Part shown: positions 1 to 64,000 of the stretch, one piece after another
How the letters are laid out: each line of letters opens with the position of its first letter
Numbering within the stretch: position 1 is the first letter of the stretch
Assembly: GCA_949297805.1 (NCBI GenBank)
Contig: CASFTG010000003.1
Span: forward strand, 132,473 to 196,472
Source of the DNA: an uncultured bacterium
GTDB taxonomy: Bacteria; Bacillota_I; Bacilli_A; RFN20; CAG-826
Length of the DNA stretch: 64,000 bases
Reading direction: 5' to 3'
Position numbers and translations under genes: made by a program
The notes under the pieces: generated by a model
Databases searched by the model: none
What the model saw: the letters and a program-made list of their open reading frames with translations, nothing else
What the model was told of the DNA's origin: nothing

Positions 1-652
1 TTTCTTTGGCGAGGATCCCGGAGTTGATGGCCGGGGCTTGGGCGACGTAGGAGTTCAAAGCCTCCAAATCCCCATGGCGGACGATTCGGGTTATGGCCTG
101 CTCGATGGAGAGGGAATTGTTGAAGTCGCGTCTATCGGCTTCGCGCCCCGAATCGGCCTCTTCGTTGACCCGGGCCGAATGGACGAGTTCGCTGTCTTCG
201 ATCGGGATGATGTCGGTGACGTTTAGCTTCTCGCCATTGAGAATATGGTTAACTGAAAGTAAGGCGGCGATGGTGCTGTCCAAGGGCATGGGGACGATGT
301 TCCTAATGTTCATTAAGAAGTTATCGACCTCATCGGGCGCGACGTCAAGCTGAAAGGCCAAGTCTCGGAGGACCTGGTCCGAAGGATGGTCGGCGAAGGG
401 AATGGGGCCGGCGATGATCTTGGTCTTGTCGTTTTGAACGTAGGCGTAATAGAAGTAGTCATTGGTCAGGAGGTAGCCGACGTGGTTCGTTTCTTTGAAT
501 AAGCGGTCCTTAACCGTCTCGATCGGGTCGGCGACGAGGTTGACCAAGGAATGGTAGAACGTCCTTTCCCCGTCTTCGTATATTCGGACTGGCGTTCCCA
601 TTAAGTTCGAGAGGACGGTGCAGACATAGTTGATATCGATGGTTCGATTCAT
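1..652 (-). CDS. Partial CDS (N-terminal ~217 aa; C-terminus lies beyond the window start), divergent from the GH3 gene; possibly the sensing domain of an AraC-type regulator
   Basis: My own minus-strand translation from the ATG at 652 (MNRTIDINYVCTVLSNLMGTPVRIYEDG...) runs open to position 1. A stop (TAA, complement of 653-655) lies immediately upstream of that ATG. The ORF track misses it because it runs off the window edge. The regulator role is a guess from its divergent position next to a glycoside-hydrolase operon. Confidence 0.45.
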   Translation of the reverse strand, partial: MNRTIDINYVCTVLSNLMGTPVRIYEDGERTFYHSLVNLVADPIETVKDRLFKETNHVGYLLTNDYFYYAYVQNDKTKIIAGPIPFADHPSDQVLRDLAFQLDVAPDEVDNFLMNIRNIVPMPLDSTIAALLSVNHILNGEKLNVTDIIPIEDSELVHSARVNEEADSGREADRRDFNNSLSIEQAITRIVRHGDLEALNSYVAQAPAINSGILAKE

Positions 653-849
653 ATTATCAATATGGTTAAAACGGCCGAAATAAGCAATAACCGGCTGAGT
701 CAGTTGGTAACAAATTTTGCGATTTGGGAACAAATATGCAAGAAATGGCTTCTCGACTCAGGGTATCTTTTGCTTAGCTCATTTGGGGCAGTGACTTAAT
801 TATCCAGAGAATTATTTGCTCTGAATCCCAATTGTAAGGGCTTACATCG

Positions 850-3291
850 ATGAAAAAAGACTTAACGGAACTGTTGTCGGAACTGACGCTCGAGGAGAAG
901 ATCGCCTTGGTCTCGGGAACCGATTTTATGTATACCAATCCGATCCCCCGGCTCGGCATCCCCTCGCTTCGGATGAGCGATGGCCCCCATGGGCTCCGGG
1001 TCCAAAATGAAGGGGGCGACAATGGGGTGGCCGGGAGCGATCCCGCGACCGCCTTCCCGACCGCGGCGACGGTGGCTAATAGCTGGAATCTTGATAACGC
1101 CAAGAAGATTGGTCGGGCCTTAGGGAAAGAAGCCCATAAGTACGGGGTCAATATCGTCTTAGGACCGGGGGCTAACATCAAGCGGAGCCCAATCGCCGGG
1201 CGGAACTTCGAGTATTACAGCGAGGATCCCTTATTATCTGGGAAGATGGCCGCCTCCGAGATTCAAGGGCTCGAAAGCGAAGGGGTTGGGGCTTGCTTAA
1301 AGCATTTCGCCTTGAATAACGCCGAGACGTTTCGGAATAACGGCGATTCGGTTTGCGATGAACGGGCGATGCGGGAGATTTACCTTAAGTCGTTTGAGAT
1401 CGCCGTCAAAGAAGGCAAGCCGGCGGCCTTGATGTCAGCCTATAACAAAGTCAACGGCGTCTATTGCAGCGAGAACTCCTTCCTTTTAACCGAAGTCTTG
1501 CGTAAGGAATGGGGGTTCGAAGGACTGGTCATGACCGATTGGGGCGCGATGCATGAAAGGAATAAATCGCTTGCGGCAGGGCTTGATCTTGAGATGCCCG
1601 GCGACTGTGCCATCTGTCGTAAATGGATTTACGATGGAATTAAGGATGGTTCTTTAAAAGAAGAAGTTCTCGATCAAGCGGTCGGTAATGTCTTGAACCT
1701 TATTAATAAGTACAGCGAAAAGATAGCCGATGACAGTTCGTTTGTTGACGATGATAAAATCGCCGAGGAGATCGCGATCGATTCGGCGGTCCTATTAAAA
1801 AACGATGGGGTGTTACCCTTAGACATTAAAGCTGAATGCCTCGTGGTCGGCGATTTATTCAAACGGATGCGTTATCAAGGGGCTGGGTCCTCAATGATCA
1901 ACTCCGCCTTCCTCCATGCCCCAGAGGAAGCCTTTAAGGAATTAGGTATTAAGTATGAGTTTGTCCAGGGGTATAAAGAGAACGAAACCCAAAGCGATGC
2001 TTCGCTTATTGAAGAGGCCAAATCAAAGGCGAAAACGGCTAAAACGGTCATCGTCTTCGCTGGCTTAACCGAATACGTGGAGATGGAATCTAGCGACCGG
2101 AAAGACATGAAACTGCCGACAAATCAACTGGAGTTGATTGAAGCAATCGCTTCCGTCAATGAAAACATCATCGTCGTTTTGTTTAATGGTTCGGTGGTCG
2201 AGTTGCCGTTTCTTCCTAAGATCAAGGGATTGCTTGATATGTATTTGCCTGGACAAGCCGGGGGAAAAGCGGTGGCTAAATTGCTCTTCGGCTTGGCTAA
2301 TCCCTCCGGCCATCTGGCTGAGACCTGGCTTAATGAATACTCCCTTTTCCCTGGTAGCAGCACCTTCGGCCAAGGCCCGACTGAGGCTTATAAGGAATCG
2401 ATTTACGTCGGGTATCGTTATTGGGAGGCCCATTCAGACGGGGTTGCCTTCCCCTTTGGCTATGGGCTTAGCTATACCAAGTTCCATTGGAGCGATTTCC
2501 AAGTCAAACTGGATAGCGACGATGTCCTCGTGAGATTAAAAATACAAAATACCGGGAATTGTAACGGGGCGGAAGTCGTGCAGATCTACTCCAAAGGACC
2601 GGAAACGGAAATCGATAAACCGATTAGGGAATTGCGGGCTTTTACCAAGATTTACATGGAAAAAGGCGAAGAAAAAACCGTCGAATTGCGTTTTCCCATC
2701 AACTCGATGCAAATCTATGATGTCGTTCATAAGCGGTTTGCCCTTGAAGGAGGATCCTATTTTATCGAAGCCGGCCACGATTGCCTTGATATCGAGTTCC
2801 AAAAGGAAATCGAAATCGAGGGGGAAACCGTTCCCTGCCCCTTAAGCGCCGACTTAGCTCATAAGTATCGAGAAGGGGATATCCGCTCGATTAGCGATGA
2901 GGAGTATTACCAGTATGTTGGTTATCACCCCTCGAAGGTCAACAAGCTTCCGATTACCTTGGATTCTAAACTCGAGGATCTCGAAGCGACCTTTATGGGG
3001 AGGATTTTGAAAAAGGCGGTCCTAGGGGTCGCTTCCAAACAGCTAAGAAAAGCAAAGAAATTGGCAGAAGGACCGGAACGGGATAATAAGATCAAAGGAG
3101 CATTGTTCCTTCATTCTGTCCTCGTCAATAATACTTTAATTTCCATGAGTATGTGCGCTGGCAAATCTATGCCATATAACTTCGCTGAAGGCTTCGTTGA
3201 ATTAAGCAACGGGCATCTATTCAAAGGTATCAAGCGGTTCGCCACCAAAATACAGGCTCCAAAACTTCCAAAGGAGGAGAAACATGAGTGA
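850..3291 (+). CDS. Glycoside hydrolase family 3 β-glucosidase/β-xylosidase (BglX-like), canonical domain order
   Basis: 813 aa. The N-terminal catalytic domain has the KHF and GLVMTDWGA (Asp nucleophile) motifs. It is followed by a GH3 C-domain ([11 protein letters not shown]) and an Fn3-like tail. Confidence 0.9.
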
Positions 3292-5467
3292 GTCAAAGGC
3301 TTTGTCAAACCGAGCTTGGAATTCCCGGGTTCGGTCAAAAAACGTCACTGGGTCCGAGAAATGGTTCGGCTATTTACTCGGTCCTTGTGGGGCGTTGCTA
3401 TTCAATGCCGTCTTAGGTACTTACCTTAACGTCTACTACACCGACGTCTTGGGTTTAGGGTTCCTTTGGGGCGGATTGTTCTTGGTCATCTTCCCGGTCA
3501 TCTCGAAGATCATTGACGCGATCACCAACGTGGTGATGGGCTGGATCATCGACCGGACCAGGACTAAGCAAGGGAAAGCCCGACCCTGGCTACTATTAAG
3601 CGCGCCTTTCTTAGCCATCACCGGGGTTCTCCTCTTCGTAGTCCCGAGTGGGAATGTGACCTTACAAGCCGTCTGGGTCATGCTCTCCTATAACCTCTTC
3701 TATTCTTTCTCTTACACCATCTACAACATGAGCCACAACCTCATGGTTCCCCTTTCGACCCGGAACGCCGGTCAGCGGGGTGTGCTTGCGGTCTTCAACA
3801 ACGTATCCTCGATCATGATGAGCGGCATCGTGGTCGCCCTGATCTTCCCGATGGCCATCATGCCGTCTTTAGGGGCGTCGAAGACTTTGTGGATGATCGT
3901 TATGTCAGTCTTGGCTTGCATTACTTTGCCAGCCACCATCCTCGAATATTACTTCACCAAAGAACGAGTTACCGCCGAACTGGGCACCCAAAAGGAGAAG
4001 AAAGTCTCCTTCAAGCTGCAGCTGAAAGCCGTCTTCACTGACAAGTACATGCTGATATTACTCGGCTATTTCCTCCTTTATACCATCGCCTCCAACTTGA
4101 AGAACATGTCGTTGCCGTATTATTGCAACTACATCCTCGGCACTTATTCCGATGGCATCACCCAAACCCTCGTCTCCGTCATCGGCGGGGTCCCGATGGG
4201 AATTGGCATCTTTGCCGTTTGGCCTTTAGCCAAGAAATTCGGGAAGAAGAACGTTACCTGCGTCGGTTTCCTCCTTTATGGCATCGGTTCCCTAATCTGC
4301 TGGATGATGCCGACTAATCTCTACGTCGTCTTGGTTGGACAATTCATCAAGAACATCGGAGGTCTTCCTTGCTCCTATGTCTTCATGGCCCTCTTCTCCG
4401 ATACTTTAGATCATATGGAATGGAAGAACGGGTTCCGTTGCGACGGGCTTGCGATGTCGGTCTATTCGGTCATCTTGACCGCCGCCCAAGGCATCACCAC
4501 CGGCATCTTCAATGGCGGCATCGCCGCGACTGGCTATCAAGCCCCAGTCGTCACCACCGAGGCCGAACTTCAGTCGGCGTTGAATGAGATCGCCGCCAAT
4601 GGGTGGACGACCCAACTTGCGGCCGCTGACCTTAAAGCCGCGGCCGATGGCTCGATCACCATTGCCTTACAGCAAAACGCCAGCGTCAACAATATGATCA
4701 CATTCTTCTTCGTTGGCTTAGAGGTATTCGCTGGTCTGCTCTTCGCCTTCATGCTGATGTTCGTCCGGGTCGAGAAGACGCTCGATTCGAAACAGAAGAC
4801 CATCCGCGAAAGAATGCGTCTCGCTTGTGTTGCCGCCGGCGAAGTCTGGGTCGAGCCGGAAGTCGCGGTCGAGTTAGAGCAGAAGAAACTCGATGAAGAA
4901 GCCGAAGTCGCCTTCCGCGAGGAACTCAAAGCCAAATGCGAGAAGAAGCACTTGGATTACGAGGCTGAGTTAAAGAAACATATCGAGGCTTTAGAGGCGA
5001 AATCGGCCAAAGCTAAAGCCAAAGACGAGGCCATCGAGGCCAAAGCCGCGGCCAAGGCCAAGATCGCGGCCGATAAGCAGACGGCGAAGTTCGCTAAGAT
5101 GAGCGAAGAGAAGAAAGAGAAACTCAAGCTCAAATACGAACGGAAGCAGAAGCATGACGCCTACCTCTGGGCTATCGAACGAGCGAAAGGCGAAGTCCAT
5201 TACGCCAAGAGCTATGGCGAGATGCTTATCATTGATGAAGCCATGGAGCAGATTGAGGACAATAACCTCTCCATCAAAGAACTGAAAAAGGAAAGCCGGG
5301 CTGATATCAAAATCGGGCCGGAAAACGAAGCTAAGGTCAATGCGCTTCGGTTAGCCAACGCCAACTTGAAGGCGGTCGCTTCCCAAAAGGTCGCCGAGTT
5401 CCAAGAAGCCCATAAGCATGACGACTGGACGGTCTTAGCTCAGCAATATCTGTCTGAAGCCGCTTAA
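3284..5467 (+). CDS. MFS/GPH-family (MelB-like) glycoside:cation symporter with a ~230-aa charged coiled-coil C-terminal extension
   Basis: About 12 hydrophobic TM segments in the first ~490 aa. The [13 protein letters not shown] motif is typical of the GPH family. The Lys/Glu/Ala-rich heptad-like tail ([26 protein letters not shown]...) starts near residue 495. The ATG overlaps the upstream stop (ATGA), and an AAGGAGG RBS precedes it. Confidence 0.85.
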
Positions 5468-5537
5468 ATCACGAATCTATTCCCGAGGGGCTATCAGCCC
5501 TTTGGGAGTATTCGTTCTTAACTAAAAGGAGAGTCTC

Positions 5538-7967
5538 ATGCACTACGATAAGTGGATTGCCCCAACCGATCCTAAACCGAGCGAAATGGAAAACGCCCAT
5601 GCTGAGCTGGCCTATCAAGCTGGCTTAGAGGGAATGGTTCTGTTAGCTAATGACGGGACTTTGCCGTTGAAGAATAAACGGATTGCCCTCTATGGCGTTG
5701 GGGCCCGGCACGCCACCAAAGGCGGGACGGGCTCGGGCGAAGTCCATAACCGTTATAACATCAGCGTCGAAGAGGGATTGAAAAAGGCCGGCTGCGAAAT
5801 ACTTAGTTCGGGATGGCTCAATCGGTTGGATCAGGTGCAGGCCCAAGCGGAGCACGACCGGGTTCTGGCCTTGAAGAAGCGGCTCCATGAATGTGGTTTA
5901 TTCGACTGGCAAGGAATGGTCAACGCCGCGGTCGAGGTACCGCCGGTTTTTCCTTCCTCCCTCCCAATAAACGAAAAACTCGATACCGACACCGCCATCT
6001 ACGTCTTAACCCGTCAAGCGGGGGAAGGGAATGATCGGAAGGCCGGGAAAGGGGACTATTACCTCACCGATTTGGAGGATGAGAACATCGCTTTCCTGGC
6101 CAAGAACTATCCTCATTTCGTCTTGGTCATCAATTCCGGCGCCCCAATCGACCTCTCGATCCTTGATGAGGTAACCATCGGCAACGTCGTTTTCATGGGT
6201 CAAGCGGGGCAAGAGGGGGGTCGGATATTGGCGGACTTGCTATTAGGGAATGCCAATTTCTCGGGGCATCTCACCCTATCCTGGCCGAAGAAACTGGCGG
6301 ACCTCCCCAACGGGACTACTTACTCCTATTTAAAGGGAACCACCGATTATGAGGACTATGTCGAGGGGGTTTATGTCGGTTATCGGTTCTTCGATACTTT
6401 TGGGGTCGAGCCTCGTTACTATTTTGGGGAAGGCCTCTCCTATACCGAGTTCTCTTTGACGGCCGTTTTGGTTAAGGAAGGCAGCGATTTCTTCCTCGAT
6501 TATGAAGTTCATAACGTCGGGAAATATGGCGGTAAGGCAGTGGTGCAAGTTTACGCCTCACCTTTTACCTCCGTTACTTCCGAAGCAAAGAAACTCATCG
6601 GTTTTACGAAAACTAAGACCATCGTTCCAGGGGACTCGGTCAAGGGTCGGATAGCCCTCGATCCGCGCGATTTGGCCTATTATGAGGAGGCAAAATCCTC
6701 CTATGTGATCGCTTCGGGCCATTATGTTATCGCCGCCGGTTTCTCTTCCGTTTGCCCAAAACCGGTTGGCGTGATCGATGCCAAGGAAGCAATCGTATCG
6801 GAACGCTGCTTCCAACTTGGCTCGGCGAAGGACGAAGTGGAGGAAATCATTCCGCCGGAAAGAAGATACGTCTGTTATGAAAATATCCCAGTAATTTGCC
6901 TGGAGAAGAATGATATCCCTCCCATCGAACATGATTATTCGCCTTCAAGCTATCTCTCTATTCCGGTTTCCGATGAGGTTCTATGCGATCTAGTGGTTGG
7001 ATATCTGAATCCGGTCTCAAGCGAGAAACCGGTCGCGATCCCCGGATTCGGCGGGCGGACCTCGGCGAAATACTATACTGAGCTCGGCATTGATTGTTTG
7101 GCGACCGCCGATGGACCGGCTGGCTTACGGCTCAATCCGAAGTTCGCCGGAAGCGACGGGAAGAAAGCCCATGGGTCGATGATTCCCGAGGATATGCGGC
7201 TCGGCCGTCCTTTCTATAATTTCGTCGATAAGCTTCTCTCGATATCCTTCGCGAAAAAGCATTATCAATATGCGACGGCCTTTCCGGTCGGCCTAGTGCA
7301 AGCCGCGACTTGGAATGTCAATCTAGTCGAGAAAATCGGGCAGGCGGTTGGGGAGGAAATGGCCGCTTACGACATCGATATCTGGCTAGCTCCCGGCATG
7401 AACATCGTCCGTAACCCCCTATGCGGAAGAACCTTTGAATACTATTCCGAGGACCCATTGTTGACCGGTTGCTTAGCTGGTTATTTATCCAAAGGGGTGA
7501 ATTCGGTTCCTGGCCGCGGTTTGACCTTAAAGCACTTTTGCTGCAACTCCCAGGAGGATGACCGTTTCCACTGTGATTCCCGTGTCCATGAACGGGCCTT
7601 GCGGGAGATATATCTCAAAGCCTTCAAGATCGCGATCGCCATCGGCAATCCAACCTGCGTCATGAGTTCCTACAACCGGGTCAACGGGGAGTATGCGGGT
7701 TCAAATTCTGATCTATGTGAACGAGTTTTGCGGTCAGAATTCGGATTTAAAGGGTTTGTGATGTCGGATTGGGACGCGCAAGCCTCTGACCGGGCCAGCT
7801 GCGAAGGGCAACTTAAAGGCGGGACCGATCTATTGATGCCGGGGTCCCGCTGGACGAGGGAAGAGACCGCCAAAGCGTTAAAAGAGGGAAGACTCTGCCG
7901 AGCCGATTTAGAGAAAGCCGTTAATCGGATAATCAATGTCGCCAATAGATTGAAGGAGGGCCAATAA
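5538..7967 (+). CDS. Glycoside hydrolase family 3 enzyme with circularly permuted domain order (C-domain first, catalytic domain last)
   Basis: The N-terminus has the GH3 C-domain signature (VLLANDGTLPLKNKRIALYG). The catalytic-domain motifs sit near the C-terminus ([32 protein letters not shown]). Confidence 0.85.
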   Translation: MHYDKWIAPTDPKPSEMENAHAELAYQAGLEGMVLLANDGTLPLKNKRIALYGVGARHATKGGTGSGEVHNRYNISVEEGLKKAGCEILSSGWLNRLDQVQAQAEHDRVLALKKRLHECGLFDWQGMVNAAVEVPPVFPSSLPINEKLDTDTAIYVLTRQAGEGNDRKAGKGDYYLTDLEDENIAFLAKNYPHFVLVINSGAPIDLSILDEVTIGNVVFMGQAGQEGGRILADLLLGNANFSGHLTLSWPKKLADLPNGTTYSYLKGTTDYEDYVEGVYVGYRFFDTFGVEPRYYFGEGLSYTEFSLTAVLVKEGSDFFLDYEVHNVGKYGGKAVVQVYASPFTSVTSEAKKLIGFTKTKTIVPGDSVKGRIALDPRDLAYYEEAKSSYVIASGHYVIAAGFSSVCPKPVGVIDAKEAIVSERCFQLGSAKDEVEEIIPPERRYVCYENIPVICLEKNDIPPIEHDYSPSSYLSIPVSDEVLCDLVVGYLNPVSSEKPVAIPGFGGRTSAKYYTELGIDCLATADGPAGLRLNPKFAGSDGKKAHGSMIPEDMRLGRPFYNFVDKLLSISFAKKHYQYATAFPVGLVQAATWNVNLVEKIGQAVGEEMAAYDIDIWLAPGMNIVRNPLCGRTFEYYSEDPLLTGCLAGYLSKGVNSVPGRGLTLKHFCCNSQEDDRFHCDSRVHERALREIYLKAFKIAIAIGNPTCVMSSYNRVNGEYAGSNSDLCERVLRSEFGFKGFVMSDWDAQASDRASCEGQLKGGTDLLMPGSRWTREETAKALKEGRLCRADLEKAVNRIINVANRLKEGQ

Positions 7968-10510
7968 TGAAAGCCATTAACCTACATGTCGATTACCTTG
8001 TAAACCACTTGGGTTTAGGGAACCCCCATCCGACTTTGTCCTGGAACGATGAAGGTGGGATTAAGCAGACCGCCTACCGGCTGCTTGCTAAAACTAATGG
8101 ACAGGAAATCTATGATTCGGGCAAGGTTAATAGTTCGTCAATGAAAGTCGAACTGCCCGTCGAATTGAAGTCAAGGCAGGCCGTCGAATGGACGGTCATG
8201 GTCTATGACGAGAATGACCAATCCGAAGGTTGGAGCGAACCCGCCCATTTCGAGATGGGGCTGCTTTCCCCATCCGATTTCCATGCCTTTTGGATCAGCG
8301 GCAACTACTCGGTCAACAAGAAGGAACGTTACCCGGTCGATTGCTTTAAGAAGACCTTCCAAGTTGCCGGAGTTTCCCAAGCTCGGCTTTACATCACCGC
8401 CTGTGGCCTTTACGAAGCCAGAATCAATGGCCAAAGGGTTGGGGAATTTATTTTAGCTCCTGGCCATACCGATTATCGGAAACGGATTCAGTTACAAACC
8501 TATGACGTCACTTCTTTATTGAATGAAGGCGAGAACGTCATTGAGGTGATGTTGGCCGATGGCTGGTATCGGGGTTCCTGTGGGGCTTGGGGCTTACGGA
8601 ATCAATATGGCAAAGTAACCAAGCTTTTCGCCCAACTGGAGATTGAGGGGAAGATGGGCAAGAGAATGGTCCTTTCCGATGCTTCTTGGTCTTGGAGCAA
8701 CGATGGCCCGATCCGTTTTGCCGACAATAAGGACGGGGAAATCGTCGATTCGAATAAGAAGCCCTCTTATGCAGGTTTTGCCAAAGTTGCGAAGTGTTCG
8801 GTTATCCCGACTCCTTCCGATAACGTTTATATCCAAGAAGGCGAGCATTTCAGCCCTGTCGAGGTTACGGTCTCTCCTTCAGGCAAAACCATTTATAAGC
8901 TTCCCCAGAATATCGCCGGTTACGTTACTTTCAAAGCGAAGGCCCAAGGCGGGGAGATCATCAGACTCCAATGTGGGGAGATGCTCGATGAGCAGGGCGA
9001 ATTGACCTTGAAGAACATCCAATGCCGAAATAAGAAGAAGACCACCCCTTTGCAGCAGGTCGAATACGTCTGCCATCCCGGGGAGAATGTCTATAAGACC
9101 ACCTTCGCCATCTTTGGTTTCCAATATATCGCGGTGGAGGGACACGTCGATTCGATTGAAGGAATCGCTGTCTATTCGGCTTTGGAGGAGACCTTGACCT
9201 TTGATTCCTCCAATCCTTTGCTTAATAAGTTCGTTGAAGCCACCCGCTGGTCAGCCAAAAACAATTCGGCGGACGTCCCGACCGATTGTCCAACTAGGGA
9301 ACGGCATGGCTGGACTGGGGATTCCGAACTCTTCTTCTTAACCGCCGCCTATTTGTTCAACTATGCCCCTTTCGCTAAGAAGCATCTTCGTGACGTCTAT
9401 GATTGGCAGAAGAAAGACGGCAAATTGCCTCAGATCGCGCCCGCCGGCGGGGTTGACTTTTACATGGAAGTCATGAACGGGGCTCCGGGCTGGGCCGATG
9501 CCGGGATCATGATTCCTTATCGGTATTCCAAAATCTATCAGGATGAGGCGATTCTGCGGGAATTTTATCCAGGAATGAAGAAATACGCCGAATTCATCAT
9601 CCATCGGATGGGAAAACATACCCTTTTGTCGAAACCTTTGCATTTGAAGCACGCTTTGCGGAAATACGCGATAAATTACGGCCAAGCCTATGGGGAATGG
9701 GCCGAGCCCGCCGACGTCCATCCGATGGTCTGGACCGACTTTGTTTTCCCCAAGCCGGAAGTCTCCACCGCCTATGCCTCTTGGATGATGAAATGGATGA
9801 AGGAGATCGCGACAAAGCTTGGGAAAGAAGAGGATGCCAAACGCTTTGCCTTCTACCAAGAGAAGACCAAAGAAGCCTACCAGGCTATCCGGAAAACTGA
9901 AGAATACAAGCTCGATACCGACCGGCAGGCGATGCTGGTTCGGCCGCTTTATCTTGACTTGCTCGATAAGGAACAAACCGAGTATGCCAAGAAACGGCTG
10001 CTCGAGGCTTTAGACCATTATGATTGGCGTCTCGGCACTGGTTTCTTGTCCACACCGCTAATTTTGTTTGTCCTAGAGACAATCGACCCTGAGTATGCTT
10101 ATAAGTTGTTGGAGAATGAAAAGATGCCCGGCTGGCTCTTCATGCCCAAATCGGGAGCCACCACCATCTGGGAATCTTGGGAAGGGACCTGTGCTCAAGG
10201 GGGCGTTGCTTCCTTGGACCATTACTCCAAAGGCGCTTGCCTCGAATGGGTGTTCTCCCGGATGATGGGCATAAACCCTGACGGGGATAACCACTTCACT
10301 CTTTGCCCCCTTCCGGGCGGGCACTTCACCTATGCCGAATGCGAATACCGTTCGGTTTATGGGAAGGTTAAGGTCAGTTGGCGTCGGGCCGCCAACGGCT
10401 GGGATGTCGAGGTCGTCGTCCCATCCAATTGTCAGGCGACATTCGTCTATCCTGATAAGCGGATGGAGGAACTCGCCGCCGGGACCCATAAGCTAACTAT
10501 TGAAAACTAA
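7967..10510 (+). CDS. α-L-rhamnosidase (GH78)
   Basis: 847 aa. N-terminus is LHVDYLVNHLGLGNPHPTLSW. DVPTDCPTRERHGWTGD is the GH78 signature. The start overlaps the upstream stop (TAATG). Confidence 0.9.
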   Translation: MKAINLHVDYLVNHLGLGNPHPTLSWNDEGGIKQTAYRLLAKTNGQEIYDSGKVNSSSMKVELPVELKSRQAVEWTVMVYDENDQSEGWSEPAHFEMGLLSPSDFHAFWISGNYSVNKKERYPVDCFKKTFQVAGVSQARLYITACGLYEARINGQRVGEFILAPGHTDYRKRIQLQTYDVTSLLNEGENVIEVMLADGWYRGSCGAWGLRNQYGKVTKLFAQLEIEGKMGKRMVLSDASWSWSNDGPIRFADNKDGEIVDSNKKPSYAGFAKVAKCSVIPTPSDNVYIQEGEHFSPVEVTVSPSGKTIYKLPQNIAGYVTFKAKAQGGEIIRLQCGEMLDEQGELTLKNIQCRNKKKTTPLQQVEYVCHPGENVYKTTFAIFGFQYIAVEGHVDSIEGIAVYSALEETLTFDSSNPLLNKFVEATRWSAKNNSADVPTDCPTRERHGWTGDSELFFLTAAYLFNYAPFAKKHLRDVYDWQKKDGKLPQIAPAGGVDFYMEVMNGAPGWADAGIMIPYRYSKIYQDEAILREFYPGMKKYAEFIIHRMGKHTLLSKPLHLKHALRKYAINYGQAYGEWAEPADVHPMVWTDFVFPKPEVSTAYASWMMKWMKEIATKLGKEEDAKRFAFYQEKTKEAYQAIRKTEEYKLDTDRQAMLVRPLYLDLLDKEQTEYAKKRLLEALDHYDWRLGTGFLSTPLILFVLETIDPEYAYKLLENEKMPGWLFMPKSGATTIWESWEGTCAQGGVASLDHYSKGACLEWVFSRMMGINPDGDNHFTLCPLPGGHFTYAECEYRSVYGKVKVSWRRAANGWDVEVVVPSNCQATFVYPDKRMEELAAGTHKLTIEN

Positions 10511-10581
10511 CCTAGAAAACTGAAAAAACATTAAATACATGCACGATGGAGCTAACGGATAAAGGATAGAATTAACCAGCG

Positions 10582-11886
10582 ATGAAAAATAGGTTTCTAG
10601 CAATCGACATCGGCGCCTCTTCTGGTAGGGCGATTCTTTCGTCGGAGGCGGACGGTTTGCTCACTTGCGAGGAGGTTTATCGTTTCCCTAATGGCCCGCT
10701 TATGCAAGATGGCCATTTGGTTTGGGATATCCAACGGCTACTAAACGAAATCGAAAACGGGATAAGGGCCGCCTTTAAGGTTTGCCCGGATATCCGAAGC
10801 CTTTCTATTGATACTTGGGGCTGCGATTACGTCTTGCTTAAAGGCGATAAGGTCGTTTATCCCGCCTATTGCTACCGTGATTCTCGGACTGAAAAGGTCA
10901 TCGAGGAAGTCCACAAGCTCGCCCCTTTTTCCGAACTTTATGGCCTAACTGGCATCCAATTCCAACCATTTAATACCTTATATCAACTTTATGAGGATAA
11001 GGTGAACGGGAGGTTAGAGGGCGTCACCGACTTCTTGATGCTGCCGGAGTACTTTTCCTATCGGTTAACGGGGGTTAAGAAGAAGGAATACACCAACGCC
11101 ACCACGACCGGTTTAGTTGGGACGGATGGCGAGTTTGCCTCTTTGATTATCGATCGGCTCGGTCTTCCATCGCATCTTTTTCCCAAACTCAGCCAACCCG
11201 GAACGATCGTCGGGACGGTTCTCCCTGAGGTTGCGGCTGAACTCGGCGGGGATTGTCTTGTTAAACTTTGCGCTTCCCATGATACCGCTTCGGCGGTTGA
11301 GGGGGTGGTGCTCCCTAGCGACGCTCTTTATCTTTCTTCCGGCACTTGGTCGTTGCTCGGAGCCAAAGTCGAAACCCCGATCACGACCGAAGTGGCTCGT
11401 GCCTGTAACTTCTCCAATGAAGGCGGGCCCGGGTATATCCGGTTTCAAAAGAACATCATGGGAATGTGGGTCATTAACCGACTCAAGGATGAACTTTGCC
11501 CAGCGGAAGACTTCGCTTACGTCATCAAATTGGCTAAGCAAAGCCGTTCCAAGAAGACGGTTGCGATCAATGGGCCAGCCTATTTAGCCCCCGTCTCGAT
11601 GAGGCAAACTATCGAAGCGGAAATTGGGGAAGGGGAACTGCCTCCGAGCGAGTTATTCCGCATCGCCTTCAATTCCTTGGCGAAGTCTTATGCCGACACC
11701 ATCAAGCAAATTGAAGACATCACCCATAAATCATTCGATTCCCTCGTCATCTTCGGCGGCGGGGCCAAAAACGGCTTCCTCAACGAGTTGACTGAGCGGA
11801 TATCCGGCAAGCGGGTCATTGCTTTGCCGGTTGAGGCCACGAGCCTTGGCAATCTAAAAATCCAAATGAAAGGAGATAAAGCATGA
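10582..11886 (+). CDS. rhaB: Rhamnulokinase (FGGY carbohydrate kinase)
   Basis: N-terminus AIDIGASSGRAIL. FGGY-type C-terminus FGGGAKNGFLNEL. Lies immediately upstream of rhaA and rhaD. Confidence 0.85.
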   Translation: MKNRFLAIDIGASSGRAILSSEADGLLTCEEVYRFPNGPLMQDGHLVWDIQRLLNEIENGIRAAFKVCPDIRSLSIDTWGCDYVLLKGDKVVYPAYCYRDSRTEKVIEEVHKLAPFSELYGLTGIQFQPFNTLYQLYEDKVNGRLEGVTDFLMLPEYFSYRLTGVKKKEYTNATTTGLVGTDGEFASLIIDRLGLPSHLFPKLSQPGTIVGTVLPEVAAELGGDCLVKLCASHDTASAVEGVVLPSDALYLSSGTWSLLGAKVETPITTEVARACNFSNEGGPGYIRFQKNIMGMWVINRLKDELCPAEDFAYVIKLAKQSRSKKTVAINGPAYLAPVSMRQTIEAEIGEGELPPSELFRIAFNSLAKSYADTIKQIEDITHKSFDSLVIFGGGAKNGFLNELTERISGKRVIALPVEATSLGNLKIQMKGDKA

Positions 11887-13127
11887 CTGACAAGTATTTA
11901 TTGGCGAAGGAGGAATACGCCAAAGCTGGCGTCGACATCGACGCCGCCATCGCCCGGATCAAGGAGATCCCCATCTCGATCCATTGCTGGCAAGGGGATG
12001 ATGTCATCGGCTTCGATGGGTCCGATTCTTTAGAAGGCGGGATCCAGACGACCGGCAATTACCCGGGACGGGCTCGGAATTTCGCAGAGCTGAAAGCCGA
12101 CCTCCATGAGGCTTTCTCCCTCATCCCGGGGAAGAAACGGCTCAACCTCCATGCCTCCTATGCCATCCTTAACGGCGAAAAGGTGGAACGGGACGCCTAT
12201 CGTCCTGAACACTTCGCCCCTTGGGTTGAATTTGCCAAAGAGGAAGGACTCGATGGGATTGATTTCAACCCGACTCTCTTCTCGAGCCCCCATATGAAAG
12301 ACGGGGTGTCTTTATCTTCTCCGGATGAAGAAACGAGGAAATTCTGGGTCCGCCACTGCCAAGCCTGTATCCGGATTTCGGAATATTTCGCTAAGGAAAT
12401 GGGAAGCCACTGCCTAATGAACATCTGGATTCCCGATGGGTATAAGGATGTGCCCGCCGATCGATTAGGGCCGCGCCTCCGCTTGAAAAAGAGCCTCGAT
12501 GAAATCCTTTCAATCGGCTATGACCGTAGCCTTGTCAAAGTCGCGGTCGAGAGCAAGGTATTCGGCATTGGGCTCGAATCCTATACTGTTGGCAATTCCG
12601 AATTCTATATGAATTATGCGGCGAAGAATAACCTTTGCTGCCTATTGGATAATGGCCATTACCACCCCTTAGAATACGTGAGCGATAAGATTCCTTCCTT
12701 GATCGCTTTCTATGATAACGTTGCTCTCCATGTCACGCGGGGAGTCCGTTGGGACTCCGATCACGTGGTCACCTTTGAGGATGAACTGAAAGAGATCGCT
12801 AAGGAAATCATCCGGAATGAGGCCGATAAGAAAGTCATGATTGGCTTGGATTATTTCGATGCCTCGATCAACCGGATCGCCGCGTGGGTCACCGGGGCGC
12901 GGAATATGGAGAAGGCGTTGCTTTATGCGGCCTTAATAAACAATAAGAAGTTGAAGGAACTGCAGGATCAAGGCGACTTCACCACCCTCTTCGTCGAGAC
13001 CGAGGCTCTGAAGGATCGGCCATATGGATTGGTCTGGGAAGAATACTTAAAAGAGCAGGGGCTCGAACTTGATTATCTAACCCCGATTAGAGAATACGAA
13101 AAACAAGTCTTAAGCAAGAGGAAATAA
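11883..13127 (+). CDS. rhaA: L-rhamnose isomerase
   Basis: 414 aa with IHCWQGDDVIGFDG and the conserved metal-binding region. The ATG overlaps the rhaB stop (ATGA). Confidence 0.9.
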   Translation: MTDKYLLAKEEYAKAGVDIDAAIARIKEIPISIHCWQGDDVIGFDGSDSLEGGIQTTGNYPGRARNFAELKADLHEAFSLIPGKKRLNLHASYAILNGEKVERDAYRPEHFAPWVEFAKEEGLDGIDFNPTLFSSPHMKDGVSLSSPDEETRKFWVRHCQACIRISEYFAKEMGSHCLMNIWIPDGYKDVPADRLGPRLRLKKSLDEILSIGYDRSLVKVAVESKVFGIGLESYTVGNSEFYMNYAAKNNLCCLLDNGHYHPLEYVSDKIPSLIAFYDNVALHVTRGVRWDSDHVVTFEDELKEIAKEIIRNEADKKVMIGLDYFDASINRIAAWVTGARNMEKALLYAALINNKKLKELQDQGDFTTLFVETEALKDRPYGLVWEEYLKEQGLELDYLTPIREYEKQVLSKRK

Positions 13128-13129
13128 GT

Positions 13130-13960
13130 ATGAAAGACATTTTGGAAAGCCGGTTCTTAAAAGAATTCTGTCTAACCGCCGACAACATGTATCGGCTCGG
13201 CTGGGATGAACGGAACGGGGGCAACATCTCGTTGCTGCTTAAAGACGAGGAGGTCAAGGAATACCTTGATGTCAACTCGGTTAAGCGGGTCATCCCCTTA
13301 ATGGGAGTTCATACGGTCGATTTCGATATCTCGCCCCTTATTGGAAAGTGCTTCCTCGTCACCGGGACCGGCAAGTACTTTAAAAACGTCTTACGGGAAC
13401 CGGAAGTCAACCTCGGCGTCGTCCGGATTCGCGAGGACGGCAAGTCGCTTGATCTGCTTTGGGGATTTGAAGATGGGGGACGGCCGACGAGCGAATTCCC
13501 AGCCCATATGATGAGCCATATCGCCCGGCTTTCAGTCGATCCGGATAATCGGGTGGTGATGCATTGCCATCCGACCTATACCCTAGCCATGAACTTCGTC
13601 CATCCCCTTGATGAGAAGCTCTTCACCAAAGACCTCTGGCGGATGTGCACCGAATGCGTCGTCGTCTTCCCCGATGGAATCGGGGTCTTGCCTTGGATGC
13701 TCTGCGGGACGACTGAAATTGGGAAAGCAACCGCCGAGAAGATGAAGGAATACCGGCTGGTCGTCTGGGCGATGCACGGGATCTATGGGGCGGGTAAGGA
13801 CTTAGACGAAACCTTCGGCCTCATCGAGACGGTCGAAAAAGCGGCCCAGATATACATGCTGACCTTCGATAAGCCCCAGTGCAACACCATCAGCGATGAC
13901 AACATGAAGCAACTGGTTGACTTGTTCGCAGTCAAAGTAAAAGAGGGCTATCTTGATTAA
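13130..13960 (+). CDS. rhaD: Rhamnulose-1-phosphate aldolase (class II aldolase)
   Basis: 276 aa. It has a class II aldolase/adducin fold signature (HCHPTY, MHGIYGAG) and follows rhaA. Confidence 0.9.
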   Translation: MKDILESRFLKEFCLTADNMYRLGWDERNGGNISLLLKDEEVKEYLDVNSVKRVIPLMGVHTVDFDISPLIGKCFLVTGTGKYFKNVLREPEVNLGVVRIREDGKSLDLLWGFEDGGRPTSEFPAHMMSHIARLSVDPDNRVVMHCHPTYTLAMNFVHPLDEKLFTKDLWRMCTECVVVFPDGIGVLPWMLCGTTEIGKATAEKMKEYRLVVWAMHGIYGAGKDLDETFGLIETVEKAAQIYMLTFDKPQCNTISDDNMKQLVDLFAVKVKEGYLD

Positions 13961-13967
13961 CGTTCTT

Positions 13968-14000
13968 CCCCGTTTAGCTCGCTAGACGGGGATTTCTTTT
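13968..14000 (+). terminator. Rho-independent terminator after rhaD
   Basis: Hairpin CCCCGTTTAGCTCGCTAGACGGGG followed by ATTTCTTTT. Confidence 0.6.
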
Positions 14001-14052
14001 GCCTTATTTCAGTCTTCGGCGGTTTAATTAATCGAATAGGAAGGAAGAAACC

Positions 14053-14817
14053 ATGAAAAGAGTTACCTTAGTGACTGGTGCTGCCTCCGGCCTTGGCAAA
14101 GAATTCGCGAAGCTTTACGCTCGTGATGGGCACGCCTTAGTCTTGGTCGACAAAGACGAGGAAGGATTGAAGAAAGTCGGGACGGAACTGGGTGGGGATA
14201 TCGATATCCTGCCGGCTGATCTGACCAAGCGGGAAGAGCTGGAAAAAGTGTTCGACCATTGCCGATCGAGTGGCTATTTCGTTAATTATCTACTTAACGT
14301 CGCCGGGTTCGGGGATCGTTGCGACTTTAAGGATATGGCCATCGCCAAACAACTCGACATGACTGAAGTCAACTGCAACGCCGTCTTCTATTTCACCCGC
14401 GTTTTCTTAACCGACATGCTGAAAAACGATGAAGGGCATATCATCAACGTCTCTTCGATCGCCGGCTTCTACCCCGGGCCTTATATGTGCACCTACCATG
14501 CGACCAAGGGGTTCGTCTTGCTACTTGGCGAATCAATTGCCTATGAGTTAAAGAAAACCAACGTCAAATTGTTGACCCTTTGCCCGGGTCCGTTCAATTC
14601 GGCGTTTGTTAGCAAAGCCCATAACGATTACACCTTCTCGAAGATCAAGCCGGTGTCGGCCGAATATGTCGCTAAGTTTGGCTATAAGAAATCGAAGAAA
14701 GGGAAAACTCTGGCCGTCATTGGTTTTAAGAATAAGTTAACCGTCTTTGCCTCGCGCTTCGTCTCGCGGAAATTCATCGCCAAGACCAGCGCGAAAACGA
14801 TGAAGAAAGACGCTTAG
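14053..14817 (+). CDS. SDR-family short-chain oxidoreductase
   Basis: TGAASGLGKEF Rossmann motif, YxxxK active-site pattern (YHATK). A GGAAGGAAG RBS precedes it. Confidence 0.8.
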   Translation: MKRVTLVTGAASGLGKEFAKLYARDGHALVLVDKDEEGLKKVGTELGGDIDILPADLTKREELEKVFDHCRSSGYFVNYLLNVAGFGDRCDFKDMAIAKQLDMTEVNCNAVFYFTRVFLTDMLKNDEGHIINVSSIAGFYPGPYMCTYHATKGFVLLLGESIAYELKKTNVKLLTLCPGPFNSAFVSKAHNDYTFSKIKPVSAEYVAKFGYKKSKKGKTLAVIGFKNKLTVFASRFVSRKFIAKTSAKTMKKDA

Positions 14818-15590
14818 AAGCTGGCTTCGACCGCGGCTTTGGCGGCTTGTTCAATGATATCGAGGTTGGCTTTGACTTTATCGGGCAAAGCCGTGGTTTT
14901 GATTTCGCTGATCGGGAAATAGCCATAGAGGGTATAAGCCCAGGTCAAGCTGACTAAAAACCGCCCAACGTCAAAGGACATATGGAAGCCATCGCGGGTG
15001 ATGGTATCGCCAAGCCGGCTCTTCCGGAGGTTTTGGACCGCGATGCCGGAGGGGATGACGCCGGCGAATTCCTTATTAACCAATACCTTCTCCTTCACCG
15101 TCTTGATGATGGCTTCGAGCATTTCCTTTTGGCTATGGTGATAGAGAGGGAAGTCCCAGTGAGTCGAGTCGGCTTGATAAGCCCAGGTCATTTGCCAAAG
15201 CAACTTAAAGTCGGGGTTGGGGCAACGTTCCCGAAGATACTTGATGATAGAAGGCAGGTCGCCATAGGTCGAGGGGACGCCCGAATGCCCGCTGTATTGC
15301 TGAAGGGTCAAGACATCCCATTTCCTTTCTGTTAAGGCCTTCTCCAAGGTGTAGTCCGGATGGTCATCGAGCCCATCGTAACGATAGACCCGATAGGAGT
15401 AGTCGGGGATGTTGTTTTGGATGTTCTTATAATGCCGTTCCAAGGAGCAGCCCCCGATATATAGGTTCCCGATATGGAGTTCCTTAACCCCGTGATCCTT
15501 TAGAATCGGGAATAAATAGTCGACCGCATCGTCAGAAAAGGAATTGCCGATGCAAAGCAAAGAAAGCGAATCTTTATTTGTCAAAATCAT
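14814..15590 (-). CDS. DUF4886/SGNH-hydrolase-like protein
   Basis: CIGNSFSDD block near the N-terminus (GDS(L)-like). I chose the start MILTNKD because a GGAGGT RBS sits 7 nt upstream. A longer in-frame start at 15659 (MCSLFFGLLIF..., signal-peptide-like) remains possible. Confidence 0.6.
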   Translation of the reverse strand: MILTNKDSLSLLCIGNSFSDDAVDYLFPILKDHGVKELHIGNLYIGGCSLERHYKNIQNNIPDYSYRVYRYDGLDDHPDYTLEKALTERKWDVLTLQQYSGHSGVPSTYGDLPSIIKYLRERCPNPDFKLLWQMTWAYQADSTHWDFPLYHHSQKEMLEAIIKTVKEKVLVNKEFAGVIPSGIAVQNLRKSRLGDTITRDGFHMSFDVGRFLVSLTWAYTLYGYFPISEIKTTALPDKVKANLDIIEQAAKAAVEASF

Positions 15591-15708
15591 CGTTTTGACC
15601 TCCGCGGTTAATAGTAGGGGAGAGCGAAAGATAAGTAAACCGAAAAAAAGACTACACAAAGTCTATTTTGTCTATTACACTACGTTTGTATCAAAAGGAA
15701 AGACATTC

Positions 15709-16266
15709 ATGGACAGAAGAATCATCCGGACGACCGACGTTATCCGCCGTTACGTCCTCAAAGCCCTTAAGACCAAAAGACGTGGCGACATCAGCGTCTC
15801 CGACATCTGCAAGGGGTGCAACCTCTCCCGCTCGACCTTCTACCTCCATTACCACTCGGTCAGCGACGTGGTTGAGGAAATCGCCGATAAGCAGATCGCC
15901 GAGTTCAAACGGATCGCGATGACTTACATCGGGCGGAGCGAGGAGACGGTCCTCCACATCGGGGCCCACATCCGGAAGAATAGCGACGAGCTCTCGGTCA
16001 TCCTTGATAACGTCCCGGGCTATTTTGCTAATAAAATGGTCGAGTTGGTTGAGCCGGTCCTACTAAGCCAAGATGGGTTCGACGCCGACGCCAAGGCCAC
16101 CCGTTACTTCTCCATCTTCATCATCTATGGCTGCATGGGCATGTTCTCCCGCTGGCTGAACTCGGGAAGGGACATCACCGCGGTCGAACTGATCCGGAAG
16201 TTCATCGATTACTTCACCATCTTCAAGAATCAGAATCTCCTCCATAAAGACGCAGAAGCCCAATAA
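15709..16266 (+). CDS. TetR/AcrR-family transcriptional regulator
   Basis: N-terminal HTH (ISVSDICKGCNLSRSTFYLHY). I picked the ATG at 15709 because an AAAGGAAAG RBS precedes it, rather than the longer ORF-track start at 15544. Confidence 0.8.
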   Translation: MDRRIIRTTDVIRRYVLKALKTKRRGDISVSDICKGCNLSRSTFYLHYHSVSDVVEEIADKQIAEFKRIAMTYIGRSEETVLHIGAHIRKNSDELSVILDNVPGYFANKMVELVEPVLLSQDGFDADAKATRYFSIFIIYGCMGMFSRWLNSGRDITAVELIRKFIDYFTIFKNQNLLHKDAEAQ

Positions 16267-16284
16267 TTTGGCTAAAAGTAATTA

Positions 16285-16314
16285 AACCCAGCCGTTTGCT
16301 GGGTTTTCTTTTTT
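16285..16314 (+). terminator. Rho-independent terminator after the TetR gene
   Basis: AAACCCAGCCGTTTGCTGGGTT followed by TTCTTTTTT. Confidence 0.6.
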
Positions 16315-16366
16315 CATTTATTTCGTCCTCTTTTTGCGGGCTTCCTTTCCCACCCCATTTATTGCT

Positions 16367-16382
16367 TAGCCTAAATAGGCTA
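16367..16382. promoter_or_regulatory. Perfect 16-bp palindrome (candidate operator) overlapping a TAAAAT -10 box
   Basis: TAGCCTAAATAGGCTA (arms TAGCCTA/TAGGCTA). TAAAAT lies at 16381-16386, and the downstream ATG (16395) follows only 8 nt later, so the transcript is probably leaderless. Confidence 0.35.
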
Positions 16383-16394
16383 AAATAGACTGGT

Positions 16395-17828
16395 ATGGCC
16401 GAAAACGCAGTCCGGATAAAAGGGGGAAGGAAAAACACCAAGTATTTCCTCTATATTGCCATCGTCTTGATCGCGACCGCCCTTTCCTTGTTCTTCGCCC
16501 TCAATGGACAGTTCGATGAGGTCATCGAGTCCTTACGGACCGCTGACTGGCGTTACATCCTCCTGATCCTTGGCTTGGTTTTCTTTTCCTATTGCATCGA
16601 TGGCTTGATCATCTTGATCTTCTGCCGCCTTTATACCCGAAAGTATAAGTTCCACCAGGGGCTCGCCGCCTCCTTGGTCGGGCAGTTTTATTCCAACGTC
16701 ACCCCCGGCTCCTCCGGCGGGCAGGTCATGCAATGCTATACCCTTAAAAGCCAAGGGGTGGCGGTGAGCAACGCCGCCTCGATCTTCGTTATGTGGTTCA
16801 TCCTTTTCCAATCGGCTTTGATTGGGCTCGATATCGTCGCCTTCTTCTTCGAGATGGATGTCATCCTCTTGGCTCCCACCTATCAAATCCCCGGGACTAG
16901 CTTTTATTTGCCGATGGTGCCCCTGGTGGTGATTGGCTTCTTGCTTAATATCTCGGTCATCTTCCTCTTGGTGGTCATGTCCTATTCCCACCGGTTCCAT
17001 AATTTCATCATCCATTACGTCATCGGTTTCTTGGGTAAGATCCATCTGATTAAGCATCCTGATCGAACCCGCGAATCGGTTCGGATCCAGGTCGAGAACT
17101 TCAAAATCGAGCTCCGGCGCTTAATGTCGAATATTCCGGTTTTGATTTTGCAGTTGGTCCTCTTTTTGCTGATGTTGGTGGTCCGCAACGCCATTCCATA
17201 TTTCTCCGGATTATCAATCGGGGCTTATGAGTATTCAACCAGGCAACTTATCCATTCAATCTTCCTCTCCGCTTTCCATCAAATGGTGACCGGGCTGATT
17301 CCGCTTCCGGGGTCGGCTGGGGTTTCGGAGTTCTTCTTCAACGCCCTTTTCTCGACCATGATCCCCGATACCACCTTATTGGCCTCGGCGCAGATTATTT
17401 GGCGGACCGCCACCTTCCATTTGATGTTCCTTGTCTCGGGGTTAACGGCCGCCTTATACCGTTCCCGTCCGAAAGAGCCGATGCATTATGCCAACCGGCA
17501 GACCTTCGTCGATATCCAGCTCGCCACCTACGAAGAACGGAAGAAGAGCTCCGATACTTTGTTTGAGACCCGGCAATTGTCGAGGCGGGCCATTCAAAGA
17601 CGGATCGGCGAAAGCTTTGCTAAAAAAGAGAAGAACGATACCGCGGAAATCAAATTGCCAGATGAGATTTCCTCTTTTACCCTTGAAGAACCAGTAAGCG
17701 AGCCGGCTAAGGAGACACCAGCCCCGGTTAAAAAGGTTAAGATAAAGAAGGAAAAACCGGTTAAGGTGAAAAAGAAAAAGGCCGAGGCTATGCCAGCCGA
17801 GGATTCCTGGGAGCATTGGGATATATGA
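16395..17828 (+). CDS. Lysylphosphatidylglycerol-synthase-TM-like (UPF0104, flippase-like) membrane protein with a polybasic C-terminal tail
   Basis: Multi-TM protein carrying the TPGSSGG motif typical of the MprF TM/flippase domain family. The tail is KKVKIKKEKPVKVKKKK. Confidence 0.75.
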   Translation: MAENAVRIKGGRKNTKYFLYIAIVLIATALSLFFALNGQFDEVIESLRTADWRYILLILGLVFFSYCIDGLIILIFCRLYTRKYKFHQGLAASLVGQFYSNVTPGSSGGQVMQCYTLKSQGVAVSNAASIFVMWFILFQSALIGLDIVAFFFEMDVILLAPTYQIPGTSFYLPMVPLVVIGFLLNISVIFLLVVMSYSHRFHNFIIHYVIGFLGKIHLIKHPDRTRESVRIQVENFKIELRRLMSNIPVLILQLVLFLLMLVVRNAIPYFSGLSIGAYEYSTRQLIHSIFLSAFHQMVTGLIPLPGSAGVSEFFFNALFSTMIPDTTLLASAQIIWRTATFHLMFLVSGLTAALYRSRPKEPMHYANRQTFVDIQLATYEERKKSSDTLFETRQLSRRAIQRRIGESFAKKEKNDTAEIKLPDEISSFTLEEPVSEPAKETPAPVKKVKIKKEKPVKVKKKKAEAMPAEDSWEHWDI

Positions 17829-19000
17829 AGATCGCGTTATTCTCTGATACCTATCCCCCGGAGATCAATGGGGTCGCGACCTCGACCTATAACCTGCGTA
17901 AGGCGATGGAAAGCCATGGCCATAAGGTGTTGGTGGTGACCACCAATCCCTTTTCGAAGGAAGTGAGTTTTGAGGGCGGGGTCATTCGCTTACCCGGTCT
18001 TCGGTTGAAGCGTCTTTATGACTACCGCCTTTCCTCTTTCTACAACAAGACGGCGATGCGGATCATCGTCAACTTCCGACCGGACATTGTCCATTGCCAG
18101 CATGACGTCGGGGTCTCAATCTTCGGCAATCTGGTGGCCTCGAAGCTCAAGATCGGCTCGGTCTATACCTTCCATACCCTTTATGAAGACTATGCCTATT
18201 ACGTGACCAAAGGCCATTTCGATCGGTTTGCCCGCCAAGCCATCCGTCTTTATTTCCGAGGCAAGACGGGGCTTTACGATGAATTCATCGCCCCCAGTAT
18301 CAAGACCAAGGACTACCTCCGCTCAATCGGCATCGATTCGACCGTCACCGTCATCCCGACCGGGATTGAGTTTGAACGGTTCTCCCCTTTAAACGAAGAC
18401 AAAGCCAAGACGGCCGAACTTCGGCAGCAATTCGGCTTGGCTAGCGATGACTTCATCGTCTTATCGCTGGGCCGGATTGCTAAGGAGAAGTCGATTGATG
18501 TGGTCATCAATGGGTTTGCCTGCTTTTTGAAGCGGTATCCCAACGTCAAGGCTAAGATGCTCGTCACCGGCTGGGGGCCGGCGGAAAAAGAACTGCAAAC
18601 TCTTTCCCAAACCCTGCAAATCGCCGATAAAGTGATTTTTACTGGCAAATGCGCGCCGGAGAATACCCAATGGTTTTATCATCTAGGCAACGTCTTCGCT
18701 TCCGCCTCTTTGACCGAGACGCAGGGCCTAACTTTCATGGAGGCGATGGCCGCCCATCTGCCGGTTCTGGCCCGTTATGATGATAACCTATCGGGAACGG
18801 TGCAAGACGGGATCAATGGCTTCTTCTTCGCCGATGAAGAGGACTTCGCCACTAAGTTGAAGCGGATCTATGATCTCGGGGCCGAAGGACGAAAGAAGCT
18901 TGGCAATACCGCGAGCGATTCCATCGAGGAATATTCGATGGAGAAGTTCTATGCCAATGTCTATGAGGTGTATAAACGTGTCGTCAAGAAGTGCTGGTGA
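17825..19000 (+). CDS. GT4 glycosyltransferase, likely a diacylglycerol glucosyltransferase (glycolipid synthase)
   Basis: MKIALFSDTYPPEINGVATSTYNL resembles the Acholeplasma-type MGlcDAG synthase N-terminus. It has the EX7E-type GT4 C-domain. I chose the ATG at 17825 (overlapping the upstream stop, ATGA) over the TTG at 17816. Confidence 0.8.
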   Translation: MKIALFSDTYPPEINGVATSTYNLRKAMESHGHKVLVVTTNPFSKEVSFEGGVIRLPGLRLKRLYDYRLSSFYNKTAMRIIVNFRPDIVHCQHDVGVSIFGNLVASKLKIGSVYTFHTLYEDYAYYVTKGHFDRFARQAIRLYFRGKTGLYDEFIAPSIKTKDYLRSIGIDSTVTVIPTGIEFERFSPLNEDKAKTAELRQQFGLASDDFIVLSLGRIAKEKSIDVVINGFACFLKRYPNVKAKMLVTGWGPAEKELQTLSQTLQIADKVIFTGKCAPENTQWFYHLGNVFASASLTETQGLTFMEAMAAHLPVLARYDDNLSGTVQDGINGFFFADEEDFATKLKRIYDLGAEGRKKLGNTASDSIEEYSMEKFYANVYEVYKRVVKKCW

Positions 19001-19781
19001 AGTCTTAATCAAAGAAATTAAGTCAGTGCGGAAAGGGATTGAGGTCAGCTTTTCTGACGGGAATAAGTTGCTATTTAGCCCCGACTCCTATACCGAATTC
19101 CATCTCTATCTCAATAAAGAAGTCGGGCCAGCTGAGTATCGAAAACTGCAGAGTTATGCCGAGTCGGATGCCTTGTATAGTTTTGCTATTTCTTCTCTTT
19201 CCCGTTCGCTTCTTTCGGTAAAGGAGATGCGGGATAAGCTAAACAAGAAGAATAAGGATTCAAAACTCGTTGAGACGGTTATTTCCCGTTTGCTGGCCCA
19301 GCATCTATTAGATGATGAGGCTTACATTAAGGAATATCTGGAATATCGAGCCATGCCTTCTTTATACGGAAAGAAGCGGATTCTCTTCGAATTATCGCGG
19401 AAGGGTATTAGTGAGAAGCGGTTATCGAAGCTTACTTTCCCCGAGGAAAAGGAAATCGAGCGGGCCAAGGAATTCGCAAGCCTTCAAACCGGTAAGCTCG
19501 TTAAATTGCCTTTCGCCATGAAGAAACGAAAACTTCTTTCTTCTTTGCAAGCCCGGGGTTATAGCCTTGAAGTGGCTGAGCAAGCGGTCGCTTCAATCCC
19601 TCTAGAGTTCGATGATAAATTGGAGCAAACCGGCTTAGAAAAGGAATTCAACAAAGCGAAAGCCCATTACGAACGGAAATACGAAGGGTATGATTTAAGG
19701 GAAAGGATTTATGCCGCCTTAGCCCGGAAAGGGTATCGAGGCGAGGATATCCGTAAGATACTGGAGGACAATGATTTATGA
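18979..19781 (+). CDS. recX: RecX family regulatory protein
   Basis: Three helical RecX repeats (YLNKEVGP..., LLDDEAYIKEYLE..., YERKYEGYDLRERIY...). I chose the GTG at 18979 because a GAGGTG RBS lies 8 nt upstream. An ATG at 18963 is the alternative. Confidence 0.7.
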
Positions 19782-20824
19782 TCAAGGACCTGCATGATGG
19801 GGACCGGGTTTACGGCCGGTTCTTAATTAACGATTGCAAGAAATGCGTCTCGGGGAAGGGGAAGAACTACCTGACCCTCGTCTTGCAAGACAAAAGCGGC
19901 ACCGTCGACGCCAAGAAATGGGACGTGATGCCCGGGGACGAAGAGCTTTTCGCCCGGGGGAAGGTGGTGGAGATCACCGCCGATGCTTTACTTTATAACA
20001 AAGCCCTCCAATTGAAGGTCCATTCGGGAGAGAAAGTCGATCCCGCTTCTATCAAATGGGATGACCTCCTCATGAGCGCTCCCCGTTCTTCGACGGAAAT
20101 GGAGCAGAAACTCAACGCCTATATCGAATCCTTGACTAATGAGGATTTAAAGGCCTTGGTGCAGAAAGTCATCGAGAAAAGCGAAGGGAAATATCTCTCC
20201 TGGCCCGGGGCGGTCAGAAATCACCATGAATTCGTCAATGGGCTTTTATTCCATTCCTTAACCATGGCTGATCTCGCCATTAAGGTATGCGAGGTTTATC
20301 CCTCCCTTAACCGCGACGTCGTTTTGGCCGGCACCTTAATTCACGATATCGGCAAAACCGTCGAGTTAAGCGGCCCCCAGGCTTGCGCGTTCACTCTTGA
20401 AGGGAAATTGCTCGGCCATATCTCCTTAGGCTTTGCTATCGTAAGCGAAGCAGCCTCTGAACTTGGGATGTATGCCTATGATGACTTGAAGGAAGAAGAA
20501 AAGACCATCACTCATCCTTTATATGCCAAAAAGGAATTGGCGGTCATCATGGAACACATCATGTTGTCGCACCACGGGAAGCAGGAGTTCGGGAGCCCGG
20601 TTCTTCCGCTTACTAGGGAATCGCTCATCGTCTCGATGATCGATGATATCGATGCAAAGATGATGATTCTTGATAAGGCTTATGCCGAGGTTTTACCCGG
20701 CGATTCGACGGCCAAGATCTTCTCAATGGATGAACGGTATTTCTATAAGCCGACTTACGTAAAAGAAAACCCCTCGCCGGCCGGCTTAAGCCTTGACGAG
20801 GAGTTAGCAGCCCTCAAAGATTAG
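19778..20824 (+). CDS. yhaM: 3'-5' exoribonuclease YhaM (OB-fold + HD domain)
   Basis: N-terminal OB fold, HD motif (LIHDIGK) and HHGKQEFGSP. Confidence 0.85.
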   Translation: MIKDLHDGDRVYGRFLINDCKKCVSGKGKNYLTLVLQDKSGTVDAKKWDVMPGDEELFARGKVVEITADALLYNKALQLKVHSGEKVDPASIKWDDLLMSAPRSSTEMEQKLNAYIESLTNEDLKALVQKVIEKSEGKYLSWPGAVRNHHEFVNGLLFHSLTMADLAIKVCEVYPSLNRDVVLAGTLIHDIGKTVELSGPQACAFTLEGKLLGHISLGFAIVSEAASELGMYAYDDLKEEEKTITHPLYAKKELAVIMEHIMLSHHGKQEFGSPVLPLTRESLIVSMIDDIDAKMMILDKAYAEVLPGDSTAKIFSMDERYFYKPTYVKENPSPAGLSLDEELAALKD

Positions 20825-21243
20825 TCTTTCTTGACCGCGGAAGCGATATCCATGGCCAGGCGCGGGAGGTTCATGCCGCTCGTGTCCTGGCTTTTCATTG
20901 TCAGCTGGAATCCGCCTTCGCCTAAGGCATAACGGGGGATGACGTGGACGTGGAAGTGGGGGACGCTTTGGCCTGCCATTTCGCCAACATTGGTGAGTAT
21001 ATTGACCCCCTTCGCCCCTAAAACCGAGATCTCGGCTTGGCCGATGCGCCGAGCGACGTCGAACACCTTATGCATGGTATCCTGGTCGCAATCAAGGAAA
21101 TTGGCGCAGTGTTTTTTCGGCATGACCAGGGTATGGCCCCGGGTGGTTTGGGAGATGTCGAGGATGGCGAGGACGTCATCGTCTTCATAAACCTTCGAGG
21201 AGGGGATGGATCCCTCGATTATTTGGCAAAATACGTCTTTCAT
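20821..21243 (-). CDS. HIT-family protein (histidine triad nucleotide hydrolase)
   Basis: HFHVHVIP histidine triad. The MKDVFCQII start has a GGAGA RBS. It converges on yhaM with overlapping stop codons. Confidence 0.85.
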   Translation of the reverse strand: MKDVFCQIIEGSIPSSKVYEDDDVLAILDISQTTRGHTLVMPKKHCANFLDCDQDTMHKVFDVARRIGQAEISVLGAKGVNILTNVGEMAGQSVPHFHVHVIPRYALGEGGFQLTMKSQDTSGMNLPRLAMDIASAVKKD

Positions 21244-21251
21244 ATGCTCTC

Positions 21252-21284
21252 CAAGAGAAAAGGGCAAGCTTGCGCCTGCCCTTT
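21252..21284 (-). terminator. Candidate intrinsic terminator for the lipoprotein operon (minus strand)
   Basis: Minus-strand hairpin AAGGGCA..TGCCCTT followed by TTTTCTC. Confidence 0.45.
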
Positions 21285-21299
21285 GATTATATACCTTCT

Positions 21300-22898
21300 T
21301 TAGTCGAATAAATCGGGGAAGGTGGTTTCGAAGTAGTCGTAGATGGTCTGATCGTGGTAGGAGAGAGCCATTTCTTCGACATAGTGCTGCTGGGCCGCCT
21401 TCTGGTAGGACTCAGTATCGGAGACTAACCCGGCGACGGAGTAGATGATGTCGTAAATGTTCTTACCCGCCATTTTGTCGTAGGAGGCATCGCCGCCTTG
21501 GACCAGTTTCGGGGCCTTGACCGCTTCGTCGACCCGGACGATGTACCAAGTCGAGGAATCCTTGTCGTAGATGCAATAAGGATATTGTTCATCGGTCTCG
21601 AATTGTTCGGGGACCATGTAGTAGGATCCGCCGACGTACCAACCGAAGTTGCCTTTGGCGTTGTCTTCCGCCGCCCCTTCCCGGTCGACTTCGTTGGCGA
21701 CGGTGATCTTGAACAAGCGGTTCGAGATCGAGGAGGCCAGATCGCTTAAGCCGGTCGAAGTGTACCAGCCTTCGGTGACGTGGCTGGTGGCGACGGTTTC
21801 CCGTTTCTTGATTTCCAAGCCGGTTTCCTTGGTATAGGCCCCAGCGTTGGTGAAGTCAGTCGAGGAACCGGTGACGTTCCGGTCGTCGGAGAGACCCTTG
21901 TACTCGACGGCGATGTCGCCATAGGTCGTCTCTTCGTAGGTGGCTTCGGTATTATCGTCCGCCGAGGCTTCGACCAGGGTGAACCCGGCGTCGGTGTAGA
22001 TTTGCTGAGCGAACTTGAAGTCTTCGTTATTCTCCGCATCGACGAAGTAGCCTTTGTAAAGCTGATCGAGGAAGTGGAGGTCGCGGTACTTCGCGTCGAC
22101 TTCGGGGTTATTGAGGACCAGCTTGGCGTAGGAACGGACTAACCGTTGGGTGCCGAATTGGACGCCATCGATGTCGGGAAGAGCGATGTATTGGACTTTC
22201 CGGGCATAGGAACGGCCGAGGACGCCATAGTTGTTGTCGAGGAGGTATTGCTCGACTAAGGCTTTCCGATAGATCGTCGGGAGGATGCTCCGCTCAATGT
22301 AGTCCTCATAGGTGACGTACATATTGGTGAAGTACTCTTCGACGTCTTCATAGCTCTTGGCCCCATCGAGGGCGGTTTCTTTGAAGGTATCGAGGCTGCC
22401 GAGCTTATAAAGCTCCGCGACCTGAGCCCGGTAGAACTCCTTCTCCAAGAAGAGGGAACGGCGTTGATAGGTGGTGTTCTCAACGACGGCCCACATCTGG
22501 GTCTCGATCTGATCGACGACGTGGTTGATGAAGGCTAAGGCATTGGCCTGGCCTTTCTCCCCTTCGCCATAGACCGGATGGTTGGCGACGAAGGAGGCGA
22601 GTTTTGAGTTGTCGGTATAGACCTCATACATTCCCCCTTCGCCGAAGAACTCTCCGAAGAGTCCTTTGGAATAGAGGGCGAGGATGTTGTTGAGAACTTT
22701 CTCCGAATTGGAGTCGCCGGCGGTGACCAAAGCATCGTAGATTTGGCCCATGTTGTTGTTAACAACGTCCGAAATGTTGAGGATCGGGGCATTGGCGACA
22801 TCGTCGGGGAGCCCGGCTTCGACGTCGGAGCAGGACGCGAGGCCGAGGGTGGCGGCCGCTAAGGCGGTCAAAGCAAAGGCTTTAAATTTATTTTCCAT
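21300..22898 (-). CDS. Large lipoprotein of unknown function
   Basis: Signal peptide plus lipobox (MENKFKAFALTALAAATLGLASC). The mature protein is rich in D/T/Y/E. A GGAGGAG RBS precedes it. Confidence 0.7.
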   Translation of the reverse strand: MENKFKAFALTALAAATLGLASCSDVEAGLPDDVANAPILNISDVVNNNMGQIYDALVTAGDSNSEKVLNNILALYSKGLFGEFFGEGGMYEVYTDNSKLASFVANHPVYGEGEKGQANALAFINHVVDQIETQMWAVVENTTYQRRSLFLEKEFYRAQVAELYKLGSLDTFKETALDGAKSYEDVEEYFTNMYVTYEDYIERSILPTIYRKALVEQYLLDNNYGVLGRSYARKVQYIALPDIDGVQFGTQRLVRSYAKLVLNNPEVDAKYRDLHFLDQLYKGYFVDAENNEDFKFAQQIYTDAGFTLVEASADDNTEATYEETTYGDIAVEYKGLSDDRNVTGSSTDFTNAGAYTKETGLEIKKRETVATSHVTEGWYTSTGLSDLASSISNRLFKITVANEVDREGAAEDNAKGNFGWYVGGSYYMVPEQFETDEQYPYCIYDKDSSTWYIVRVDEAVKAPKLVQGGDASYDKMAGKNIYDIIYSVAGLVSDTESYQKAAQQHYVEEMALSYHDQTIYDYFETTFPDLFD

Positions 22899-25026
22899 CG
22901 TAGCAAGCTCCTCCATAAGCCCATTCGCCAGTCCCTTCCCGGGCGGCGTCGCTGTTGTAGCCGATGGCGCAGGTCTCGGAAATCAGCTTCTGGCTGCCGT
23001 CTTCCTTCATGGTGCGGGCGGCATCCTGTTGTTCGAGGTATTCGGCGTAGGTGACCCAGTCATCGTCGAAGGACTTTTGAGCGTCATCGACGGCTTTTTG
23101 CCGGGTGATGCGGATGTAATCCTTGATCAGTTTCCCGAAATCGGCATCAGCGAAGGTGATCTTCGAGCTGTTGAGCAATTCCTGGAAGATGTAGTTGTCG
23201 AGGTTGGTGTCGAAGCCTTGGATGGCGTCTTTGACCTTCTTGGCGTTGTCGGCGTAGGTCGAGTCGGCCGAGACCAGTTTGTTGACGAAGGTGGTCTTGG
23301 CGACGGCCTTTCCATCCTCTACATAATAAGGATAATAGTCGGCTTCCTTATCCGCGGTGACCGAACTCGGATTGCTCGGGATGCGGTCCGGGGTCAGGAT
23401 CGAGTAGTAGTCGTTGAGCGAGGTGATGTTCGACGTGGTCTTGTTGGCGTCGTAATCAGCCTTGGTATTCTCCTTGATGGTGTTAGTGGCCGAATCGAAG
23501 GTCACGCCATATTCGGAGAGGGCCGAACGGTCAGCAACGATGAAGTGGATTCCTTGATAGGAGGAAGTGCCAGCCCGGACGGCAAGGATGATTTGGCCCT
23601 TGTCGTTGGTTAAGACGTTGCTGCCGATATCCGGGAGGATGTCGGTGGTATCGACCGAGAAGCCCGGGAGGGCGGCGTATTCGGCATCGAGCGTGCCAGC
23701 GGTGATCGGCTGGCCGTTGGTGTCCGCTTCCTTGTTGACATCGTAGGTTTTGGCCTGGCTATTTTCCTGGTGAATGTCGCCAGTCGGGGTGGCTGCGTTG
23801 GCCGTAGTCGTCCCGTCAAGCAAGTCATTGTAGGAGATGCGGTTCGGGGTGATGACGGCGATCTGATGGTTGTTGAAGTACTTGTTGAACAGGATGTTCC
23901 GCGCGTAGTAGGTGGCGGAATTCTCGTTGACCTGATAGCCGAGGTCCGGCTCACCGCCAGTGGCGGAATAGGAGACGGAGGCATCGGCGAGGGCGACGGC
24001 GGCGCCATAGGGGATGGTGCCGAGGCCGCGGTCGACGAACTCCTGCTTGACCGAGGAGCCATCATCGAGCTTGGCGTCTTCACTCGGGAGGAGGCGGTTC
24101 TTCATCTCCTCGGTGGCGTAGGCGTTGTTGGTCTGATCGGCATAGAGGGCATCGTAAGCATAGAGGCCGAGTTTGAATTCGTGGACGAACTCCGTCGTGA
24201 GGTCCATGATGCCGAGGTCGCCGTAATTCGACGAGGACTCGGTGTCATCGGAGAGCTCATAGGCGATCGAACCGAAGCTCAAGCGCTGATTGACTGGGGT
24301 GGTGCCGTGGGTATTGTCCGAGGTATCGGCGCCGGCGAGTTCCTTGATGACGTCGCCAAGTTTCTCGCTCTCAGTGGCCGAGATGGTGGCTTGGGCGTGC
24401 TCGTTGCTGCTGGCCGATTCGAACTTAACTAGGATGTGGGAGACGTGATAGGGCATCCGGGTCTTGAGATAGCCATCGCTGACCGGGCCGAATTCCGCTT
24501 CGGCCTCGGCGGTCCGTAAGCTGTCCCAAAGGGAGCCATCCCGCATCTTGCCAAGGTTGCTATTGGTGTAATAGTCCTTGGTGAATTGATCTTCTTCTAA
24601 TTCGTAAAGCTTGGCATCGAGCAACTCATCGACGTTGTCGACGTTGTTCGAATCCAAGAGGGCTTCGAATTCCTCTTGGTAGCTGGTGCCATTGTTATTG
24701 GCATTGGTCTCGGCCTGGCTCTTGATGCCATCGACGGCATTCTGGGCTTGATTCTGCAAGTCGGCGAGTTTGCTGGCTTGGGCCGGTTCCTGGTAGTACT
24801 GGCGGATCAATACTTCCTTGACCTTGGAATAGGCGGTGCTGGCGGAGCTGGCGGAATTCTGATAATCGCCGAAGAGGTCCTCAGCGGTGTATTGGATTCG
24901 ATTTCCGGACGCATCCGTATAAGTTAGCAGCACGCCTTCGTCGTAAGTGACCTCGGAGCAGGCAGCGAGGGCGCCGCCGGCCACGAAGGCTCCGACTAGA
25001 CCAAGGGTGAGTTTAGTTTTCTTCAT
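22888..25026 (-). CDS. Large lipoprotein (712 aa) with a possible parvulin/PrsA-like segment
   Basis: Lipobox MKKTKLTLGLVGAFVAGGALAAC. Internal HVSHILVKF and GDLGIMD motifs resemble the parvulin PPIase motifs HILVK and GDLG. Confidence 0.7.
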   Translation of the reverse strand: MKKTKLTLGLVGAFVAGGALAACSEVTYDEGVLLTYTDASGNRIQYTAEDLFGDYQNSASSASTAYSKVKEVLIRQYYQEPAQASKLADLQNQAQNAVDGIKSQAETNANNNGTSYQEEFEALLDSNNVDNVDELLDAKLYELEEDQFTKDYYTNSNLGKMRDGSLWDSLRTAEAEAEFGPVSDGYLKTRMPYHVSHILVKFESASSNEHAQATISATESEKLGDVIKELAGADTSDNTHGTTPVNQRLSFGSIAYELSDDTESSSNYGDLGIMDLTTEFVHEFKLGLYAYDALYADQTNNAYATEEMKNRLLPSEDAKLDDGSSVKQEFVDRGLGTIPYGAAVALADASVSYSATGGEPDLGYQVNENSATYYARNILFNKYFNNHQIAVITPNRISYNDLLDGTTTANAATPTGDIHQENSQAKTYDVNKEADTNGQPITAGTLDAEYAALPGFSVDTTDILPDIGSNVLTNDKGQIILAVRAGTSSYQGIHFIVADRSALSEYGVTFDSATNTIKENTKADYDANKTTSNITSLNDYYSILTPDRIPSNPSSVTADKEADYYPYYVEDGKAVAKTTFVNKLVSADSTYADNAKKVKDAIQGFDTNLDNYIFQELLNSSKITFADADFGKLIKDYIRITRQKAVDDAQKSFDDDWVTYAEYLEQQDAARTMKEDGSQKLISETCAIGYNSDAAREGTGEWAYGGACYDGK

Positions 25027-25066
25027 ACTGGACTCGTTCCTCCTTCGTCATGAACGTAGCGCGATA

Positions 25067-25095
25067 ATCATATGCTTTAACAAGTATTGTTACAA
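25067..25095 (-). promoter_or_regulatory. Sigma-A-like promoter for the lipoprotein operon
   Basis: On the minus strand: TTGTAA, a 17-nt spacer, then TATGAT. It sits about 40 nt upstream of the ATG (GGAGGAA RBS). Confidence 0.4.
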
Positions 25096-25171
25096 GGCTA
25101 AATTTCCATGCCAAAACCTAGGGCCGATGGCTGGTTTTTGCAAATCGGCCAAAAACGGCCTTTTTCCTTCG

Positions 25172-25189
25172 CCAAATATAAATATTTGG
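25172..25189. promoter_or_regulatory. Perfect inverted repeat in the divergent intergenic region
   Basis: CCAAATAT-A-ATATTTGG. It is flanked by the direct repeat GGAGGCAAAT at 25188-25197 and 25210-25219. Confidence 0.3.
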
Positions 25190-25280
25190 AGGCAAATCCC
25201 GTGGCATGGGAGGCAAATTCGGCGGGGGAGGGGTCGTTTTCGCTAGTAAAAAGGATATTCCAGTCTATAATCGGAGGGCT

Positions 25281-25760
25281 ATGAACGATACTCCAAATTC
25301 CAATTACGATCGCCGCTGCCCCTCTTGCGGCACCAACCTTAAACCGGGCGACAAGTTCTGCCCCCTTTGCGGCTCGCCCGTCGAGGAGGAGAAAACGGCC
25401 AAACAGCCGGGTTATTGCCCTAAATGCGGCTTCTACAAGGACGATATCAACGCCCCTTGCCCGCACTGCGGTTTTTCTCCTAACCAATCGAGCGGCTATT
25501 CCAATTACCAATCGCCCGCTGGCAAGCAAGTATATGGGAACGCCGATCCCGACGCGAATAAGGCAATCAAAGGCGGTTTCCTCGGCTTCCTCATGGCCTT
25601 CTTTTTAGGGGTCCTTGGCTTGATCCTCTGCCTGATTTTCGGCGATAAAGCCTGCCGGAAAGGCTGCGTCATCACCTTCATCGTGGTCTTCGTCGTCGAG
25701 ATGATTCTGCTTACGATCCTGCTTTCGAGCGGGGCCCTATCGGCGATATTCTATAATTGA
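25281..25760 (+). CDS. Double zinc-ribbon protein with C-terminal TM helices
   Basis: Two CPxCG-type ribbons (CPSCG..CPLCG and CPKCG..CPHCG) followed by hydrophobic segments. GGAGGG RBS and a TATAAT at 25264. Confidence 0.65.
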   Translation: MNDTPNSNYDRRCPSCGTNLKPGDKFCPLCGSPVEEEKTAKQPGYCPKCGFYKDDINAPCPHCGFSPNQSSGYSNYQSPAGKQVYGNADPDANKAIKGGFLGFLMAFFLGVLGLILCLIFGDKACRKGCVITFIVVFVVEMILLTILLSSGALSAIFYN

Positions 25761-25866
25761 ACCCCTTTGCTTTTGCAAAGACTGGCCTTTTGCCCCCATT
25801 ATCACATTTGTTGCCCTCTCCGCTTGAGGTCACTACAATATGGGGGCTTTTTGATAGGAGCTTTCT

Positions 25867-26697
25867 ATGCCAACGTTATTGAAAATCGAAAATCTCCATG
25901 TCGCGGTTAAGGGGACGGAGATCCTCAAAGGCATCGACTTGGAACTTAATGAAGGGGAGACCCTGGCTTTATTAGGCCCCAATGGCCATGGCAAATCGAC
26001 TTTGCTCGGGACCATCATGGGTAACCCGATCTATGAGGTCACCGAAGGGAATATCACCTTCAAAGGCCAAGATGTCCTTTCCCTAAGCGTCGATGCCCGG
26101 TCGAAAGCCGGCCTCTTCTTAGCCATGCAATACCCGGCCGAGATCCCGGGGGTCAATTCCAGCGATTTCCTTAAGGCCGCCATGAACGCCAGGCGGAGCA
26201 AACCGCTGACCTTATTTGAGTTCTATTCCAAGCTTCAAGCGGCCTATAAGGCGGTTGGCATCCCCTTTGAGATGAACAACCGGAACCTCAACGAAGGGTT
26301 CTCTGGCGGGGAGAAGAAGCGGAGCGAGATTTTGCAGATGCTGCTTTTGGAACCGGATCTCGCCATGCTCGATGAGATTGATTCCGGCCTCGATGTCGAC
26401 GCCATGCAAATCGTGGCCGCCGCCATCAAAGGCGAGCAGGCCAAGGGCCGTTCTTTCCTCGTCGTCTCCCATTACGCCCGTTTGTATTCGATGATCAATC
26501 CGACCAGAGCGGCTGTCATCATCAATGGCCGGGTCGCGGTCGATGGGGGTCCGGAGCTCATTAAGCGGATTGATAACGAAGGCTATGAATGGATCAAGCG
26601 GGAACTCGGCATCGAGATCGCCAAAGAAGAGACGGCGATGAACGAGGTTTCGATCGGCGTCTGCGCCACCCGGGTGGCGACGAAGGAGGGGAAATGA
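25867..26697 (+). CDS. sufC: Fe-S cluster assembly ATPase SufC
   Basis: Walker A GPNGHGKST. FSGGEKKR signature. Sits in a suf operon. Confidence 0.9.
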   Translation: MPTLLKIENLHVAVKGTEILKGIDLELNEGETLALLGPNGHGKSTLLGTIMGNPIYEVTEGNITFKGQDVLSLSVDARSKAGLFLAMQYPAEIPGVNSSDFLKAAMNARRSKPLTLFEFYSKLQAAYKAVGIPFEMNNRNLNEGFSGGEKKRSEILQMLLLEPDLAMLDEIDSGLDVDAMQIVAAAIKGEQAKGRSFLVVSHYARLYSMINPTRAAVIINGRVAVDGGPELIKRIDNEGYEWIKRELGIEIAKEETAMNEVSIGVCATRVATKEGK

Positions 26698-27362
26698 AGA
26701 CCCTCGTTTTCCGCGACCAAACCTGGAAGGGAACGCTAGAAATCACCGAACCGACCAAGCTTAACCTGGCTTTCTTTAGCCATTTCCCAAGCGAATCGCT
26801 TTCCATAACGGTCCGTAAGGGCATGACCTTAGTCGCGGCCTTGGGGGATTTTTCTCTTGGCCAGGGTCGGTTCCAAGTCAAAATTGACTTAGAAGAAGGG
26901 GCGAGCCTAGATTGGCATTTGGCCGCGGTCGCTTCGAAGGACAACCAAAAAGTCTTCGATGTCTCGGCTTATCATTTATCCCCGGCTTCGAGAGCCGTCG
27001 TCTCTAATTATGGCATCGCCAAAGACGGCGGGCGCTTGACCTTCGCCGGCGTCTCCAAAATCGAGCGCGGGGCGAAAGGCAGCGACACCCGGCAGGAAGC
27101 CAAGATCATCGTCTTCGATTCGGGGTCGGACGGGAAATGCTCGCCGGTTCTTAAAATCGACGAAAACGACGTCAATGCCTCCCATGGGGCTTCGGTTGGC
27201 CGGCTAAATGACGACCATTTGTTCTATTTACTTAGTCGGGGTCTACCGGAAGTAGAAGCCCGCCGGCTCATCACCATGGGGTATCTAAAACCAGTCCTAG
27301 CCTACTTTGACGACGAAGAACTTAAAGGCGCGTTGGAGCACTCCATCGAGGAGGGGTTATGA
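26694..27362 (+). CDS. sufD: SufD/SufB-family Fe-S assembly protein, short form (222 aa)
   Basis: C-terminal β-helix homology to SufB (DENDVNASHGASVGRL.., LFYLLSRGL). The ATG overlaps the sufC stop (ATGA). Confidence 0.7.
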   Translation: MKTLVFRDQTWKGTLEITEPTKLNLAFFSHFPSESLSITVRKGMTLVAALGDFSLGQGRFQVKIDLEEGASLDWHLAAVASKDNQKVFDVSAYHLSPASRAVVSNYGIAKDGGRLTFAGVSKIERGAKGSDTRQEAKIIVFDSGSDGKCSPVLKIDENDVNASHGASVGRLNDDHLFYLLSRGLPEVEARRLITMGYLKPVLAYFDDEELKGALEHSIEEGL

Positions 27363-28594
27363 TCGATCCATACAAGATTCGAGAAGATTTCCCAATGTTC
27401 GTCAATAAGGTGTCAATGCAAGGATATCCGCTTTGTTGGCTGGACAATGCCTCGACCACCTTCAAACCTTATTCGGTCTTAAAGGCCGTCGAGTCTTATT
27501 ACACCCTCCATACCTCCAACTCCCATCGGGGGGATTATGACCTTTGCTACGACATGGATATGAAGGTGTTGGAAGCAAGAAAGAAGATCGCCGCCTTCAT
27601 TAACGCTGACCCGACCGAGATCGTTTTCACTTCCGGGACGACCAATTCGATTAACTTGGTGGCTTTTGGCTATGGGGCCAAGTTCCTTACCAAAGACGAC
27701 GAGATTCTCATCACCCAAGCCGAGCACGCCTCCAACGTTTTACCTTGGTTTAAAGTTAGTGAGATGACCGGATGCAAAATCGGCTATATCCCGTTGGAAA
27801 AAGATGGCCGATTGACCGCGGAAAGCCTGCAAAAGGTCATTAATCCGCACGTAAAACTCATTTGCATCGCCCATATCACCAATGTTTTGGGCTATGTGGC
27901 CCCGTTGAAGGAAATCGCGCAGATCGCGCATAAAAACGGTTCGTTAGTGGTCGTCGATGGGGCCCAATCGGTTCCCCATATCAAAACCGACGTTAGGGAC
28001 CTCGATATCGACTTCCTTTCCTTCTCCGGTCACAAGATGCTCGGCCCGACTGGGATCGGGGTCTTATATGGCAAGTTTGACCTGCTTTCGAAGACTGATC
28101 CGTTCATGACTGGTGGAGGAATGAATGCAAAGTTCGACATGTGCGGTGACGTGAACTATTTGCAGCCGCCTTTACGGTTTGAAGCCGGCACCCAAAATCT
28201 TGAAGGGATTGTCGGGCTTGGGGCGGCCATCGACTATTTGAATTCTGTTGGCTTAGAAAACGTCAACCAACACGAGATGATGCTAAAGAAATACTGTGTG
28301 GAGAAACTGCAGGAAACAGGGGCGGTCACCATCTATAATGCCGATTCGCCCGCTGGCATCGTCGCCTTCAACGTGAACGATGTTTTCGCCCAGGACGCCG
28401 CCACTTATTTCAATTCCCAGGGCATCGCGGTGCGAAGCGGACAGCACTGCGCGAAAATCCTGATTGATTTCCTCCATACTGTTGCCACCGTCCGGGCCAG
28501 TTTCTATCTTTATACGACTAAGGAAGACATCGATCGGCTGGTCGAGGCCGTTAAGAAATGCAAGGAGGGTTATCTGAATGCCTACTTCAATTGA
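27359..28594 (+). CDS. sufS: Cysteine desulfurase SufS (class V aminotransferase)
   Basis: PLP-lysine region FSGHKMLGPTGIGVLYG. Active-site Cys region RSGQHCA. Confidence 0.9.
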   Translation: MIDPYKIREDFPMFVNKVSMQGYPLCWLDNASTTFKPYSVLKAVESYYTLHTSNSHRGDYDLCYDMDMKVLEARKKIAAFINADPTEIVFTSGTTNSINLVAFGYGAKFLTKDDEILITQAEHASNVLPWFKVSEMTGCKIGYIPLEKDGRLTAESLQKVINPHVKLICIAHITNVLGYVAPLKEIAQIAHKNGSLVVVDGAQSVPHIKTDVRDLDIDFLSFSGHKMLGPTGIGVLYGKFDLLSKTDPFMTGGGMNAKFDMCGDVNYLQPPLRFEAGTQNLEGIVGLGAAIDYLNSVGLENVNQHEMMLKKYCVEKLQETGAVTIYNADSPAGIVAFNVNDVFAQDAATYFNSQGIAVRSGQHCAKILIDFLHTVATVRASFYLYTTKEDIDRLVEAVKKCKEGYLNAYFN

Positions 28595-29027
28595 AATCAC
28601 CCCCGAGATCATGCGGGAGATCATCATGGACCATGTCGGCAATCCCCGGCATAAAAGGCGGAGCGATGATTCTTCGGCTTTAACCACCCATTCCTCCTCG
28701 GTCAATTGCATCGACGACATCGATGTCTATTTGACTTTCGATGACCACGGCAAAGTTAAAGACGCCTGCTGGGATGGGGTCTCGTGCGCCATTACCACCG
28801 CCTCGAGCGATATCCTTTGCGATTTACTTATCGGCAAAGACAAGGAAGAGGCCCTTTCGATCATCGACGAATATATGAAGATGATCCACGAAGAGCCTTA
28901 TGACGCCTCGAAATTGCAGGAAGCCTTGGCCTTTGCCAATACTTCCAAGCAGGCGGCGCGGATTCACTGCGCCACCATCGCCTTCGACGCCTTCAAGAAG
29001 CTATTGGAGGAGCACCATCATGAATGA
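28578..29027 (+). CDS. sufU: SufU/IscU-like Fe-S/zinc-dependent sulfurtransferase scaffold
   Basis: Conserved NifU-N-like residues (GNPRHKRR, Cys, Asp, Cys..Cys). Confidence 0.85.
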
Positions 29028-30420
29028 CGACATCAAGAAAATCGGCGAGGACTATAAATACGGTTTCAAGGATAAAGACGTCTCGGTCTTGAACACCGGC
29101 AAGGGCTTAACCGAAGACATCGTCAAGGAAATCAGCCAGCTTAAGGGCGAGCCCGAATGGATGACGGAGTTCCGCTTAAAGTCGTATCGGGCCTTCAAAG
29201 CTATGCCTATGCCTTCTTTCGGCCCGGACCTTTCCTTTTTGGATTTCGATTCTTACACCTATTTCACCCGTCCTTCCCAAAAAGAAGAGACTAGTTGGGA
29301 CGCGGTCCCCGAGACGATTAAGAACACCTTCTCCCGTTTAGGCATCCCCGAAGCCGAAGCCAAGTATTTAGCCGGGGTCTCGACCCAATACGAGTCGGAG
29401 GTCGTCTACCACAATATGTTAAAGGAAGTCCAAGATAAGGGAGTTATCTTCCTTTCGACCGATATGGCCCTTAAGACCTGCCCCGAAATATTTAAGAAAT
29501 ACTTCAATACCATCGTTCCTTTCGCCGACAACAAGTTCTCGGCCCTCAATGGGGCGGTGTGGTCCGGTGGTTCCTTCATCTATGTCCCCAAAGGCGTGCA
29601 TCTAGAGAAGCCTCTTCAATCCTATTTCCGGATTAACAACGAGAAATCAGGTCAATTCGAGCGGACCCTCATCATCGTCGATGACGGGGCCGACGTCCAT
29701 TACGTCGAAGGATGCACCGCCCCGATTTATTCGAAAGATTCCCTTCATGCGGCGGTGGTGGAAATTTACGTTGGCAAAAACGCCAAATGCCGTTATTCGA
29801 CCGTCCAGAACTGGAGCAACAACATTGTTAACCTTGTCACTAAAAGGGCTTATGTCGAAGAAGGCGGCTTGATGGAATGGATCGATGGCAATATCGGCTC
29901 GATGGTTAACATGAAATACCCGGGCTGCATCTTGGCGGGGGATAACGCCAAAGGCAACTGCATCTCGATCGCGGTGGCTGGCAAAGGCCAATACCAAGAC
30001 GCCGGGGCGCGGATGATCCATCTTGGCAAGAATACTTCCTCGACTATCATCTCCAAATCGATCGTCAAAGGCGGTGGGGTGGCTAATTACCGGGGCACCG
30101 TCCGCCATCACGAAGGGGCTAAGGGGGCCAAGTCCCACGTCGAATGCGATACCTTGATCCTCGACGATATCTCGACCTCTGATACCATCCCGACCAACGA
30201 GATCAAAAACGACGATTCCTATATCGAGCATGAGGCGACCGTTTCGAAAATATCCGAGGAACGGCTGTTTTATCTGATGAGCCGGGGCTTAAGCGAGCAA
30301 GAGGCGACCCAGATGATCGTCATGGGGTTCATTGAGCCCTTCTCCAGAGAATTGCCGATGGAATACGCGGTGGAACTCAACCAGCTGATCAAGCTGGATA
30401 TGGCGGGGTCGATAGGCTAG
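29020..30420 (+). CDS. sufB: Fe-S cluster assembly scaffold SufB
   Basis: 466 aa from the ATG at 29020 ([16 protein letters not shown]). Conserved SufB C-terminal β-helix. Confidence 0.9.
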
Positions 30421-32297
30421 TGGACAATTTCTTTGACGTCATCGTCGTCGGCGGAGGCCATGCTGGGGTTGAGGCGGCCCGCGCGACCGCCCTCCGGGGT
30501 TTTAAGACCGCCCTCATCACCTTGAACAAGAAGATGATCGCCAATATGCCCTGCAATCCCCATATCGGGGGTTCGGCCAAGGGGATCGTCGTTCGGGAAA
30601 TCGACGCCTTAGGCGGCTTGATGGGGGTTGCCGCCGATCATCGTCCCCTCCAGATGAAGATGCTCAATACCGGCAAAGGCCCGGGGGTCCAATGCCTCCG
30701 GAGCCAGCAGGATAAGCATGGTTATCCGGCCTTCGTCCAAAGCGTCCTCGACACGATTCCCAATCTCTTTATCATCGAAGACGAGGTTAAAGCCCTTTCC
30801 CATATTGATAAGCGGGTCAATGGTGTTTTCGCAGCAAAGAACGGACTTTTGCAATCGAAAGTCGTTATTTTGACTACCGGGACTTACTTGGATTCGGCCA
30901 TTATATCCGGCTCAAGCTCCTACCCTGGCGGGCCGGACGGCGAAGCGGCTTCGATTGGTTTAGCCGCCTCGCTTAATGATTTGGGAGTTAAGACTTTTCG
31001 CCTCAAGACCGGCACCCCGCCGCGGCTTGATAAGAAGACCATCGATTTCTCGAAAGCCGAGATTCAATTAGGGAGCGATGAGGCCTTACGTTTTTCCTAC
31101 GCGACCACCCATTTCACCCCGCTTAAAGACCAGCTGCCGTGCTATCTAATCTATACCACTCCCGACACCATTAAGTTGATTAAAGATCATCTAAATGAGT
31201 CGGCTTTGTTCAATGGGCTCATCCATAGCTCGGGCCCCCGTTATTGCCCTTCGATTGAAAGCAAGGTCGTCCGCTTCGCCGACAAACCCCGCCATCAATT
31301 GTTTTTAGAACCGGAATTTGCTGATGGCGATTCGGTTTATCTCCAAGGGTTCTCGACCGGGATGCCGCATGAGTTGCAGGAAAGAATGGTCCATACTCTG
31401 CCGGGCTTAGAGAAAGCCAAACTATTGAAATACGCCTATCAGATCGAATATGAGGCCTTATGCCCCTTGCAATTCGATGCTTCATTGAAGGTTAAAGCGG
31501 TCGAAGGTCTTTACTGCGCCGGGCAGATTTGCGGGACCTCGGGGTATGAAGAGGCGGCGGGTTTGGGCTTAATGGCCGGGATCAACGCCGGGAACGAATT
31601 GCTTGGCCTCCCGAAATTCATCCTCTCCCGCGATGAAGCCTACATCGGGGTCATGATCGATGATTTAGTGACCAAAGGGGCCGATGAGCCGTACCGGCTT
31701 TTGACCTCAAGAGCCGAGCACCGGTTGCTTTTAAGGCACGACAACGCCGACGCCCGCTTAACCGAATATGGCCATCGTTATGGGCTTATCAACGAGGAGA
31801 GGTATGCCGCCTACAAAGGCAAGATGAGGCGCATCGAGCAGGCCATTTCGATCTTGAAGGAAGACCTCGTCGATGACCGGGAAGGGCTCAATGCTTATTT
31901 GGTAGAAAATGGCTTTCCGGCGACCAATCAGGGGTATCGGGGAATCGAAATTTTGAAGCGTCCCCATTTCTCCTATGCCCGGCTGGCTCCCCTGATGAAC
32001 CGGCTAAAAGAACTGAATCTCGATTATGATGAGATCCTTTCGGTCGAGACCAAGGTCAAATACGAAGGCTACATCGCTAAAGAGGAAGCGGCGATTGAAA
32101 GCAGCCGAAAAAAAGAAGGGCTGGCTTTATCCCCGTCTATCGATTATCTCCACATGGATGGGTTAAGATTAGAGGCGCGGCAGAAACTCAATCAGGTCCG
32201 TCCCCTCTCGATCGGGGAGGCGAGCCGGATCCCCGGGGTCAATCCGGCCGATGTCGCCATTCTCTTGCTGAAATTAAAGGAAAAAGCCCATGGATGA
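30420..32297 (+). CDS. mnmG: tRNA uridine 5-carboxymethylaminomethyl modification enzyme MnmG (GidA)
   Basis: FAD motif DVIVVGGGHAGVEAA. 625 aa. GTG start overlapping the last base of the sufB stop. Confidence 0.9.
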   Translation: MDNFFDVIVVGGGHAGVEAARATALRGFKTALITLNKKMIANMPCNPHIGGSAKGIVVREIDALGGLMGVAADHRPLQMKMLNTGKGPGVQCLRSQQDKHGYPAFVQSVLDTIPNLFIIEDEVKALSHIDKRVNGVFAAKNGLLQSKVVILTTGTYLDSAIISGSSSYPGGPDGEAASIGLAASLNDLGVKTFRLKTGTPPRLDKKTIDFSKAEIQLGSDEALRFSYATTHFTPLKDQLPCYLIYTTPDTIKLIKDHLNESALFNGLIHSSGPRYCPSIESKVVRFADKPRHQLFLEPEFADGDSVYLQGFSTGMPHELQERMVHTLPGLEKAKLLKYAYQIEYEALCPLQFDASLKVKAVEGLYCAGQICGTSGYEEAAGLGLMAGINAGNELLGLPKFILSRDEAYIGVMIDDLVTKGADEPYRLLTSRAEHRLLLRHDNADARLTEYGHRYGLINEERYAAYKGKMRRIEQAISILKEDLVDDREGLNAYLVENGFPATNQGYRGIEILKRPHFSYARLAPLMNRLKELNLDYDEILSVETKVKYEGYIAKEEAAIESSRKKEGLALSPSIDYLHMDGLRLEARQKLNQVRPLSIGEASRIPGVNPADVAILLLKLKEKAHG

Positions 32298-32991
32298 AGC
32301 CAATCTCAAAGCCGTTCTCCAATCCGAGGGAATCGACCTCCCGGAGTCTTTTTTCGTTAAGCTTCCGGTGTATGCTCGTTTATTAGCCGAATGGAATGAG
32401 AAGATGAATTTGACCGCCATCACCGAGAGCGGGGCGGTCTATGAAAAGCACTTCCTCGATTGCTTGTTGCTGCTTAAAAACCGGGACCTTAATAACAAAG
32501 CCCTTTGTGACTTGGGTTCGGGGGCGGGCTTCCCGGGGATGCTTTTAGCTTTGGCGGTCCCTTCGGCTAAAGTCACCCTGGTCGATGCGACGAAAAAGAA
32601 GTTCATTTTTCTTGAGGAAGTTAAGAAAACCCTGCAAATCCCCAACGTCGAATTCCATATTGGCCGGGCGGAAGATATGAAAGAGTTCCGGGAGTATTTC
32701 GATATTTTGACTTGCCGCGGATTCGCCGCCTTGAATATTTTCCTTGAGGTCGCGGCTCCGCTTACCAAACGGGGCGGGACGATCCTCGCCATGAAAGGGG
32801 CAAAGGCGGAAGAGGAACTAGACCAAGCGCAGAAAGCTATCCGGAAGCTGAACCTCAAATTCAATGGGGCCGACCGCTTTGTCCTCCCGGAATGCCAAGA
32901 AACCCGGATTGAGCTTTCGTTTAAGAAAACTGGCCCGACCGACAAGAAATACCCGCGGCCTTGGAAAGACATCCTGGAGCGACCCCTATGA
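32290..32991 (+). CDS. rsmG: 16S rRNA (guanine527-N7)-methyltransferase RsmG (GidB)
   Basis: SAM motif DLGSGAGFPG. Lies between mnmG and parA. Confidence 0.9.
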   Translation: MDEANLKAVLQSEGIDLPESFFVKLPVYARLLAEWNEKMNLTAITESGAVYEKHFLDCLLLLKNRDLNNKALCDLGSGAGFPGMLLALAVPSAKVTLVDATKKKFIFLEEVKKTLQIPNVEFHIGRAEDMKEFREYFDILTCRGFAALNIFLEVAAPLTKRGGTILAMKGAKAEEELDQAQKAIRKLNLKFNGADRFVLPECQETRIELSFKKTGPTDKKYPRPWKDILERPL

Positions 32992-33761
32992 GCCGGATCA
33001 TCGCTATCGCCAATCAAAAAGGCGGGGTCGGGAAGACGACGACCGCCATTAACCTATCCTCGGCGTTAGGGTCTTTAAACCGGAAAGTTTTGCTGATCGA
33101 TATGGACCCGCAAGGTAACTCGGCCCGGGGGTATGGGGTCGACATCGCCTTGGTCGAAAACACCATCTTCGAGGTCTTGTCGGGGAAAGTGGCCGCTAAG
33201 GACGCCATCCTCGAAAGCGGTATCCTTAACGTCGACCTTTTGCCTTCCAATCTTCGTTTAGCGACCTTAGAAGCCTCCTTGGTTTCCTCACCCCAAGCCA
33301 ATGCGTTCGGACTATTGGGCCAAGCGCTTTCCTCAATTAAAGACGATTACGACTATTTGATCATCGATTGTCCGCCTTCCTTAGGGGCCTTAAGTCTTAA
33401 TGCTTTGACTTGCTCCTCTTCGGTCATCATTCCGGTCCAATGCGAATACTTCGCCATGGAAGCGGTCGGGGCGATCCTCTCCTCCATTAGCAACGTTCAG
33501 CGGCGCCTTAATCCCGAATTGAAGATCGAGGGGTTCCTCCTCACTATGTATGATGCCCGGACCCAATTAGGGGCGGAGATCTCGGCCGAGGTGCGGTCGC
33601 TATTCAAGGAGAATACTTTCCTAACCTCGATCCCACGGAATCAATCGATCGTTGATTCCCAAGCTTCCCAAACCCCGGTCACTTCCTTTAAACCCTCCTC
33701 TTCCGGGGCCGCGGCTTATTTCTCCTTAGCCCGCGAGGTCATCGACCATGAGCAAAGGTAA
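32988..33761 (+). CDS. parA: Chromosome partitioning ATPase ParA/Soj
   Basis: Deviant Walker A KGGVGKTT. The ATG at 32988 overlaps the rsmG stop. Confidence 0.9.
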   Translation: MSRIIAIANQKGGVGKTTTAINLSSALGSLNRKVLLIDMDPQGNSARGYGVDIALVENTIFEVLSGKVAAKDAILESGILNVDLLPSNLRLATLEASLVSSPQANAFGLLGQALSSIKDDYDYLIIDCPPSLGALSLNALTCSSSVIIPVQCEYFAMEAVGAILSSISNVQRRLNPELKIEGFLLTMYDARTQLGAEISAEVRSLFKENTFLTSIPRNQSIVDSQASQTPVTSFKPSSSGAAAYFSLAREVIDHEQR

Positions 33762-34593
33762 GCCGAAGAAGGGGATGCCTTCCCTTAGCGACCTGATTGA
33801 ACGCTTCTCCCAAGAAGACGTCATCGCGGTCATGGAGAAGGAGTATCAAAGCGCCCCGACCAAGCTTATCCCTTCCTCCCTGATTGACGATACCTCCTAT
33901 ATCCGCGATGTCTTAGTCCCGGAGGAGACGATTGAAACCTTCGCCTCTGGTTTAAAAGAAAAAGGTTTTTACAATCCGTTGGTCGTCCGAAGTCTTGGCG
34001 AACGTTACGAATTGATCTTGGGCCGGAAAAGGTTTTTAGGGGCCAAACGGGCTGGCATCCTCTCTTTGCCTTGCGTCATTGTCAACGTCGGCGATGAAGA
34101 AGAGTTATTGATGTTGCTGGCCGATACCCGTGACCAGCGCGATACCAACGTGGTCGAACTCGGGCTTATCTGCTTAGCCTTGCAAAAGCAATTTGGCTAT
34201 ACCCAAAAGACCTTGGCTGATCTGACCCACCAATCACGTTCCCAAATCACCAATATCCTTAGGATCATGAAACTTCCAGTCGAGATTCGAAACGATATTT
34301 GCCTTGGCCTCCTTTCTTATGGCCATGCCAAAGCCTTGGCTTCCTTGCCTAGCGAGCAAGTCCTCGACTGCGCCCGCCAAATCAAACAAGGTCGCCTATC
34401 AGTTCGCGATGCCGAAGGGCTGGTCCGGGCTGGCCGCAAGCTCATCACCCCGAAGCAGGAGAAGGCATTGTTAGCTAAATATCCCGCCGCCTCCGAAGTT
34501 TCGATTCAGGCCAAGTCGGTTACCTTCCGCTTCCCGAGTCCGAAAGAGAGAGAACGGTTTGTCTTAAAATTGCTCAAAAGTAAGAATAAATGA
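33748..34593 (+). CDS. parB: ParB/Spo0J-family partition protein
   Basis: ParB N-domain (GRKRFLGAKRAG, a variant of the GERRxRAA box). HTH at QKTLADLTHQSRSQITNILRI. Confidence 0.85.
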   Translation: MSKGKPKKGMPSLSDLIERFSQEDVIAVMEKEYQSAPTKLIPSSLIDDTSYIRDVLVPEETIETFASGLKEKGFYNPLVVRSLGERYELILGRKRFLGAKRAGILSLPCVIVNVGDEEELLMLLADTRDQRDTNVVELGLICLALQKQFGYTQKTLADLTHQSRSQITNILRIMKLPVEIRNDICLGLLSYGHAKALASLPSEQVLDCARQIKQGRLSVRDAEGLVRAGRKLITPKQEKALLAKYPAASEVSIQAKSVTFRFPSPKERERFVLKLLKSKNK

Positions 34594-34620
34594 TTGACCT
34601 CTTGACAAGCGGTCTATAAT
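34594..34620 (+). promoter_or_regulatory. Candidate promoter driving the riboswitch and ribU
   Basis: TTGACC, 15-nt spacer, TATAAT (34615-34620). The spacer is short. An overlapping TTGACA lies at 34602. Confidence 0.4.
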
Positions 34621-34776
34621 AAGGACGCTTCAGGGCGACGAGAATTACGTCGACTGGCGGTAAAAGCCCGCGAGCGAAAGCACGAATCGGTGGAACTCCG
34701 ATGCCAACGGTACAGTCCGGATGATAGAAGTGACCGAACTATGTCATTTTCCTCCCCTGAGCCGGAGGATTTTTTA
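34621..34776 (+). ncRNA. FMN riboswitch (RFN element) with a terminator/RBS-sequestering hairpin
   Basis: The conserved RFN blocks are present: GACGAGAATTACGTCGACTGGCGGTAAAAGCCCGCGAGCG, GGTGGAACTCCG, GCCAACGGTACAGTCCGGATGATAGAAG. The hairpin CCTCCCCTGAGCCGGAGGA plus a T7 run pairs with the GGAGGA RBS. Confidence 0.8.
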
Positions 34777-35475
34777 ATGGATTCGAACCAAATCAACGCC
34801 ATACTCGCCATCGTGATGGCCTTCGTCTTGCTCGCGGCCTCGTTCCGTTTCTTCGGGACTTATAAAGAGAGTGCGAAATTCAACTCGACCCGCTTCATCG
34901 CTCGGGTCGCGGTGTTTGGGGCCTTCTCGGCGATTCTTTACGTCGTTCCGATCTTTACCATCAATCTGCCCTTTTTCCCGTCTTTTTTGTCCTTGCACTT
35001 CGATGAGATCCCGGCCTTCATCGCTGGCTTTGCCTATGGCCCTTTAAGCGGGCTTTCGGTCATTCTTATCAAAACCCTTATTAAATTGCCGATGACCTCA
35101 ACTGTCGGGGTCGGGGAATTGACCGATCTATTGTTATCGGGGGCTTATGTCGGGATCGCTGCCTTTATCTATAAGAAGAAACGGAACCTTAAAGGGGTGG
35201 CGATTGGCTTTGGGGCGGCCACCGCCTTCCAAATTACCTTTGCCATGGTCCTCAACGTCTATTTGATGATCCCTTTCTATATGAATCTTTACGGAATCAA
35301 TGAAGCCGGGTTATTGGGAGTGATGCAACTCGCCAATCCGGCGATTAAGGACATCGGCTGGAGCTATGCCCTCTTCGCCGTGCTCCCTTTCAATGCCTTA
35401 AAAGACGTGGTGGTGATCGTCGTCACTTTCTTCGTCTACCGGTCGATCCACAAATTGCTTCGGTTCGAAAAGTAA
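34777..35475 (+). CDS. ribU: ECF-transporter S component, probably the riboflavin transporter RibU
   Basis: 233-aa hydrophobic protein with about six TMs, directly downstream of the FMN riboswitch. The GGAGGA RBS lies 7 nt upstream. Confidence 0.7.
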   Translation: MDSNQINAILAIVMAFVLLAASFRFFGTYKESAKFNSTRFIARVAVFGAFSAILYVVPIFTINLPFFPSFLSLHFDEIPAFIAGFAYGPLSGLSVILIKTLIKLPMTSTVGVGELTDLLLSGAYVGIAAFIYKKKRNLKGVAIGFGAATAFQITFAMVLNVYLMIPFYMNLYGINEAGLLGVMQLANPAIKDIGWSYALFAVLPFNALKDVVVIVVTFFVYRSIHKLLRFEK

Positions 35476-35477
35476 AA

Positions 35478-35510
35478 GAAAAACCCGAATGAATCGGGCT
35501 TTTTGATTTT
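35478..35510. terminator. Bidirectional intrinsic terminator between ribU (+) and the ferredoxin gene (-)
   Basis: AAAAACCCGAATGAATCGGGCTTTTT: an A-tract, a hairpin, then a T-tract. Confidence 0.6.
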
Positions 35511-35523
35511 TTTGGAAGACTTA

Positions 35524-35703
35524 TTATTCTTCGGTGATGGCCTGGACCGGGCAGTTGGCGATGGCGTCGGCGGCGCTATCATCATCAGCTTCGGCGATGG
35601 CTTCGGCTTTATTGTCGGCATTGATGGCGAAGACATCACCGTGGGTGCCGGCGCAAAGGCCGCAGCCGATGCAGAGATCTTGATCAACTTTGAGTTTCTT
35701 CAT
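35524..35703 (-). CDS. Small [4Fe-4S]/[3Fe-4S]-type ferredoxin (59 aa)
   Basis: MKKLKVDQDLCIGCGLCAGT ... ANCPVQAI. A GGAGGA RBS precedes the ATG at 35703. I reject the longer ORF-track start. Confidence 0.75.
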   Translation of the reverse strand: MKKLKVDQDLCIGCGLCAGTHGDVFAINADNKAEAIAEADDDSAADAIANCPVQAITEE

Positions 35704-35872
35704 GAAATGTAATCCTCCACTCAACGGGGGCATTATAGTGCAGCCTCCCAAAGCAAGCAAAGGAAAAAGCGACATACAAAGTTAAATTAAATTAACAATA
35801 AATCAATTTAGAGGGTGATTTAACTGGTCTATACCGCTACAATAGGGGCGAACTTTTTCGGAGGTACTTAAA

Positions 35873-36100
35873 ATGAAATGGTTCAATAAGCAATCGCGGC
35901 TCGTTCAGATTCTTCTTCTCTTGATCCCGTTTGTCAACTGGGTCACCGAGTTGGTCGTCCGCTGGACCGCCTTCCTTGAGAAGCCTGGCGTCATCCGCCT
36001 CATCCTTGCCATCATTGCCATCCCTGGCCTTGGCATTATCATGGGCTGGATCGACCTCATCTGGGTCATTCTATTCAATCATCTTGCCTTCGCGAAATAG
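35873..36100 (+). CDS. Small hypothetical membrane protein (75 aa, two TMs)
   Basis: GGAGGT RBS. Hydrophobic helices (ILLLLIPFVNWV; ILAIIAIPGLGIIMGWIDLIWVIL). Confidence 0.5.
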   Translation: MKWFNKQSRLVQILLLLIPFVNWVTELVVRWTAFLEKPGVIRLILAIIAIPGLGIIMGWIDLIWVILFNHLAFAK

Positions 36101-36138
36101 GTTAGCAACCGTTCGCGCATTAGCCTATACTAGGCTAG

Positions 36139-36450
36139 ATGGAAACGAGGAAGGAACGGCACGCCAAATACCGCCAGAAGATTCTGGCTTTGCCTTCGAG
36201 CGCTTTCGCCCCCAATGGCAAGTATCTCGCCGAATGGCGGGACCTCGGCGCGGTCGCCCCTTCCTCTTCTTCGATTTCCTATTCCGGCGATCGGATGGGA
36301 AGTTTCAACAATCTTGAGCCGGAGGAGAATTCCACTCCTTACCGGCTTTATTTAAAGCGGCGTGGCGTCCATCTTGCCCTCAAGCTCATCTTCCTTGGCC
36401 TCGGGATCGCCATCTTGATCGCCGCCTATTTTCTTTTATTGTGGGAGTGA
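36139..36450 (+). CDS. Hypothetical protein with a C-terminal TM anchor (103 aa)
   Basis: ORF with a C-terminal hydrophobic segment (LALKLIFLGLGIAILIAAYFLLLW), directly upstream of cmk. No recognisable family. Confidence 0.4.
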   Translation: METRKERHAKYRQKILALPSSAFAPNGKYLAEWRDLGAVAPSSSSISYSGDRMGSFNNLEPEENSTPYRLYLKRRGVHLALKLIFLGLGIAILIAAYFLLLWE

Positions 36451-36453
36451 ACT

Positions 36454-37137
36454 ATGAATAAAGCCATCTCCATTGCCATCGATGGGCCGGCCGCCGCCGG
36501 CAAAAGCACCGTCGCCAAGCTGGTCGCCAAAGCTCTGGGCTTCGTCTATATCGACACCGGGGCGATGTATCGGGCTTTTACCTATGCCGTCTTGAAAAAA
36601 GGGCTTAACCCGGAAGACGAAAAGCAGGCCTGCTCGATCATCGATGAGGTCAAAATCGAATTGCTCCCTGGTTATATAGTCAAATGCAATGGGGAGGACG
36701 TGACCAAAGCCATCCGCGAGGTCGATGTCTCCTCTAACGTCTCCTATATCGCTTCCTATAAGGATATCCGTTTAGCCTTGGTCAAGATGCAGCGGAAGAT
36801 GGCGGAGAAAGTCTCTGTTGTCATGGATGGCCGGGACATCGGAACTTACGTTTTGCCTCATGCTGACGTTAAAATCTTCCAGATTGCTTCAGTCGAGACC
36901 AGAGCCCAACGGCGTTATGAAGAAAACCTCAGCAAAGCGATCCCAACTTCCTTTGAAGACGTCTGCGCTGATCTAAGAAAACGGGACTTCATTGATTCCC
37001 ATCGCGATTTCGCGCCTTTAAAGCAAGCGGCCGATGCCATCCCCCTCGATACCTCGAACATGAGCATCGAGGAAGTGGTCGACGCCATCCTTGATATCAT
37101 CGAGGAGAAAACGGGGGTCAAGCGGCTATGCCATTAG
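36454..37137 (+). CDS. cmk: Cytidylate kinase
   Basis: P-loop IAIDGPAAAGKST. CMP-binding region. Confidence 0.9.
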   Translation: MNKAISIAIDGPAAAGKSTVAKLVAKALGFVYIDTGAMYRAFTYAVLKKGLNPEDEKQACSIIDEVKIELLPGYIVKCNGEDVTKAIREVDVSSNVSYIASYKDIRLALVKMQRKMAEKVSVVMDGRDIGTYVLPHADVKIFQIASVETRAQRRYEENLSKAIPTSFEDVCADLRKRDFIDSHRDFAPLKQAADAIPLDTSNMSIEEVVDAILDIIEEKTGVKRLCH

Positions 37138-38432
37138 GCTTAGTAGCCCTTGTCGGGGCGCCCAACGTCGGCAAATCGACTATCTTCAACCGGATGGTGG
37201 GGCAACGTTCCTCCATCGTCGAGGATACCCCGGGCGTGACCCGTGACCGACTTTACGGGACCGGGGAATGGCTGACGAGGAAATTCCGCGTCGTCGACAC
37301 CGGCGGGGTTGAGATCAAGAATGCCCCCTTCCAAACCGAGATTCGGGCCCAGGTTCAAATCGCCATCGAAGAAGCCGACGTCATCGTCTTCGTCGTCGAT
37401 GGGAAGATGGGTTTAAGCGGCGATGACAAAGCGGTTGCCCGAATGCTTTATCAGTCAGGCAAGCCGGTTATCTTGGCCGTCAATAAGATCGATAACATCG
37501 AAATGGTCGCCGATTCGAGCGAATTCTATGCTTTGGGTTTAGGCGACCCGTTAGTCGTCTCTGGGGCCCATGGCATCGGGATCGGGGACTTATTGGATAA
37601 GATCATTTCTTTACTCCCGAACAAAGAGGATGAGGAATACCCCGATAGCATCGCCTTCTCCTTCATCGGAAGGCCGAACGTCGGGAAATCCAGTTTAACC
37701 AACGCGGTCCTCGGGGAGAACCGGGTCATCGTCAATAGCTTAGCCGGGACGACCCGCGATTCCATCGATACCCCCTTTTCAACCGATGAGGGCAATTTCG
37801 TCGCCATCGACACCGCTGGCTTGGTCAAACGCGGTCGAATTTACGAATCGATCGATAAATACGCCGCCTTGCGGGCGATGCGGGCCATCGATCGAAGTCA
37901 GGTCGCTGTCTTAGTCATCGATGCCGAAAAAGGGATCCTTGATCAAGACCGCCATGTCGCGGGCTATGCTCTTGAGGCAAAAAAGGCCATCGTTATCGTG
38001 GTCAATAAATGGGACGCCGCCCCCAAAGGGTTGATGCAGCAGCAATTCGAGGAGGAGATCCGGACCCGTTTTAAGTTCCTCTCGTTTGCGAAAGTCATAT
38101 TCTGCTCAGCCAAAACCGGTCGGAACGTCCAAGCCATTTTGCCGGCGGTTAAGGAAGCCTACGAAGCCTCGACCCGCCGGGTCCCGACCTCGATCCTCAA
38201 TCAGATCATTCAGGATGCTCAGCAGATGAACCCGACCCCGGAGTTCAACCATGGCCGGTTGAAGATTGTCTTTGCTTCCCAGGTTAGCGTCAATCCCCCG
38301 ACCTTCGTCTGCTTCTGCAACGATCCTCATTTCGCCCACTTTTCCTATACCCGTTATCTAGAAAACCGTTTACGGGAAAGTTTCGATTTCACCGGCACTC
38401 CGCTGAATATAATTTACCGTCAAAGAACGTGA
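37128..38432 (+). CDS. der: Ribosome-biogenesis GTPase Der (EngA), tandem GTPase domains + KH
   Basis: Two G1 motifs (GAPNVGKST and GRPNVGKSS), DTAG twice, NKxD twice. Confidence 0.9.
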   Translation: MPLGLVALVGAPNVGKSTIFNRMVGQRSSIVEDTPGVTRDRLYGTGEWLTRKFRVVDTGGVEIKNAPFQTEIRAQVQIAIEEADVIVFVVDGKMGLSGDDKAVARMLYQSGKPVILAVNKIDNIEMVADSSEFYALGLGDPLVVSGAHGIGIGDLLDKIISLLPNKEDEEYPDSIAFSFIGRPNVGKSSLTNAVLGENRVIVNSLAGTTRDSIDTPFSTDEGNFVAIDTAGLVKRGRIYESIDKYAALRAMRAIDRSQVAVLVIDAEKGILDQDRHVAGYALEAKKAIVIVVNKWDAAPKGLMQQQFEEEIRTRFKFLSFAKVIFCSAKTGRNVQAILPAVKEAYEASTRRVPTSILNQIIQDAQQMNPTPEFNHGRLKIVFASQVSVNPPTFVCFCNDPHFAHFSYTRYLENRLRESFDFTGTPLNIIYRQRT

Positions 38433-38575
38433 CTTCCCCTTCCATTGGCCGATTTCTTTCTTTTATATAAAAGAAAAGAGGGGAAAGTAAAACAAATTCA
38501 TAAAGATTTATTGCAAAACCTCCGATGGAATGGTACTTTTATGCTAATATCAGCCATTAGGAGGTTAGATAACAC

Positions 38576-38848
38576 ATGAACAAAGCTGAACTCATCGCCG
38601 TCGTCGCCGAAAAAGCCGAACTCTCGCACACCGATGCCGGCAAGGCCATCGAATGCGCCCTCGAGACCATCGAAGAAGCCCTCATCCGTGGCGAAGCCGT
38701 CAAGCTCTCCGGCTTCGGTATCTTCGAGAAGAAGGAACGGGCGGCCCGGGTTGGCACCAATCCGTCGACCGGCGCCAAGATTGAGATCGCGGCCAACAAC
38801 TCCGTCGGCTTCAAGCCCTCGAAGAACCTCAAAGAAAAGCTTAACTAA
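38576..38848 (+). CDS. hup: DNA-binding protein HU
   Basis: MNKAELIAVVAEKAELS..., GFGIFE, RAARVGTNPSTG arm. 90 aa. Confidence 0.9.
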   Translation: MNKAELIAVVAEKAELSHTDAGKAIECALETIEEALIRGEAVKLSGFGIFEKKERAARVGTNPSTGAKIEIAANNSVGFKPSKNLKEKLN

Positions 38849-38865
38849 AAAGAAGCGATTATTCT

Positions 38866-38897
38866 TGACCCCGCCTCGTTCGCGGGGTTTTCTTATT
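38866..38897 (+). terminator. Rho-independent terminator after hup
   Basis: CCCCGC-CTCGTTC-GCGGGG followed by TTTTCTTATT. Confidence 0.65.
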
Positions 38898-38898
38898 G

Positions 38899-39491
38899 TC
38901 GTGGGCCTTTTGTCTTTACTAACGGAATTCAATGAGCTTGTCCCTTCGCTTGCCGTCGGGGGGACGGTTCGGGATTTCCTTTTGGGCGAGGAACCAGCCG
39001 ATTTGGATTTCGTCACTCCCTTGACCCCGGAGGAAACCGTGGCTTTGCTTCCTAAAGGTTCCTACCCCTTTGCAAAATATGGGTCCTTCCATCTTGTATA
39101 TAAAGGGATACCGATTGACTTGACCTGCTTACGGATAGAGGGGGAATACAACGATTCCCGCCACCCGAGTTTTCTCCGCTTCGGGGTCAGTCTGGAAGCC
39201 GACTCTTGGCGGCGAGATTTCACTATCAACGCCCTCTATTTGGATAAGGATGGCAATGTTTACGATTTCCATCAGGGGCTTGCCGATTTGAAAAACGGCC
39301 TTTTGCGCTTTATTGGCTCCCCGGATGTTAGAATAAAAGAGGATCCGTTACGGATCATGCGGGCCGAGCGGTTCGCGAAACGCTTAAATCTCGCCTATGA
39401 AGCGAAAACCGGTCAAGCCATTAAGGATTTGCAGGGTTTACTAAGCAAACTTAATCCAGACAAAATCAAAATGGAAAGGAGCAAGGAATGA
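38899..39491 (+). CDS. Truncated CCA-adding enzyme/poly(A) polymerase-family nucleotidyltransferase (head + neck only, ~197 aa)
   Basis: Pol-β NTase motif GGTVRDFLLGEEPADLDFV. Neck motif EDPLRIMRAERFAKRL. The ORF stops about 30 aa later (TGA at 39489-39491) with no HD/body domain. The start is uncertain: GTG at 38899, immediately after the hup terminator. Confidence 0.5.
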
Positions 39492-40150
39492 ATAAGAACA
39501 CGGTGGAGATGGAGGGAATCGATTTCCGTTACCTCCTGCTCGATTTCTATAAGAAACTCGGCTTAAACGAGAATGAAGCCATGGTCATCTTGATGGTCGA
39601 CCAGCTTCTTCGCCAAGGGAACGACTTCATTTCCCAAAGCGACCTTTCCTTTAAGATGAATTTAAGCGAGAGGGAACTCGATACCTTGATGGCCGGGCTC
39701 ATGCAAAAGGATATGCTTTCAATCGATAGTTCGGGTGGCCGGCTCAAAACCTCCTTATCCCCTATTAAAGAGAAACTTTATGGGCTTTTCCAGCAAGCGA
39801 TCGCTACGAAACGGGAAACCCCGGTCGCGGCGAGGAAAGCCGAGGCCATTGGGAAGGTCCGGGACTATTTTGAGAAGCGGCTCAACCGGACTTTGTCCCC
39901 ACTAGAAGTCGATACCATCGCCGTTTGGCTTGATGATGGCTATTCAGACGAGGACATCAAAGGTGGCCTAGAGAGCGCCCTCGCTAACGGGAAAAAGACC
40001 TTTAAAGCCGTTGATTCGGAACTAAGGGCCGGACGAAAACGCGATGACATCGCCAAAGAAGGCTATACCGGGGTTAATTCCCGTTGGAACAAAGACATCG
40101 AACGGACCATCGAGGTCGCCCGGACCAAGTGGGTCGAAGACGATGATTGA
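39488..40150 (+). CDS. dnaD: DnaD-domain replication initiation/membrane attachment protein
   Basis: N-terminal winged-helix region. C-terminal DnaD/DnaB_2 domain (LSPLEVDTIAVWLDDGYSDEDIKGGL). Lies directly upstream of nth, as in Bacillus. Confidence 0.75.
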   Translation: MNKNTVEMEGIDFRYLLLDFYKKLGLNENEAMVILMVDQLLRQGNDFISQSDLSFKMNLSERELDTLMAGLMQKDMLSIDSSGGRLKTSLSPIKEKLYGLFQQAIATKRETPVAARKAEAIGKVRDYFEKRLNRTLSPLEVDTIAVWLDDGYSDEDIKGGLESALANGKKTFKAVDSELRAGRKRDDIAKEGYTGVNSRWNKDIERTIEVARTKWVEDDD

Positions 40151-40766
40151 CCCGGCTTTGATCGCCGATGAATTGGGCCGGCTTTATCCTGATGCCCATT
40201 GCACTTTGGATTTCCAAAATCCTTTTCAATGCCTCGTCGCGGTTAGTTTGTCGGCCCAGACGACCGATAAGAAGGTCAATGAAGTGACCCCGGCTTTATT
40301 CCGGGCTTATCCTGATCCGGCAAGTTTAGGGAAGGCGACGCCGGAAGAGGTTGGCCAATATATCCGTTCCTTAGGTTTATGGAAGAACAAAGCCAAAAAC
40401 CTCGTATCCTTAGGTCAAGAACTAAGCACTCGTTTTCAAGGGCAAGTACCCTCGACGGTCGAGGAGTTGACTTCCTTGCCAGGAGTCGGGATCAAAACTG
40501 CTTCGGTTGTCTTAGCCGAATGTTTCCAAGTGCCATCTTTCCCGGTCGATACCCATGTTGGGCGGGTGGCTAAACGGCTCTATCTGGCTTCTTTAAATGA
40601 TGAGCCAGAGGAGGTGATGAGGAAACTTAAGAAAAGGTTCCCGAAAGATACCTGGATTGCCTTGCATCATCGCTTCATCGCCTTTGGGCGCGATATCTGC
40701 CACGCCCAAAACCCGGAATGCGACCGCTGCCCGTTTACTTCTTTTTGCCGTCTAAGAAAACCTTGA
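40143..40766 (+). CDS. nth: Endonuclease III
   Basis: HhH-GPD (LPGVGIKTASVVL). [4Fe-4S] cluster motif CHAQNPECDRCPFTSFC. The ATG overlaps the dnaD stop. Confidence 0.9.
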   Translation: MIDPALIADELGRLYPDAHCTLDFQNPFQCLVAVSLSAQTTDKKVNEVTPALFRAYPDPASLGKATPEEVGQYIRSLGLWKNKAKNLVSLGQELSTRFQGQVPSTVEELTSLPGVGIKTASVVLAECFQVPSFPVDTHVGRVAKRLYLASLNDEPEEVMRKLKKRFPKDTWIALHHRFIAFGRDICHAQNPECDRCPFTSFCRLRKP

Positions 40767-41346
40767 TGACGAGGGGCAAGTAATCATAACGGGGCCGATA
40801 CCCTTGCTTGACTAAATAGCCATGCTCTTTCATCTCGGCATAAGGAATCGAAGAACGGGGATGGTCGAGATAAAACTTGATGATGTAATCGGCCGGGACT
40901 AGATACACTTCGTTGAAGGAATGCCAATTGATTAGAAAGAAAGCGATGCCTTTTTGCTCTAACACCTTCTGCAGGTGATCAATTTGTTGCTTTGGGATAT
41001 TGGCTAAGGGGAAAGAGGTTTTGGAACGGGTGCTTTTGGCCTCAAAATCGATGTAATGTCCTTGATAGACCCCGTTGTAGTCGGTGGTCGATTGGGTTTG
41101 GAAAAAGGCTTCGGTGATCTTTGGCCCGTCGGCATAATCGACCTTGACCGTTTGAATCGGGGTCGGGCGCTTGGTGATAAGGGCTAACCCCTTCTCGACG
41201 TAATAGTCGTTGCTTTGGTTGATTTCGGCCTCGAAATCCAAACCCCGGTTGCCCGGGGCGACCTTTAAATGGAGTTTCTTCCCTTTCGGGACCTCAACCT
41301 TATTGACCGGTGGCCTCATCCCGCCGGGATAATGGAACTCGCTCAT
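40735..41346 (-). CDS. recU: Holliday-junction resolvase RecU
   Basis: 203 aa, Mg-dependent resolvase fold (YIDFEAKST..). Its 3' end overlaps nth convergently by 32 nt. Confidence 0.85.
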   Translation of the reverse strand: MSEFHYPGGMRPPVNKVEVPKGKKLHLKVAPGNRGLDFEAEINQSNDYYVEKGLALITKRPTPIQTVKVDYADGPKITEAFFQTQSTTDYNGVYQGHYIDFEAKSTRSKTSFPLANIPKQQIDHLQKVLEQKGIAFFLINWHSFNEVYLVPADYIIKFYLDHPRSSIPYAEMKEHGYLVKQGYRPRYDYLPLVIKVFLDGKKK

Positions 41347-42068
41347 GCTAAATCCTCTTTGGCGAATTGCTTTAACCGGGCTAAGTCGACCGTTTCGCCA
41401 TTGACGATGGCTTCGAGGGTCTTTCTTAAGGGATTGGGCCCTTTGTGATAATGGGAAAGCATCTGCAAATACTCCCGGAGGACGATGTCTTCCCGCTTGA
41501 GGAAAGCTTGGTAGAGGCGAAGGAGGTTAGTCGCGTCGGTCAAGGCATCGTGGGCTTGGCCGATTTCCTCGACTTCAAATAAGTTCAGGGCTTTCCCCTG
41601 CGATAACGGGTTGCCATCCTTGCCGGGGACAAACCGGTTCAGAAACGATTCGAAATCGAAGATCCGGTGGGCTAAATCCCGGGCCATGATGATCGAGGAA
41701 TCGAGGTTGGCTTCGGCCGAGTTGATGAACATCTGGGCGTCTTGGGGGCCATAGGTGACGAAAAGGCAAGTGGGGTAATCAGTCCCGACGTAACGTTTTA
41801 GCATCTCCTGGGCCTTGGCGAAACGGATGCCCTTCTTCTCAATCAAAGACTCAGTGATGCCGGTCAGATTGGAGACGAAAGTTCCGATCTTCTCCTTCGG
41901 CTTGACATAGGTTTTGAACCCTTTGAACTGCTTTTTGATTTGGCCTTGCTCATCCAATAGGGCTTTGACCGCCCCGATTTCGATGATCTCGTGGTGGATT
42001 TGGGTCGCTTCGACGTCGAGGAAGACCAAGCATCGTCGTCCTCGGAGCGCTTTGAGGAGTTGCTTCAT
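41343..42068 (-). CDS. DEDDh 3'-5' exonuclease (DnaQ/KapD-like)
   Basis: Exo I motif FLDVEAT. Exo III motif HDALTDA. 241 aa. Confidence 0.75.
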   Translation of the reverse strand: MKQLLKALRGRRCLVFLDVEATQIHHEIIEIGAVKALLDEQGQIKKQFKGFKTYVKPKEKIGTFVSNLTGITESLIEKKGIRFAKAQEMLKRYVGTDYPTCLFVTYGPQDAQMFINSAEANLDSSIIMARDLAHRIFDFESFLNRFVPGKDGNPLSQGKALNLFEVEEIGQAHDALTDATNLLRLYQAFLKREDIVLREYLQMLSHYHKGPNPLRKTLEAIVNGETVDLARLKQFAKEDLA

Positions 42069-42150
42069 TCTTTATTAAGATACCATAATCCGGTCGGTGG
42101 GTTTATTGAATAAGCGAGTGGGGTTGAATATAATTCAACGCGGAGGATTT

Positions 42151-42510
42151 ATGGACGGGAACATCAAGCTCAATGCCAAGAAGATCCTCGAGAAGGTGTT
42201 CGTCCCCCATGGCCATGGCTATGACCCGGACGAAGTCGATGCCTATCTCGATGAGATCATCGCTGATTACCAGAGCTTTGAGCGGTTCTATGCCGAGTCG
42301 AGCAAGTACATCGCCGAGCTCGAGACGTCTTTGCGGAAAAACCGGGAACGGATTTCCGAACTCGAGGTCGAGAACGCGAAAATGAGCAAACGGCTCGCCG
42401 GCATCAAGGAAGGCGATTCGGTCAGCAGCGAGAATATCGAATATCTCAACCGGATCAGGCGACTCGAAAACGCCCTTTACGCCAAAGGAATCGACCCGAC
42501 TAAAATCTAA
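42151..42510 (+). CDS. gpsB: Cell-cycle protein GpsB (DivIVA-domain)
   Basis: ILEKVFVPHGHGYDPDEVDAYLDEIIADYQ is a DivIVA N-domain, followed by a coiled coil. GGAGGA RBS. Adjacent to recU, as in Bacillus. Confidence 0.8.
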   Translation: MDGNIKLNAKKILEKVFVPHGHGYDPDEVDAYLDEIIADYQSFERFYAESSKYIAELETSLRKNRERISELEVENAKMSKRLAGIKEGDSVSSENIEYLNRIRRLENALYAKGIDPTKI

Positions 42511-42514
42511 TCCA

Positions 42515-42855
42515 CCCATCCGACCCGGACGACTGCTGCCGCAAGGTAGAGGAAAGTCCATGCTCGCACCGCCTGTGATGGCGGTAGTGATTGCGCTGAA
42601 GGAAAAAATAACTTCAGGTGCGCGGGAGCGCGCAACGGCGGGCCAATATCTCTAGTAGAAGGCGGTCCCTAAGGTGCCACAGAGACGAGCTTGATGGCGA
42701 CATCAAGATGAAACGTTGGTAAACCCCACAAGCGAGAAACCCAAATTTGGTAGGGGAAGCGCCCAAAGCGAAACGAAGCCGCGGGAGCCAGGCTCAGCCT
42801 GAGATAAATTGTCGTCCTCGACATAACATGGCTTACAGGGTCGGATACTCACAAT
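42515..42855 (+). ncRNA. rnpB: RNase P RNA, bacterial class B (Firmicutes type)
   Basis: Near-identity to B. subtilis P4 and core blocks: GAGGAAAGTCCATGCTCGCAC, AGGTGCCACAG, GGTAAACCCCACAAGCGAGAAACCCAAATTTGGTAGGGGAA, AACATGGCTTACAG. The P1 helix pairs ATCCGACCC (42518) with GGGTCGGAT (42838-42846). Confidence 0.85.
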
Positions 42856-42867
42856 AGGAAAAAGCAT

Positions 42868-43497
42868 ATGAACATCCCAACCAAGATCACCTGCGCCCGC
42901 ATCGCCCTTGTGGTGGCCTTATTGATCGGCCTCTTCGTCGTCTCGGTCATCCCGGATATCGAAATCCCAACCTACGTTGGGGTCAACTTGGTGAACCTTA
43001 TCGCCGCCTTGGTCTTTATTATCGCCTCGACTACCGATTTCCTTGATGGCTATTTGGCGAGGAAATGGAAACAGGTCACTAATTTAGGGAAGTTCTTAGA
43101 CCCAGTGGCCGATAAGATGCTGGTCGACTCGATGCTCATCTTCTTCGTCTTCCCTTGGTCCTACGCGCCCGAGCAGACGTTATTCGTTCCGGTCTTCTGC
43201 GTCATCATCATGGTCGTCCGCGATTTGGTGGTCGACGCCATCCGCTTCATCGCCGCCCAAAAAGGGCAGGTTGTGGCGGCCAATATCTTTGGCAAGCTCA
43301 AGACTGTCTCACAGATGGTCGCCATTCCGGTTATCATGCTTAATGGCTGGCCCTTCGCCTATTTCGATGCCAATTGGGCGGCGGGGCTAAGGATCGGCTC
43401 CTGGCTTATTTACCTCGCCACCTTCTTCTCGGCCATGTCCGGGATCATCTACGTCATTCAGAACCGCTCGGTGCTTAAGGAGGATAAAAAGCAATGA
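42868..43497 (+). CDS. pgsA: CDP-diacylglycerol--glycerol-3-phosphate 3-phosphatidyltransferase
   Basis: CDP-alcohol phosphatidyltransferase motif DFLDGYLARKW...GKFLDPVADK. Confidence 0.9.
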   Translation: MNIPTKITCARIALVVALLIGLFVVSVIPDIEIPTYVGVNLVNLIAALVFIIASTTDFLDGYLARKWKQVTNLGKFLDPVADKMLVDSMLIFFVFPWSYAPEQTLFVPVFCVIIMVVRDLVVDAIRFIAAQKGQVVAANIFGKLKTVSQMVAIPVIMLNGWPFAYFDANWAAGLRIGSWLIYLATFFSAMSGIIYVIQNRSVLKEDKKQ

Positions 43498-43979
43498 ACG
43501 CCCATGACCTGTTGACTATCTTGAAAGCCCGTCATTTGACTTTGGGGTCTTGTGAATCGCTGACCGGGGGCTTATTCGCCAGCACCATCTGTTCCATCCC
43601 TGGGGCGAGTGAAACCTTTATGGGTGCTTTGGTCACTTACGTCGCCAAGGAGAAAGTCGCCTTAGCCCACGTCGATCCTTCTTTGATCGAAAGCAAAGGC
43701 GTCGTCAGTGCCGAAGTCGCCACCAGCATGGCCCTTGGAGCCAAGCGGGCCCTTGGGGTTGATATCTGCGTCTCCTGCACTGGCAATGCCGGGCCGACGG
43801 AAGAAAAAGGCGGAGCCGGGGTCGGGACGGTCTATCTTGGGCTCGCCTATAACGATTTGGTCTACGTCGCCCCTTTGCATCTAAAAGGGGAACGGAACCA
43901 GATCCGGGAGCACACCGTTGAGGCCATGATCGACTTCATCGCCTCCCTTTTTGCTAAAGTCGAAATAAAAAATCAGTGA
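43494..43979 (+). CDS. CinA C-terminal domain protein (PncC-type NMN deamidase), stand-alone
   Basis: LTLGSCESLTGGLFAS..., GALVTY. Only the C-domain (161 aa), sitting between pgsA and recA. Confidence 0.8.
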   Translation: MNAHDLLTILKARHLTLGSCESLTGGLFASTICSIPGASETFMGALVTYVAKEKVALAHVDPSLIESKGVVSAEVATSMALGAKRALGVDICVSCTGNAGPTEEKGGAGVGTVYLGLAYNDLVYVAPLHLKGERNQIREHTVEAMIDFIASLFAKVEIKNQ

Positions 43980-44036
43980 TGATTCATTCTTTCCCGTCTA
44001 CATATTCATTAAGGGGTAAATAGGAGATATCAAATT

Positions 44037-45050
44037 ATGGCAAACGAAACAACGGACTCCCGCCTCAAAGCCCTCGATGACGCTCTCAAGGTCATCGAGA
44101 AAACCTATGGCAAAGGGGCGGTCATGTCGCTTGGGCAGCGGCCAAAGGTCGACTGCGACGTCATCCCGACTGGCTCGATCCTGCTCGATCAAGCCTTAGG
44201 GGTCGGCGGTTATCCCAAGGGCCGGATCATCGAGATCTATGGCCCGGAATCCTCGGGCAAAACCACTTTGGCCCTGGAAGCGATCGCCGAAGCCCAGAAG
44301 AAGGGCGGGCGGGCCGCTTTCATCGACGCCGAGCAATCGATCGATCCGGATTACGCCGCCAAGCTTGGGGTCAACATCGACGAACTCATCCTCTCACAAC
44401 CGGATTCGGGCGAACAGGCTCTCGAAATCTGCGAGATGCTTGCCACCTCCGGGGCGATTGACGTCATCGTCGTCGACTCGGTCGCGGCCTTAGTCCCCCA
44501 AGCCGAACTCGAAGGGGTCATGACCGATAACCAAGTCGGCTTGCAAGCTCGGCTCATGTCGAAGGGCTTACGGAAGATCGCCGGCATCCTTAACAAAACC
44601 GGAACCGTCGTCATCTTCATCAACCAGCTCCGGGAGAAGGTTGGAGTAGTTTATGGCAATCCCGAAGTCACCACTGGAGGTCGGGCGCTGAAGTTCTATG
44701 CCTCGATCCGAATCGACATTCGCCGGGCCGAAGCCATCAAGCAAGGATCGGAGATCGTCGGCAACACCGTCAAAATCAAAGTGGTCAAGAACAAGGTGGC
44801 GCCGCCGTTCAAATCCTGTGTCGTCGATATGATCTATGGCCAAGGTATCTCCAAATACGGGGAGATCCTCGACCTTGCCGAGGAGTTCGGGCTATTGAAG
44901 AAATCCGGCAACTGGTATGAGCTTAACGGCAACAAGATCGGCAACGGGAGGGAAGCGGCCAAAGCTTACCTCAAAGAGCATGTCGATGAATGCGCTGAGC
45001 TTGAGGCCAAGGTCCGAGAAGCGGTCAAAACCGGCGAAGTCAGCAAATAG
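44037..45050 (+). CDS. recA: Recombinase RecA
   Basis: GPESSGKTT Walker A. Loop L1/L2 regions. 337 aa. Confidence 0.95.
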
Positions 45051-45052
45051 GA

Positions 45053-45080
45053 TGACGGGGCTCCAGCCCCGTTTTCTTAT
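45053..45080 (+). terminator. Rho-independent terminator after recA
   Basis: ACGGGGC-TCCA-GCCCCGT followed by TTTCTTATT. Confidence 0.65.
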
Positions 45081-45388
45081 TCCCCGTAAATTCGGCTTAA
45101 GCCTGCAAAACCTTGATTAAAAATCAGTATTCTAAGTAGTTGTTCCCGCAAAAAGCCCTCGGAATTTTGAATATCGCTTTTGGAATTGCGCTGTTATCGG
45201 CTCTCTCGTTATTCGCCCCTTTAACTAAGGTTAAAAAACCTTCCTAGTTTTGGCCAAATATTGATAAAATACGCCTGTGCCTAAGGTACAAACCCCTTGT
45301 TCGACAGCCGTTTGGCTTAAGATAAAAAGAGTTGCTCGCTTTCGGAAAAAAGCCTAATCGTGCCCTGGGCCAGTAAGGAGCTAATTTA

Positions 45389-46969
45389 ATGATACTAACA
45401 TCCCTTCTTTCGACCGGAGGCTGGATTGGCCTAATGGTCGGTTTAGCCGTGGTCGCGGCCGCCTTAGGCGTCGGCCTCACCTTCTTGTTGCTTTCCCATA
45501 AATCGAAAGCGGTCGGCCGGAACGCCGATGCGATGCTCAAGGAAGCCAAAATCAAGGCCGAGCATTTACTGAAGAACGCCGAGATCGATGCTAAGCAAGC
45601 TGCCTTCGAAGCCAAGCAACAAGCCGATAACGAGATTCGGACCCGGAAAGGCGAACTGGCTGGGCTAGAGCAGAAGCTCACCCTCCGCGAGCAGGCTATC
45701 GATCAGCGCGATGCCCAACTCCTTGCTAAGGAGAATGCCTTAGACAAGAAAAACGAGCAACTTGAAAAATCGATCGAATCGTATAAGAACCGGCAAGCCG
45801 AACTTGATCAGAAGATCGACTCCATCATCACCGAGTTGGAGAAAGTCTCCGGCATGTCAACCCAGCAAGCCAAAGACGAGATCATGGCCCGGGTCGAATC
45901 GAAGATGGCGATGGAAATCGCGGCCTATATCAAAAACGCCGAAGACGAAGCCAAGGAGACGGCAGCTTCGAAAGCCATCGATCTCCTTGCCCTCGCTTGC
46001 CAAAAATACGCCCAGGACGTCACCACCGAAAGGACCGTCTCGGTCGTGGCTTTGCCTAGTGACGAGATGAAGGGCCGGATCATTGGCCGGGAAGGGCGGA
46101 ATATCCGGGTCTTAGAGCAAGAACTCGGGGTCGACCTCGTCATCGACGATACCCCGGAAGCCATCACCGTTTCCTGCTTTGATCCGATCAGGCGGGAAAT
46201 CGCCAGGCGGACCCTGGAATATCTCGTTAAGGATGGGCGTATCCAGCCCGGCCGGATCGAGGATGTCTCAGCCAAATGCAAGAAAGAAGTGGCCGAAACC
46301 GTTCAAAAGTATGGCGAGGAAGCCTGCTTCAAACTTGGTTTGCCCCGAATCAACAAAGAACTGGTCGCTTATATCGGCCGTCTCCATTACCGGACTTCCT
46401 ATGGGCAAAATGCCCTCGAGCATTCGATGGAAGTCGCTTATCTTTCTGGCTTAATGGCCGGGGAATTGGGGCTTGACGTCAACCTTGCCCGCCGGGCTGG
46501 CTTACTCCACGACATCGGCAAATCCGTCGACTTCGAGATGGAAGGCAGCCACGTCCAACTTGGCGCTCAATTAGCCAAGAAATATGGAGAGTCCGATGTG
46601 GTGATCAATGCCATCGAATCCCACCATGGCGATGTCGAGGCTCGTTATGTCATCTCCCATCTAGTCGCGGCCGCCGATACCTTGTCGGCTGCCCGGCCAG
46701 GCGCGCGGAGCGAGACCCTGGAGACCTATGTTAAACGGGTGGAGCAGCTGGAAGGCTTAGCCAAATCCTTCGATGGGGTCCAGCAAGCCTACGCCATGCA
46801 GTCGGGCCGCGAGATCCGGGTCATGGTCATGCCGGATAAGATTTCCGATGCTGAATCGGTTTTGCTTGCTCAACAACTTCGGGAGAAGATTGAGAAGGAG
46901 ATGACCTATCCGGGTCAGATCAAGGTTTCGGTCATCCGTGAGTATCGGGCCATCGAAACCGCTAAATAA
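45389..46969 (+). CDS. rny: Ribonuclease Y (TM anchor + coiled coil + KH + HD)
   Basis: N-terminal TM (GWIGLMVGLAVVAAALG). KH domain (GRIIGREGRNIR). HD (HDIGK). AAGGAG RBS. Confidence 0.9.
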   Translation: MILTSLLSTGGWIGLMVGLAVVAAALGVGLTFLLLSHKSKAVGRNADAMLKEAKIKAEHLLKNAEIDAKQAAFEAKQQADNEIRTRKGELAGLEQKLTLREQAIDQRDAQLLAKENALDKKNEQLEKSIESYKNRQAELDQKIDSIITELEKVSGMSTQQAKDEIMARVESKMAMEIAAYIKNAEDEAKETAASKAIDLLALACQKYAQDVTTERTVSVVALPSDEMKGRIIGREGRNIRVLEQELGVDLVIDDTPEAITVSCFDPIRREIARRTLEYLVKDGRIQPGRIEDVSAKCKKEVAETVQKYGEEACFKLGLPRINKELVAYIGRLHYRTSYGQNALEHSMEVAYLSGLMAGELGLDVNLARRAGLLHDIGKSVDFEMEGSHVQLGAQLAKKYGESDVVINAIESHHGDVEARYVISHLVAAADTLSAARPGARSETLETYVKRVEQLEGLAKSFDGVQQAYAMQSGREIRVMVMPDKISDAESVLLAQQLREKIEKEMTYPGQIKVSVIREYRAIETAK

Positions 46970-46972
46970 CCT

Positions 46973-47785
46973 ATGCGAGTCCTTTTCTTAGGCGACGTCG
47001 TCGGACCGGTGGGGTTGCAGTCCCTTGAATCCCTCCTCCCCGCGCTTAAGGAAAGGCTTTCGCCGCATCTAGTCATCGTTAACGGGGAGAACGCCTCCAA
47101 AGGGCGGGGTCTCACTCGAGCCGACTATAATCGGATTAAAGCCGCTGGGGCTGATGTCATCACCCTCGGTAACCATTTCCTCGATAAGAAGCAGATTTCC
47201 TCCTTCATCGATGATTGCCCGGATTTACTTAGGCCTCTGAATTCGGCTGATTACGAGAAAGGCCGGGGGCTTGGCGTCTACCAAACTGCCCTTGGTCCCG
47301 TCGCCGTGGCCTCGATCCTCTTGCCGGCTTTCGTTAACAACAAAGTGAATAATCCCTTCGAGGTTTTCGAGAAGGCCTTGGTTGATCTTCCAAGTATCCG
47401 CATCGTCGATCTCCATGGGGAGTCGACCTCGGAGAAGCAGCTTTTCTTCCATTACTTCCGGGGCCGCTGCTCGGCGATACTCGGGACCCATACCCACGTG
47501 ATGACCGCCGACGCCGAAATCAAAGAGGGGACCGCCTTTATGGCTGATGTCGGGATGTGCGGGGCCGATGATTCGATCATTGGGGTTGACCCCCAAAGCG
47601 TCATCAATCGTTTAATCAAGCAAGACGGTACCTATTTCCATTGCCCGGAAGATGGGATTGGACTCGTCTGCGGAGCCTATTTGGAAATCGAAGAAGACGG
47701 GAAAGCGAGCCGCATCATCCCGTTCCGTTTCCGCGATAATAAGGAGATTGCCTATGAGCCGTTGCCAAATCATATCCCTGCCTGA
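46973..47785 (+). CDS. ymdB: YmdB-family metallophosphoesterase (2',3'-cNMP phosphodiesterase, TIGR00282)
   Basis: MRVLFLGDVVG..., GNH, GTHTHV motifs. Follows rny, as in B. subtilis. Confidence 0.85.
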   Translation: MRVLFLGDVVGPVGLQSLESLLPALKERLSPHLVIVNGENASKGRGLTRADYNRIKAAGADVITLGNHFLDKKQISSFIDDCPDLLRPLNSADYEKGRGLGVYQTALGPVAVASILLPAFVNNKVNNPFEVFEKALVDLPSIRIVDLHGESTSEKQLFFHYFRGRCSAILGTHTHVMTADAEIKEGTAFMADVGMCGADDSIIGVDPQSVINRLIKQDGTYFHCPEDGIGLVCGAYLEIEEDGKASRIIPFRFRDNKEIAYEPLPNHIPA

Positions 47786-49493
47786 CTTAAGCAAAGCGAG
47801 AAACCGTCAGGATGGGGCCAGCGTCAAATACGATGAAGCCGTCTATAGCGACGCGCTCCGCTTTTTTGCCAAGGGCCGAAAGTATTTGGTTAAGACCTTT
47901 GGCTGCCAAGGCAATGTCCGGGACGAAGAGGTCATATCCGGCTATTTGGAGAAGGCCGGATTCAGTAAAACTACTGATGAAAAGGCGGCCAATATCGTCA
48001 TCATCAATACCTGCGCTGTCCGGGAGAATGCCGAGGATAAGGTCTATGGCGAGATTGGGAAGTTTAAGGCCAATGCCAAGACCGATAAGGATTTCATCCT
48101 CGGCGTCTGCGGCTGCATGATGCAGGAAGAAAACAAAGCCGAAAGCCTGATTAAGACCTATCCTTTCATCAGATTGATTTTCGGGACCCATAATATCGCT
48201 GACTTACCCTCGATGCTTGATCGCGTGATTAGCAGTCACCAGGGCTTAGTTGATGTAATCTCCTATCCCGGGGACGTTATTGAGAATCTTCCTTCGATTC
48301 GGCTTGATCCTTACAAAGCCTTCGTCAATATCTCCTATGGCTGCGATAAGTTCTGCACTTATTGCATTGTCCCCTATACCCGGGGAAGAGAAAGGAGCCG
48401 GCCTTTGCAATCGATCCTTGATGAATGCCGAAAGCTTATTGAGGATGGGTATCAGGAAATCACCCTTTTGGGGCAAAACGTCAATTCCTATGGTAAGGAT
48501 TTCCATGATGGGACCAACTTCGCGACCGTCTTAGAGGAAGTGGCTAAACTTGGTATCCCCCGACTTCGCTTTACTACCTCCCACCCTTGGGACTTCTCGT
48601 TGGATATGCTTGATACCATTGCGAAGTACCCAAACATCATGAAATGTATCCACCTCCCCGTCCAAAGCGGCTCGACCGCGGTCCTTCGTCAAATGGGGCG
48701 CCGTTATACGAGAGAACAATATCTGGACCTAGTCAAAGCCATCCGCGAGAGGATGCCGGAATGCGCCATCACCACCGACATCATCGTCGGCTTCCCAAAT
48801 GAGACCGAAGAGCAATTCGCGGAGACTTTAACCCTTTGTCAGGAATTGAAGTATGACGCCGCCTTCACCTTCATCTATTCCCCCCGGGCGGGGACGCCGG
48901 CCGCCAAAATGGTCGATAACGTCTCCGATGAAGTGAAGCACGAACGGTTCAATAGGCTGCTGAAGGTTGTCGAGGAAGGGGTCGTCTATCATTCGTCGAA
49001 AATGGTTGGGAAAGCCTATGATGTTTTAGTCGATGGGCCGAGCAAGAAAAACGAAGCCATCCTTTCTGGCTATACCGAATCGAACAAGCTGGTCAATTTC
49101 CCTGGCCCGGTTTATTTAAAGGGGCATATCGTTAAGGTCAAGATCACTGAAAACCATGCCTTCTCGATGCTTGGGCAATTAGAAGAGGATCCGGTCGATG
49201 TCTTGTTGCGAAGCGCCTCGGAAAAGCTAAAGCAGGAGCCGGCCTATATCCAATATTTGGCGGCGAAGAAAGTTTTTGAGGAAGATAAGGAATTGCAAGC
49301 GGCCCTCCATGAAAAAGAAGCGGCTCAAAAAGCCCTGGCCTTATCGATGGGGAGCGAAGATTACGAAAATAAGAAGGCGGCTTTTGCGAAGATTTCCGCC
49401 TTCGTGGACAATAATCCCAATTACATAAATTTCGTTTCTTCAACCGCCGATCTGCGGGACTTATTTGCCGAAATGAAGGCCCTCCTCCAATGA
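47754..49493 (+). CDS. miaB: tRNA i6A37 methylthiotransferase MiaB fused to a C-terminal YmcA/YlbF (RicA)-like domain
   Basis: MTTase N-domain (KTFGCQGN). Radical-SAM CDKFCTYC. TRAM domain ending ..HIVKVKITENHAFSMLGQL. Then ~100 extra aa (SEKLKQEPAYIQYLAAKKVFEEDKELQAAL ... NPNYINFVSSTADLRDLFAEMKALL) matching the Com_YlbF helix pattern. The AAGGAG RBS lies inside ymdB. Confidence 0.85.
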   Translation: MSRCQIISLPDLSKARNRQDGASVKYDEAVYSDALRFFAKGRKYLVKTFGCQGNVRDEEVISGYLEKAGFSKTTDEKAANIVIINTCAVRENAEDKVYGEIGKFKANAKTDKDFILGVCGCMMQEENKAESLIKTYPFIRLIFGTHNIADLPSMLDRVISSHQGLVDVISYPGDVIENLPSIRLDPYKAFVNISYGCDKFCTYCIVPYTRGRERSRPLQSILDECRKLIEDGYQEITLLGQNVNSYGKDFHDGTNFATVLEEVAKLGIPRLRFTTSHPWDFSLDMLDTIAKYPNIMKCIHLPVQSGSTAVLRQMGRRYTREQYLDLVKAIRERMPECAITTDIIVGFPNETEEQFAETLTLCQELKYDAAFTFIYSPRAGTPAAKMVDNVSDEVKHERFNRLLKVVEEGVVYHSSKMVGKAYDVLVDGPSKKNEAILSGYTESNKLVNFPGPVYLKGHIVKVKITENHAFSMLGQLEEDPVDVLLRSASEKLKQEPAYIQYLAAKKVFEEDKELQAALHEKEAAQKALALSMGSEDYENKKAAFAKISAFVDNNPNYINFVSSTADLRDLFAEMKALLQ

Positions 49494-50362
49494 TCATTGT
49501 CTTAACTGGGGTCACCGGCTCAGGCAAAAGCGAACTGGCAATCCGTTTGGCTCAAAAAGTTAATGCTGGCATCGTCAATGCCGATGCTTTCCAAGTCTAC
49601 GAGGAACTGAATATCGCGACCGCCAAGCCGACCATAGAGATGATGATGGCGGCCCCTCATTTCCTTTTTGATTTCATTCCTCTTTCCTCTTCTTACTCGG
49701 TCGCCGAATATCAAGAAGACCTAAGGTCGGCGATCGCGACTTTAGAAAAGCAAGGGAAGAATGTCATCATCGCCGGCGGGACCGGTCTCTACATCCGGGC
49801 CGGGCTTTATGACTATGAGTTTCCCACTTTGCCGAAAGTCGATTTATCTTCTTATGAATCTTTAGAGGATGAGGCTTTATATGCCGCGGCTTTGTCTTTT
49901 GACGAAGCGGAGGCAAAGACCATCCACCCCCATAACCGGGTCCGGTTATTACGGTTAATCGAGATGGCTTTAGGTGGGCAAAAGAAAAGTGAAGTCAAGC
50001 AAGCCCAGACCCATAAGCCGATTTATGATGTCCATTTCTTCGGCCTCGAGGTCGAGCGGGAGGATATTTACCCCCGGGTTGAACGAAGGGTCGATAAGAT
50101 GTTCGAAATGGGGTTAGTTGAGGAGGACCGGCGCTTAGTCGAAAAATATGGGCGTGACTGCCAAGCGTTTAAAGCCATCGGGGTCAAGGAACTTTTCCCT
50201 TACTTCGATGGGAAGATTTCTTTAGAACAGGCCAAAGACGACATTAAGAAAAACACTCGTCATTACGTGAAGCGGCAAGAGACTTTCTTCCGTCATCAAT
50301 TCGATATCGTTTGGGTCAAAGGCGAGGAGGACATTTTAAATGGCTTATCCTGCGATCTATGA
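49490..50362 (+). CDS. miaA: tRNA dimethylallyltransferase
   Basis: P-loop LTGVTGSGKS. 290 aa. The ATG overlaps the miaB stop. Confidence 0.9.
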   Translation: MIIVLTGVTGSGKSELAIRLAQKVNAGIVNADAFQVYEELNIATAKPTIEMMMAAPHFLFDFIPLSSSYSVAEYQEDLRSAIATLEKQGKNVIIAGGTGLYIRAGLYDYEFPTLPKVDLSSYESLEDEALYAAALSFDEAEAKTIHPHNRVRLLRLIEMALGGQKKSEVKQAQTHKPIYDVHFFGLEVEREDIYPRVERRVDKMFEMGLVEEDRRLVEKYGRDCQAFKAIGVKELFPYFDGKISLEQAKDDIKKNTRHYVKRQETFFRHQFDIVWVKGEEDILNGLSCDL

Positions 50363-51050
50363 ACGGACGGTCCAGCTTTTAGGCGAAGAGAATTTCGCTA
50401 AGCTAAAAATAGCCAAAGTCGCCATCGTTGGCTTAGGCGGGGTCGGCGGAACCTGCTTTATGTGCCTCCTTCGAAGCGGGCTTTCCGCTTTCCTTTTAGT
50501 CGATGACGACGTCATTAACGAAAATAACCTCAACCGTCAGATTCTCTATTCCCCGTCGGATGTTGGCAAAACGAAAGTCGAGGCCGCGAAGCAATACGCC
50601 CGTCCTTATATTGAAAACGAACAATCTATTGCCATCGATTCCCGTTGGCTAGGACCTGACAATATCGATAGTTTTGGCTTTGAGAATTACGATGTGGTCA
50701 TCGATTGCATTGATGACGTGCCGGCAAAGGTAGCCTTAGCCGAATATTGTCTTCAACGCCATATTCCCTTTTTGATGTCTTTGGGGATGGGCAATCGGCT
50801 TGACCCAACGAAAGTTACTTTAACCAGTTTAGATAAGACCGAGGGCTGCCCATTGGCCCGGAAGCTCCGTTACGAATCACGGAAAAAAGGCATCGATATC
50901 CGTCGGATTACCGTGGCTTTTTCTTCCGAAGAGCCATTGCGGAAAGGCCCGGTTCCCGCCTCGATCATGACGGTCCCAAGCGCCGCCGGCTTGGCCTTGG
51001 CTTACGGGGCGATGAAGATTTTGCTCTTTAATTTTTCTCCCGAGGGTTAA
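50340..51050 (+). CDS. tcdA: tRNA threonylcarbamoyladenosine dehydratase (ThiF/MoeB E1-like)
   Basis: Rossmann VAIVGLGGVGG. The family motif LVDDDVINENNLNRQ. Confidence 0.8.
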   Translation: MAYPAIYERTVQLLGEENFAKLKIAKVAIVGLGGVGGTCFMCLLRSGLSAFLLVDDDVINENNLNRQILYSPSDVGKTKVEAAKQYARPYIENEQSIAIDSRWLGPDNIDSFGFENYDVVIDCIDDVPAKVALAEYCLQRHIPFLMSLGMGNRLDPTKVTLTSLDKTEGCPLARKLRYESRKKGIDIRRITVAFSSEEPLRKGPVPASIMTVPSAAGLALAYGAMKILLFNFSPEG

Positions 51051-51076
51051 ACTTTTCCTAACGAGGTAGATAATCG

Positions 51077-52693
51077 ATGGGACTTTTGAAAATCAATGAG
51101 GTCGCTAAACAAGCCGGGATCGCCGAATCCTTTTTGATCCCCTATGGTCATGACAAAGCGAAGATCGATCTTTCGATCAAGGAGACGTTGAAAGAACACA
51201 AAGACGGGAAGTTGGTGCTGGTGACTGCCATTACGCCGACGAAAGCGGGCGAGGGGAAAACCACTGCCTCCATTGCCTTATCGATGGGCTTTGGCCAGAT
51301 TGGCCAGAAGGCCTTTCTTTGCTTACGCGAACCATCCCTTGGCCCCGTCTTCGGCTTAAAAGGCGGGGCAACGGGCGGAGGAAAAGCGACCGTCGAACCA
51401 TCCGAGGACATCAATCTCCATTTCACGGGTGATATGCACGCCTTAACCTCCTCCATCAATTTGATTTCCGCCGTCATCGAGAACTCGCTTTACCAAGGCA
51501 ATCCCCTTAATATCGATCCGAACCGGATCGTCTGGAAACGTTCCCTCGACATGAATGACCGATCTTTACGGGAAATAACCGTAGCCTTAGGTGATAAGAA
51601 GGGAACCCCTCACCAAAGCTCTTTCTGCATCACCGTTGCCAGTGAACTGATGGCTATCCTTTGCTTAGCTAAAGACGAGGAGGATTTCCTTGCTCGCCTC
51701 GCTCGGATCACCGTTGCCTTTGATAAAGAAGGTAAACCTGTAACGGTGGCGGATTTCCGGATCACCCACGCGGTCATGAAGTTGATGAAGAATGCCTTAT
51801 GGCCGAATTTGGTTCAGACGGCGGAGGGGAATCCGGTTTTGATCCATGGCGGCCCTTTCGCCAACATCGCTCATGGCTGCAATTCCCTTATCGCCACCAA
51901 ATTGGCTTTGAAGCTGTCGCCCATCGTCATCACTGAAGCCGGCTTCGGGGCGGATCTTGGGGCTGAGAAATTCCTCGACATCGCCTGCCAAGAAGGCGAA
52001 CTGCATCCCGATTGCGCCGTTTTAGTCGCCACCATCCGAGCGCTGAAGATGCATGGCGGGGTGGCTTTCGATGATTTAGGAGAGCCGAATGTTGAAGCTT
52101 TGCTTAAAGGGGTGGCGAATTTGGATAAACATTACGCCAACCTCGCCCAATATGGATTGCCGGTTGTAGTAGCCATCAACCATTTCGCCGCTGATTCGAA
52201 AGAGGAGATCGAAGCATTGGAACGCCATTGCGACGCCCATGGTTATGCCTATGCCTTCCTTGATGGTTATCTTCAAGGCGGGGTCGGGGCGATTGATTTA
52301 GCCCATTTGGTCCAGAAGACCTTAGCCGAACAAACCAGTCATTACCGGCCTCTCTATGATCGGAAGGAGCCGATCAAGCAAAAGATCGAGACGATTTCCA
52401 AACAGATTTATGGGGCTGATGGGGTTGATTATTCGGCTTTGGCGGAAGAGAAGCTCCGTCTAATTTCCTCCCTCGGCCTTGATGATGCTTACGTTTGCAT
52501 GGCCAAGACCCCGAACTCCTTCTCCGATGATCCAAAGAAACTGGGGGTTCCGAGTGGGTATCGGATTCAAGTCCGTGACGTTGATTTTGCTTCCGGGGCG
52601 AATTTCGTCATTCCCCTTTGCGGCTCGATTTTGACGATGCCGGGCCTCCCTAAAGTCCCGGCGGCGGTCAAAATGGAGGATGAGCCATGGTGA
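51077..52693 (+). CDS. fhs: Formate--tetrahydrofolate ligase
   Basis: TPTKAGEGKTT P-loop-like motif. 538 aa with the FTHFS family pattern throughout. Confidence 0.9.
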   Translation: MGLLKINEVAKQAGIAESFLIPYGHDKAKIDLSIKETLKEHKDGKLVLVTAITPTKAGEGKTTASIALSMGFGQIGQKAFLCLREPSLGPVFGLKGGATGGGKATVEPSEDINLHFTGDMHALTSSINLISAVIENSLYQGNPLNIDPNRIVWKRSLDMNDRSLREITVALGDKKGTPHQSSFCITVASELMAILCLAKDEEDFLARLARITVAFDKEGKPVTVADFRITHAVMKLMKNALWPNLVQTAEGNPVLIHGGPFANIAHGCNSLIATKLALKLSPIVITEAGFGADLGAEKFLDIACQEGELHPDCAVLVATIRALKMHGGVAFDDLGEPNVEALLKGVANLDKHYANLAQYGLPVVVAINHFAADSKEEIEALERHCDAHGYAYAFLDGYLQGGVGAIDLAHLVQKTLAEQTSHYRPLYDRKEPIKQKIETISKQIYGADGVDYSALAEEKLRLISSLGLDDAYVCMAKTPNSFSDDPKKLGVPSGYRIQVRDVDFASGANFVIPLCGSILTMPGLPKVPAAVKMEDEPW

Positions 52694-52908
52694 TCGATTA
52701 TCAACTATATGACATCGTCGAAATGAAAAGGCCCCATCCTTGCTTCGCCCATTCCAAGCAATTCCAGATTGTCCGGGTCGGAGCGGACATCAAGATTATG
52801 TGCCTTGGCTGTGGCAACGTCATGATGATCGATCGGGATAAGTTCAATTCGAAGATAAAGAAAGTCATCGAACATAAAGATGGTCCCTTAGTTCCTCTTA
52901 GCCATTAA
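52687..52908 (+). CDS. DUF951-family small protein
   Basis: 73 aa. It has the paired-Cys pattern (CFAH...CLGCGN) typical of DUF951/YyzM-like proteins. Confidence 0.6.
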   Translation: MVIDYQLYDIVEMKRPHPCFAHSKQFQIVRVGADIKIMCLGCGNVMMIDRDKFNSKIKKVIEHKDGPLVPLSH

Positions 52909-52947
52909 GAAGATTCCCTCCTACATATTAAGTAGGAGGATTTTCTT

Positions 52948-54981
52948 TTGGGCTTATTTAAGACGCGGAGATTATCGAAGACCTATGGCCATGGGGATAA
53001 CCGGGTCGTCGCTTTAAAAGCGGCCGATATCGCCTTGCCCAAGACTGGGTTTATCGGTATTGAAGGCGAAAGCGGTTCGGGCAAAAGCACGTTATTGAAC
53101 TTATTGGCTCGATTTGAAAAGCCCAGCGGTGGGGTGATCGGTTTTAAGGGGAAGAACCTAGCGAAAATGAATTCGAGCCAAGAGCTCGGCTATCGGCAGC
53201 ATTCGGTCGGATTGGTCTTTCAGCATTACAACTTGCTAGAGGACAAGACGTTATTAGATAACATCGCCTTCCCATTGGTCTTATCGGGGGTAAGTCCAAA
53301 AGAGGCCAGAGCAAAGGCACGAAACCTAGCGAATGGCATCTTGAATGAGAACCTATTGGATAAGAAACCCAGCGAGTGCTCGGGCGGGGAGAAACAACGG
53401 GCGGCATTACTACGGGCCCTCATCATCGAACCGGAGGCGATCTTCGCCGATGAACCGACCGGGGCTTTGGACGAAGATAATGCCATTAAGGTGATGGAAC
53501 TATTAAAAGAAGCGTCAACCAAAAGGTTAATTGTCGTGGTCTCCCATAATCATGGACTGCTTAGTAAGTATGCTGAGCGGATATTGAATATCGCTTCCGG
53601 GATGGTAAGCGGCGGGAAGGAGAAAACCGACCCTGGGCCCTTAGCTAAAGGCCATGGATCTAGTTGGTGGATTGGGGAAGGAATGCGGGAGGCGAAGCGG
53701 TCAGGAAGACGGTTATTGAGTTGCTTCGCCGCTTGCTTGATTGGCTTTTCTTCACTGCTTTGTTCGGCGGCTTTCTTCTTGGGCTATAAGCCTTGTTTGC
53801 ACGAGGAAAGAATCCGGAGTCTTGACGCTGGGGTAGCGACGGTCAGCTATGAAAGAAGCGTTTCGACTGACGATTCATTATTGTCGCTAGTTGTTCAGGA
53901 AAGGCCTTCCTTTGATTCGGTTTACGGAGCCTTGTCATCCCTTTCTTCCTTCTCCATCGAAAACGATTATTCTTTCCTTCTTCCTAGTTCGGTCGAGTTT
54001 CGTTTATCGGGGGAAGCGGGGGAGGCGGAACTAGTTCCCGTTGCTTCCTTAAATAGCAAATACGCCCAGGCCCTGCTTAACGAAGGGTCGTTGCCTAATG
54101 ACGATTTGGCCTCTTGCCTAGTCAATGAGGCTTTCGTCGACAAATATGGGTCTGACTCCCTTGGGCGTTCGTTATTGATTCAGGCCGGTGGCAACTATAC
54201 CGGGGAGGGATGGGAGAAGGATATCGATCTCGAACTATCGATGCTTATCGAAGGGGTCGTCGATGAGTTCGCCTTTCTCAATAGCCCCCGAATTTATTAT
54301 TCCTACTCGGCGTTTGAGGAATTCGCCGCGAGCCTCGTGATGTATGGGGGAAAAGAGAAAGGGGTAACTTTGCAAGAACTATGCAAAAACGCCTTGCCTA
54401 CTTCCTTTTATTCCAATTATCAATATCGCGTTTTCGTGAATGAGGAACAAGATTTGCAGCCTTTCTTTGAAATTTTGCACTCATATTCGGAAGAAGACGC
54501 ACCTTTGGCTTTCACTTCAAGGGCTTTCTTAAGCTATACCTCATTTGCCGACTTAAGTTCAGCCCTCTCCTCTTGCCTGACTCTGTTCCTTGGGATCGAA
54601 CTCCTCTTCGTTGGGTCGGTCATCGTCTTATCGGTCCTTTCCCTTTTTGCCAGTTCGCGGAAGACCATGGCCATCATGATGGCGCTTGGGGCGAAGAAGG
54701 TTCCGGTCATCGGCTGCTTTGCTATTCCGAATTTCTTGATGATCGGAGTCGCAGCCATATTAAGCGTTCCTTTGGCCATCGGTTTAATAAAAGGGCTAAA
54801 CTTCGGCTTTCAAAGTTTTTTCGGCCTGCATTCTTTATTACGGCTCGGATCCGGTGGTATCTATTCTTTAATTTGGGTGGCTTTAGGGTCGGTGGTCTTA
54901 ATCTTTTTTCTGGTCTCGTTCGTTTCGTTGGCCCTAGCTTTCCGGAAGTTAAACCTCAGCAAGGAGATGCGCGATGAATGA
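52948..54981 (+). CDS. MacB-type fused ABC ATPase-FtsX permease (677 aa) with a degenerate ABC signature
   Basis: TTG start, AGGAGGA RBS 7 nt upstream. Walker A GESGSGKST. The signature is CSGGEKQRA rather than LSGGQ. Walker B IFADEP. TM1 sits near residue 260, followed by a ~250-aa extracytoplasmic domain and a C-terminal 3-TM FtsX domain. Confidence 0.8.
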   Translation: MGLFKTRRLSKTYGHGDNRVVALKAADIALPKTGFIGIEGESGSGKSTLLNLLARFEKPSGGVIGFKGKNLAKMNSSQELGYRQHSVGLVFQHYNLLEDKTLLDNIAFPLVLSGVSPKEARAKARNLANGILNENLLDKKPSECSGGEKQRAALLRALIIEPEAIFADEPTGALDEDNAIKVMELLKEASTKRLIVVVSHNHGLLSKYAERILNIASGMVSGGKEKTDPGPLAKGHGSSWWIGEGMREAKRSGRRLLSCFAACLIGFSSLLCSAAFFLGYKPCLHEERIRSLDAGVATVSYERSVSTDDSLLSLVVQERPSFDSVYGALSSLSSFSIENDYSFLLPSSVEFRLSGEAGEAELVPVASLNSKYAQALLNEGSLPNDDLASCLVNEAFVDKYGSDSLGRSLLIQAGGNYTGEGWEKDIDLELSMLIEGVVDEFAFLNSPRIYYSYSAFEEFAASLVMYGGKEKGVTLQELCKNALPTSFYSNYQYRVFVNEEQDLQPFFEILHSYSEEDAPLAFTSRAFLSYTSFADLSSALSSCLTLFLGIELLFVGSVIVLSVLSLFASSRKTMAIMMALGAKKVPVIGCFAIPNFLMIGVAAILSVPLAIGLIKGLNFGFQSFFGLHSLLRLGSGGIYSLIWVALGSVVLIFFLVSFVSLALAFRKLNLSKEMRDE

Positions 54982-57751
54982 GCTGATCCATCTACGGAAG
55001 GTTAATAAGCGGTTTAACTCCGAATCGGCGTTAGTTGACATTAACCTTGACTTGCCGAGGAAAGGTTTTATCGCTTTGGTCGGGGAGTCTGGTTCCGGCA
55101 AGTCGACCTTATTGAATTTAGTTTCCGGATTGCTTAGCGGCTTCTCTGGTTTGGCGGAAGTCGATGGGGTCAACTTAGGAAGGTTGGACGAGGAAGGCAA
55201 AAGGGCGTTTCGCCTAGGAAGAATTGGTTTCTTAGATCAAAACGTTTGCCTGCTCGATAGTGAGACGGCGCTTGCCAATGTCGAGTTTCCCCTTGATGCC
55301 ATCTATGGGGAACCGCGGAAACTGCGCGAACGGCGGGCTAAGGATTTATTGCGGTTTGTCAGCGTTAAGGAATTGACTTGTAAAAATGTCAATGAAATGA
55401 GTGGTGGACAACGTCAACGAGTCGGTTTAGCGGTTTGCCTGGCCGCCAATCCGAAGATTGTTTTGGCCGATGAGCCAACGGCCGCCCTCGACGCGGAAAA
55501 CGGCTCTTCGGTGATGGAGGTTTTGAAAAAGGTTTCCCTAAATCGGCTGGTCATCGTCGTGAGCCATGACGAAAATTTGCTCGCCTCTTTCGCCGATCGA
55601 ATCATCCGTCTTAAAGACGGGAAGATAGTCGATGATCGGAAAATTACTGTTGAGACGAAAGAGGGGGAGGTATTGGCCTTGCGCCTATGCAAACATAAGG
55701 CAAATGTCCGTCCGGATTGGTTCAGTTTACTCCGCCATGCCGCCCATAATCTGGGGCGAAGGAAGATCCGTTCGTTGTTTATGCTCGGATCGTTGGTGGC
55801 TTCCTTTATTGGCGTCAGCGCTGGCGTCTACTTAACCGATTCGATTGAAAATGAGGTCAGCGGAGCCTTTTCCTCTATTGTGCCGCCTGGAAGAATCGTC
55901 ATGGAGAAGAAAGGCGGCGGAGAGGTTGGCTATGAAGGGCTTACCGCCGCGAGCGAGTTGCAGGTGATGACACTAGAGGATACTTATCCTCAATATATAT
56001 TAGGTTCGGGGTCGACTTTGCTATTCGATTTCTCTTCCTTGTTCGTCTCCGGAGATAGTTTTAGTTTTCTGCGGAGCTCGAAGCGGATTGAGTTTCCGTC
56101 CTTCTCGGCTCGGAACATCAACGAGTTTCTTTGGCTTGAGGAAACGTATCCGGAGGTGTTCCCGAGCTTCCCTATTTCGATGGAACTCGATGAGGTGGTG
56201 GTGGGGTTGCCATTCGCTGACATGGCTGCCCTTTGTTTTGACTTAGGAATTGAACGAGACTATGAAAGCCTAGGGGAATTATGCCGAATCGGTGGTCTTC
56301 GCCTGCTTGTTCAACTGGATAATAATGAGATTGATTTCCATAACGAGGATCTATTTTCCGTGGTCGGGGTGGTGAAATCGGAGGCTCCTTGTTTTTATCA
56401 TCTGAACCGAAAATGGAACGAGGAGTATTTCCTCGATCACCTGAATTTCCGTTCCTCAATCAGCAGCGATACCCTTAATCCTCAATCGGTCTTCGCCCTT
56501 CCTTATATCGTTTTGAAGACCGATCCAGAGAAGGCGTTAAAAGCTTTTCGTGAAGGCGGATTTACCGAGGGGATATGCTTTGATTTTTCCTTGCCAGGCT
56601 ATCTCTCTTCCTTAACCAGTCACGATTGGGAAAGACCTTCGAAACGGGCCTACCTATATTCGGTTTCTAACTACAATCTAAACGTCAACAATACTTTGAA
56701 TATCGCTGAACTTGATGGGGTGAATGGTCTTCAGCTTTGTTCTAACTCCTCCTACCTTTCTTATACCGATAATTTGGTTTCGGGGTTCGCCAACGCCTTT
56801 TATTTATCCAATAGTTATGATGATGTTTTCCTAGTGGGCGAGACGGCGTCTCGACTAGCCAAATCCGATCCTCTCACCTCGTTATCACTCCCGGAAAGTG
56901 TAAAGGACGGGAACTATCTTTCCGCTTCTAGGGGAGGTTTGCATTTAAGTAGCGATTTTACGGGGTTAAAAGAGGAAGAACTTCCGCAAAACCTACGGGA
57001 AATTGTTATTTCTTCCTCTTTAGAGGAGTTTTGGGGAAGGCCGCAGAACCTCTATGCCGCGATTGAATATATCGACCCGCTTGGCTCTAATTCTCGAAAG
57101 ATCGCTTTCTTTGAATTCGTTGTCAAAGGGGTGAAATCCTGCTCGACCGACACCATTTTCGTCCCGTCTTTTTGGATTAATGATTTCTTCGCCACCCAAA
57201 CTCCAACTAGCGGACTCTCGCTGCTTCCGAATAATGCCGTCATCTATTGCGGCGAGGAAGAGGAAGCTAGTTTATTGGAGGCCTTGTCAAAGCAATACCC
57301 AGACTACCGATTTGTCAATCCAACCTCGCTAATCGATATGAGCTTCGGCGGGGCGACGGAGTATATTTCCTTGGTTTTGATTGTCTTCTCCTCAATCCTG
57401 TTTCTCCTTTCGATCGTGGTCTTTGCCTATGCCATTTCCTTATATCGGATTGAGCTATCCGGGGAATGGCGTTACTTCCGTTTGCTGGGTTTGTCGGAAA
57501 AGGATGAGAAGCGATCGCTCTATGCCTTATGCCTCCTATTGACGTTGCTTGGTCTATTGCCATCTTTGATTGGTTTGGCGATGGTCGAGTTCCTTGGTCA
57601 TCTATTCATCGCCGCCTCTTTCAATACGGCGTCTCATTTCGTCTTCTCCTTCCTTCCCTTTGTGGTGATGGTCGGTCTGGCCATTTTCTTCCTGGCGTTA
57701 GCCTTGGTGTTGACTGGAAGCAAGAGCCTAAAGCCAAATAGGCAAAATTGA
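54974..57751 (+). CDS. MacB-type fused ABC ATPase-FtsX permease (925 aa) with a large extracytoplasmic domain
   Basis: Canonical Walker A GESGSGKST, MSGGQRQR signature, VLADEPTAALD, SHDE. TM1 near residue 255, a ~480-aa external domain, a C-terminal FtsX 3-TM bundle. The ATG overlaps the upstream stop. Confidence 0.8.
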   Translation: MNELIHLRKVNKRFNSESALVDINLDLPRKGFIALVGESGSGKSTLLNLVSGLLSGFSGLAEVDGVNLGRLDEEGKRAFRLGRIGFLDQNVCLLDSETALANVEFPLDAIYGEPRKLRERRAKDLLRFVSVKELTCKNVNEMSGGQRQRVGLAVCLAANPKIVLADEPTAALDAENGSSVMEVLKKVSLNRLVIVVSHDENLLASFADRIIRLKDGKIVDDRKITVETKEGEVLALRLCKHKANVRPDWFSLLRHAAHNLGRRKIRSLFMLGSLVASFIGVSAGVYLTDSIENEVSGAFSSIVPPGRIVMEKKGGGEVGYEGLTAASELQVMTLEDTYPQYILGSGSTLLFDFSSLFVSGDSFSFLRSSKRIEFPSFSARNINEFLWLEETYPEVFPSFPISMELDEVVVGLPFADMAALCFDLGIERDYESLGELCRIGGLRLLVQLDNNEIDFHNEDLFSVVGVVKSEAPCFYHLNRKWNEEYFLDHLNFRSSISSDTLNPQSVFALPYIVLKTDPEKALKAFREGGFTEGICFDFSLPGYLSSLTSHDWERPSKRAYLYSVSNYNLNVNNTLNIAELDGVNGLQLCSNSSYLSYTDNLVSGFANAFYLSNSYDDVFLVGETASRLAKSDPLTSLSLPESVKDGNYLSASRGGLHLSSDFTGLKEEELPQNLREIVISSSLEEFWGRPQNLYAAIEYIDPLGSNSRKIAFFEFVVKGVKSCSTDTIFVPSFWINDFFATQTPTSGLSLLPNNAVIYCGEEEEASLLEALSKQYPDYRFVNPTSLIDMSFGGATEYISLVLIVFSSILFLLSIVVFAYAISLYRIELSGEWRYFRLLGLSEKDEKRSLYALCLLLTLLGLLPSLIGLAMVEFLGHLFIAASFNTASHFVFSFLPFVVMVGLAIFFLALALVLTGSKSLKPNRQN

Positions 57752-57836
57752 GGAAATTTTGTTTAAACCATTCCGGGTTCGTTGTATATTAACCGCGGTC
57801 ATTCGATACATCGAAGACCAGGAAGGTAAAGGTCTC

Positions 57837-58049
57837 ATGAAGGGAACAGTCAAGATGTTCAACAAAGAGAAGGGCTACGGTTTCATCCACGCCGAAGATA
57901 ACCGTGACTACTTCTTCCACTACTCCGCCCTTATCATGGACGAACCCGATGCTTACAAGATCGCCGACAAAGGCGAGCACGTCGAGTTCGATGTCCAAGA
58001 GTCGGAACGTGGGCCGCGCGCGGCGAACGTTAAGAAAATCGCTGAATAA
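57837..58049 (+). CDS. Cold-shock protein (CspA family)
   Basis: MKGTVKMFNKEKGYGFI (RNP1-like) and FFHYSAL (RNP2). 70 aa. I chose the ATG at 57837 (AGGAAGG RBS) over the longer ORF-track start. Confidence 0.85.
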   Translation: MKGTVKMFNKEKGYGFIHAEDNRDYFFHYSALIMDEPDAYKIADKGEHVEFDVQESERGPRAANVKKIAE

Positions 58050-58069
58050 AAGCCGGTAGCGCACTTCTG

Positions 58070-58100
58070 AGCCTTACCTAACCGTAAGGCTTTTCTTTTT
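58070..58100 (+). terminator. Rho-independent terminator after csp
   Basis: GCCTTAC-CTAACC-GTAAGGC followed by TTTTCTTTTT. Confidence 0.6.
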
Positions 58101-58161
58101 CCTCTAGTGTTTACACTAGAAAGTGGTTAGAATTGCTTCGCTTTATCCGAGGTCTGTTGTT

Positions 58162-59274
58162 ATGCCATTAAAAGCCGGTATCGTCGGATTGCCCAACGTC
58201 GGCAAGTCGACCCTATTCAATGCCATCACCAATTCCCATGTCGAGGCGGCTAATTATCCATTCGCCACCATCAAGCCCAATACCGGGGTCGTCATCGTCC
58301 CCGATGAACGGCTGGATTTCCTAACCGATCTTTTCCATCCCCAGCGTAAGATCAACGCCACTTTCGAGTTCTATGACATCGCCGGCCTAGTCAAAGGGGC
58401 GAGCAAAGGGGAAGGCTTAGGCAACCAATTCCTCGCCGCCATCCGCGAGTCCGATGCCATCTGCGAGGTGGTCCGCTGCTTTGAGAACGATGAGGTCATC
58501 CACGTTGAAAATTCAGTCGATCCGGCCCGCGACATCGAGACCATCGACCTGGAATTGGCCATGGCGGACTTAGACACCGTCACCAACCGGATCGCCAAAC
58601 AAGGCATTAAAGCCCGGGTGGCCCATGACAAGGAAGCGGCCTATGAGATGGCGATCCTTGAGCCATTACAGAAGATCCTTAGCGATGGCCGGCCGGCTCG
58701 GCTATGCAAAGAACTATCCGAAGAGCAGATCGAGTATGCCCGGAAGAAGTTCTTCCTGCTGACTTTGAAACCTATCATCTACGTTGCCAACGTCGCTGAC
58801 TCCGATTATATGGATCTCGCTTCCTGCGCCCATTATCAAACGGTTAAGCGAATCGCCGAAAGCCAAGGGGCCCAATGCATCCCGGTCAGCTGCGAAATCG
58901 AATACGAGATCTCCCAGATTCAAGACCCGGTCGAACGGAAAGAATTCCTTGATACCCTTGGGGCTAAGGAGTCAGGTCTCGATAAGTTGGTCAAGGCTTG
59001 CTATAAGCTCTTGAACCTCTCGACCTTCTTCACCTGCGGGACCGATGAATGCCGGGCTTGGACCTTCCATAATGGGATGACCGCCCCTGAATGCGCCGGC
59101 ATCATCCATACCGACTTCCAAAAAGGCTTCATCAAAGCCGAGGTCTATGATTTCGAGGATTTGAAAGAACTCGGTTCGGAAGTGGCCGTGAAGGAAGCTG
59201 GCAAACTCCGAATGGAAGGGAAGGATTACCGGATGAAAGACGGCGACTGCGTCTTCTTCCGCTTCAACGTATGA
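58162..59274 (+). CDS. ychF: Ribosome-binding ATPase YchF (Obg family)
   Basis: [14 protein letters not shown]1 motif. TGS domain at the C-terminus. Confidence 0.9.
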
Positions 59275-59762
59275 GCCAGTTCCGCCTCGGCTATGGGGAA
59301 GACATCCATCGGCTGGTCGAGGGGCGAAAGTTAATCCTCGGCGGGATCGAGATCCCCTTCGAAAAGGGCTTGCTTGGCCATAGCGACGCCGATTGTCTCC
59401 TTCATGCCTTAATGGATTCGTTGCTCGGGGCGTTAGCCCTTGGCGATATCGGGCTCTATTTCCCGCCCGATGACCCTGAGTATGAAGGGGCTGATTCCAC
59501 CAAATTATTGGCCAAAGTCAAATCCTTGGTCGATGATTCGAATTACGCGATCAGCAACGTCGACTTATTGCTCTTCGCCGAGCAACCGAAACTCAAACCT
59601 TATCGGGAGAGCATCCGATCCAATATTGCTAACCTCCTTGACCTCGATATCAGCCAAGTTGGCTTCCAGGCTATGAGTAACGAAGGGCTTGACGCAGTGG
59701 GGCGAGGCGAAGCCATCCGCGCGGTCAGCACCGTCTTGCTGGAAAGGAAAGAAAATGAATAA
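59271..59762 (+). CDS. ispF: 2-C-methyl-D-erythritol 2,4-cyclodiphosphate synthase (MEP pathway)
   Basis: GYGEDIHRL and GHSDADCLLHA motifs. 163 aa. Confidence 0.9.
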   Translation: MSQFRLGYGEDIHRLVEGRKLILGGIEIPFEKGLLGHSDADCLLHALMDSLLGALALGDIGLYFPPDDPEYEGADSTKLLAKVKSLVDDSNYAISNVDLLLFAEQPKLKPYRESIRSNIANLLDLDISQVGFQAMSNEGLDAVGRGEAIRAVSTVLLERKENE

Positions 59763-61377
59763 CCAGGATTCCTTGAAACAATCGCTCATTGAGGTCCTCG
59801 CTTCCTATGGGCTTTCGCTAACTAATGAGGACATCGTCATTGAGACGAGCAAAGACCCGAGCCATGGCGACTATTCGACCAACGCCGCCTTGAAGTTTGC
59901 TAAGCGGCTTGGCAAGACCCCCCGAGACTTGGCTTTAGCCCTTCAAGAAGGACTCCATAATCCTAACGTCGACCATATCGAAGTGGCCGGCCCCGGCTTC
60001 ATCAACTTCTTTATGAAGAAAGACGCCCTCCAAGGGATCATCAAGAAGATCTTCGATGAAGGCGATCAGTACGGACGCAGCCCGCGCAACGGAAAGAAGA
60101 TCGATGTCGAGTTCGTCTCGGCCAACCCGACCGGCGACCTCCACCTTGGCCATACCCGGATCGCGGTGGTCGGCGACGTCATCTCCAATCTCTTGGATTG
60201 GGCTGGCTTTGACGTGACCCGCGAATACTATCTTAACGACTGCGGCAACCAGGTCGAACACCTTGGGCATTCGATCCGCGGCCGTTACCACGAACTGTTT
60301 GGCGAACCGTTGGAACTCGACGAAGACGATTACCATGGGACTGACCTAATCAAGATCGCCCAGTCGATCAAGGATCAATATGGCGATAAATACCTCGTCG
60401 ATACCCCGGAATCGCATGACTTCTTCATCCATTATGGCATCGAGGCTGAGCTTGACAAGATCAAAAAGGATTTAGCCGATTTTCAAGTCCGCTTCGACGT
60501 CTTCTCTTATGAATCGAACATCCGTAAGGGCAATACCATTGAGAAGACGATGGCGGAACTCGCCCCCTATATTTATGAGAAAGACGGGGCCAAATACCTC
60601 AAGACCAGCGAGTTCTTAGACGATAAGGACCGGCCGATCGTCAAAAGCAATGGGCAGTATACCTACTTCATGCCGGATATCTGCTATCACTATGACAAGA
60701 TGAGCCGGGGATTTGATTTGCTGATCGATGTCTTAGGGGCTGATCATCACGGTTACATCAACCGGATGAAATCGGCCTTGATGATGAAAGGCTATCCCGC
60801 TTCTTGCCTCGAAGTCGAATTGGTCCAAGTCGTTAGGACTTTCCGCGACGGGGAGGAAGTAAGGATGAGCAAACGGACCGGCAAAGCTATCACCCATCGG
60901 GAGTTGGTGGCCGAAGTCGGCAAAGACGCCGTCCGTTACCTCTTCGCCGAGCGGAGCCAATCCTCCCATCTCGACTTCGATTACAATCTTGCGATGGATC
61001 AAAGCTCGGCCAACCCGGTCTTCTATGCTCAATATGCCCATGCCCGTTGCTGCTCCTTGCTTAGCTTAGGCGGGGACATCGCGATCGATGAAACCGGCAA
61101 AGGGCTCGATAACGAGCAGGAAGCGGCCATCCTTAAGCACTTGGCCTCCTTCCCGACGAGCTTAGTGAGCTTCGCCGAGGAACGGGCGCCCCATAAGCTC
61201 TGCGCCTATATCCACAAACTGGCCGAACTCATCCACGAATATTACGCCAAGACGCGGATTATCGATCGGAGCAACATTTCGTTGACTTCCTCCCATCTTG
61301 CGCTTATAAAAGCCTGTGAGATCGTTCTGAAGAACGCCCTCTCCCTCCTCGGCGTATCCGCCCCGAGCAAAATGTGA
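59755..61377 (+). CDS. argS: Arginine--tRNA ligase
   Basis: HIGH-class motif region (ANPTGDLHLGH), MSKRTG (KMSKS-like). 540 aa from the ATG at 59755. Confidence 0.9.
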   Translation: MNNQDSLKQSLIEVLASYGLSLTNEDIVIETSKDPSHGDYSTNAALKFAKRLGKTPRDLALALQEGLHNPNVDHIEVAGPGFINFFMKKDALQGIIKKIFDEGDQYGRSPRNGKKIDVEFVSANPTGDLHLGHTRIAVVGDVISNLLDWAGFDVTREYYLNDCGNQVEHLGHSIRGRYHELFGEPLELDEDDYHGTDLIKIAQSIKDQYGDKYLVDTPESHDFFIHYGIEAELDKIKKDLADFQVRFDVFSYESNIRKGNTIEKTMAELAPYIYEKDGAKYLKTSEFLDDKDRPIVKSNGQYTYFMPDICYHYDKMSRGFDLLIDVLGADHHGYINRMKSALMMKGYPASCLEVELVQVVRTFRDGEEVRMSKRTGKAITHRELVAEVGKDAVRYLFAERSQSSHLDFDYNLAMDQSSANPVFYAQYAHARCCSLLSLGGDIAIDETGKGLDNEQEAAILKHLASFPTSLVSFAEERAPHKLCAYIHKLAELIHEYYAKTRIIDRSNISLTSSHLALIKACEIVLKNALSLLGVSAPSKM

Positions 61378-61402
61378 TTTATCAGGAGATAACAATAAAA
61401 CC

Positions 61403-61834
61403 ATGAACGACAAAATTTCCATGATTGAGGCCGCGACGGAGATCATCACCGCCGCCTCGGAGCCGATGAAATTCGCCGACCTTTGGCAGAAGGTCAAGGA
61501 AGCCTGCGCCATCAGCGCCGACGAAGAAGCTTCCCGGATCGGCCATTTCTACACCGACCTCTCCCTTTCTGGCAACTTGCTTTGCTTAGCCAACAACACC
61601 TGGGACCTCAAATCCCGTCATAAGTATTCGCCTGATGATGTCAGCGAGGTCTACCAGGATATGGAAGAAAGCGCCGATCTCTCGGAAACCGACATCAAGG
61701 AAAACGAGGACTACGACAAATCGGTCGGCGGCCAACCCACGACCCAAAGCAGCGACTGGGATTCCCCCGACGAAGCGGAGGAGAAGGGCGAAGGCGACTT
61801 CAATTCCTATTCTTCCGAACAAAACAACGAATAA
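61403..61834 (+). CDS. rpoE: RNA polymerase delta subunit (HARE-HTH N-domain + acidic tail)
   Basis: N-terminus MIEAATEIITAASEPMKFADLWQKV. The C-terminal half is strongly acidic (DEE.. ENEDYD.. DEAEE). Confidence 0.8.
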   Translation: MNDKISMIEAATEIITAASEPMKFADLWQKVKEACAISADEEASRIGHFYTDLSLSGNLLCLANNTWDLKSRHKYSPDDVSEVYQDMEESADLSETDIKENEDYDKSVGGQPTTQSSDWDSPDEAEEKGEGDFNSYSSEQNNE

Positions 61835-61848
61835 GCTTGCCTCTAGGA

Positions 61849-61880
61849 AAATTTCGGCTCTATGAGCCGATTTTTTCTTT
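61849..61880 (+). terminator. Rho-independent terminator after rpoE
   Basis: AAAAT-TCGGCTC-TAT-GAGCCGA-TTTTTTC. Confidence 0.65.
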
Positions 61881-61924
61881 CTTTGCATTCCTTTTAACTG
61901 GTTGCTATAGTTATCGGCTTCCCT

Positions 61925-62896
61925 ATGCAGAAGTACCGAGAACTATTCGACATAATCGCTTCCTACCCTCGAATCGCCATCTACGGGCATAGCCTGCCCG
62001 ATGGGGATTGCTACGGCTGCCAGATCGGTTTACGGGACGTTTTACAAAAAGCTTTTCCCAACAAGGAAATCTTTGCAATCGGAACGGGAATCCCGCAGTT
62101 CTTTGATTATTTTGGCGAAATGGATCTGGTTCCCGATGAGAAATTGAAGGGTTCTTTAGGCATCTTGGTTGATGTTTCGTGCTTACGCCGGGTGGAAAAG
62201 GAATCGGTTAATCTCTGCGCCACTTGGATTAAGTTCGACCACCATACCCCGCACGAGAACGAGTCCTTTCCCTACCCGATGGCCTTAGAGCCGGAACGAG
62301 TATCCTGTGCCGAGGTGGTGGTTGATTTCTGCCTCGACAACAAACTGTATATCCCGCCTTCTTCCGCCGCGGCCTTTTATCTTGGGATCTTAACCGACTC
62401 CGGCCATTTCGCTTTCCATGGGACCACCCAGCATACTCTTTACCTCGCGAGCCTGCTCATCCGGCAGGGGATCGATCCGAAGAAAATCATCGATCTCGCT
62501 TTCTATCAGCCGCCCGAGGTCAAAAAGTATATCCTTTACCTAAAGAAAAACGCTCAGTTCAATAACGGGGTCACCTACGCTTATATGAAACCGGAGGATT
62601 GGGAACAATTCGGGATATCCTTCAAGCAAGCGGGGGATCTGGTCAATAGCCTTGCCGGGGTTTATCGATGCAAGGTCTATTGCCTTTTCACCGAGGATAA
62701 GAATGGGGTGGTCCGGGTCGAGTTACGGTCGAATCAAAATTATGAGGTTCAGCCGATTGCCGCCAGCTTTGGCGGCGGGGGTCATCGCTTTGCCGCCGGG
62801 ATCGATTATGATCATAGCCAAGATTGCCCAACCCAGGCGATAATCGATGCCTGCGCTGCCGCTTCCTTATATAATGGGAAGCCGGAGGAACTTTGA
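61925..62896 (+). CDS. nrnA: DHH/DHHA1 phosphoesterase, NrnA-like (oligoribonuclease/pAp phosphatase)
   Basis: GHSLPDGDCYG (DXD), FDHH (DHH), and GGGH in the DHHA1 region. Confidence 0.8.
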   Translation: MQKYRELFDIIASYPRIAIYGHSLPDGDCYGCQIGLRDVLQKAFPNKEIFAIGTGIPQFFDYFGEMDLVPDEKLKGSLGILVDVSCLRRVEKESVNLCATWIKFDHHTPHENESFPYPMALEPERVSCAEVVVDFCLDNKLYIPPSSAAAFYLGILTDSGHFAFHGTTQHTLYLASLLIRQGIDPKKIIDLAFYQPPEVKKYILYLKKNAQFNNGVTYAYMKPEDWEQFGISFKQAGDLVNSLAGVYRCKVYCLFTEDKNGVVRVELRSNQNYEVQPIAASFGGGGHRFAAGIDYDHSQDCPTQAIIDACAAASLYNGKPEEL

Positions 62897-62898
62897 TT

Positions 62899-63687
62899 AT
62901 GTACGAAGAGCATTTAGCCGCCATCAAGGAAGCCTTGCCCCATAGCCGAGAGTTGATCCTTTCGATTTACCATACCGATTTCGCGGTCGAGATCAAAGAC
63001 GATGACTCGCCGGTCACCAAGGCCGATAAAGCCAACGATGCCTACTTACGGGAATTCCTTTCCAAGCGGTTCCCCGACATCGGCTTTTTAACTGAAGAAA
63101 GCATGGATACCAAACAACGGCTGCACCAAAAAGCTATCTGGATCATCGATCCAGTCGATGGGACAAGCGAATTCGTCCATCGAACTGATGAATTCACTGT
63201 TAATATCGCCCTTTGTGTTGATCACGAAATCGTTTTAGGGATCATTTATGCCCCGGTTCCCAACCGGCTTTACTATGCCATCAAAGGGCAAGGGGCTTAT
63301 GTTGAGCAAGGCTTCAAAAACCCGGTTCGCCTCCATGTAAGCGACAAAGACAGCGGCTTGAAAGCCATGCGCTCCATTTCCCATTTCAATGAGAAAGAAA
63401 AAGCCTTCATGGAACGGAATAAGGCGAAGTTCATGGGTGAGGCGACTCCGGTTGGGGCGGCCTTGAAGTTCGCCTATCTCGCGGAAGGTAAGTTCGATTT
63501 CTATATTCGGATTTCCGGCGGGACCAAGAAATGGGACGTCGCCTCAGGCGATTTGATCCTGAGCGAAGCCGGCGGGGTCATGGTTGAGCCGAGCGGGGCC
63601 CATCTAACCTATAACCGGGAAGACGTCTATAACCGAAATGGTTACGTGATGGCCAATAAGGAAAGCAACTTATTGCTTGGGAAGTGA
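62899..63687 (+). CDS. Inositol-monophosphatase-family protein (CysQ-like 3'(2'),5'-bisphosphate nucleotidase candidate)
   Basis: WIIDPVDGTSEF metal-binding motif, WDVASGDLIL. I chose the ATG at 62899 (GGAGGA RBS 8 nt upstream) over the TTG at 62893. Confidence 0.75.
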   Translation: MYEEHLAAIKEALPHSRELILSIYHTDFAVEIKDDDSPVTKADKANDAYLREFLSKRFPDIGFLTEESMDTKQRLHQKAIWIIDPVDGTSEFVHRTDEFTVNIALCVDHEIVLGIIYAPVPNRLYYAIKGQGAYVEQGFKNPVRLHVSDKDSGLKAMRSISHFNEKEKAFMERNKAKFMGEATPVGAALKFAYLAEGKFDFYIRISGGTKKWDVASGDLILSEAGGVMVEPSGAHLTYNREDVYNRNGYVMANKESNLLLGK

Positions 63688-63984
63688 GTTGCTCGCTTCC
63701 TTTTTCTTTAGATAGGCTTCCATTAAGTCGGCCGGGACGTCATTGGCTTTGACTGCCATGACGCCGGGGACTTCCTCCATGACGATAATCTCAACTCCGG
63801 TCGAGATGTCGTCATTGGCTAAAGCGCAGCCCTCGCAGGCCCCGACCATCGCTACATAGGCGATCCCGTCGCGGAACCCGATATATTCGATATCGCCTCC
63901 ATCCCGGCGGAGGAAGGGACGGATTTTATCCAAGGTCGCCTGAATGGCTTTTTCGGTGTCTTCGGTATTCATAACGGAGGGCAT
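63670..63984 (-). CDS. NifU C-terminal-domain (Nfu-like) Fe-S carrier protein
   Basis: GGDIEYIGFRDGIAYVAMVGACEGC (CxxC). The start is uncertain: ATG at 63984 or 63972, neither with a clear SD. Confidence 0.65.
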   Translation of the reverse strand: MPSVMNTEDTEKAIQATLDKIRPFLRRDGGDIEYIGFRDGIAYVAMVGACEGCALANDDISTGVEIIVMEEVPGVMAVKANDVPADLMEAYLKKKEASNSLPKQ

Positions 63985-64000
63985 TTTAGGAGGCTCGATT

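Follow-up and report, generated by a model that had tools for sequence, protein, structure and literature searches.

At one end of the 64,000-nt stretch of DNA that we analyzed (the window) lies what is probably an AraC-activated catabolic locus for small α-L-rhamnosyl-β-glycosides. Its most likely role is to take up small plant or microbial glycosides capped with rhamnose, to split them intracellularly and to catabolize the rhamnose. Judged from sequence, it is well supported that a rhamnose-capped β-glycoside would be imported and then cleaved inside the cell. Our inferences concern the sequence of the cleavage steps, what the transporter carries and in which direction, and which effector the regulator responds to.

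Organization of the locus

The features, with their coordinates and strands, are as follows.

1..652, minus strand: AraC-family regulator, N-terminal 217 codons of 396 aa, truncated at the window edge (translation)
702..737, plus strand: candidate AraC operator, direct repeat AGTTGGTAACAAAT / ATTTGGGAACAAAT, 20-bp spacing
850..3291, plus strand: GH3a, predicted cytoplasmic GH3 exo-β-glycosidase, 813 aa (Pfam)
3284..5467, plus strand: GPH-family (MFS_2) glycoside:cation symporter, 727 aa (PF13347)
4796..5464, plus strand: cytoplasmic C-terminal tail of the symporter, about aa 505-727 (alignment, AF2 model)
5471..5515, plus strand: very stable hairpin in the symporter–GH3p gap (terminator scan, folding)
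5538..7967, plus strand: GH3p, circularly permuted, predicted cytoplasmic GH3 β-glycosidase, 809 aa (Pfam order)
7967..10510, plus strand: GH78 α-L-rhamnosidase, predicted cytoplasmic, 847 aa (five rhamnosidase Pfam domains)
10582..11886, plus strand: rhaB, rhamnulokinase (FGGY family), 434 aa (TIGR02627, FGGY_N, FGGY_C)
11883..13127, plus strand: rhaA, L-rhamnose isomerase (PF06134, NF002203)
13130..13960, plus strand: rhaD, rhamnulose-1-phosphate aldolase (TIGR02624)
13967..14002, plus strand: intrinsic terminator, 11-bp G+C-rich stem followed by AUUUCUUUUG
14053..14817, plus strand: classical SDR, 254 aa, right-hand boundary only, judged to lie outside the locus

Open reading frames and family matches bear out the gene list of an earlier sequence-only reading: a divergent regulator, a GH3, a GPH carrier, a permuted GH3, a GH78, rhaB-rhaA-rhaD and an SDR. 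From GH3a to the SDR, all genes lie on one strand, with successive gaps of −8, +70, −1, +71, −4, +2 and +92 nt (≤92 nt throughout). The SDR gene runs into, and overlaps, a minus-strand DUF4886 gene. Because 13,291 nt of the same DNA, with 0 mismatches, are found in an independent metagenome assembly, the locus is not an assembly artefact. It is a real, fairly ordinary gut-Firmicute gene cluster.

The same reading took these genes for a single operon. The shared strand and short gaps agree with this, but two strong hairpins, one after the symporter gene and one after rhaD, make the statement too strong. The former (5471–5515) has a predicted ΔG of −28.1 kcal/mol (z = −6.5, 0/200 shuffles as stable) and a weak U-tail, and is the only one of its kind within the window. 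Its role may be partial termination, or stabilization or processing of the mRNA. It could also be a full terminator of transcription, in which case an unseen internal promoter would be required. The latter consists of a stem (13967–13992) and a U-tract, with a ΔG of −18 kcal/mol (z = −4.1, and again none of 200 shuffles as stable). Transcription would start at an activator-dependent promoter 3' of the 20-bp-spaced direct repeat and end at the terminator after rhaD, with the post-symporter hairpin probably setting unequal levels of the GH3a-GPH and GH3p-GH78-rhaBAD parts.

Regulator and candidate operator

For comparison, we assembled a synteny sample of 40 related loci, mostly from gut and rumen MAGs. 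In 23 related loci, homologues of the regulator (∼400 aa at full length) lie divergently upstream, as does the regulator gene here. The full-length copy on the identical contig (L043) carries HTH_18/HTH_AraC, which, together with a tandem direct-repeat candidate operator, places the protein in the AraC/XylS family. The earlier remark that rhaR/S is absent is thus misleading, as RhaR and RhaS belong to the same family as this regulator.

The repeat lies ∼115 nt 5' of the GH3a start codon. Among 22 regulator–GH3/GPH intergenic regions, a 12-mer direct repeat was found at 20-bp spacing in 11 and at 21-bp spacing in 2, for a total of 13/22 compared to a shuffled mean of 0.16. Every other spacing tested, from 12 to 30 bp, was seen in at most three of the regions. 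These data suggest that the repeat is the likely operator of the AraC-family regulator, recurring in related loci.

Rhamnose pathway and the neighboring SDR gene

The genes rhaB, rhaA and rhaD are contiguous and translationally coupled, with the stop codon of rhaB overlapping the start of rhaA. RhaA matches PF06134 (581.8 bits) and NF002203 (598.8 bits, cutoff 572), and RhaD exceeds the cutoff of TIGR02624 (404.6 versus 400.95 bits). For RhaB, FGGY_N and FGGY_C were found and TIGR02627 is the best match, at 389 bits under a cutoff of 528. We judged this set for the phosphorylated L-rhamnose pathway to be complete, with the RhaB score below its cutoff. The three enzymes would convert rhamnose to DHAP and L-lactaldehyde.

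The SDR had been proposed as the missing L-lactaldehyde reductase (or dehydrogenase), co-transcribed with rhaBAD. It does share the strand of rhaD, 92 nt 3' of that gene, and RhaW, an SDR-type domain, oxidizes lactaldehyde in other bacteria, where it is fused to RhaE (PMC3870299). Nonetheless, we regard the proposal as most improbable. A terminator separates rhaD from the SDR gene, which is adjacent in 0/40 syntenic loci. Its homologues (77% and 69% identity) are followed by the same TetR/LPG-synthase/GT4/RecX/HD block and preceded by no rha genes. We therefore assign the SDR as the first gene of a conserved SDR-TetR-LPG_synthase_TM-GT4-RecX-HD block outside the rhamnose locus. The known lactaldehyde reductases FucO/RhaO and RhaZ are Fe-ADHs (PF00465), not SDRs (PMC3870299), and these identities were rejected for a protein that is a classical SDR (PF00106). 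A RhaW-type role was rejected on context, the protein being standalone and conserved with the other block. No PF00465 or PF00171 protein was seen among window ORFs of at least 150 aa, nor was any lactaldehyde-consuming enzyme found within the window; L-lactaldehyde would be dealt with by a gene outside it. Correcting the assignment stops the spread of a wrong lactaldehyde-reductase annotation.

Glycosidases

All five Pfam domains of the GH78 protein (PF25788, PF08531, PF05592, PF17389 and PF17390) score above their cutoffs, PF17389 with 259 bits, and the set includes the (α/α)6 catalytic domain. The closest structures are SaRha78A (3w5m), AtRha (6gsz) and DtRha (6i60). Positions aligned to E636 and E895 of SaRha78A, which are reportedly the catalytic general acid and general base (Fujimoto et al. 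2013), are both Glu, in TRERHGWTGD and TTIWESW. We looked for an N-terminal hydrophobic signal in GH3a, GH3p and GH78 and found none in any of the three, in line with the earlier statement that signal peptides are absent. GH78 enzymes are inverting and hence release β-L-rhamnose, which, we suggest, could be why rhaM is dispensable. Gut GH78s vary widely in selectivity (PMC11901676), and the linkage specificity of this one is uncertain.

Both GH3 copies contain the TIM-barrel and α/β-sandwich domains. GH3a has the normal domain order (Glyco_hydro_3, Glyco_hydro_3_C, Fn3-like) plus a C-terminal extension of ∼150 aa, and its closest solved structure is Clostridium thermocellum BglB (7ms2, E = 7e-179). 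GH3p opens with its C-terminal sandwich and Fn3 domains and closes with the TIM barrel: Glyco_hydro_3_C (33-282), Fn3-like (335-404) and Glyco_hydro_3 (578-801). Alignment in swapped order to Thermotoga neapolitana Bgl3B (TnBgl3B, 2x40) confirmed the permutation. Catalytic residues were aligned for GH3p, GH3a being judged by its domains and strong PDB matches. GH3p keeps the nucleophile Asp (GFVMSDW, D242 in TnBgl3B numbering) and the acid/base Glu (GEGNDRK, E458). It shares the sandwich/Fn3-before-barrel order and both catalytic residues with circularly permuted GH3 β-glucosidases (PDB matches 5k6l and 5wug), and is 30–35% identical to the permuted GH3s of related loci. Among NCBIfam models, GH3a scores best with exo-α-(1→6)-L-arabinopyranosidase (NF041610), and neither GH3 reaches its equivalog cutoff of 1300 bits (GH3a, 641.6; GH3p, 356.5). 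Going by sequence, the GH3 enzymes could be specific for Glc, Xyl or Ara.

A symporter with a conserved helical tail

The symporter fits the GPH family (TC 2.A.2) by its MFS_2 profile (PF13347, 300.9 bits versus a cutoff of 27) and the MelB-like 12-TM fold of its AF2 model. Top Foldseek matches of the model are MFSD2A and MelB, with TM-scores (target) of 0.73–0.78. The score for TIGR00792 (gph) is 219.3 bits, against a trusted cutoff of 231.35. The MFS core extends to approximately residue 500, with a small extracytoplasmic insert between TM11 and TM12. At 727 aa, the ORF exceeds the normal length of GPH proteins by ∼250 aa, and the top 120 homologues are all 637–767 aa long.

The additional ∼220 aa form an undescribed helical extension. 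This conserved tail is all-helical, K/E/A-rich and modelled as long helices (pLDDT 72–93), with no known domain, no Pfam match and no similarity to PTS IIA. In the tail alignment (A2), W522, P525, W629 and E632 are invariant, and C552, K555, Y559, H566 and G636 are nearly so (≥90%). Only proteins of the symporter's own clade were found to carry the tail, always C-terminally. In LacS of Streptococcus thermophilus, a GPH transporter with a C-terminal IIA-like domain, and in the symporter here alike, the carrier gains an extra cytoplasmic domain of 150–220 aa. The likeness is one of architecture only; the LacS extension is an IIA-like regulatory domain, and the tail here is helical, K/E-rich and not similar to PTS IIA. 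One could imagine the tail as a coupling module, either docking glycosidases (e.g. GH3a) as an uptake-hydrolysis metabolon or relaying occupancy to the AraC regulator; we think this unlikely. Docking would place glycosidases at the mouth of the carrier; GH3a co-occurs with the tailed carrier. If true, such coupling would be a previously undescribed means by which Firmicutes connect the uptake of glycosides with their processing inside the cell.

Proposed function and candidate substrates

The GPH-GH78 adjacency is the conserved core of the related loci (34/40). GH3 is present in 24 of the 40, rhaBAD genes are adjacent in 9, and GH43, GH1 and acetyl/feruloyl-type esterases also occur. Families, synteny, the intact catalytic residues and the missing signal peptides uphold the original view, in which a cytoplasmic rhamnosidase/β-glycosidase set works with a glycoside-type symporter to supply the phosphorylated rhamnose pathway. 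The symporter would bring in the intact glycoside or oligosaccharide with a cation. GH78, as an inverting exo-enzyme, would take off the terminal rhamnose in the cytoplasm, and one of the two GH3 exo-β-glycosidases would next remove the exposed glucose or related β-linked sugar.

What the natural substrates are is a separate matter. Plant flavonoid rutinosides and neohesperidosides (rutin, hesperidin, naringin), imported intact with the aglycone freed inside the cell, are a possibility that we hold tentatively. GH78 together with β-glucosidase-like GH3s is the enzyme set needed for flavonoid diglycosides, and some GPH members, glucuronide carriers for instance, take glycosides that bear an aglycone. 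Moreover, the relatives come from guts of herbivores and plant-rich diets, their esterases would suit acylated plant glycosides, and rutin, naringin and hesperidin are broken down by related gut Lachnospiraceae, which possess numerous cytoplasmic GH3/GH78 enzymes (PMC11170127). On the other hand, nothing in the sequence points to an aglycone, no flavonoid-modifying gene (reductase, chalcone isomerase, phloretin hydrolase) is nearby in the window, and saponins, phenylethanoid glycosides, steviol glycosides and free Rha-Glc disaccharides fit equally well.

Slightly more doubtful is that the substrates are Rha/Glc hetero-oligosaccharides derived from polysaccharides, instead of aglycone-bearing natural products. 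Sources that come to mind are gellan/sphingan-type or other bacterial exopolysaccharides, Gram-positive rhamnose-glucose wall polysaccharides and plant gums. In Bacillus sp. GL1, the final breakdown of gellan oligosaccharides is by an intracellular β-glucosidase and a GH78 rhamnosidase. Di- and oligosaccharides are typical cargo of GPH carriers, the GH43, GH1 and esterase genes of related loci are typical of oligosaccharide trimming, and Rodionova et al. 2013 read such rha-linked transporters as Rha-oligosaccharide importers (PMC3870299). Against this, no lyase, GH88/GH105, GH2, endo-acting or secreted enzyme is present in or beside the locus, and hence other organisms would need to supply the oligosaccharides.

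Comparison with known systems

Rhamnose regulons can include Rha-oligosaccharide transporters and cytoplasmic rhamnohydrolases, e.g. the RhaS-controlled rhiT (GPH)-rhiN of Dickeya/Erwinia (PMC3870299). Shared with those regulons are a GPH-type carrier, cytoplasmic hydrolysis of a rhamnose-containing glycoside, RhaA/RhaB/RhaD, and an AraC-family regulator with tandem direct repeats spaced by some two helical turns. The differences are several. GH78 and two GH3s are found here, compared to GH105 acting on unsaturated rhamnogalacturonide there; the regulator here is no orthologue of RhaS/RhaR; a conserved helical tail of ∼220 aa extends the transporter; and hydrolases, carrier and rhaBAD are combined by an uncultured Firmicute into a single compact unit.

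Rhamnosidase clusters are reportedly also present in Lactobacillus (L. plantarum ram1/ram2, L. acidophilus ramA; Beekwilder 2009, Avila 2009). The likeness, drawn by description only, lies in Gram-positive intracellular GH78s that derhamnosylate rutin-type glycosides and sit in plant-induced sugar-utilization clusters. In Lactobacillus melliventris, a rhamnosidase cluster is induced by pollen, and a rutin-deglycosylating Lactobacillus up-regulates a rhamnosidase cluster (PMC8456714).

Derhamnosylation by gut bacteria governs host availability of dietary flavonoid, saponin and related glycosides. The characterized enzymes are mostly from Bifidobacterium, Bacteroides and Lactobacillus, and our literature search found no experimental characterization of any member of the AraC-GH3-tailed GPH-GH78 locus type. 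Loci of this type (AraC, GH3, tailed GPH, GH78 and sometimes rhaBAD) are widespread among uncultured Clostridia and Bacilli of gut and rumen, and supply a specific importer and set of enzymes as candidates.

Gene content of the locus

ORF mapping and profile searches bore out the gene list of the sequence-only reading, which had described a rhamnoglycoside operon feeding rhaBAD and ending in an SDR gene.

Genes of the locus (window coordinates, strand, description)
1-652, minus strand, regulator (ORF map; N-terminal 217 codons, the gene running past the window edge)
850-3291, plus strand, GH3 gene, here GH3a (ORF map and profile searches)
3284-5467, plus strand, MFS_2/GPH symporter of 727 aa (ORF map and profile searches)
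5538-7967, plus strand, second GH3 gene, here GH3p (permuted Pfam order: Glyco_hydro_3_C, Fn3-like, Glyco_hydro_3)
7967-10510, plus strand, GH78 (all five of five rhamnosidase domains present)
10582-11886, plus strand, rhaB (ORF map and profile searches)
11883-13127, plus strand, rhaA (ORF map and profile searches)
13130-13960, plus strand, rhaD (ORF map and profile searches)
14053-14817, plus strand, classical SDR (ORF map and profile searches)

From GH3a through the SDR gene, the successive intergenic gaps are -8, +70, -1, +71, -4, +2 and +92 nt. An independent metagenome contig (L043) shares 13,291 nt with the window without a mismatch. Exact look-ups of the RhaA and GH3a proteins led to this identical contig, and exact proteins are present in several assemblies (NCBI, ENA, Logan MAGs); the same look-up with the GH78 protein gave no match. 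Because identical DNA occurs on an independent contig and exact proteins in several assemblies, the gene arrangement is real. For the locus as a whole, import of a rhamnose-capped glycoside followed by intracellular cleavage is a probable mechanism.

Aligned to Thermotoga neapolitana Bgl3B, GH3p matches in swapped order (query 20-411 to chain 323-709, query 576-801 to chain 75-303) and keeps the nucleophile Asp242 and the acid/base Glu458. GH3a has C. thermocellum BglB as its closest solved relative, and among NCBIfam models it scores best against an arabinopyranosidase, reaching half the trusted score. The solved structures nearest to GH78 are SaRha78A, AtRha and DtRha, and GH78 carries Glu at both positions aligned to SaRha78A Glu636 and Glu895, the catalytic residues. 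An N-terminal hydrophobic segment was sought in GH3a, GH3p and GH78 and found in none of the three, consistent with the intracellular cleavage suggested earlier.

Conservation among related loci

Scanning species-representative genomes with GH78 gave 40 loci at 46-60% identity, mostly in Clostridia and Bacilli MAGs from gut, rumen and caecum, plus one further match that is a short fragment; the best match among GTDB species representatives is 60% identical. The symporter gene adjoins GH78 in 34 of the 40, in keeping with the earlier proposal that the glycoside is imported intact. Since this carrier-rhamnosidase pairing is invariant, it argues that the imported compound would still bear its rhamnose. 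Other components vary: GH3 genes are present in 24/40 loci (19 GH3a-like, 5 permuted like GH3p), a divergent AraC gene in 23/40 and adjacent rhaBAD genes in 9/40. The window is distinctive in having both GH3 types plus rhaBAD. A tblastn search for rhaM with an E. coli RhaM query gave no match in the window or related loci, a weak indication of its absence.

Recurrent neighbors in the related loci include esterases, dehydrogenase-like genes, GH43 and GH1. In L003 a GDSL esterase gene (9198-10004) separates the GPH gene from GH78, and ORFs of similar size occupy the same position in L036 (9169-9999), L034 (9208-10014) and L004 (5782-6615); of these four ORFs, the profile scan covered the one in L003. 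BD-FAE/Abhydrolase_3 esterases follow GH78 or rhaD in several loci, and extended-SDR (Epimerase/NAD_binding_10) genes separate GH78 from rhaB.

Esterase and dehydrogenase-like genes of related loci
L001, 12667-13839
L027, 7144-8103
L025, 12614-14180
L021, 12627-15169

The esterases hint at substrates that may be acylated.

Regulation

The full regulator gene, present on L043, comprises 396 codons. As this full-length copy carries HTH_18/HTH_AraC, the regulator is of the AraC family. By domain content it is thus a member of the family that includes RhaR and RhaS, orthology aside, which revises the earlier statement that rhaR/S is missing. Just beyond the left edge of the window (L043 284-1153), the regulator is followed directly by an IU_nuc_hydro (inosine-uridine-preferring nucleoside hydrolase) gene of the same orientation.

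The 197-nt region between the divergent regulator and GH3a holds AGTTGGTAACAAAT and ATTTGGGAACAAAT, spaced 20 bp (window 702-737); these candidate operator repeats are TTGGNAACAAAT repeats. We surveyed 22 intergenic regions (the window and 21 related loci) for 12-mer direct repeats at spacings of 12-30. Repeats spaced exactly 20 bp occur in 11/22 regions and 21 bp in 2/22; any other spacing was seen in at most 3/22, and shuffled sequences gave a mean of 0.16. An ACAA(A/T)T core is common to the 20-21 bp repeats of the window, L003, L007, L009, L010, L018, L022, L024, L026, L029, L038 and L039. The 20-21 bp direct repeat, found in 13 of the 22 regions, is likely an operator for AraC-family regulators, conserved within this family of loci. 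AraC-type rhamnose regulators have been described with tandem repeats about two helical turns apart, and the spacing in the window matches this arrangement (PMC3870299). The regions ahead of GH3p and rhaB showed no second copy of the repeat.

Where the AraC/GH3a pair is missing, a divergent TetR-type regulator stands upstream of the GPH gene instead (L001, L005, L006, L013, L015, L017, L034). The GPH-GH78 pair is thus found with either of two regulator types, AraC or TetR.

The sequence-only reading had viewed the genes as a single operon. Their common strand and gaps of no more than 92 nt favor this; two strong RNA hairpins, one after the symporter gene and one after rhaD, qualify it. The first (5471-5515; dG -28.1 kcal/mol, z -6.5) has a poor U-tail and is not repeated elsewhere in the window. 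The second (13967-13992; dG -18 kcal/mol), with AUUUCUUUUG behind it, is predicted to be an intrinsic terminator of the classical type. Transcription is most simply explained by one regulated promoter whose transcript is attenuated or processed past the symporter gene and terminated past rhaD.

The symporter carries a C-terminal tail

Beyond TM12, the symporter has a K-, E- and A-rich cytoplasmic tail of ∼220 residues (window 4796-5464), predicted as long helices (AlphaFold2, 33-sequence alignment; pLDDT 72-93). All 120 of the 120 best homologues are 637-767 aa long. An alignment of symporter homologues shows W522, P525, W629 and E632 of the tail to be invariant, and C552, K555, Y559, H566 and G636 nearly so. 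The tail matches no Pfam family, and Foldseek with the full transporter model returned matches to the MFS core only. When the tail was searched by itself against 1.84 billion representative proteins, 48 matches were obtained, all near the C-terminus and none in a protein of another recognizable architecture; most are short proteins, which we interpret as partial sequences from this transporter clade, and to that clade the tail is confined. Carriers bearing the distal tail motif occur in 12/13 loci with a GH3a orthologue, and tailed carriers in 3/18 loci without one (one of the three, L004, lacking the distal motif by regex), counts that ignore kinship. A role for the tail as a docking or regulatory module is conceivable, albeit improbable.

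Candidate substrates

Judged by its gene content, the locus fits any small α-L-rhamnose-capped β-glucoside. It is an example of a known arrangement, since importers and cytoplasmic hydrolases for rhamnose glycosides were already proposed as parts of rha regulons in 2013 (PMC3870299). Flavonoid rutinosides or neohesperidosides are plausible physiological substrates: degradation of rutin, naringin and hesperidin is known from related Lachnospiraceae that have abundant cytoplasmic GH3 and GH78 enzymes (PMC11170127), and a Lactobacillus able to deglycosylate rutin raises the expression of a rhamnosidase cluster (PMC8456714). An equally good fit is given by saponins, phenylethanoid glycosides, free Rha-Glc disaccharides and Rha/Glc oligosaccharides of bacterial polysaccharide origin, and the linkages preferred by gut GH78 enzymes vary widely (PMC11901676), making the flavonoid assignment a tentative one that we would not favor.

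The SDR gene and the fate of lactaldehyde

The SDR had been regarded as the last member of the locus and a possible lactaldehyde reductase. Three independent lines of evidence place it outside the rhamnoside locus. Its gene lies downstream of the rhaD terminator; the 40 related loci yielded no homologue adjoining GH78 or rhaBAD; and homologues of 77% and 69% identity head the same TetR, LPG_synthase_TM, GT4, RecX and HD block as in the window, with unrelated genes (MgsA-like AAA, Na/Pi cotransporter), and no rha genes, upstream. As candidate lactaldehyde-type reductases, the extended SDRs of the related loci are preferable to this SDR.

In rha regulons, lactaldehyde is known to be handled by Fe-ADHs (FucO/RhaO, RhaZ), by AldA, or by a RhaW SDR domain fused to RhaE (PMC3870299). 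None of these is encoded among the window's ORFs of 150 aa or more, and the genes downstream of the locus have no link to rhamnose catabolism and are mostly housekeeping genes (Suf, mnmG-rsmG-parAB, der, recA, rny, miaB, miaA, fhs, argS); the fate of lactaldehyde must be encoded elsewhere in the genome.

Neighboring genes

A DUF4886 gene (14814-15659, minus strand), whose product has an SGNH-like GNSFS block, is convergent with the SDR gene, the two sharing 4 nt. Its place in the window is between the SDR and TetR genes; a close relative (L044) has no gene at that position. We considered it as a counterpart of the esterases of related loci and rejected this, homologues being present in 0/40.

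The genes mnmG (gidA), rsmG (gidB), parA and parB stand in a row at 30420-34593, a typical origin-proximal neighborhood, which places the catabolic locus at a distance of ∼20-30 kb from the region likely to hold the replication origin.

Two adjacent minus-strand genes (21300-22916 and 22888-25026) encode large predicted lipoproteins (538 and 712 aa), with lipobox-like LASC and LAAC after the signal sequence and no Pfam match in either. Both are conserved beside a HIT gene in L044, and their region has a raised GC content (0.556) and GC skew (0.17).

Follow-up and report, generated by a model that had tools for sequence, protein, structure and literature searches.

To our knowledge, post-translational control of bacterial secondary sugar transporters is documented in a handful of cases: LacY and MelB are controlled by EIIA-Glc, LacS by its IIA domain, and ProP and BetP by osmosensory tails. 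The C-terminal domain of ProP is about 45–50 aa long and has heptad character. In MelB (TC 2.A.2; PDB 4m64, 7l17, 8t60), an amphipathic C-terminal tail helix stabilises the inner barrier, bridging the N and C bundles and touching helices V and X; this helix becomes disordered in the inward-facing state and is a suspected contact for EIIA-Glc, and loop 11-12 seals the periplasmic opening (PMC10942615). The C-terminal EIIA-Glc-like domain of LacS (∼160 aa) regulates transport, and the extension of ProP toggles between membrane binding and antiparallel pairing (PMC10710835). The locus described here encodes a transporter of gut Clostridia in which a GPH core is joined to three clade-specific accessory elements: an N-terminal motif of ∼20 aa, an enlarged loop 11-12 and a C-terminal tail of 232 aa.

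The transporter gene occupies positions 3284..5467 of the + strand of the window (the whole 64,000-nucleotide stretch of DNA that was analysed) and encodes 727 aa followed by a TAA stop codon. Direct reading of the sequence places a Shine-Dalgarno sequence, GGAGG (3273..3277, + strand), 6 nt 5' of the ATG, within the 3' end of the upstream GH3 gene. The original prediction held that the reading frame is continuous and GC3-rich throughout and that the tail is not a frameshift artefact. The frame is indeed continuous, and GC3 is 0.71 in the body of the gene and 0.66 in the tail, versus 0.58–0.61 in neighbouring genes. As independent assemblies encode an identical 727-aa protein, and relatives carry the same ORF, the tail is not a product of frameshifting.

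Residues 29-495 form a 12-helix GPH/MelB-type MFS transporter, with TM1-TM11 at 3368..4537 (+ strand; residues 29-418) and TM12 at 4682..4768 (+ strand; residues 467-495). Family profiles, the sequence match to MelB and the fold match all confirm the GPH/MelB-type identity proposed at the outset. Pfam MFS_2 (PF13347) matched residues 29-434 (E=1.5e-89; 300.9 bits for a cutoff of 27), and TIGR00792 'gph' scored 219.3 bits, slightly under its 231.35-bit cutoff because the insertion and the tail interrupt the last TM. MelB 4m64 was the best solved relative in a PDB sequence search (E=5e-22), and Foldseek gave TM-scores of 0.72–0.77 against MelB and MFSD2A. The AF2 model has 12 TM helices, as expected of the two six-helix bundles of the family, with 33 K+R on the predicted inner loops versus 2 on the outer loops and both termini in the cytoplasm. 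The loop 2-3 motif of MelB (T-R-S-R-W-G-K-F-K-P-W) is aligned by the segment running from D90 to position 102, the two proteins having D-R-T-R-x-x-G-K-x-R-P-W in common, and G97 through W102 are invariant in the transporter family. In the MelB alignment only the D55 equivalent of the Na+/H+ acidic set D55/D59/D124 is kept (D78); D59 is replaced by N82, which is invariant, and D124 by N148, and the K18 and D19 positions are A37 and L38. Loss of D59 and D124 does not exclude GPH membership since residues of this set are not universal among GPH carriers, and the protein is a member of the GPH:cation symporter family (TC 2.A.2).

Two of the accessory elements flank or interrupt this core. The N-terminal cytoplasmic extension (3302..3367, + strand; residues 7-28), ∼19 residues of which MelB lacks, bears a clade-wide motif, (F/L)..x..S(R/K)VKSxNV..EK.lGY; AF2 pLDDT is low in the extension. 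Motif and tail occur together, and a search of the window and 35 loci turned up no paralogue without the tail. The second element, originally described as a soluble insertion of ∼45 aa ahead of the last TM, lies between TM11 and TM12 (4538..4681, + strand; residues 419-466). The insertion itself is real; however, both the AF2 model and the K+R topology argue against a cytoplasmic location and for an extracellular elaboration of loop 11-12. It is acidic (1 K+R, 5 D+E), is predicted by AF2 to fold as a small alpha/beta unit made of two strands (422-425, 457-460) and a helix (429-438) at pLDDT 84–90, and occurs in the family in two length variants of 35–36 aa and 48–49 aa. Loop 11-12 is the longest outer loop in both proteins, but it measures ∼48 aa here and about a dozen in MelB.

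The tail begins directly after TM12, at residue ∼496 (nt 4769), in agreement with the start near nt 4766 that had been proposed. Its 232 residues (496-727) are cytoplasmic, rich in Ala, Lys and Glu as previously noted (A40, K38, E36), near-neutral overall (46 K+R, 47 D+E) and predicted to be all helical. AF2 places helices at 496-517, 525-555, 559-605, 608-673, 675-709 and 715-726, and the tail modelled alone has a pLDDT of 89. The tail is three-tiered, with an ancient, conserved proximal module of ∼75 aa, a Lys/Ala/Glu helix followed by the W629 helix, and an optional distal hairpin. The proximal module (4769..4993, + strand; residues 496-570) comprises, in order, a basic amphipathic juxtamembrane helix (496-517; net charge +3, muH 0.44), a GEVWVEPE turn, an acidic-then-basic helix (525-555) ending in LKAKC-KK(G/H)L-D-(Y/F), and the start of the helix that runs from 559. 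C552 and the KKGL turn show no or almost no variation. In the Lys/Ala/Glu-rich helix (4994..5098, + strand; residues 571-605), composition is kept among relatives while the sequence varies; a GCCAAA-type hexanucleotide repeat is found at 5006-5062, LIVMFYW residues account for 15%, and the pattern is Ala/Lys-rich, not Glu/Lys-alternating. Domain II of TolA is likewise a long, Ala/Lys/Glu-rich helix, but it is periplasmic and the segment here cytoplasmic; the likeness is one of composition, together with the predicted helicity and the scarcity of hydrophobic residues. AF2 tends towards long helices for Lys/Glu/Ala-rich low-complexity sequence, and for residues 571-605 disorder or a single free helix is also conceivable.

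A helix break at KM(S/T)(P/E)E(E/Q) opens the next segment (5099..5233, + strand; residues 606-650), which continues as a helix in which W629 and E632 are invariant and G636 nearly so; all family members at >=60% identity have this segment, and the short forms of ∼640 aa end with it. The conserved Met606 was considered as an internal start and rejected, a Shine-Dalgarno sequence being absent upstream; the KM(S/T)PE motif coincides with the break that the model predicts at 606-607 and is better read as a helix cap than as a start. The distal helical hairpin and terminal helix (5234..5464, + strand; residues 651-727) have a pLDDT of 93–98 in the tail-only model and occur in 18 of 121 family members (∼15%), scattered over the core tree.

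Hundreds of relatives have kept the tail; more than 120 homologues with 60–89% identity, 637–767 aa in length, carry it. Its absence from the orthologues of close relatives had been named at the outset as an outcome that would refute the original prediction. This is not the case: across 25 genomes of uncultured gut Clostridia, transporter and tail share one ORF in every copy with sufficient upstream DNA, the exceptions being two split copies, both in draft MAGs. The mean frequency of the top residue is 0.84 in the proximal module and 0.83 in TM12, and gap-free BLAST alignments of the module extend to 19 relatives, with core identity as low as 26%; distant, short-tailed relatives end in polybasic C-terminal stretches. 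A tail-only word-index search returned zero matches although close homologues exist, a null result attributed to the low-complexity composition combined with the word index, and an exhaustive profile search was used in its place. Among 1.84 billion representatives it yielded 190 matches, of which all long ones are collinear with the transporter; judged from these matches, the tail is confined to this transporter type. Some odd architectures, such as tails joined to MATE-like, FGGY or TIM-barrel pieces, also turned up among the profile matches; each is a lone metagenomic fragment with the look of a frame error or chimera and was not counted as an alternative architecture. The 809-aa proteins in the homologue clusters, mixed in by a quirk of the database, are the neighbouring GH3, not tail-bearing relatives.

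An artefact, in which a frameshift has fused two genes, or a functionless low-complexity extension, left by neutral drift of a charged tail, might be suspected from the short hexanucleotide repeats and low complexity of the middle tail, the frequent loss of the distal part and the empty word-index search. However, the same ORF recurs in independent assemblies and in the 25 genomes, the proximal module is conserved like a TM helix, with W522, P525, C552, W629 and E632 among the invariant residues of the tail, and Met606 lacks a ribosome-binding site. This explanation is highly improbable and in effect already refuted, and the tail is real and under selection.

The gene lies in a conserved locus. 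On the − strand, a divergent AraC-family regulator runs off the window (2..652, N-terminal 217 codons). On the + strand, a GH3 beta-glucosidase-like gene (850..3291), the stop codon of which overlaps the transporter start by 8 nt, precedes the transporter, and the downstream block (5538..13960) encodes a second GH3 (5538-7967), a GH78 alpha-L-rhamnosidase (7967-10510), an FGGY kinase (10582-11886), RhaA (11883-13127) and a class II aldolase (13130-13960). The AraC / GH3 / transporter / GH3 / GH78 / rhamnose-catabolism arrangement is conserved, the AraC / GH3 / transporter / GH78 (/ rhaBAD) order being kept among relatives. None of the glycosidases of the locus, the first GH3 included, has a signal peptide. 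Based on this synteny and on the missing signal peptides, the most likely substrates of the transporter are rhamnose-containing beta-glycosides, taken up intact and hydrolysed in the cytoplasm. The proximal module is also borne by distant relatives in UxuA-SDR-GPH-GH2 and AraC-SDR-GPH-GH2 loci, and it is therefore not tied to one substrate.

These relatives bear on the idea that the tail is a docking platform, tethering the co-encoded GH3 and GH78 and channelling imported glycosides. GH3 / transporter / GH78 synteny is tight in >20 genomes, the overlap of the GH3 stop with the transporter start suggests translational coupling, and the C-terminal ∼156 aa of the upstream GH3 have no domain assigned to them. 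But the module is present in GH2/UxuA loci without GH3 or GH78 and so cannot be specific to these enzymes, which leaves this explanation quite improbable.

The tail had also been described as a heptad-patterned coiled coil, and here the data disagree. At period 3.5, the Fourier power of tail hydrophobicity gave z=-0.7, compared to 32.6 for tropomyosin and 5.3 for GCN4 in the same test; no sub-segment of the tail was significant, and the 3.5 periodicity is absent from the averaged family profile as well. Pairs of the i to i+4 Glu-to-Lys/Arg kind, which are dense in the hydrophobic-poor helices of single alpha-helix (ER/K) domains, number only 0.03–0.13 per residue, counted without a calibrated control. 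Long alpha-helices, as a coiled coil would have, are predicted in the tail by AF2. As hydrophobic heptad periodicity is missing, the tail is predicted to be helical but is not a canonical coiled coil.

This result weighs on the possibility that the tail is an oligomerisation device, in which its helices, the distal hairpin and W629 helix above all, would pair with the tail of a second protomer and hold the transporter in a dimeric or higher oligomeric state, like the coiled coil of ProP. The GPH members LacS and XylP are reported dimers, the helices of the tail are long and confidently predicted by AF2, and there is the precedent of ProP, an MFS transporter that dimerises through a helical C-terminal domain (PMC10710835). 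However, besides the lack of heptad periodicity in the sequence and the family profile, the best-predicted part, the distal hairpin, is missing from ∼85% of the family, and conservation is highest in the membrane-proximal module, not in the long helices. We therefore consider oligomerisation an unlikely role for the tail.

Domain searches gave no name to the tail. Pfam and NCBIfam returned no match at E<=0.1, and a PDB sequence search with the tail profile returned none. When 26 tails were compared with Pfam at E<=10, only sub-threshold noise was obtained (DUF1977 in 8 members, best E 0.099), and none matched an EIIA family. SHOCT (PF09851), a candidate for the L-K-x-K-C-x-K-K-G-L-D-F-x-x-E motif, was rejected: at E<=10 it is absent from the full table for the window tail and from the 25 most-matched of the 33 families found with the 26 tails. 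Our literature search found no description of this tail. The tail is a conserved domain that matches no described domain in Pfam, NCBIfam or PDB.

These searches constrain a reading in which the tail is the docking site of a soluble regulator, such as an HPr-type inducer-exclusion signal or the divergent AraC-family regulator, coupling transport state to carbon-source signalling as a functional analogue of EIIA-Glc on MelB or of the fused IIA of LacS. Like this protein, LacS/RafP-type carriers of lactic acid bacteria are Gram-positive GPH transporters with a large cytoplasmic C-terminal accessory domain; unlike LacS, the tail has no EIIA domain in Pfam or NCBIfam and is all helical, not a beta-sandwich. 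The suspected EIIA-Glc site on the MelB tail helix (PMC10942615) and the C-terminal regulatory domain of LacS (PMC10710835) set precedents. The AraC regulator is conserved beside the locus, the occurrence of the module across loci for differing substrates fits a common partner, and C552 and the N-terminal S18, invariant or nearly so, are possible regulatory sites. But the partner is a candidate only, and the tail holds no EIIA or known interaction domain in Pfam or NCBIfam. Docking of a soluble regulator is thus rather unlikely. Regulation mediated by the tail through protein contact, oligomerisation or localisation, as originally suggested, would be plausible.

The reading that we favour, tentatively and as one possibility, is that the tail is a clade-specific regulatory domain extending the inner-gate tail helix of MelB-type carriers. 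Both proteins have an amphipathic helix straight after TM12, but MelB is 476 aa long with a tail of ∼44 aa, whereas the 232-aa tail here carries a conserved helical module. Helix 496-517 would be the counterpart of the MelB tail helix, the two being equated by position and amphipathicity, as the MelB alignment ends at residue 422. The helix would be extended here into a small helical module, and this module would tune the outward/inward transition, and hence transport activity, by docking on and detaching from the cytoplasmic face or the membrane. The charged helices beyond it may act as a spacer or as a handle for self-association or a soluble partner, and the enlarged loop 11-12 may be a like elaboration of the outer-gate seal of MelB. 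Docking on the core is a proposal: in the full-length AF2 model, residues 520-540 have a pLDDT of 61–63, versus 79–87 in the tail-only model, so that AF2 is not confident where the proximal module sits against the core. The dispensability of the distal hairpin in most lineages also counts against the favoured reading. A bolder extension, which we regard as doubtful, is that the S(R/K)VKSxNV motif and the proximal module, whose cysteine is invariant, together make up a built-in regulatory switch not described before, a PTS-independent counterpart of inducer exclusion by EIIA-Glc or of the LacS IIA domain. It would gate the inner barrier on a cytoplasmic signal (such as a partner protein, redox state or phosphorylation) and be common to a whole clade of glycoside importers in gut Clostridia (Christensenellales-like).

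Charge suggests one further role, that of an ionic-strength or lipid sensor in which alternating acidic and basic helices would switch between anionic lipids and each other, as in the C-terminal domains of ProP, BetP and OpuA (PMC10710835). The tail is strongly charged yet near-neutral, its juxtamembrane helix is basic and amphipathic, and distant relatives have polybasic ends. Among MFS transporters, ProP likewise has a C-terminal extension in the cytoplasm that is charged and helical, and BetP and OpuA share charged helical cytoplasmic C-termini. BetP and OpuA have unrelated folds (BCCT, ABC), no sequence similarity and an osmoregulatory role, and ProP belongs to another MFS family than this catabolic glycoside carrier. 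Without heptad signal and in a setting of glycoside catabolism, the tail does not resemble a ProP-type osmosensory domain, and as these loci do not serve osmolyte uptake there is no obvious reason for osmotic gating. We consider this role improbable.

The favoured regulatory-domain reading places a clade-wide conserved domain without a database name on elements that MelB structures mark as stabilisers of the inner and outer gates, a natural system for testing how such elements control the transport cycle. The carriers come from abundant uncultured gut Clostridia, and their loci probably import dietary rhamnoglycosides (such as flavonoid rutinosides) and glucuronide-type compounds; regulation of the carrier thus bears on the processing of plant glycosides by the microbiota. 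At the 3' end of the gene, a stem-loop of 15 pairs with a T-rich tail (5478..5510, + strand) lies 11 nt past the stop codon, where it may serve as a partial terminator or stabilise the mRNA.

The transporter is encoded by an ORF at 3284..5467 on the forward strand, which yields a 727-aa product. Pfam MFS_2 (PF13347) covers residues 29-434 (E=1.5e-89), and the GPH model TIGR00792 gives 219 bits, slightly below its 231-bit cutoff. Hydropathy was read together with an AlphaFold2 model built from 121 sequences (pLDDT 76, pTM 0.70); together they show 12 TM helices, the last of them (TM12) at residues about 467-495 and set apart from TM11 by an additional stretch, residues 419-466; between 496 and 726 the tail is modelled as continuous helix. 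Sequence and fold both assign the core to the GPH/MelB-MFSD2A group. The original prediction, a GPH/MelB-type symporter with an extra domain, was largely right, and its boundaries (tail from nt ~4766, insertion at nt ~4538-4684) agree with both hydropathy and the model. GC3 was 0.71 in the body of the gene and 0.66 in the tail, in line with its description of a frame that is GC3-rich throughout. The predicted loops carry 2 Lys+Arg on the outer side vs 33 on the inner side; as this distribution fits the N-in/C-in topology of the melibiose permease MelB, the closest solved relative by sequence, the tail is cytoplasmic. The insertion is extracellular, and the cytoplasmic location that had been implied for this soluble segment is wrong.

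The tail had been judged not to be a frameshift artefact, and this was borne out. The exact 727-aa sequence was recovered from independent assemblies, in Logan (ERR10610461) and ENA (ERZ16268049), and a database search returned >120 cluster representatives of 637-767 aa and 60-89% identity, which cover 79-100% of the window protein, mostly at least 88%. A tail-derived pattern scanned over species-representative genomes identified 25 loci, all from uncultured gut Clostridia (the named ones being Ca. Borkfalkia, Ca. Gallimonas and Ca. Coproplasma). Wherever upstream DNA exists, the tail and ~480-500 transporter residues lie in one ORF, with two exceptions: in L006 and L024, both draft MAGs, the gene is split into two ORFs, by a frameshift of assembly or because the copy is a pseudogene, either of which is possible. 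Thus, the split copies aside, the 25 loci provided neither a frameshift nor an orthologue devoid of the tail. That the tail is an artefact or a neutral extension is excluded in effect by the independent assemblies, by the shared ORF and by the conservation of its proximal module.

This conservation, expressed as the mean top-residue frequency over 121 sequences, was 0.92 for the TM core (residues 29-418), 0.83 for TM12 (467-495) and 0.84 for the proximal tail (496-570); it then fell to 0.72 in a Lys/Ala/Glu-rich helix (571-605), 0.65 in the helix bearing W629 (606-650) and 0.48 in a distal hairpin (651-727), which is present in only 18 of the 121 sequences. On a tree of the core, short and long tails are interspersed and the distal parts are still alignable, so loss or exchange of the distal hairpin has occurred repeatedly. 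Full-length relatives of 553-599 aa, at 26-42% identity to the window protein by BLAST, have the proximal module alone and end in a polybasic stretch. An alignment of the module in 19 diverse sequences of this kind is gap-free, with the consensus vEK-x8-i-x2-r-x-kaa-x2-a-x-G-x-(v)(W/Y)-x2-P-eer-x3-E-q-e-x2-d-x-eaEe-x-r-x2-eL-k-a-k-C-x-K-K-G-L-(D/N)-(F/Y)-x2-E-x-a-K-(Y/H). Cys552 (4937-4939), within LKAKC-KKGL-(D/N)(F/Y), is invariant in all 19, including those with core identity as low as 26%; this residue could be a redox or modification site, or may do no more than pack in the helix C-cap. The Gly of KKGL is His in the window protein. One homologue (P0002, 85% identity by BLASTP) has an in-frame deletion of 34 residues that removes helix 525-555 of the module.

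An exhaustive search of 1.84 billion representative proteins with a tail profile gave only 190 matches, and all long ones were collinear with the transporter; a few fragments of odd architecture look like chimeras or frame errors. The tail alone had no Pfam, NCBIfam or PDB-sequence match, and no description of it was found in the literature. The tail is a real accessory domain, conserved but without annotation, on a transporter of known type; it is not categorically new biology. Known accessory domains of comparable carriers are EIIA-like in LacS and a short coiled coil in ProP (PMC10710835). The tail differs from the former in having no EIIA match and from the latter in having no heptads.

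The absence of heptads bears on the original prediction of a heptad-patterned coiled coil, which was not upheld. Of the 232 tail residues, 40 are Ala, 38 Lys and 36 Glu. Fourier power of the hydrophobicity signal at period 3.5 detected the positive controls as expected (tropomyosin, z=32.6; GCN4, z=5.3), whereas no significant signal came from any predicted helix of the tail, and the whole tail gave z=-0.7. Hydrophobicity averaged over the family alignment likewise lacked this periodicity, and a cruder best-register heptad score was no better than that of shuffled sequences. The tail is thus not a heptad coiled coil; a charged domain, helical throughout and folded into intramolecular hairpins, describes it best. 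Low-complexity sequence rich in Lys, Glu and Ala is readily modelled as helical by AlphaFold2, so the stretch 571-605 may be a free helix or in part disordered. Short GCCAAA-type hexanucleotide tandem repeats at 5006-5062 encode an Ala-Lys run, which points to slippage as the way in which the low-complexity part of the tail changes. Oligomerisation through the tail, as in ProP, is possible but unlikely, with no heptads to parallel the ProP coiled coil.

In MelB (PMC10942615), an amphiphilic C-terminal tail helix touches both bundles, at helices V and X, and stabilises the inner barrier; it becomes disordered in the inward-facing state and is a suspected contact of EIIA-Glc. The longest of the periplasmic loops, 11-12, closes the outer opening when the protein faces inward. 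The insertion and the tail of the window protein elaborate exactly these two gate elements. The insertion is acidic and enlarges loop 11-12, and its predicted fold is small and of alpha/beta type, with a pLDDT of 84-90; in the family it is 35-36 aa or 48-49 aa long, both variants being scattered over the tree. A basic, amphipathic helix, 496-517 (net charge +3, muH 0.44), comes directly after TM12. Because both extra segments fall on the gate elements and this helix has such a character, we propose that the proximal module would extend the inner-gate tail helix in a clade-specific way and modulate the transport cycle, and that the charged helices past it would be a spacer, or a handle by which a partner or a second tail is bound. 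We favour this explanation as a whole with somewhat less than even confidence: its descriptive part is near certain, whereas the mechanism is inferred by analogy with MelB. In the full-length model residues 520-540 have a pLDDT of 61-63, which would argue weakly against a fixed docked state. Sensing of ionic strength or lipids by the tail, as in ProP, BetP and OpuA, is very improbable. The tail gives a clearly delimited and testable way into how GPH transporters of abundant gut Clostridia are controlled after translation. A cytoplasmic N-terminal motif, (F/L)..x..S(R/K)VKSxNV..EK.lGY (3302-3367, residues 7-28), is present in 19/19 diverse tail-bearing relatives and is a possible partner of the tail; disorder is predicted for this region, with a pLDDT of about 28, and the motif is absent from MelB, which lacks about 19 of these residues.

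The analogy with MelB does not extend to substrate and coupling, as the residues of both sites differ. At the cation site, the essential D59 and D124 of MelB correspond to N82 (3527-3529; invariant in the family) and N148 (3725-3727), and the equivalent of D55, D78, is kept in the window protein but lost in many distant tail-bearing relatives; at the sugar site, K18 and D19 are replaced by A37 and L38. The replacements at the cation site make the coupling ion uncertain, and even the existence of coupling.

The transporter gene lies between two genes for cytoplasmic GH3 glycosidases, followed by a GH78 alpha-L-rhamnosidase, an FGGY kinase, the L-rhamnose isomerase RhaA, a class II aldolase and an SDR. 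The GH3 / transporter / GH78 order recurs in >20 of the 25 genomes, often with rhamnose catabolic genes next, and also around a short-tailed homologue. As none of the glycosidases of the locus has a signal peptide on inspection, the carrier most likely imports intact rhamnose-containing beta-glycosides. Tethering of these enzymes by the tail was considered, but distant relatives bearing the module lie in UxuA-SDR-GPH-GH2 and AraC-SDR-GPH-GH2 loci; the proximal module is therefore not tied to GH3, GH78 or rhamnosides, and tethering is very improbable. An AraC-family regulator is encoded divergently upstream (2-652, reverse strand; the N-terminal 217 codons are in the window); it is kept beside the locus in the homologous contigs L026, L028 and L029, and in L035 an AraC regulator adjoins a distant tail-bearing transporter. 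That the tail acts as a docking site for this protein or for a global regulator is rather unlikely.

The transporter ORF begins 8 nt before the upstream GH3 gene ends (3284-3291), and GGAGG (3273-3277) lies six bases 5' of the ATG, which suggests translational coupling of the two genes; the overlap recurs in the short-tailed homologue of L028 (GH3 end 10004, transporter start 10001). A strong stem-loop at 5478-5510 (15 pairs, 7 G-C, then a T-rich stretch), just past the transporter stop and ahead of the second GH3 gene, could act within the operon as a partial terminator or to stabilise the mRNA, and a second terminator-like site (13967-13992) lies 3' of the aldolase gene. The second GH3 (5538-7967) is permuted in its domain order, with the GH3 C-terminal domain at residues 33-282, an Fn3-like domain at residues 335-404 and the GH3 N-terminal domain at residues 578-801. 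The 90%-identity cluster of the window protein lists 809-aa members that are the neighbouring GH3, a database quirk rather than biology. In the upstream GH3, about 156 C-terminal residues past the Fn3-like domain (~658-813; 2821-3288) have no Pfam match and are not covered by alignments to solved GH3 structures; the length of this region is conserved in orthologous loci.

Follow-up and report, generated by a model that had tools for sequence, protein, structure and literature searches.

Organization of the miaB-ricA locus

The 64-kb stretch of DNA analysed here (the window) contains genes for RNase Y, YmdB, a fusion of the tRNA methylthiotransferase MiaB with a RicA (YmcA)-type domain, the tRNA isopentenyltransferase MiaA and a ThiF-family protein, in this order and on the same strand (Table 1). 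TcdA is the likely assignment of the ThiF-family gene, and the operon that rny appears to open probably ends at the first strong hairpin downstream. The start of the fusion gene at ATG 47754 is consistent with the aligned homologues.

Table 1. Features of the miaB-ricA locus and its surroundings (positions are those of the window).
Feature	Position	Strand	Remarks
Terminator-like hairpin upstream of rny	45054-45073		Consensus scan
rny (RNase Y)	45389..46969	+	First gene of probable operon; Pfam RNase_Y_N, KH_1, HD
ymdB	46973..47785	+	Pfam YmdB 259 bits; 32-nt overlap with fusion gene
Shine-Dalgarno-like AAGGAG	47741..47746	+	7-nt spacer to ATG 47754; inside ymdB 3' end; direct sequence reading
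miaB::ricA fusion gene	47754..49493	+	579 codons plus TGA 49491-49493; uninterrupted ORF from ATG 47754
MTTase N-terminal domain UPF0004	47880..48185	+	aa 43-144; Pfam 92 bits; cluster cysteines C51, C87, C121
Radical SAM core	48324..48836	+	aa 191-361; Pfam Radical_SAM 100 bits; C197-x3-C201-x2-C204
TRAM domain, end of MiaB part	48999..49181	+	aa 416-476; Pfam 42.9 bits
Fusion junction 'LGQLEEDPV'	49173..49199	+	From comparison with split relative L003
RicA (YmcA)-type Com_YlbF module	49182..49490	+	aa 477-579; five helices; without cysteine or C-terminal tail
Com_YlbF PF06133 match	49221-49481	+	aa 490-576; above Pfam gathering score
miaA (tRNA isopentenyltransferase)	49490..50362	+	Pfam IPPT 230 bits; ATG overlaps fusion TGA (ATGA)
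ThiF-family gene (TcdA-like)	50340..51050	+	Pfam ThiF 123 bits; overlaps miaA
First strong downstream terminator-like hairpin	52917..52939	+	Past fhs and DUF951 gene; consensus scan only

Regarding the MiaB part, the NCBIfam model TIGR01574 (MiaB) matched with 523.3 bits (cut-off 355.3) over model positions 1-435 of 437, the match ending at aa 475. The three cysteines of the UPF0004 domain that hold the auxiliary [4Fe-4S] cluster (C51, C87 and C121) and those of the radical SAM CxxxCxxC motif (C197, C201 and C204, within 'YGCDKFCTYCIVPY') are invariant in 36 homologues, and the MiaB part of the AlphaFold (AF2) model resembles solved MiaB structures with a target-normalised TM-score of about 0.9 (0.89 for 7mjz). 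Among these, the MiaB of Bacteroides uniformis (PDB 7mjv-7mjz; 40% identity) shares the domain order and the cluster cysteines, but ends after the TRAM domain and does not have a C-terminal helical module. Judging from the presence of all domains, the six cluster cysteines and the overall fold, the MiaB part is a complete and intact MiaB methylthiotransferase, for which formation of ms2i6A37 in tRNA is the expected activity. A preliminary description of this DNA had likewise reported a complete MiaB with an in-frame extension of about 100 aa, and both the point at which it placed the start of the extension (about nt 49182-49190) and the ribosome binding site inside ymdB are as described there.

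Identity of the C-terminal module

The extension had been described as belonging to the Com_YlbF family, which is borne out by the match to PF06133 (gathering score 23.9), with 32.1 bits when the entire protein is searched and 36.7 bits (E 6.4e-9) when the search is confined to the tail, while the two-helix pattern that had been read into it is replaced by five helices in the AF2 model of the tail (pLDDT 94). Regarding the member of the family to which the tail corresponds, a profile built from 27 tail sequences and searched against the PDB matched B. subtilis RicA with 44.5 bits (E 1.7e-10), as against 22.2 bits (E 1.5e-3) for RicF and 12 bits (E 2.2) for the YheA-like 2oeq. In addition, a free orthologue of the tail occupies exactly the position of ymcA, overlapping the miaB stop codon. 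It is highly improbable, in the face of these profile scores and this gene position, that the tail is a RicF or YheA/UPF0342-like Com_YlbF paralogue or a generic helical extension, even though the structural comparison taken by itself would allow for a paralogue: the top 10 Foldseek matches of the tail were all Com_YlbF proteins (6prk, 6prh, 2pih, 2oeq, 2iaz; query-normalised TM-scores of 0.56-0.74) and the RicF chain 6prk_A ranked first (0.74), so that structure alone cannot tell RicA from RicF. A single-sequence phmmer search of the tail against the PDB, which gave no match, also leans in that direction, and in the NCBIfam search no model identified the tail as RicA, with matches at chance level only. 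The tail is supported as a RicA (YmcA)-type Com_YlbF domain and, from its sequence and the gene order in relatives, as the orthologue of the gene directly downstream of miaB in other Bacilli.

Conservation of the fusion

A survey of MiaB C-terminal extensions in relatives found the same architecture, 569-587 aa in length, in all 120 clusters among the matches listed (60-100% identity; many independent assemblies), and a precomputed PF06133 match was present in all but one (P0094) of these. The GTDB sample, defined by at least 600 matches to the conserved peptide 'CDKFCTYC', covers Bacilli broadly, with most close relatives absent; among the matches listed it contains fused loci L001, L002, L006, L007, L012 and L019, with MiaB identities down to about 50%. 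With a dN/dS ratio of 0.09-0.16, the tail is under purifying selection; the ratio of the MiaB core is 0.04-0.05, evolution being 2-4 times faster in the tail. Full-length fusions that were suggested by tblastn in Gracilibacillus, Cerasibacillus, Piscibacillus and Mammaliicoccus are actually two adjacent genes in different frames.

The preliminary description had left room for a sequencing error near nt 49190 that masks a stop codon; with such an error, or with an assembly error or a masked frameshift, there would in truth be two genes, and in close relatives two genes do overlap at precisely this site. The 120 listed clusters, which stem from independent assemblies (ENA, NCBI, Logan and JGI), nevertheless all have an uninterrupted product of uniform length, which excludes a hidden stop codon or frameshift. 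The frame is also open in all three DNA copies compared (the window, L088 and L089), between which over 60% of the synonymous sites differ, and the junction is not just mutated relative to the split form but shorter. The probability of an artefact is thus next to nil. A real, conserved miaB-ricA fusion of two known families is confirmed, and it has apparently not been described so far; no mention of a fused MiaB-RicA protein was found in the literature on RicA/YmcA together with MiaB/YmcB or on Ric proteins in Mollicutes.

Split relatives and probable origin of the fusion

The ymcB (miaB)-ymcA (ricA) genes of B. subtilis belong to the same families and follow one another in the same order, the start of ricA either overlapping the miaB stop or lying right next to it, but they encode two polypeptides where the window encodes one. 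In B. subtilis, rny and ymdB are presumably located upstream in the miaB region as well, whereas miaA, which directly follows the fusion gene in the window, presumably lies further off, beyond cotE-mutS-mutL. Three relatives (L003, L004 and L005) have separate miaB (478-480 aa) and ricA (103-110 aa) genes that overlap by 4-8 nt within the order rny-ymdB-miaB-ricA-miaA, the same context as in the window, in agreement with the earlier proposal that the tail is the RicA counterpart of the gene downstream of miaB. In L003, the end of miaB ('...MLGELVR*') overlaps the start of ricA ('MSGEEKDPV...') via ATGA, while the window reads on as 'MLGQLEEDPV'. Loss of a short segment of about 17 nt where the stop and start codons overlap would have removed the miaB stop and brought ricA in frame; this probably took place in one clade of Bacilli from gut and rumen, which are uncultured and Mollicutes-like and may belong to the GTDB order RF39.

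Among the matches listed, ricA was also found directly 3' of miaB in 15 more short-form loci and in about 45 loci of Bacillaceae and Staphylococcaceae. The short stand-alone RicA proteins (91-116 aa), which are encoded in Mollicutes-like and Erysipelotrichaceae-like MAGs, resemble the module of the window in their domain limits, the conserved 'HP...N' motif and the position behind miaB, and lack a C-terminal tail as it does, with the one exception of L026, which has a short tail ending in Cys; unlike the fusion, they are products of separate genes. The fusion appears to be the derived state of this short, tail-less form of RicA, and the locus is best explained as an evolutionarily stable fusion of two genes that are kept adjacent and translationally coupled in most Bacilli.

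A rough NJ tree placed the split L003 within a mostly fused clade and the fused L012 outside that clade, which points to at least one additional fusion (L012) and a split inside the fused clade (L003). The fused or split state therefore seems to flip easily, which would also fit a near-neutral fusion, in which the coupled genes were merged by deletion at the junction and the modules keep unrelated jobs, with no interaction implied. The overlap of stop and start makes merging a one-step event. Furthermore, the phenotypes of B. subtilis mutants differ, with ymcB reportedly dispensable for biofilm formation, unlike ymcA (unpublished observation cited in bioRxiv 10.1101/564526), so that MiaB and RicA would not be obligate partners for that phenotype. 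However, the fused state has been kept across a clade within which MiaB identity falls to about 50-55%, the module is under purifying selection, and a dimerising module would hardly leave the enzyme to which it is attached unaffected; moreover, the miaB-ricA pair is conserved across Bacilli, which already suggested a functional link (the relationship was called unclear; PMC2952846; 2010). A near-neutral fusion is thus somewhat unlikely.

Absence of the C-terminal tail of RicA and the question of an RNase Y link

The RicA module ends with its last helix, and the extra C-terminal tail of about 30-40 aa present in RicA of Bacillaceae ('..STGGDLLxGETGSK..C..') is missing; B. subtilis RicA, with its tail, has 143 aa, compared with about 100 aa for the RicA part in the window. 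In B. subtilis, where RicA alone is a dimer, C141 of this tail ligates Fe-S cluster 2, and RicA no longer binds RicT once its last 23 residues are deleted (PMC6751060). With respect to the B. subtilis RicAFT complex (YmcA-YlbF-YaaT; Y-complex), the module thus shares the RicA sequence type and, in its helical core, the RicA/RicF fold, but not the tail that binds RicT and gives cluster 2 its Cys ligand (PMC6751060). Since the tail and an equivalent of C141 are missing, the canonical RicAFT Fe-S complex is not to be assumed here, which weakens the connection to the Ric complex that the preliminary description had proposed. RicA is tail-less in this lineage whether it is fused or split; the whole lineage retains RicA in a form that lacks both features, tail and cysteine, by which its part in the B. 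subtilis Fe-S complex is defined, and the function of the helical core would therefore be separable from the RicT and Fe-S function.

Regarding RNase Y, the Ric complex had been said to hand mRNAs to this enzyme, while in the published model RicA and RicF hand over RicT, not mRNAs (PMC10245838). The order rny-ymdB-miaB, within 3 kb, was found in 23 of the 62 other Bacilli loci sampled and also occurs in unfused relatives, so that the position behind rny and ymdB, from which a MiaB-Ric-RNase Y connection had been argued, is inherited synteny and provides no independent evidence. The place of the fusion gene behind rny-ymdB and before miaA permits co-expression; it does not show an interaction with RNase Y.

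The fused RicA might nonetheless tie MiaB to the RicF-RicT Fe-S complex and thence to RNase Y, coupling the methylthiolation of tRNA to RNase Y-dependent processing of RNA in one machine. In favour of this, rny and ymdB directly precede the fusion gene, seemingly in one operon, the hand-off of RicT to RNase Y in B. subtilis requires RicA, and RicT, reported as nearly universal in firmicutes, may be present here (PMC10245838). Set against these points are the ancestral gene order shared with unfused genomes, the module without tail and cysteine for RicT binding and cluster 2 ligation (PMC6751060), and the fact that even B. subtilis RicA does not itself bind RNase Y stably (PMC10245838). Neither ricF nor ricT was found in the 64-kb window or in the recovered flanking DNA (2.6 kb on one side and 8.2 kb on the other); in the window, six-frame HMM and phmmer searches for RicA-type, RicF and RicT sequences, using the tail HMM, fragments of B. 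subtilis RicA and RicF and an approximate RicT query, returned the fusion itself as the sole match. RicT is a PSP1 protein with a CX4CCX30CX4CC motif, and a six-frame scan of the window for CX4CCX20-40CX4CC gave no match either. A coupling of MiaB to RNase Y is decidedly unlikely, and the fusion is evidence for a partnership of MiaB and RicA, not for a link to RNase Y.

Possible association of MiaB and RicA

A conserved natural fusion is a classic genomic signal of two proteins physically working together. The fusion found here is a fair argument for a physical association of MiaB and RicA, which is the part of the proposed MiaB-Ric-RNase Y connection that holds, and it indicates that the two may be physical partners in Bacilli generally; in B. 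subtilis, the ymcB and ymcA ORFs seem translationally coupled (PMC10245838). Overall, we consider it likely that the genuine and stable miaB-ricA fusion of this locus arose by junction deletion and that its RicA module works in cis with MiaB as a protein-protein interaction domain. Since B. subtilis RicA forms both homodimers and RicA-RicF heterodimers, the role of the module would be to make MiaB dimerise or else to bring in a RicF-like partner. The five-helix module lies directly behind the tRNA-binding TRAM domain of MiaB, and would contribute no Fe-S ligand of its own.

A further reaching and in our view unlikely proposal is that the ancestral and general job of RicA in Bacilli is that of a MiaB partner rather than a part of the RNase Y machinery, the Cys-bearing tail having been added later, in Bacillaceae and Staphylococcaceae. 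If this were true, RicA could dimerise MiaB or position it on tRNA, or could help to reload the auxiliary Fe-S cluster that is the sulfur source of MiaB; the tail-less and fused forms would display the core function of RicA, the Cys tail would plug RicA into RicF-RicT-RNase Y, and the pleiotropic phenotype of ricA could in part arise via ms2i6A in tRNA and translation. Research on RicA has so far centred on Spo0A phosphorylation and the RNase Y specificity complex, and the fusion gives the concrete hypothesis that RicA binds MiaB or affects ms2i6A.

Among other methylthiotransferases, the paralogous MtaB has been modelled with a second protein, YvfG (PDB 9a6d, an integrative model, considered here by its entry title only), which involves a different paralogue, an unrelated partner and no fusion. 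The fusion proteins at present carry the annotation MiaB only.

A complete MiaB with a C-terminal RicA module

The fusion gene encodes a single uninterrupted ORF that begins 32 nt within the upstream YmdB ORF and whose stop codon shares an ATGA with the start of the following ORF (see table). Across 36 aligned homologues the MiaB part keeps every one of its cluster cysteines, both the N-terminal three (C51, C87, C121) and those of the radical-SAM motif C197-x3-C201-x2-C204, and the AlphaFold model of the full-length protein (pLDDT 84.7, pTM 0.82) matches solved Bacteroides uniformis MiaB structures with a target-normalised TM of ~0.9. Given the domain matches, the invariant cysteines and this superposition, the MiaB part appears complete and looks functional, in agreement with the preliminary description of a complete MiaB followed by an in-frame extension.

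Features of the fusion gene, its product and the surrounding window (nt, window coordinates; aa, residues of the fusion protein)
Feature	Position	Strand	Evidence or remark
Fusion ORF, 579 aa	nt 47754 (ATG) to 49491-49493 (TGA)	+	sequence
AAGGAG	nt 47741-47746	+	7 nt 5' of fusion ATG
YmdB ORF	nt 46973-47785
ATGA overlap with next ORF	nt 49490-49493
UPF0004	aa 43-144		Pfam, 92 bits
Radical_SAM	aa 191-361		Pfam, 100 bits
TRAM	aa 416-476		Pfam, 42.9 bits
TIGR01574 (MiaB equivalog)	aa 43-475		NCBIfam, 523 bits, cut-off 355
Com_YlbF PF06133	aa 490-576		Pfam, 32.1 bits on whole protein, gathering score 23.9
Strong terminator-like hairpin after recA	nt 45054-45073		consensus scan
Strong terminator-like hairpin after DUF951 gene	nt 52917-52939		consensus scan
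miaA and TcdA-like gene	nt 49490-51050		directly after fusion
Rhamnoside-utilisation cluster	nt 850-13960
NifU-domain gene (PF01106)	nt 63670-63984	-	~14 kb downstream of fusion

Searched alone, the tail (residues 477-579; about 479-579 as first delimited) passes the PF06133 gathering score with 36.7 bits (E 6.4e-9). The Com_YlbF assignment made earlier thus stands, while the two-helix pattern read into the tail does not, as AlphaFold run on an alignment of 27 fused tails predicts five helices (pLDDT 94). A profile of the same alignment, run against PDB sequences, matched residues 14-111 of Bacillus subtilis RicA/YmcA (6prh, 2pih; E 1.7e-10, 44.5 bits), followed by RicF (6prk_A; E 1.5e-3, 22.2 bits) and a YheA-like DUF964 protein (2oeq; E 2.2, 12 bits). 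The ten best Foldseek matches of the tail model in the PDB were all Com_YlbF-family structures with a RicF chain first, so that fold alone cannot tell the paralogues apart, a distinction that sequence and gene position provide. Many stand-alone proteins of ~103 aa were recovered when 1.84 billion cluster representatives were searched with a profile, and in two genomes with this form miaB (478-480 aa) and ricA (103-110 aa) overlap by 4-8 nt in the same gene order as in the window, pgsA-cinA-recA-rny-ymdB-miaB-ricA-miaA-(ThiF)-fhs. Gene position is decisive for the identity of the tail as RicA.

A hidden stop codon or frameshift, which would make the fusion a sequencing artefact of two genes, was rejected, since the product measures 569-587 aa in all 120 listed database clusters (60-100% identity; ENA, NCBI, Logan and JGI assemblies), all but one with a precomputed PF06133 match, and the frame stays open in the DNA of two relatives (L088, L089; 86-89% protein identity) in which >60% of synonymous sites differ from the window. 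For codons 1-476 Nei-Gojobori dN/dS was 0.04-0.05, against 0.09-0.16 for codons 477-579, values that are rough because dS is close to saturation; the tail is clearly under purifying selection, with weaker constraint than the enzyme part.

Origin and distribution of the fusion

The fusion descends from a translationally coupled miaB-ricA gene pair. In the split locus L003 (6568-8333), MiaB ends in '...HAFSMLGELVR*' and RicA starts with 'MSGEEKDPVLL...' at an ATGA overlap, and the junction in the window reads '...HAFSMLGQLEEDPVDVLL...'; a loss of ~17 nt would have removed the miaB stop and restored the ricA frame.

The survey of MiaB C-termini suggested earlier, here a scan of GTDB species representatives with ORF and HMM analysis, sorted the loci into four groups. 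Besides the 120 listed clusters, six listed GTDB loci are fused (L001, L002, L006, L007, L012, L019), in MAGs named 'Bacilli bacterium', 'Mollicutes bacterium' or uncultured bacterium, with MiaB identity to the window falling to 50-55%. A split pair with a short ricA (91-116 aa; at least 17 loci) occurs in comparable MAGs, among them Candidatus Fiminaster, Erysipelotrichaceae-labelled, Erysipelatoclostridium and Tenericutes-labelled genomes, and at least about 45 Bacillaceae and Staphylococcaceae loci have a split long ricA (mostly 137-164 aa). No ricA adjoining miaB was detected in 13 listed loci (L031, L022, L023, L025, L035, L038, L040, L050, L069, L072, L080, L081, L084), several labelled Erysipelotrichaceae or genera thereof; the miaB-miaA gap in L031 (4311-4582) is only ~270 nt. 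In these loci RicA may have been lost or have diverged past detection.

A rough NJ tree built on the MiaB portion groups most fused forms in one clade, within which the split L003 falls, and the fused L012 (2983-4725; junction 'GELVDEDSLIK') lies outside it among split forms. The state therefore probably changed more than once, pointing to recurrent fusion or fission at this overlap.

Genomic context

Pfam assignments give the order pgsA, CinA domain, recA, rny, ymdB, fusion, miaA, ThiF-family (TcdA-like) gene, fhs and DUF951 gene. A consensus scan placed strong terminator-like hairpins in only two positions, after recA and after the DUF951 gene, and the genes from rny to the DUF951 gene overlap or lie no more than 26 nt apart, so they are likely a single operon. 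The miaA (IPPT) and TcdA-like genes follow the fusion directly with overlapping starts, and the three genes would form a tight cluster acting on tRNA position 37 (i6A, ms2i6A, probably ct6A), in what appears to be a single operon shared with rny and ymdB. In B. subtilis a mutS-mutL block lies between these genes; it is absent at this locus.

The position after rny-ymdB had been taken as support for a connection with RNase Y. That argument does not hold, as rny-ymdB precede miaB by no more than 3 kb in 15/17 listed short-split loci and 23 of the 62 other listed Bacilli loci, as well as in all five fused loci with upstream DNA recovered (the sixth, L019, ends at a contig edge); the arrangement is inherited and not fusion-specific.

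Elsewhere in the window, the rhamnoside-utilisation cluster encodes two GH3 glycosidases, an MFS_2 transporter, an alpha-L-rhamnosidase, a rhamnulokinase-type FGGY kinase, RhaA and a class II aldolase (Pfam assignments of L086, a contig with an identical first cluster protein). The product of the small NifU-domain gene (match as listed for L087) is possibly an Fe-S cluster carrier.

Comparison with canonical RicA

Beyond the helical core, RicA of Bacillaceae and Staphylococcaceae continues with '..VT(N/D)EII.STGGDLL.GETGSK....C..', whereas fused and short forms end with the last helix, and the window's module has no cysteine. The sole exception is a stand-alone RicA of 116 aa in an uncultured Erysipelatoclostridium sp. 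MAG (L026, 1951-2298), whose 9-aa tail 'ITGGINEKC' may represent a step between the long and tail-less forms. One ligand of Fe-S cluster 2, C141, lies in the B. subtilis RicA tail, and removal of the last 23 residues abolished association with RicT; RicA forms dimers alone and also dimerises with RicF (PMC6751060). The stable RNase Y partner is RicT, not RicA or RicF, and RicT is reportedly near-universal in firmicutes, with RicA and RicF more restricted (PMC10245838). Within the window and the 2.6 kb and 8.2 kb of recovered flanking sequence, no second Com_YlbF gene or PSP1/RicT-like gene was found. A Ric complex with Fe-S clusters, and through it the RNase Y connection first proposed, cannot be assumed for this module, which has neither the tail nor the cysteine that RicT binding and cluster 2 need in B. 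subtilis.

The fusion is genuine and conserved, and its added module is a RicA-type one that lacks both tail and cysteine; this module would serve MiaB in cis, mediating interaction or dimerisation. On the reasoning commonly applied to domain fusions, MiaB and RicA would then bind each other throughout the Bacilli; the extensive conservation of the miaB-ricA pair in Bacilli has been noted, its functional relationship being called unclear (Anton et al., PMC2952846). No mention of a fused MiaB-RicA protein was found in the literature searched, and source annotations read plain MiaB. Since precomputed Pfam hits already display the architecture, it combines known parts in a new arrangement rather than defining a new type of system.

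By its entry title alone, PDB 9a6d is an integrative model of a complex between YvfG and the MiaB paralogue MtaB, and would be a second methylthiotransferase paired with another protein. Two database proteins of 266-267 aa (P0179, P0184; L090 6001-6804, L091 5037-5840) contain a tandem pair of Com_YlbF domains, with 'CTGR.LNGCGP' as an internal motif and 'GCCG' at the C-terminus. The P0179 gene adjoins ArsR-type regulators, an SBF/ACR3-type carrier, ArsD and two ArsA-type ATPases, and would place a Com_YlbF pair in a setting that resembles an arsenic-resistance cluster and has no relation to miaB.

Follow-up and report, generated by a model that had tools for sequence, protein, structure and literature searches.

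A conserved pair of overlapping genes for two unlike MacB-type ABC half-transporters, plausibly a heterodimer, in uncultured gut Bacilli

Introduction

Type VII ABC systems (MacB, LolCDE, FtsEX, YbbAP) perform mechanical work in the cell envelope, each with a distinct and important job, and MacB, from E. coli, A. actinomycetemcomitans and A. baumannii, is their prototype. A stretch of 64,000 nucleotides from an uncultured bacterium (the window) carries two adjacent genes, here called A and B, whose products both resemble MacB in architecture. This raises the question of whether A and B are the two halves of one machine or two machines that share an operon, and what envelope task they might perform. 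An earlier note on the same DNA had taken an unusual signature motif in A as typical of obligate heterodimers in which one ATP site is catalytic and the other degenerate. All coordinates given below are positions in the window, on the forward strand.

The hosts of such gene pairs are uncultured gut and rumen Bacilli, and close relatives are annotated as Candidatus Enteromonas, which has been assigned to RFN20/CAG-826 and has small type genomes of 1.2-1.8 Mb (PMC8035907). The RFN20/CAG-826 family is predicted to be peptidoglycan-deficient, with most species predicted to have no peptidoglycan genes (PMC10868615), and the host of the pair is a monoderm that is probably wall-less. The window is placed in this group by the similarity of its YchF and B proteins to those of named MAGs.

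Gene organization and protein architecture

Gene A (52948..54981) encodes 677 amino acids from a TTG start, and the N-terminus so defined agrees with those of its orthologues; gene B (54974..57751) encodes 925 amino acids from an ATG start. The two overlap by 8 nt (ATGAATGA, 54974..54981), with the B ATG lying over the A stop codon, and an AAGGAG ribosome-binding site for B sits within the 3' end of A, an arrangement that indicates translational coupling. Each protein consists, in order, of an ABC ATPase, a first transmembrane helix (TM1), a large external domain and three further TM helices, the 1+3 pattern being seen by hydropathy in both. Pfam ABC_tran is matched strongly (E 1e-24 for A, 6e-27 for B), and the Pfam FtsX scores of 20.9 bits (A) and 24.1 bits (B) fall slightly under the cut-off of 25.5, a threshold that orthologues exceed. 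With an ATPase of the LolD/FtsE/MacB subfamily, four TM helices and an FtsX-type C-terminal module of three TM helices, both A and B are members of the type VII (MacB/FtsX) ABC superfamily, as fused ABC ATPase/FtsX-type half-transporters. The open reading frames, Pfam and hydropathy thus agree with the earlier description of two adjacent, overlapping genes with MacB architecture in single polypeptides.

ATPase domains and signature motifs

The nucleotide-binding domain (NBD) occupies residues 1-225 in both A (52948..53622) and B (54974..55648), with all catalytic motifs intact. Among NCBIfam models the best matches are LolD, FtsE, L_ocin_972 and MacB, with every score far under the curated cut-off, and the best PDB sequence matches are MJ0796, MacB, LolD and BceA. 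Translation confirms the CSGGE signature that the earlier note had read in A (53377..53391), but B, which had been described as a fully canonical LSGGQ, in fact reads MSGGQ (55397..55411).

Both motifs are best seen against their families, in each of which LSGGE is the consensus (51/56 A and 67/70 B orthologues). Position 5 is glutamate in every A orthologue (56/56) and in 67/70 B orthologues, where it is the consensus, and position 1 of the A signature is C in five of the 56 orthologues and L in all the others. The E. coli LolD signature, LSGGERQR, likewise contains LSGGE. All of the 56 A and 70 B orthologues (100%) keep the Walker A Lys, Q-loop Gln, S-G-G, Walker B Asp-Glu and H-loop His; the D-loop Asp is found in 56/56 A and 69/70 B, the lone exception being a D-to-S change in one B. 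In the usual asymmetric heterodimer, the catalytic Glu or His is substituted in one NBD and the signature is broken in the other. That pattern of an altered Glu or His in one NBD and a broken signature in its partner is absent across the 56 A and 70 B orthologues. CSGGE, judged by these alignments, is a minor L-to-C variant of LSGGE and not a degenerate motif, and both ATP sites would be canonical, with ATPases predicted to be catalytically competent. The earlier view of CSGGE as the mark of a degenerate site consequently does not hold, since LSGGE is the consensus of LolD and of the family and the catalytic residues are invariant. A caution follows for annotation more generally: LSGGE is normal in LolD/FtsE-type ATPases and is not to be taken for degeneracy.

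Membrane parts and external domains

In A, TM1 (about residues 255-280, 53710..53787) is assigned by hydropathy, as is the external domain of 255 aa that follows it (about residues 281-535, 53788..54552), and the FtsX-type C-terminal permease domain with TM2-TM4 (54553..54978) is supported by the Pfam FtsX match, hydropathy and the alignment. The external domain carries a conserved motif in the orthologue alignment, E-F-x-F-L-N-x-P-x-x-Y-Y-S-Y, and the C-terminal tail, E-L-R-D-E, is also conserved. In B, TM1 (about residues 265-288, 55766..55837) is placed by hydropathy and a structural model, the external domain spans residues 289-790 (about 500 aa, 55838..57343), and the FtsX-type domain with TM2-TM4 (57344..57748) is supported by Pfam, hydropathy, the model and conservation.

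Both external domains are sequence orphans. Pfam finds no family in those of 21 A and 25 B members, the MacB periplasmic-domain family being without a match in the external domains scanned, and a profile search of PDB sequences with both domains gave nothing significant. The earlier statement that the two domains have no recognisable similarity to each other stands at the level of BLASTP, by which they are unrelated, but is partly off at the profile level, where their C-terminal halves show a weak profile-profile match (hhalign probability 72%, E 3.5e-5).

An AF2 model of B (pLDDT 82.5) has the full-length MacB chains 5lil, 5gko and 5nik as its top Foldseek matches, with about 935-958 aligned columns, E-values of 9e-30 to 3e-22 and target-normalised TM-scores of 0.51-0.64, and the modelled fold of B is accordingly MacB-like. 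TM1 belongs in the model to one long helix (residues 264-302) that reaches past the membrane as a stalk, TM2 forms another long helix (783-827), and a short helix (829-838) lies between TM2 and TM3, flanked by the conserved residues E827 and G839. Stalk helices and a coupling helix are described features of MacB (PMC5985334), and the long TM1 and TM2 helices and the short TM2-TM3 helix of the B model match the MacB stalk and coupling helix respectively. In the model, the external domain of B is an alpha/beta fold of several subdomains, whose core may correspond to the Porter subdomain of type VII proteins, with its two beta-alpha-beta motifs joined to the stalk helices. Its nearest structures are the external domains of MacB, FtsX, LolE, LolC, YbbP and YtrF, all with weak resemblance; the periplasmic domains of LolE and LolC are the best Foldseek matches, at 7-12% identity, a likeness at the level of fold alone.

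Conservation of the pair and its neighbourhood

The pair was followed through 80 loci in GTDB species-level genomes, anchored on the adjacent ychF gene. A and B lie upstream of ychF in every one of these loci with enough upstream DNA, and this recurrence at one position argues that they are not a chance pair of open reading frames. In all 56 resolved pairs the start of B overlaps the stop of A by 8, 4 or 1 nt, and the genes at this locus are never split or single. Nor are they ever fused, a state in relatives that the earlier note had named as one that would speak against its heterodimer. The two genes also occur together in 6/6 contigs of relatives, at identities down to 27%. When the NBDs are compared, none of 110 has its nearest neighbour in the other family, A and B always clustering by family, which places the duplication before the origin of this group of genomes; by this clustering, A and B are old paralogues. 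After divergence of YchF and ArgS is removed, divergence of the A external domain remains correlated with that of the B external domain (partial r 0.64, against 0.16-0.46 for controls), which lends weak support to a partnership but may reflect no more than fast evolution of both proteins in shared genomes.

The neighbours of the pair are housekeeping genes (fhs, DUF951, csp, ychF, ispF and argS). No gene for a membrane-fusion protein (MacA/HlyD family), hydrolase or two-component system was found in the 64,000-nt window, nor was any found adjoining the pair at the loci of six relatives, so the earlier impression that no partner gene is visible is borne out at both scales. A LolA-like carrier gene has no candidate near the pair.

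Hairpin upstream of gene A

Immediately upstream of A, a stem-loop (CCTCCTAC-loop-GTAGGAGG, 52917..52939) precedes a T-run whose last bases belong to the TTG start of A. This terminator-like element resembles an intrinsic terminator for the fhs/DUF951 genes that lie upstream, and its 3' arm is the Shine-Dalgarno sequence of A. A scan for sigma-70 promoters found none between DUF951 and A, and sigma-70 sites were overall fewer than in shuffled sequence. No credible Rfam family was found for the hairpin, and RNAalifold gave no consensus when the sequences preceding A were aligned with MAFFT, several rows of that alignment being out of register.

Equivalent hairpins are present upstream of A in most of 57 loci. 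Folding energies over positions -45 to -1 give a median z of -3.9 for A, compared with -0.67 for ychF and +0.22 for B, and the Shine-Dalgarno sequence lies wholly within a 3' arm at 34/45 A loci as against 2/40 and 9/66 in controls. For a helix specified by hand on the upstream-of-A alignment, 72.7% of cells are paired, compared with 46-55% for slid controls. The conserved hairpin is predicted to bury the ribosome-binding site of A.

Comparison with known type VII systems

MacB works as a homodimer with the MacA adaptor and TolC in diderms, whereas A and B are two unlike paralogues in a monoderm with no adaptor gene; the adjacent adaptor gene that goes with MacAB-TolC is missing from the window and from six related loci. 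Their external domains match no Pfam family in sequence, and that of B is about 2.5 times larger than that of MacB. Against the MacB equivalog model PRK10535, A and B score 136.8 and 143.6 bits, with the N-terminal part only, compared with a cut-off of 966.

LolCDE offers a likeness in that the two permeases of this heteromeric type VII machine are paralogues that share the labour between their external domains, and in that its ATPase, LolD, has the LSGGE signature that is the consensus of the A and B families. It differs in that LolD is a separate protein serving both halves, whereas the ATPases of A and B are fused, and in that its lipoproteins pass to periplasmic LolA in diderms, whereas the host of A and B has no outer membrane. 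The LolD model TIGR02211 gives 183 bits for A and 138 for B, below its cut-off of 307.75, and neither protein is assigned to LolCDE.

FtsEX has an unfused ATPase, forms a homodimer, has a small external domain and works with a cell-wall hydrolase or an activator. A and B share none of these traits, having fused ATPases, external domains of 255 and 500 aa and no adjoining hydrolase. YbbAP-TesA, BceAB, YtrEF and HrtBA belong to the same superfamily as A and B but make the ATPase as a protein of its own. Among their permeases, YbbP and BceB have ten TM helices as a result of internal duplication (PMC5985334); A and B have four TM helices per protein with a fused ATPase, and genes for a histidine kinase or response regulator are absent from their surroundings. 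The defined partners TesA (of YbbAP) and BceRS (of BceAB) have no counterparts near the pair. The substrates of these systems are hydrophobic or membrane-associated and lie in the outer leaflet, as described for YbbAP (PMC12646458).

Possible mode of action and alternative explanations

An A-B heterodimer remains the best reading of the locus and is plausible on the grounds of strict pairing, overlap with translational coupling, and synteny, not on those of the signature motif. In full, A and B would be paralogous half-transporters, each with a competent ATPase, assembled as a heterodimer with a constitutive task in the envelope, a proposal to which we give about an even chance. A and B would be made together from one message, with translation of B coupled to that of A, and would assemble with two canonical ATP sites. 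When ATP drew the ATPase domains together, the motion would travel up the long TM1/TM2 stalk helices, as in MacB and LolCDE, and shift the dissimilar external domains (one of about 255 aa, the other of about 500 aa) at the cell surface, with no solute carried across the membrane; the mode of action would thus be mechanotransmission. The asymmetry of the external domains recalls LolC and LolE, of which one domain deals with the substrate while a partner is left to the other.

The conservation of this lineage-specific pair at one locus in every related genome examined suggests that its envelope function is important. A syntenic core feature of small-genome Bacilli akin to Ca. Enteromonas, whose family is predicted to be wall-less, with housekeeping neighbours and no adaptor, hydrolase or sensor gene beside it, points to a constitutive envelope job and not to an inducible resistance pump, and we infer a constitutive housekeeping role. 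As to the task itself, the most plausible guess is that the pair draws lipoproteins, lipids, membrane-bound peptides or other hydrophobic or lipid-anchored molecules out of the outer leaflet.

The alternative that survives best is that A and B each homodimerise into a MacB-like machine (A2 and B2) that works independently of the other, with its own substrate and nothing but the operon in common. This is possible, if rather unlikely. Each protein has complete NBD motifs and a full FtsX-type module with four TM helices, enough to homodimerise like MacB, and those fused MacB proteins that have been characterised work as homodimers (PMC5985334). Moreover, two related genomes carry a third fused ABC-FtsX gene, solitary and placed after a MarR regulator gene, which is the look of an accessory homodimeric pump in this group and which, as a foil to the always paired A and B, also speaks for their partnership. 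By contrast, A and B overlap in 56/56 resolved pairs with neither found alone at the locus, their evolutionary rates are correlated above housekeeping controls, and small genomes would be expected to drop one of two independent pumps now and then.

A resistance pump for antimicrobial peptides or toxins, of the Gram-positive MacB/YknYZ/BceAB kind and clearing membrane-active peptides from the outer leaflet, would fit the commonest documented role of Gram-positive MacB-type systems (PMC5985334), and the NBDs score well on the bacteriocin-export ATPase model TIGR03608. Such a role is nonetheless improbable here: the NCBIfam scores are all far below curated cut-offs, two-component, membrane-fusion and immunity/bacteriocin genes are all lacking around the pair, both in the window and in relatives, and the housekeeping position is fixed though B identity falls to 27%, unlike accessory resistance loci. 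A divergent replacement of FtsEX, controlling a division-associated cell-wall hydrolase, is very improbable, with FtsE model TIGR02673 scores of 161.6 (A) and 144 (B) bits against an equivalog cut-off of 264.85, external domains 2.5-5 times the size of those of FtsX (102-117 residues in solved fragments), no adjoining gene for a hydrolase or coiled-coil activator, and a host family in which most species are predicted to have no peptidoglycan genes (PMC10868615). The obligate heterodimer with one degenerate site is hardly credible: the C for L at position 1 of the A signature and the strict co-inheritance of A and B would fit, but conservation contradicts it, as the E at position 5 is normal in LolD, the C occurs in just 5/56 A, and neither family has a substitution of the sort that marks a degenerate site.

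If the A-B heterodimer is real, it would add a new subunit arrangement to the type VII superfamily. A combination of two different NBD-fused halves is not among the permutations listed in the 2018 review of the MacB family (PMC5985334), and searches of the open-access literature found no account of a heterodimeric type VII system with fused NBDs. A bolder and altogether tentative version, which we consider unlikely to be right in all its parts, is that of a first type VII machine made of two different NBD-fused half-transporters, essential and constitutive in Mycoplasma-like gut Bacilli predicted to be wall-less, in which the asymmetric orphan external domains would draw lipoproteins or lipids out of a naked membrane or present them there, and the hairpin, as terminator and mask of the ribosome-binding site, would gate synthesis.

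Related proteins in databases

In a word-indexed protein search, full-length B drew mostly generic ABC ATPases, with at least nine full-length relatives, and the C-terminal part of A likewise drew at least nine. An alignment of 25 B external domains drew no match from the 8000 candidates considered, a list that true relatives probably did not reach. With the B external domain of the window as query, no close relative was found among GTDB species genomes, and an exhaustive search of 1.84 billion representatives yielded 210 relatives of this domain. An anti-phage role was considered and set aside, since PADLOC matched defence proteins only in part, over the generic ABC-ATPase region. Proteins of the A and B type are named in public records merely as "ATP-binding cassette domain-containing protein".

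Architecture of the gene pair

Two overlapping genes, A (52948-54981, 677 aa) and B (54974-57751, 925 aa), lie in tandem on the forward strand, at the positions where they were originally read. A begins with TTG and has an AGGAGG ahead of its start; the ATG of B falls inside the 3' end of A, giving an overlap of 8 nt (ATGAATGA), and an AAGGAG ribosome-binding site for B is located within the last codons of A. The proposal that each gene encodes a MacB-type transporter in a single polypeptide is borne out. Pfam ABC_tran is matched at the N-terminus (E 1e-24 in A, 6e-27 in B) and the FtsX permease domain at the C-terminus, where scores of 20.9 bits (A) and 24.1 (B) lie just under the cut-off of 25.5 and those of the orthologues exceed it. 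A hydropathy scan gives the same membrane layout for both, in which a single segment past the ATPase is followed by three C-terminal ones. The external domain left between them is about 255 aa long in A (residues 281-535) and reaches about 500 aa in B (residues 289-790).

Full-length B was modelled with AlphaFold2 (9 input sequences; mean pLDDT 82.5). The model shows an ABC domain at the N-terminus, TM1 and TM2 as extended helices (264-302, very long, and 783-827, long) and a short helix linking TM2 and TM3. MacB has been described as having an ABC domain, stalk helices and a coupling helix (PMC5985334), to which the TM1/TM2 helices (stalk) and the TM2-TM3 helix (coupling) of the model correspond. 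The top Foldseek matches of the B model in the PDB are the full-length MacB chains 5lil, 5gko, 5lj7 and 5nik, aligned over about 935-958 columns (E 9e-30 to 3e-22), with isolated ATPase domains all ranking lower, and a family A profile matches the sequences of MJ0796, MacB (through TM1), LolD and BceA. On these grounds the type VII (MacB) architecture is well supported. Neither protein is MacB, LolD or FtsE proper, since neither scores near any NCBIfam equivalog cut-off.

Signature motifs and ATP sites

The earlier note had taken CSGGE, the signature motif of A, as the mark of a degenerate ATP site. This does not hold. In E. coli LolD, whose ATPase is fully active, the signature region is LSGGERQR, and orthologues of A and B, drawn from 80 ychF-anchored loci of GTDB species-representative genomes and six metagenomic contigs, carry the same type of motif. 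Family A has LSGGE in 51 of 56 sequences and CSGGE in five, the latter restricted to near relatives of the window. The first position in family B is L in 68/70 and M in 2/70, and the fifth is E in 67/70 and Q in 3/70; a separate regex count agreed. CSGGE thus reads as a conservative first-position variant of the normal family A motif. B had been called fully canonical; its signature reads MSGGQ rather than LSGGQ, and measured against its own family it is the more unusual of the two. Every one of the 56 A and 70 B sequences keeps the Walker A Lys, the Q-loop Gln, the S-G-G of the signature, the Walker B Asp-Glu and the H-loop His, and the D-loop Asp is replaced in just one B. The catalytic motifs of both proteins are therefore intact, and their sequences give no sign of a dead ATP site.

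Pairing of A and B

The idea of a heterodimer survives, on evidence other than the signature motif. Each of the six contigs with B relatives (identity as low as 27%) has an A-type gene, with a product of 664-693 aa, that lies directly upstream of the B-type gene and overlaps it, and both genes are present in every ychF-anchored locus with enough upstream DNA. The A stop and B start overlap in 56/56 pairs with both starts placed, by 8 nt in 19, 4 nt in 34 and 1 nt in three. Fusion into a single gene in relatives, which had been named as an observation that would count against the proposal, was looked for and is absent from these 56 resolved pairs, as are separated or single genes. The ATPase domains, about 37% identical between the families, always cluster with their own (0/110 sequences with a nearest neighbour across A/B), so the duplication is older than the divergence of these genomes. 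With YchF and ArgS divergence regressed out, the pairwise divergences of the A and B external domains are still correlated (partial r 0.64, controls 0.16-0.46), a weak support for partnership since fast-evolving proteins tend toward correlated divergence anyway. Taken as a whole, the genomic evidence is strong that A and B are obligate partners, and an A-B heterodimer may be inferred.

A third, solitary gene fusing ABC_tran, an external domain and FtsX (E 6e-16 and 6e-15) occurs in two related loci, L032 (17641-20755, 874 aa) and L040 (16813-19849, 868 aa). In both it directly follows, and overlaps, a MarR-family regulator gene; in contrast to A-B, it looks like an accessory, regulated, homodimeric MacB-like pump.

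External domains

The two external domains had been considered to share no recognisable similarity. This holds for BLASTP, in which A and B align only over their ATPase domains (36% identity), but profile comparison by hhalign gives a weak match between the C-terminal halves of the external domains (probability 72%, E 3.5e-5). No Pfam family was matched by any of the external domains scanned, from 21 diverse members of family A and 25 of family B, and profile searches against PDB sequences returned no match for either. Modelled alone, and with good confidence, the external domain of B (pLDDT 84, pTM 0.81) forms a string of beta-alpha-beta units, and Foldseek ranks the LolE periplasmic domain first (E 2e-5), then LolCDE, YbbP, LolC and MacB, with query-normalised TM-scores of just 0.2-0.24. 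The fold prediction suggested for these domains, run for B, thus points to a core of the type VII kind, probably the Porter subdomain, and leaves about 250 or more residues without a close solved relative.

Searched exhaustively with HMMER, a set of 1.84 billion cluster representatives yielded 210 relatives of this domain at E up to 1e-3, 67 of them at E up to 1e-30. Among the matches listed (150 of 210), full-length proteins are about 900-945 aa and the position of the domain is unchanged, indicating a narrow family with a single fixed architecture. The sole name carried by clusters of the B family is "ATP-binding cassette domain-containing protein", and their sources are Ca. Enteromonas pullistercoris, Mollicutes bacterium and Erysipelotrichaceae bacterium.

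A hairpin ahead of A

A single hairpin takes up essentially all of the short stretch separating A from the upstream gene (fhs or DUF951), and in the window it lies at 52917-52939 (CCTCCTAC, a 7-nt loop, GTAGGAGG). It is followed by ATTTTCTTTTG, a T-run whose final three bases are the TTG start of A, and taken together the element resembles an intrinsic terminator; its 3' arm is also the Shine-Dalgarno sequence of A. No Rfam family matches it. Most of 57 loci have an equivalent hairpin before A, which starts a median of 20 nt past the upstream stop codon and ends 0-4 nt before the A start. Folding of the 45 nt ahead of A, compared with shuffles, gives a median z of -3.9 (below -2 in 74%), against -0.67 and +0.22 for the regions before ychF and B, and the Shine-Dalgarno sequence is entirely within the 3' arm in 34/45 A loci against 2/40 and 9/66 in controls. 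In a MAFFT alignment that was left unfitted, pairing is seen in 72.7% of cells, compared with 46-55% when the partner is slid, and seven of eight pairs have changes on both sides. These statistics suggest that synthesis of A-B may be kept low, or may depend on read-through or upstream translation. Start codons of A in the 57 loci (ATG 36, GTG 12, TTG 9; non-ATG 21/57), and the ATG of B in almost all, would fit a design in which A is deliberately initiated weakly and B is translated by coupling.

Neighbourhood, host and proposed role

The pair is flanked by housekeeping genes, with rny, ymdB, miaB, miaA, a ThiF-family gene, fhs and DUF951 upstream and a cold-shock protein gene, ychF, ispF and argS downstream, in an order unchanged in the relatives. 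Elsewhere the window contains glycosidases, rhamnose catabolism, Suf, gidAB, parAB, der, recA and similar genes. As had been noted for the vicinity of the pair, the window contains neither a membrane-fusion protein nor a hydrolase nor a two-component system. The nearest YchF sequences, at 84-90% identity, belong to MAGs whose labels read uncultured bacterium, Erysipelotrichaceae or Candidatus Enteromonas. The last corresponds in GTDB to genus UBA733 of family CAG-826 in order RFN20, and one type genome is 1.2 Mb (PMC8035907); most species of CAG-826 and CAG-288 are predicted to be without peptidoglycan genes (PMC10868615). A host close to Ca. Enteromonas and wall-less may be inferred, and its membrane is probably naked.

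A and B would be co-translated and assemble as a heterodimer with two working ATP sites, in which ATP-driven NBD closure would be passed via the stalk helices to the asymmetric pair of external domains, by analogy with MacB and LolCDE. Because the pair, apparently constitutive, is syntenic and has no partner gene, and because the host membrane is probably naked, a housekeeping task in the envelope is favoured over inducible peptide resistance or control of a wall hydrolase. It could for instance extract or present lipoproteins, lipids or further molecules of the outer leaflet, the substrate class being a guess. The system is a conserved variant of a known superfamily, specific to this lineage and with external domains that are orphans, of moderate interest for specialists in ABC mechanotransducers and Mollicutes-like gut bacteria.

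Other features of the window

The cold-shock gene (57838-58049) has its own promoter-like site at 57762-57790, just past the B stop, and is followed by a clean terminator-like hairpin at 58069-58092. There is no terminator-like site between B and this gene, so read-through from A-B into it is possible. Two overlapping reverse-strand genes (21300-22916 and 22888-25026) encode large predicted lipoproteins of 538 and 712 aa, with lipoboxes LASC and LAAC close to the N-terminus and no Pfam match; a SHILV stretch in the larger may be PrsA/parvulin-like, and GC and GC skew are raised in this region. A MiaB-type radical SAM methylthiotransferase with a C-terminal Com_YlbF domain is encoded at 47652-49493 and in the related locus L001 (1400-3148), and in another, L002 (MiaB-type gene 960-2664), a separate gene of 90 aa encodes the YlbF-like part; the former is a lineage-specific gene fusion. 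Finally, a forward-strand GH3 gene at 5538-7967 has a permuted domain order (GH3 C-terminal domain at residues 33-282, Fn3-like 335-404, GH3 N-terminal domain 578-801) and adjoins a GH3 of normal order at 850-3291.
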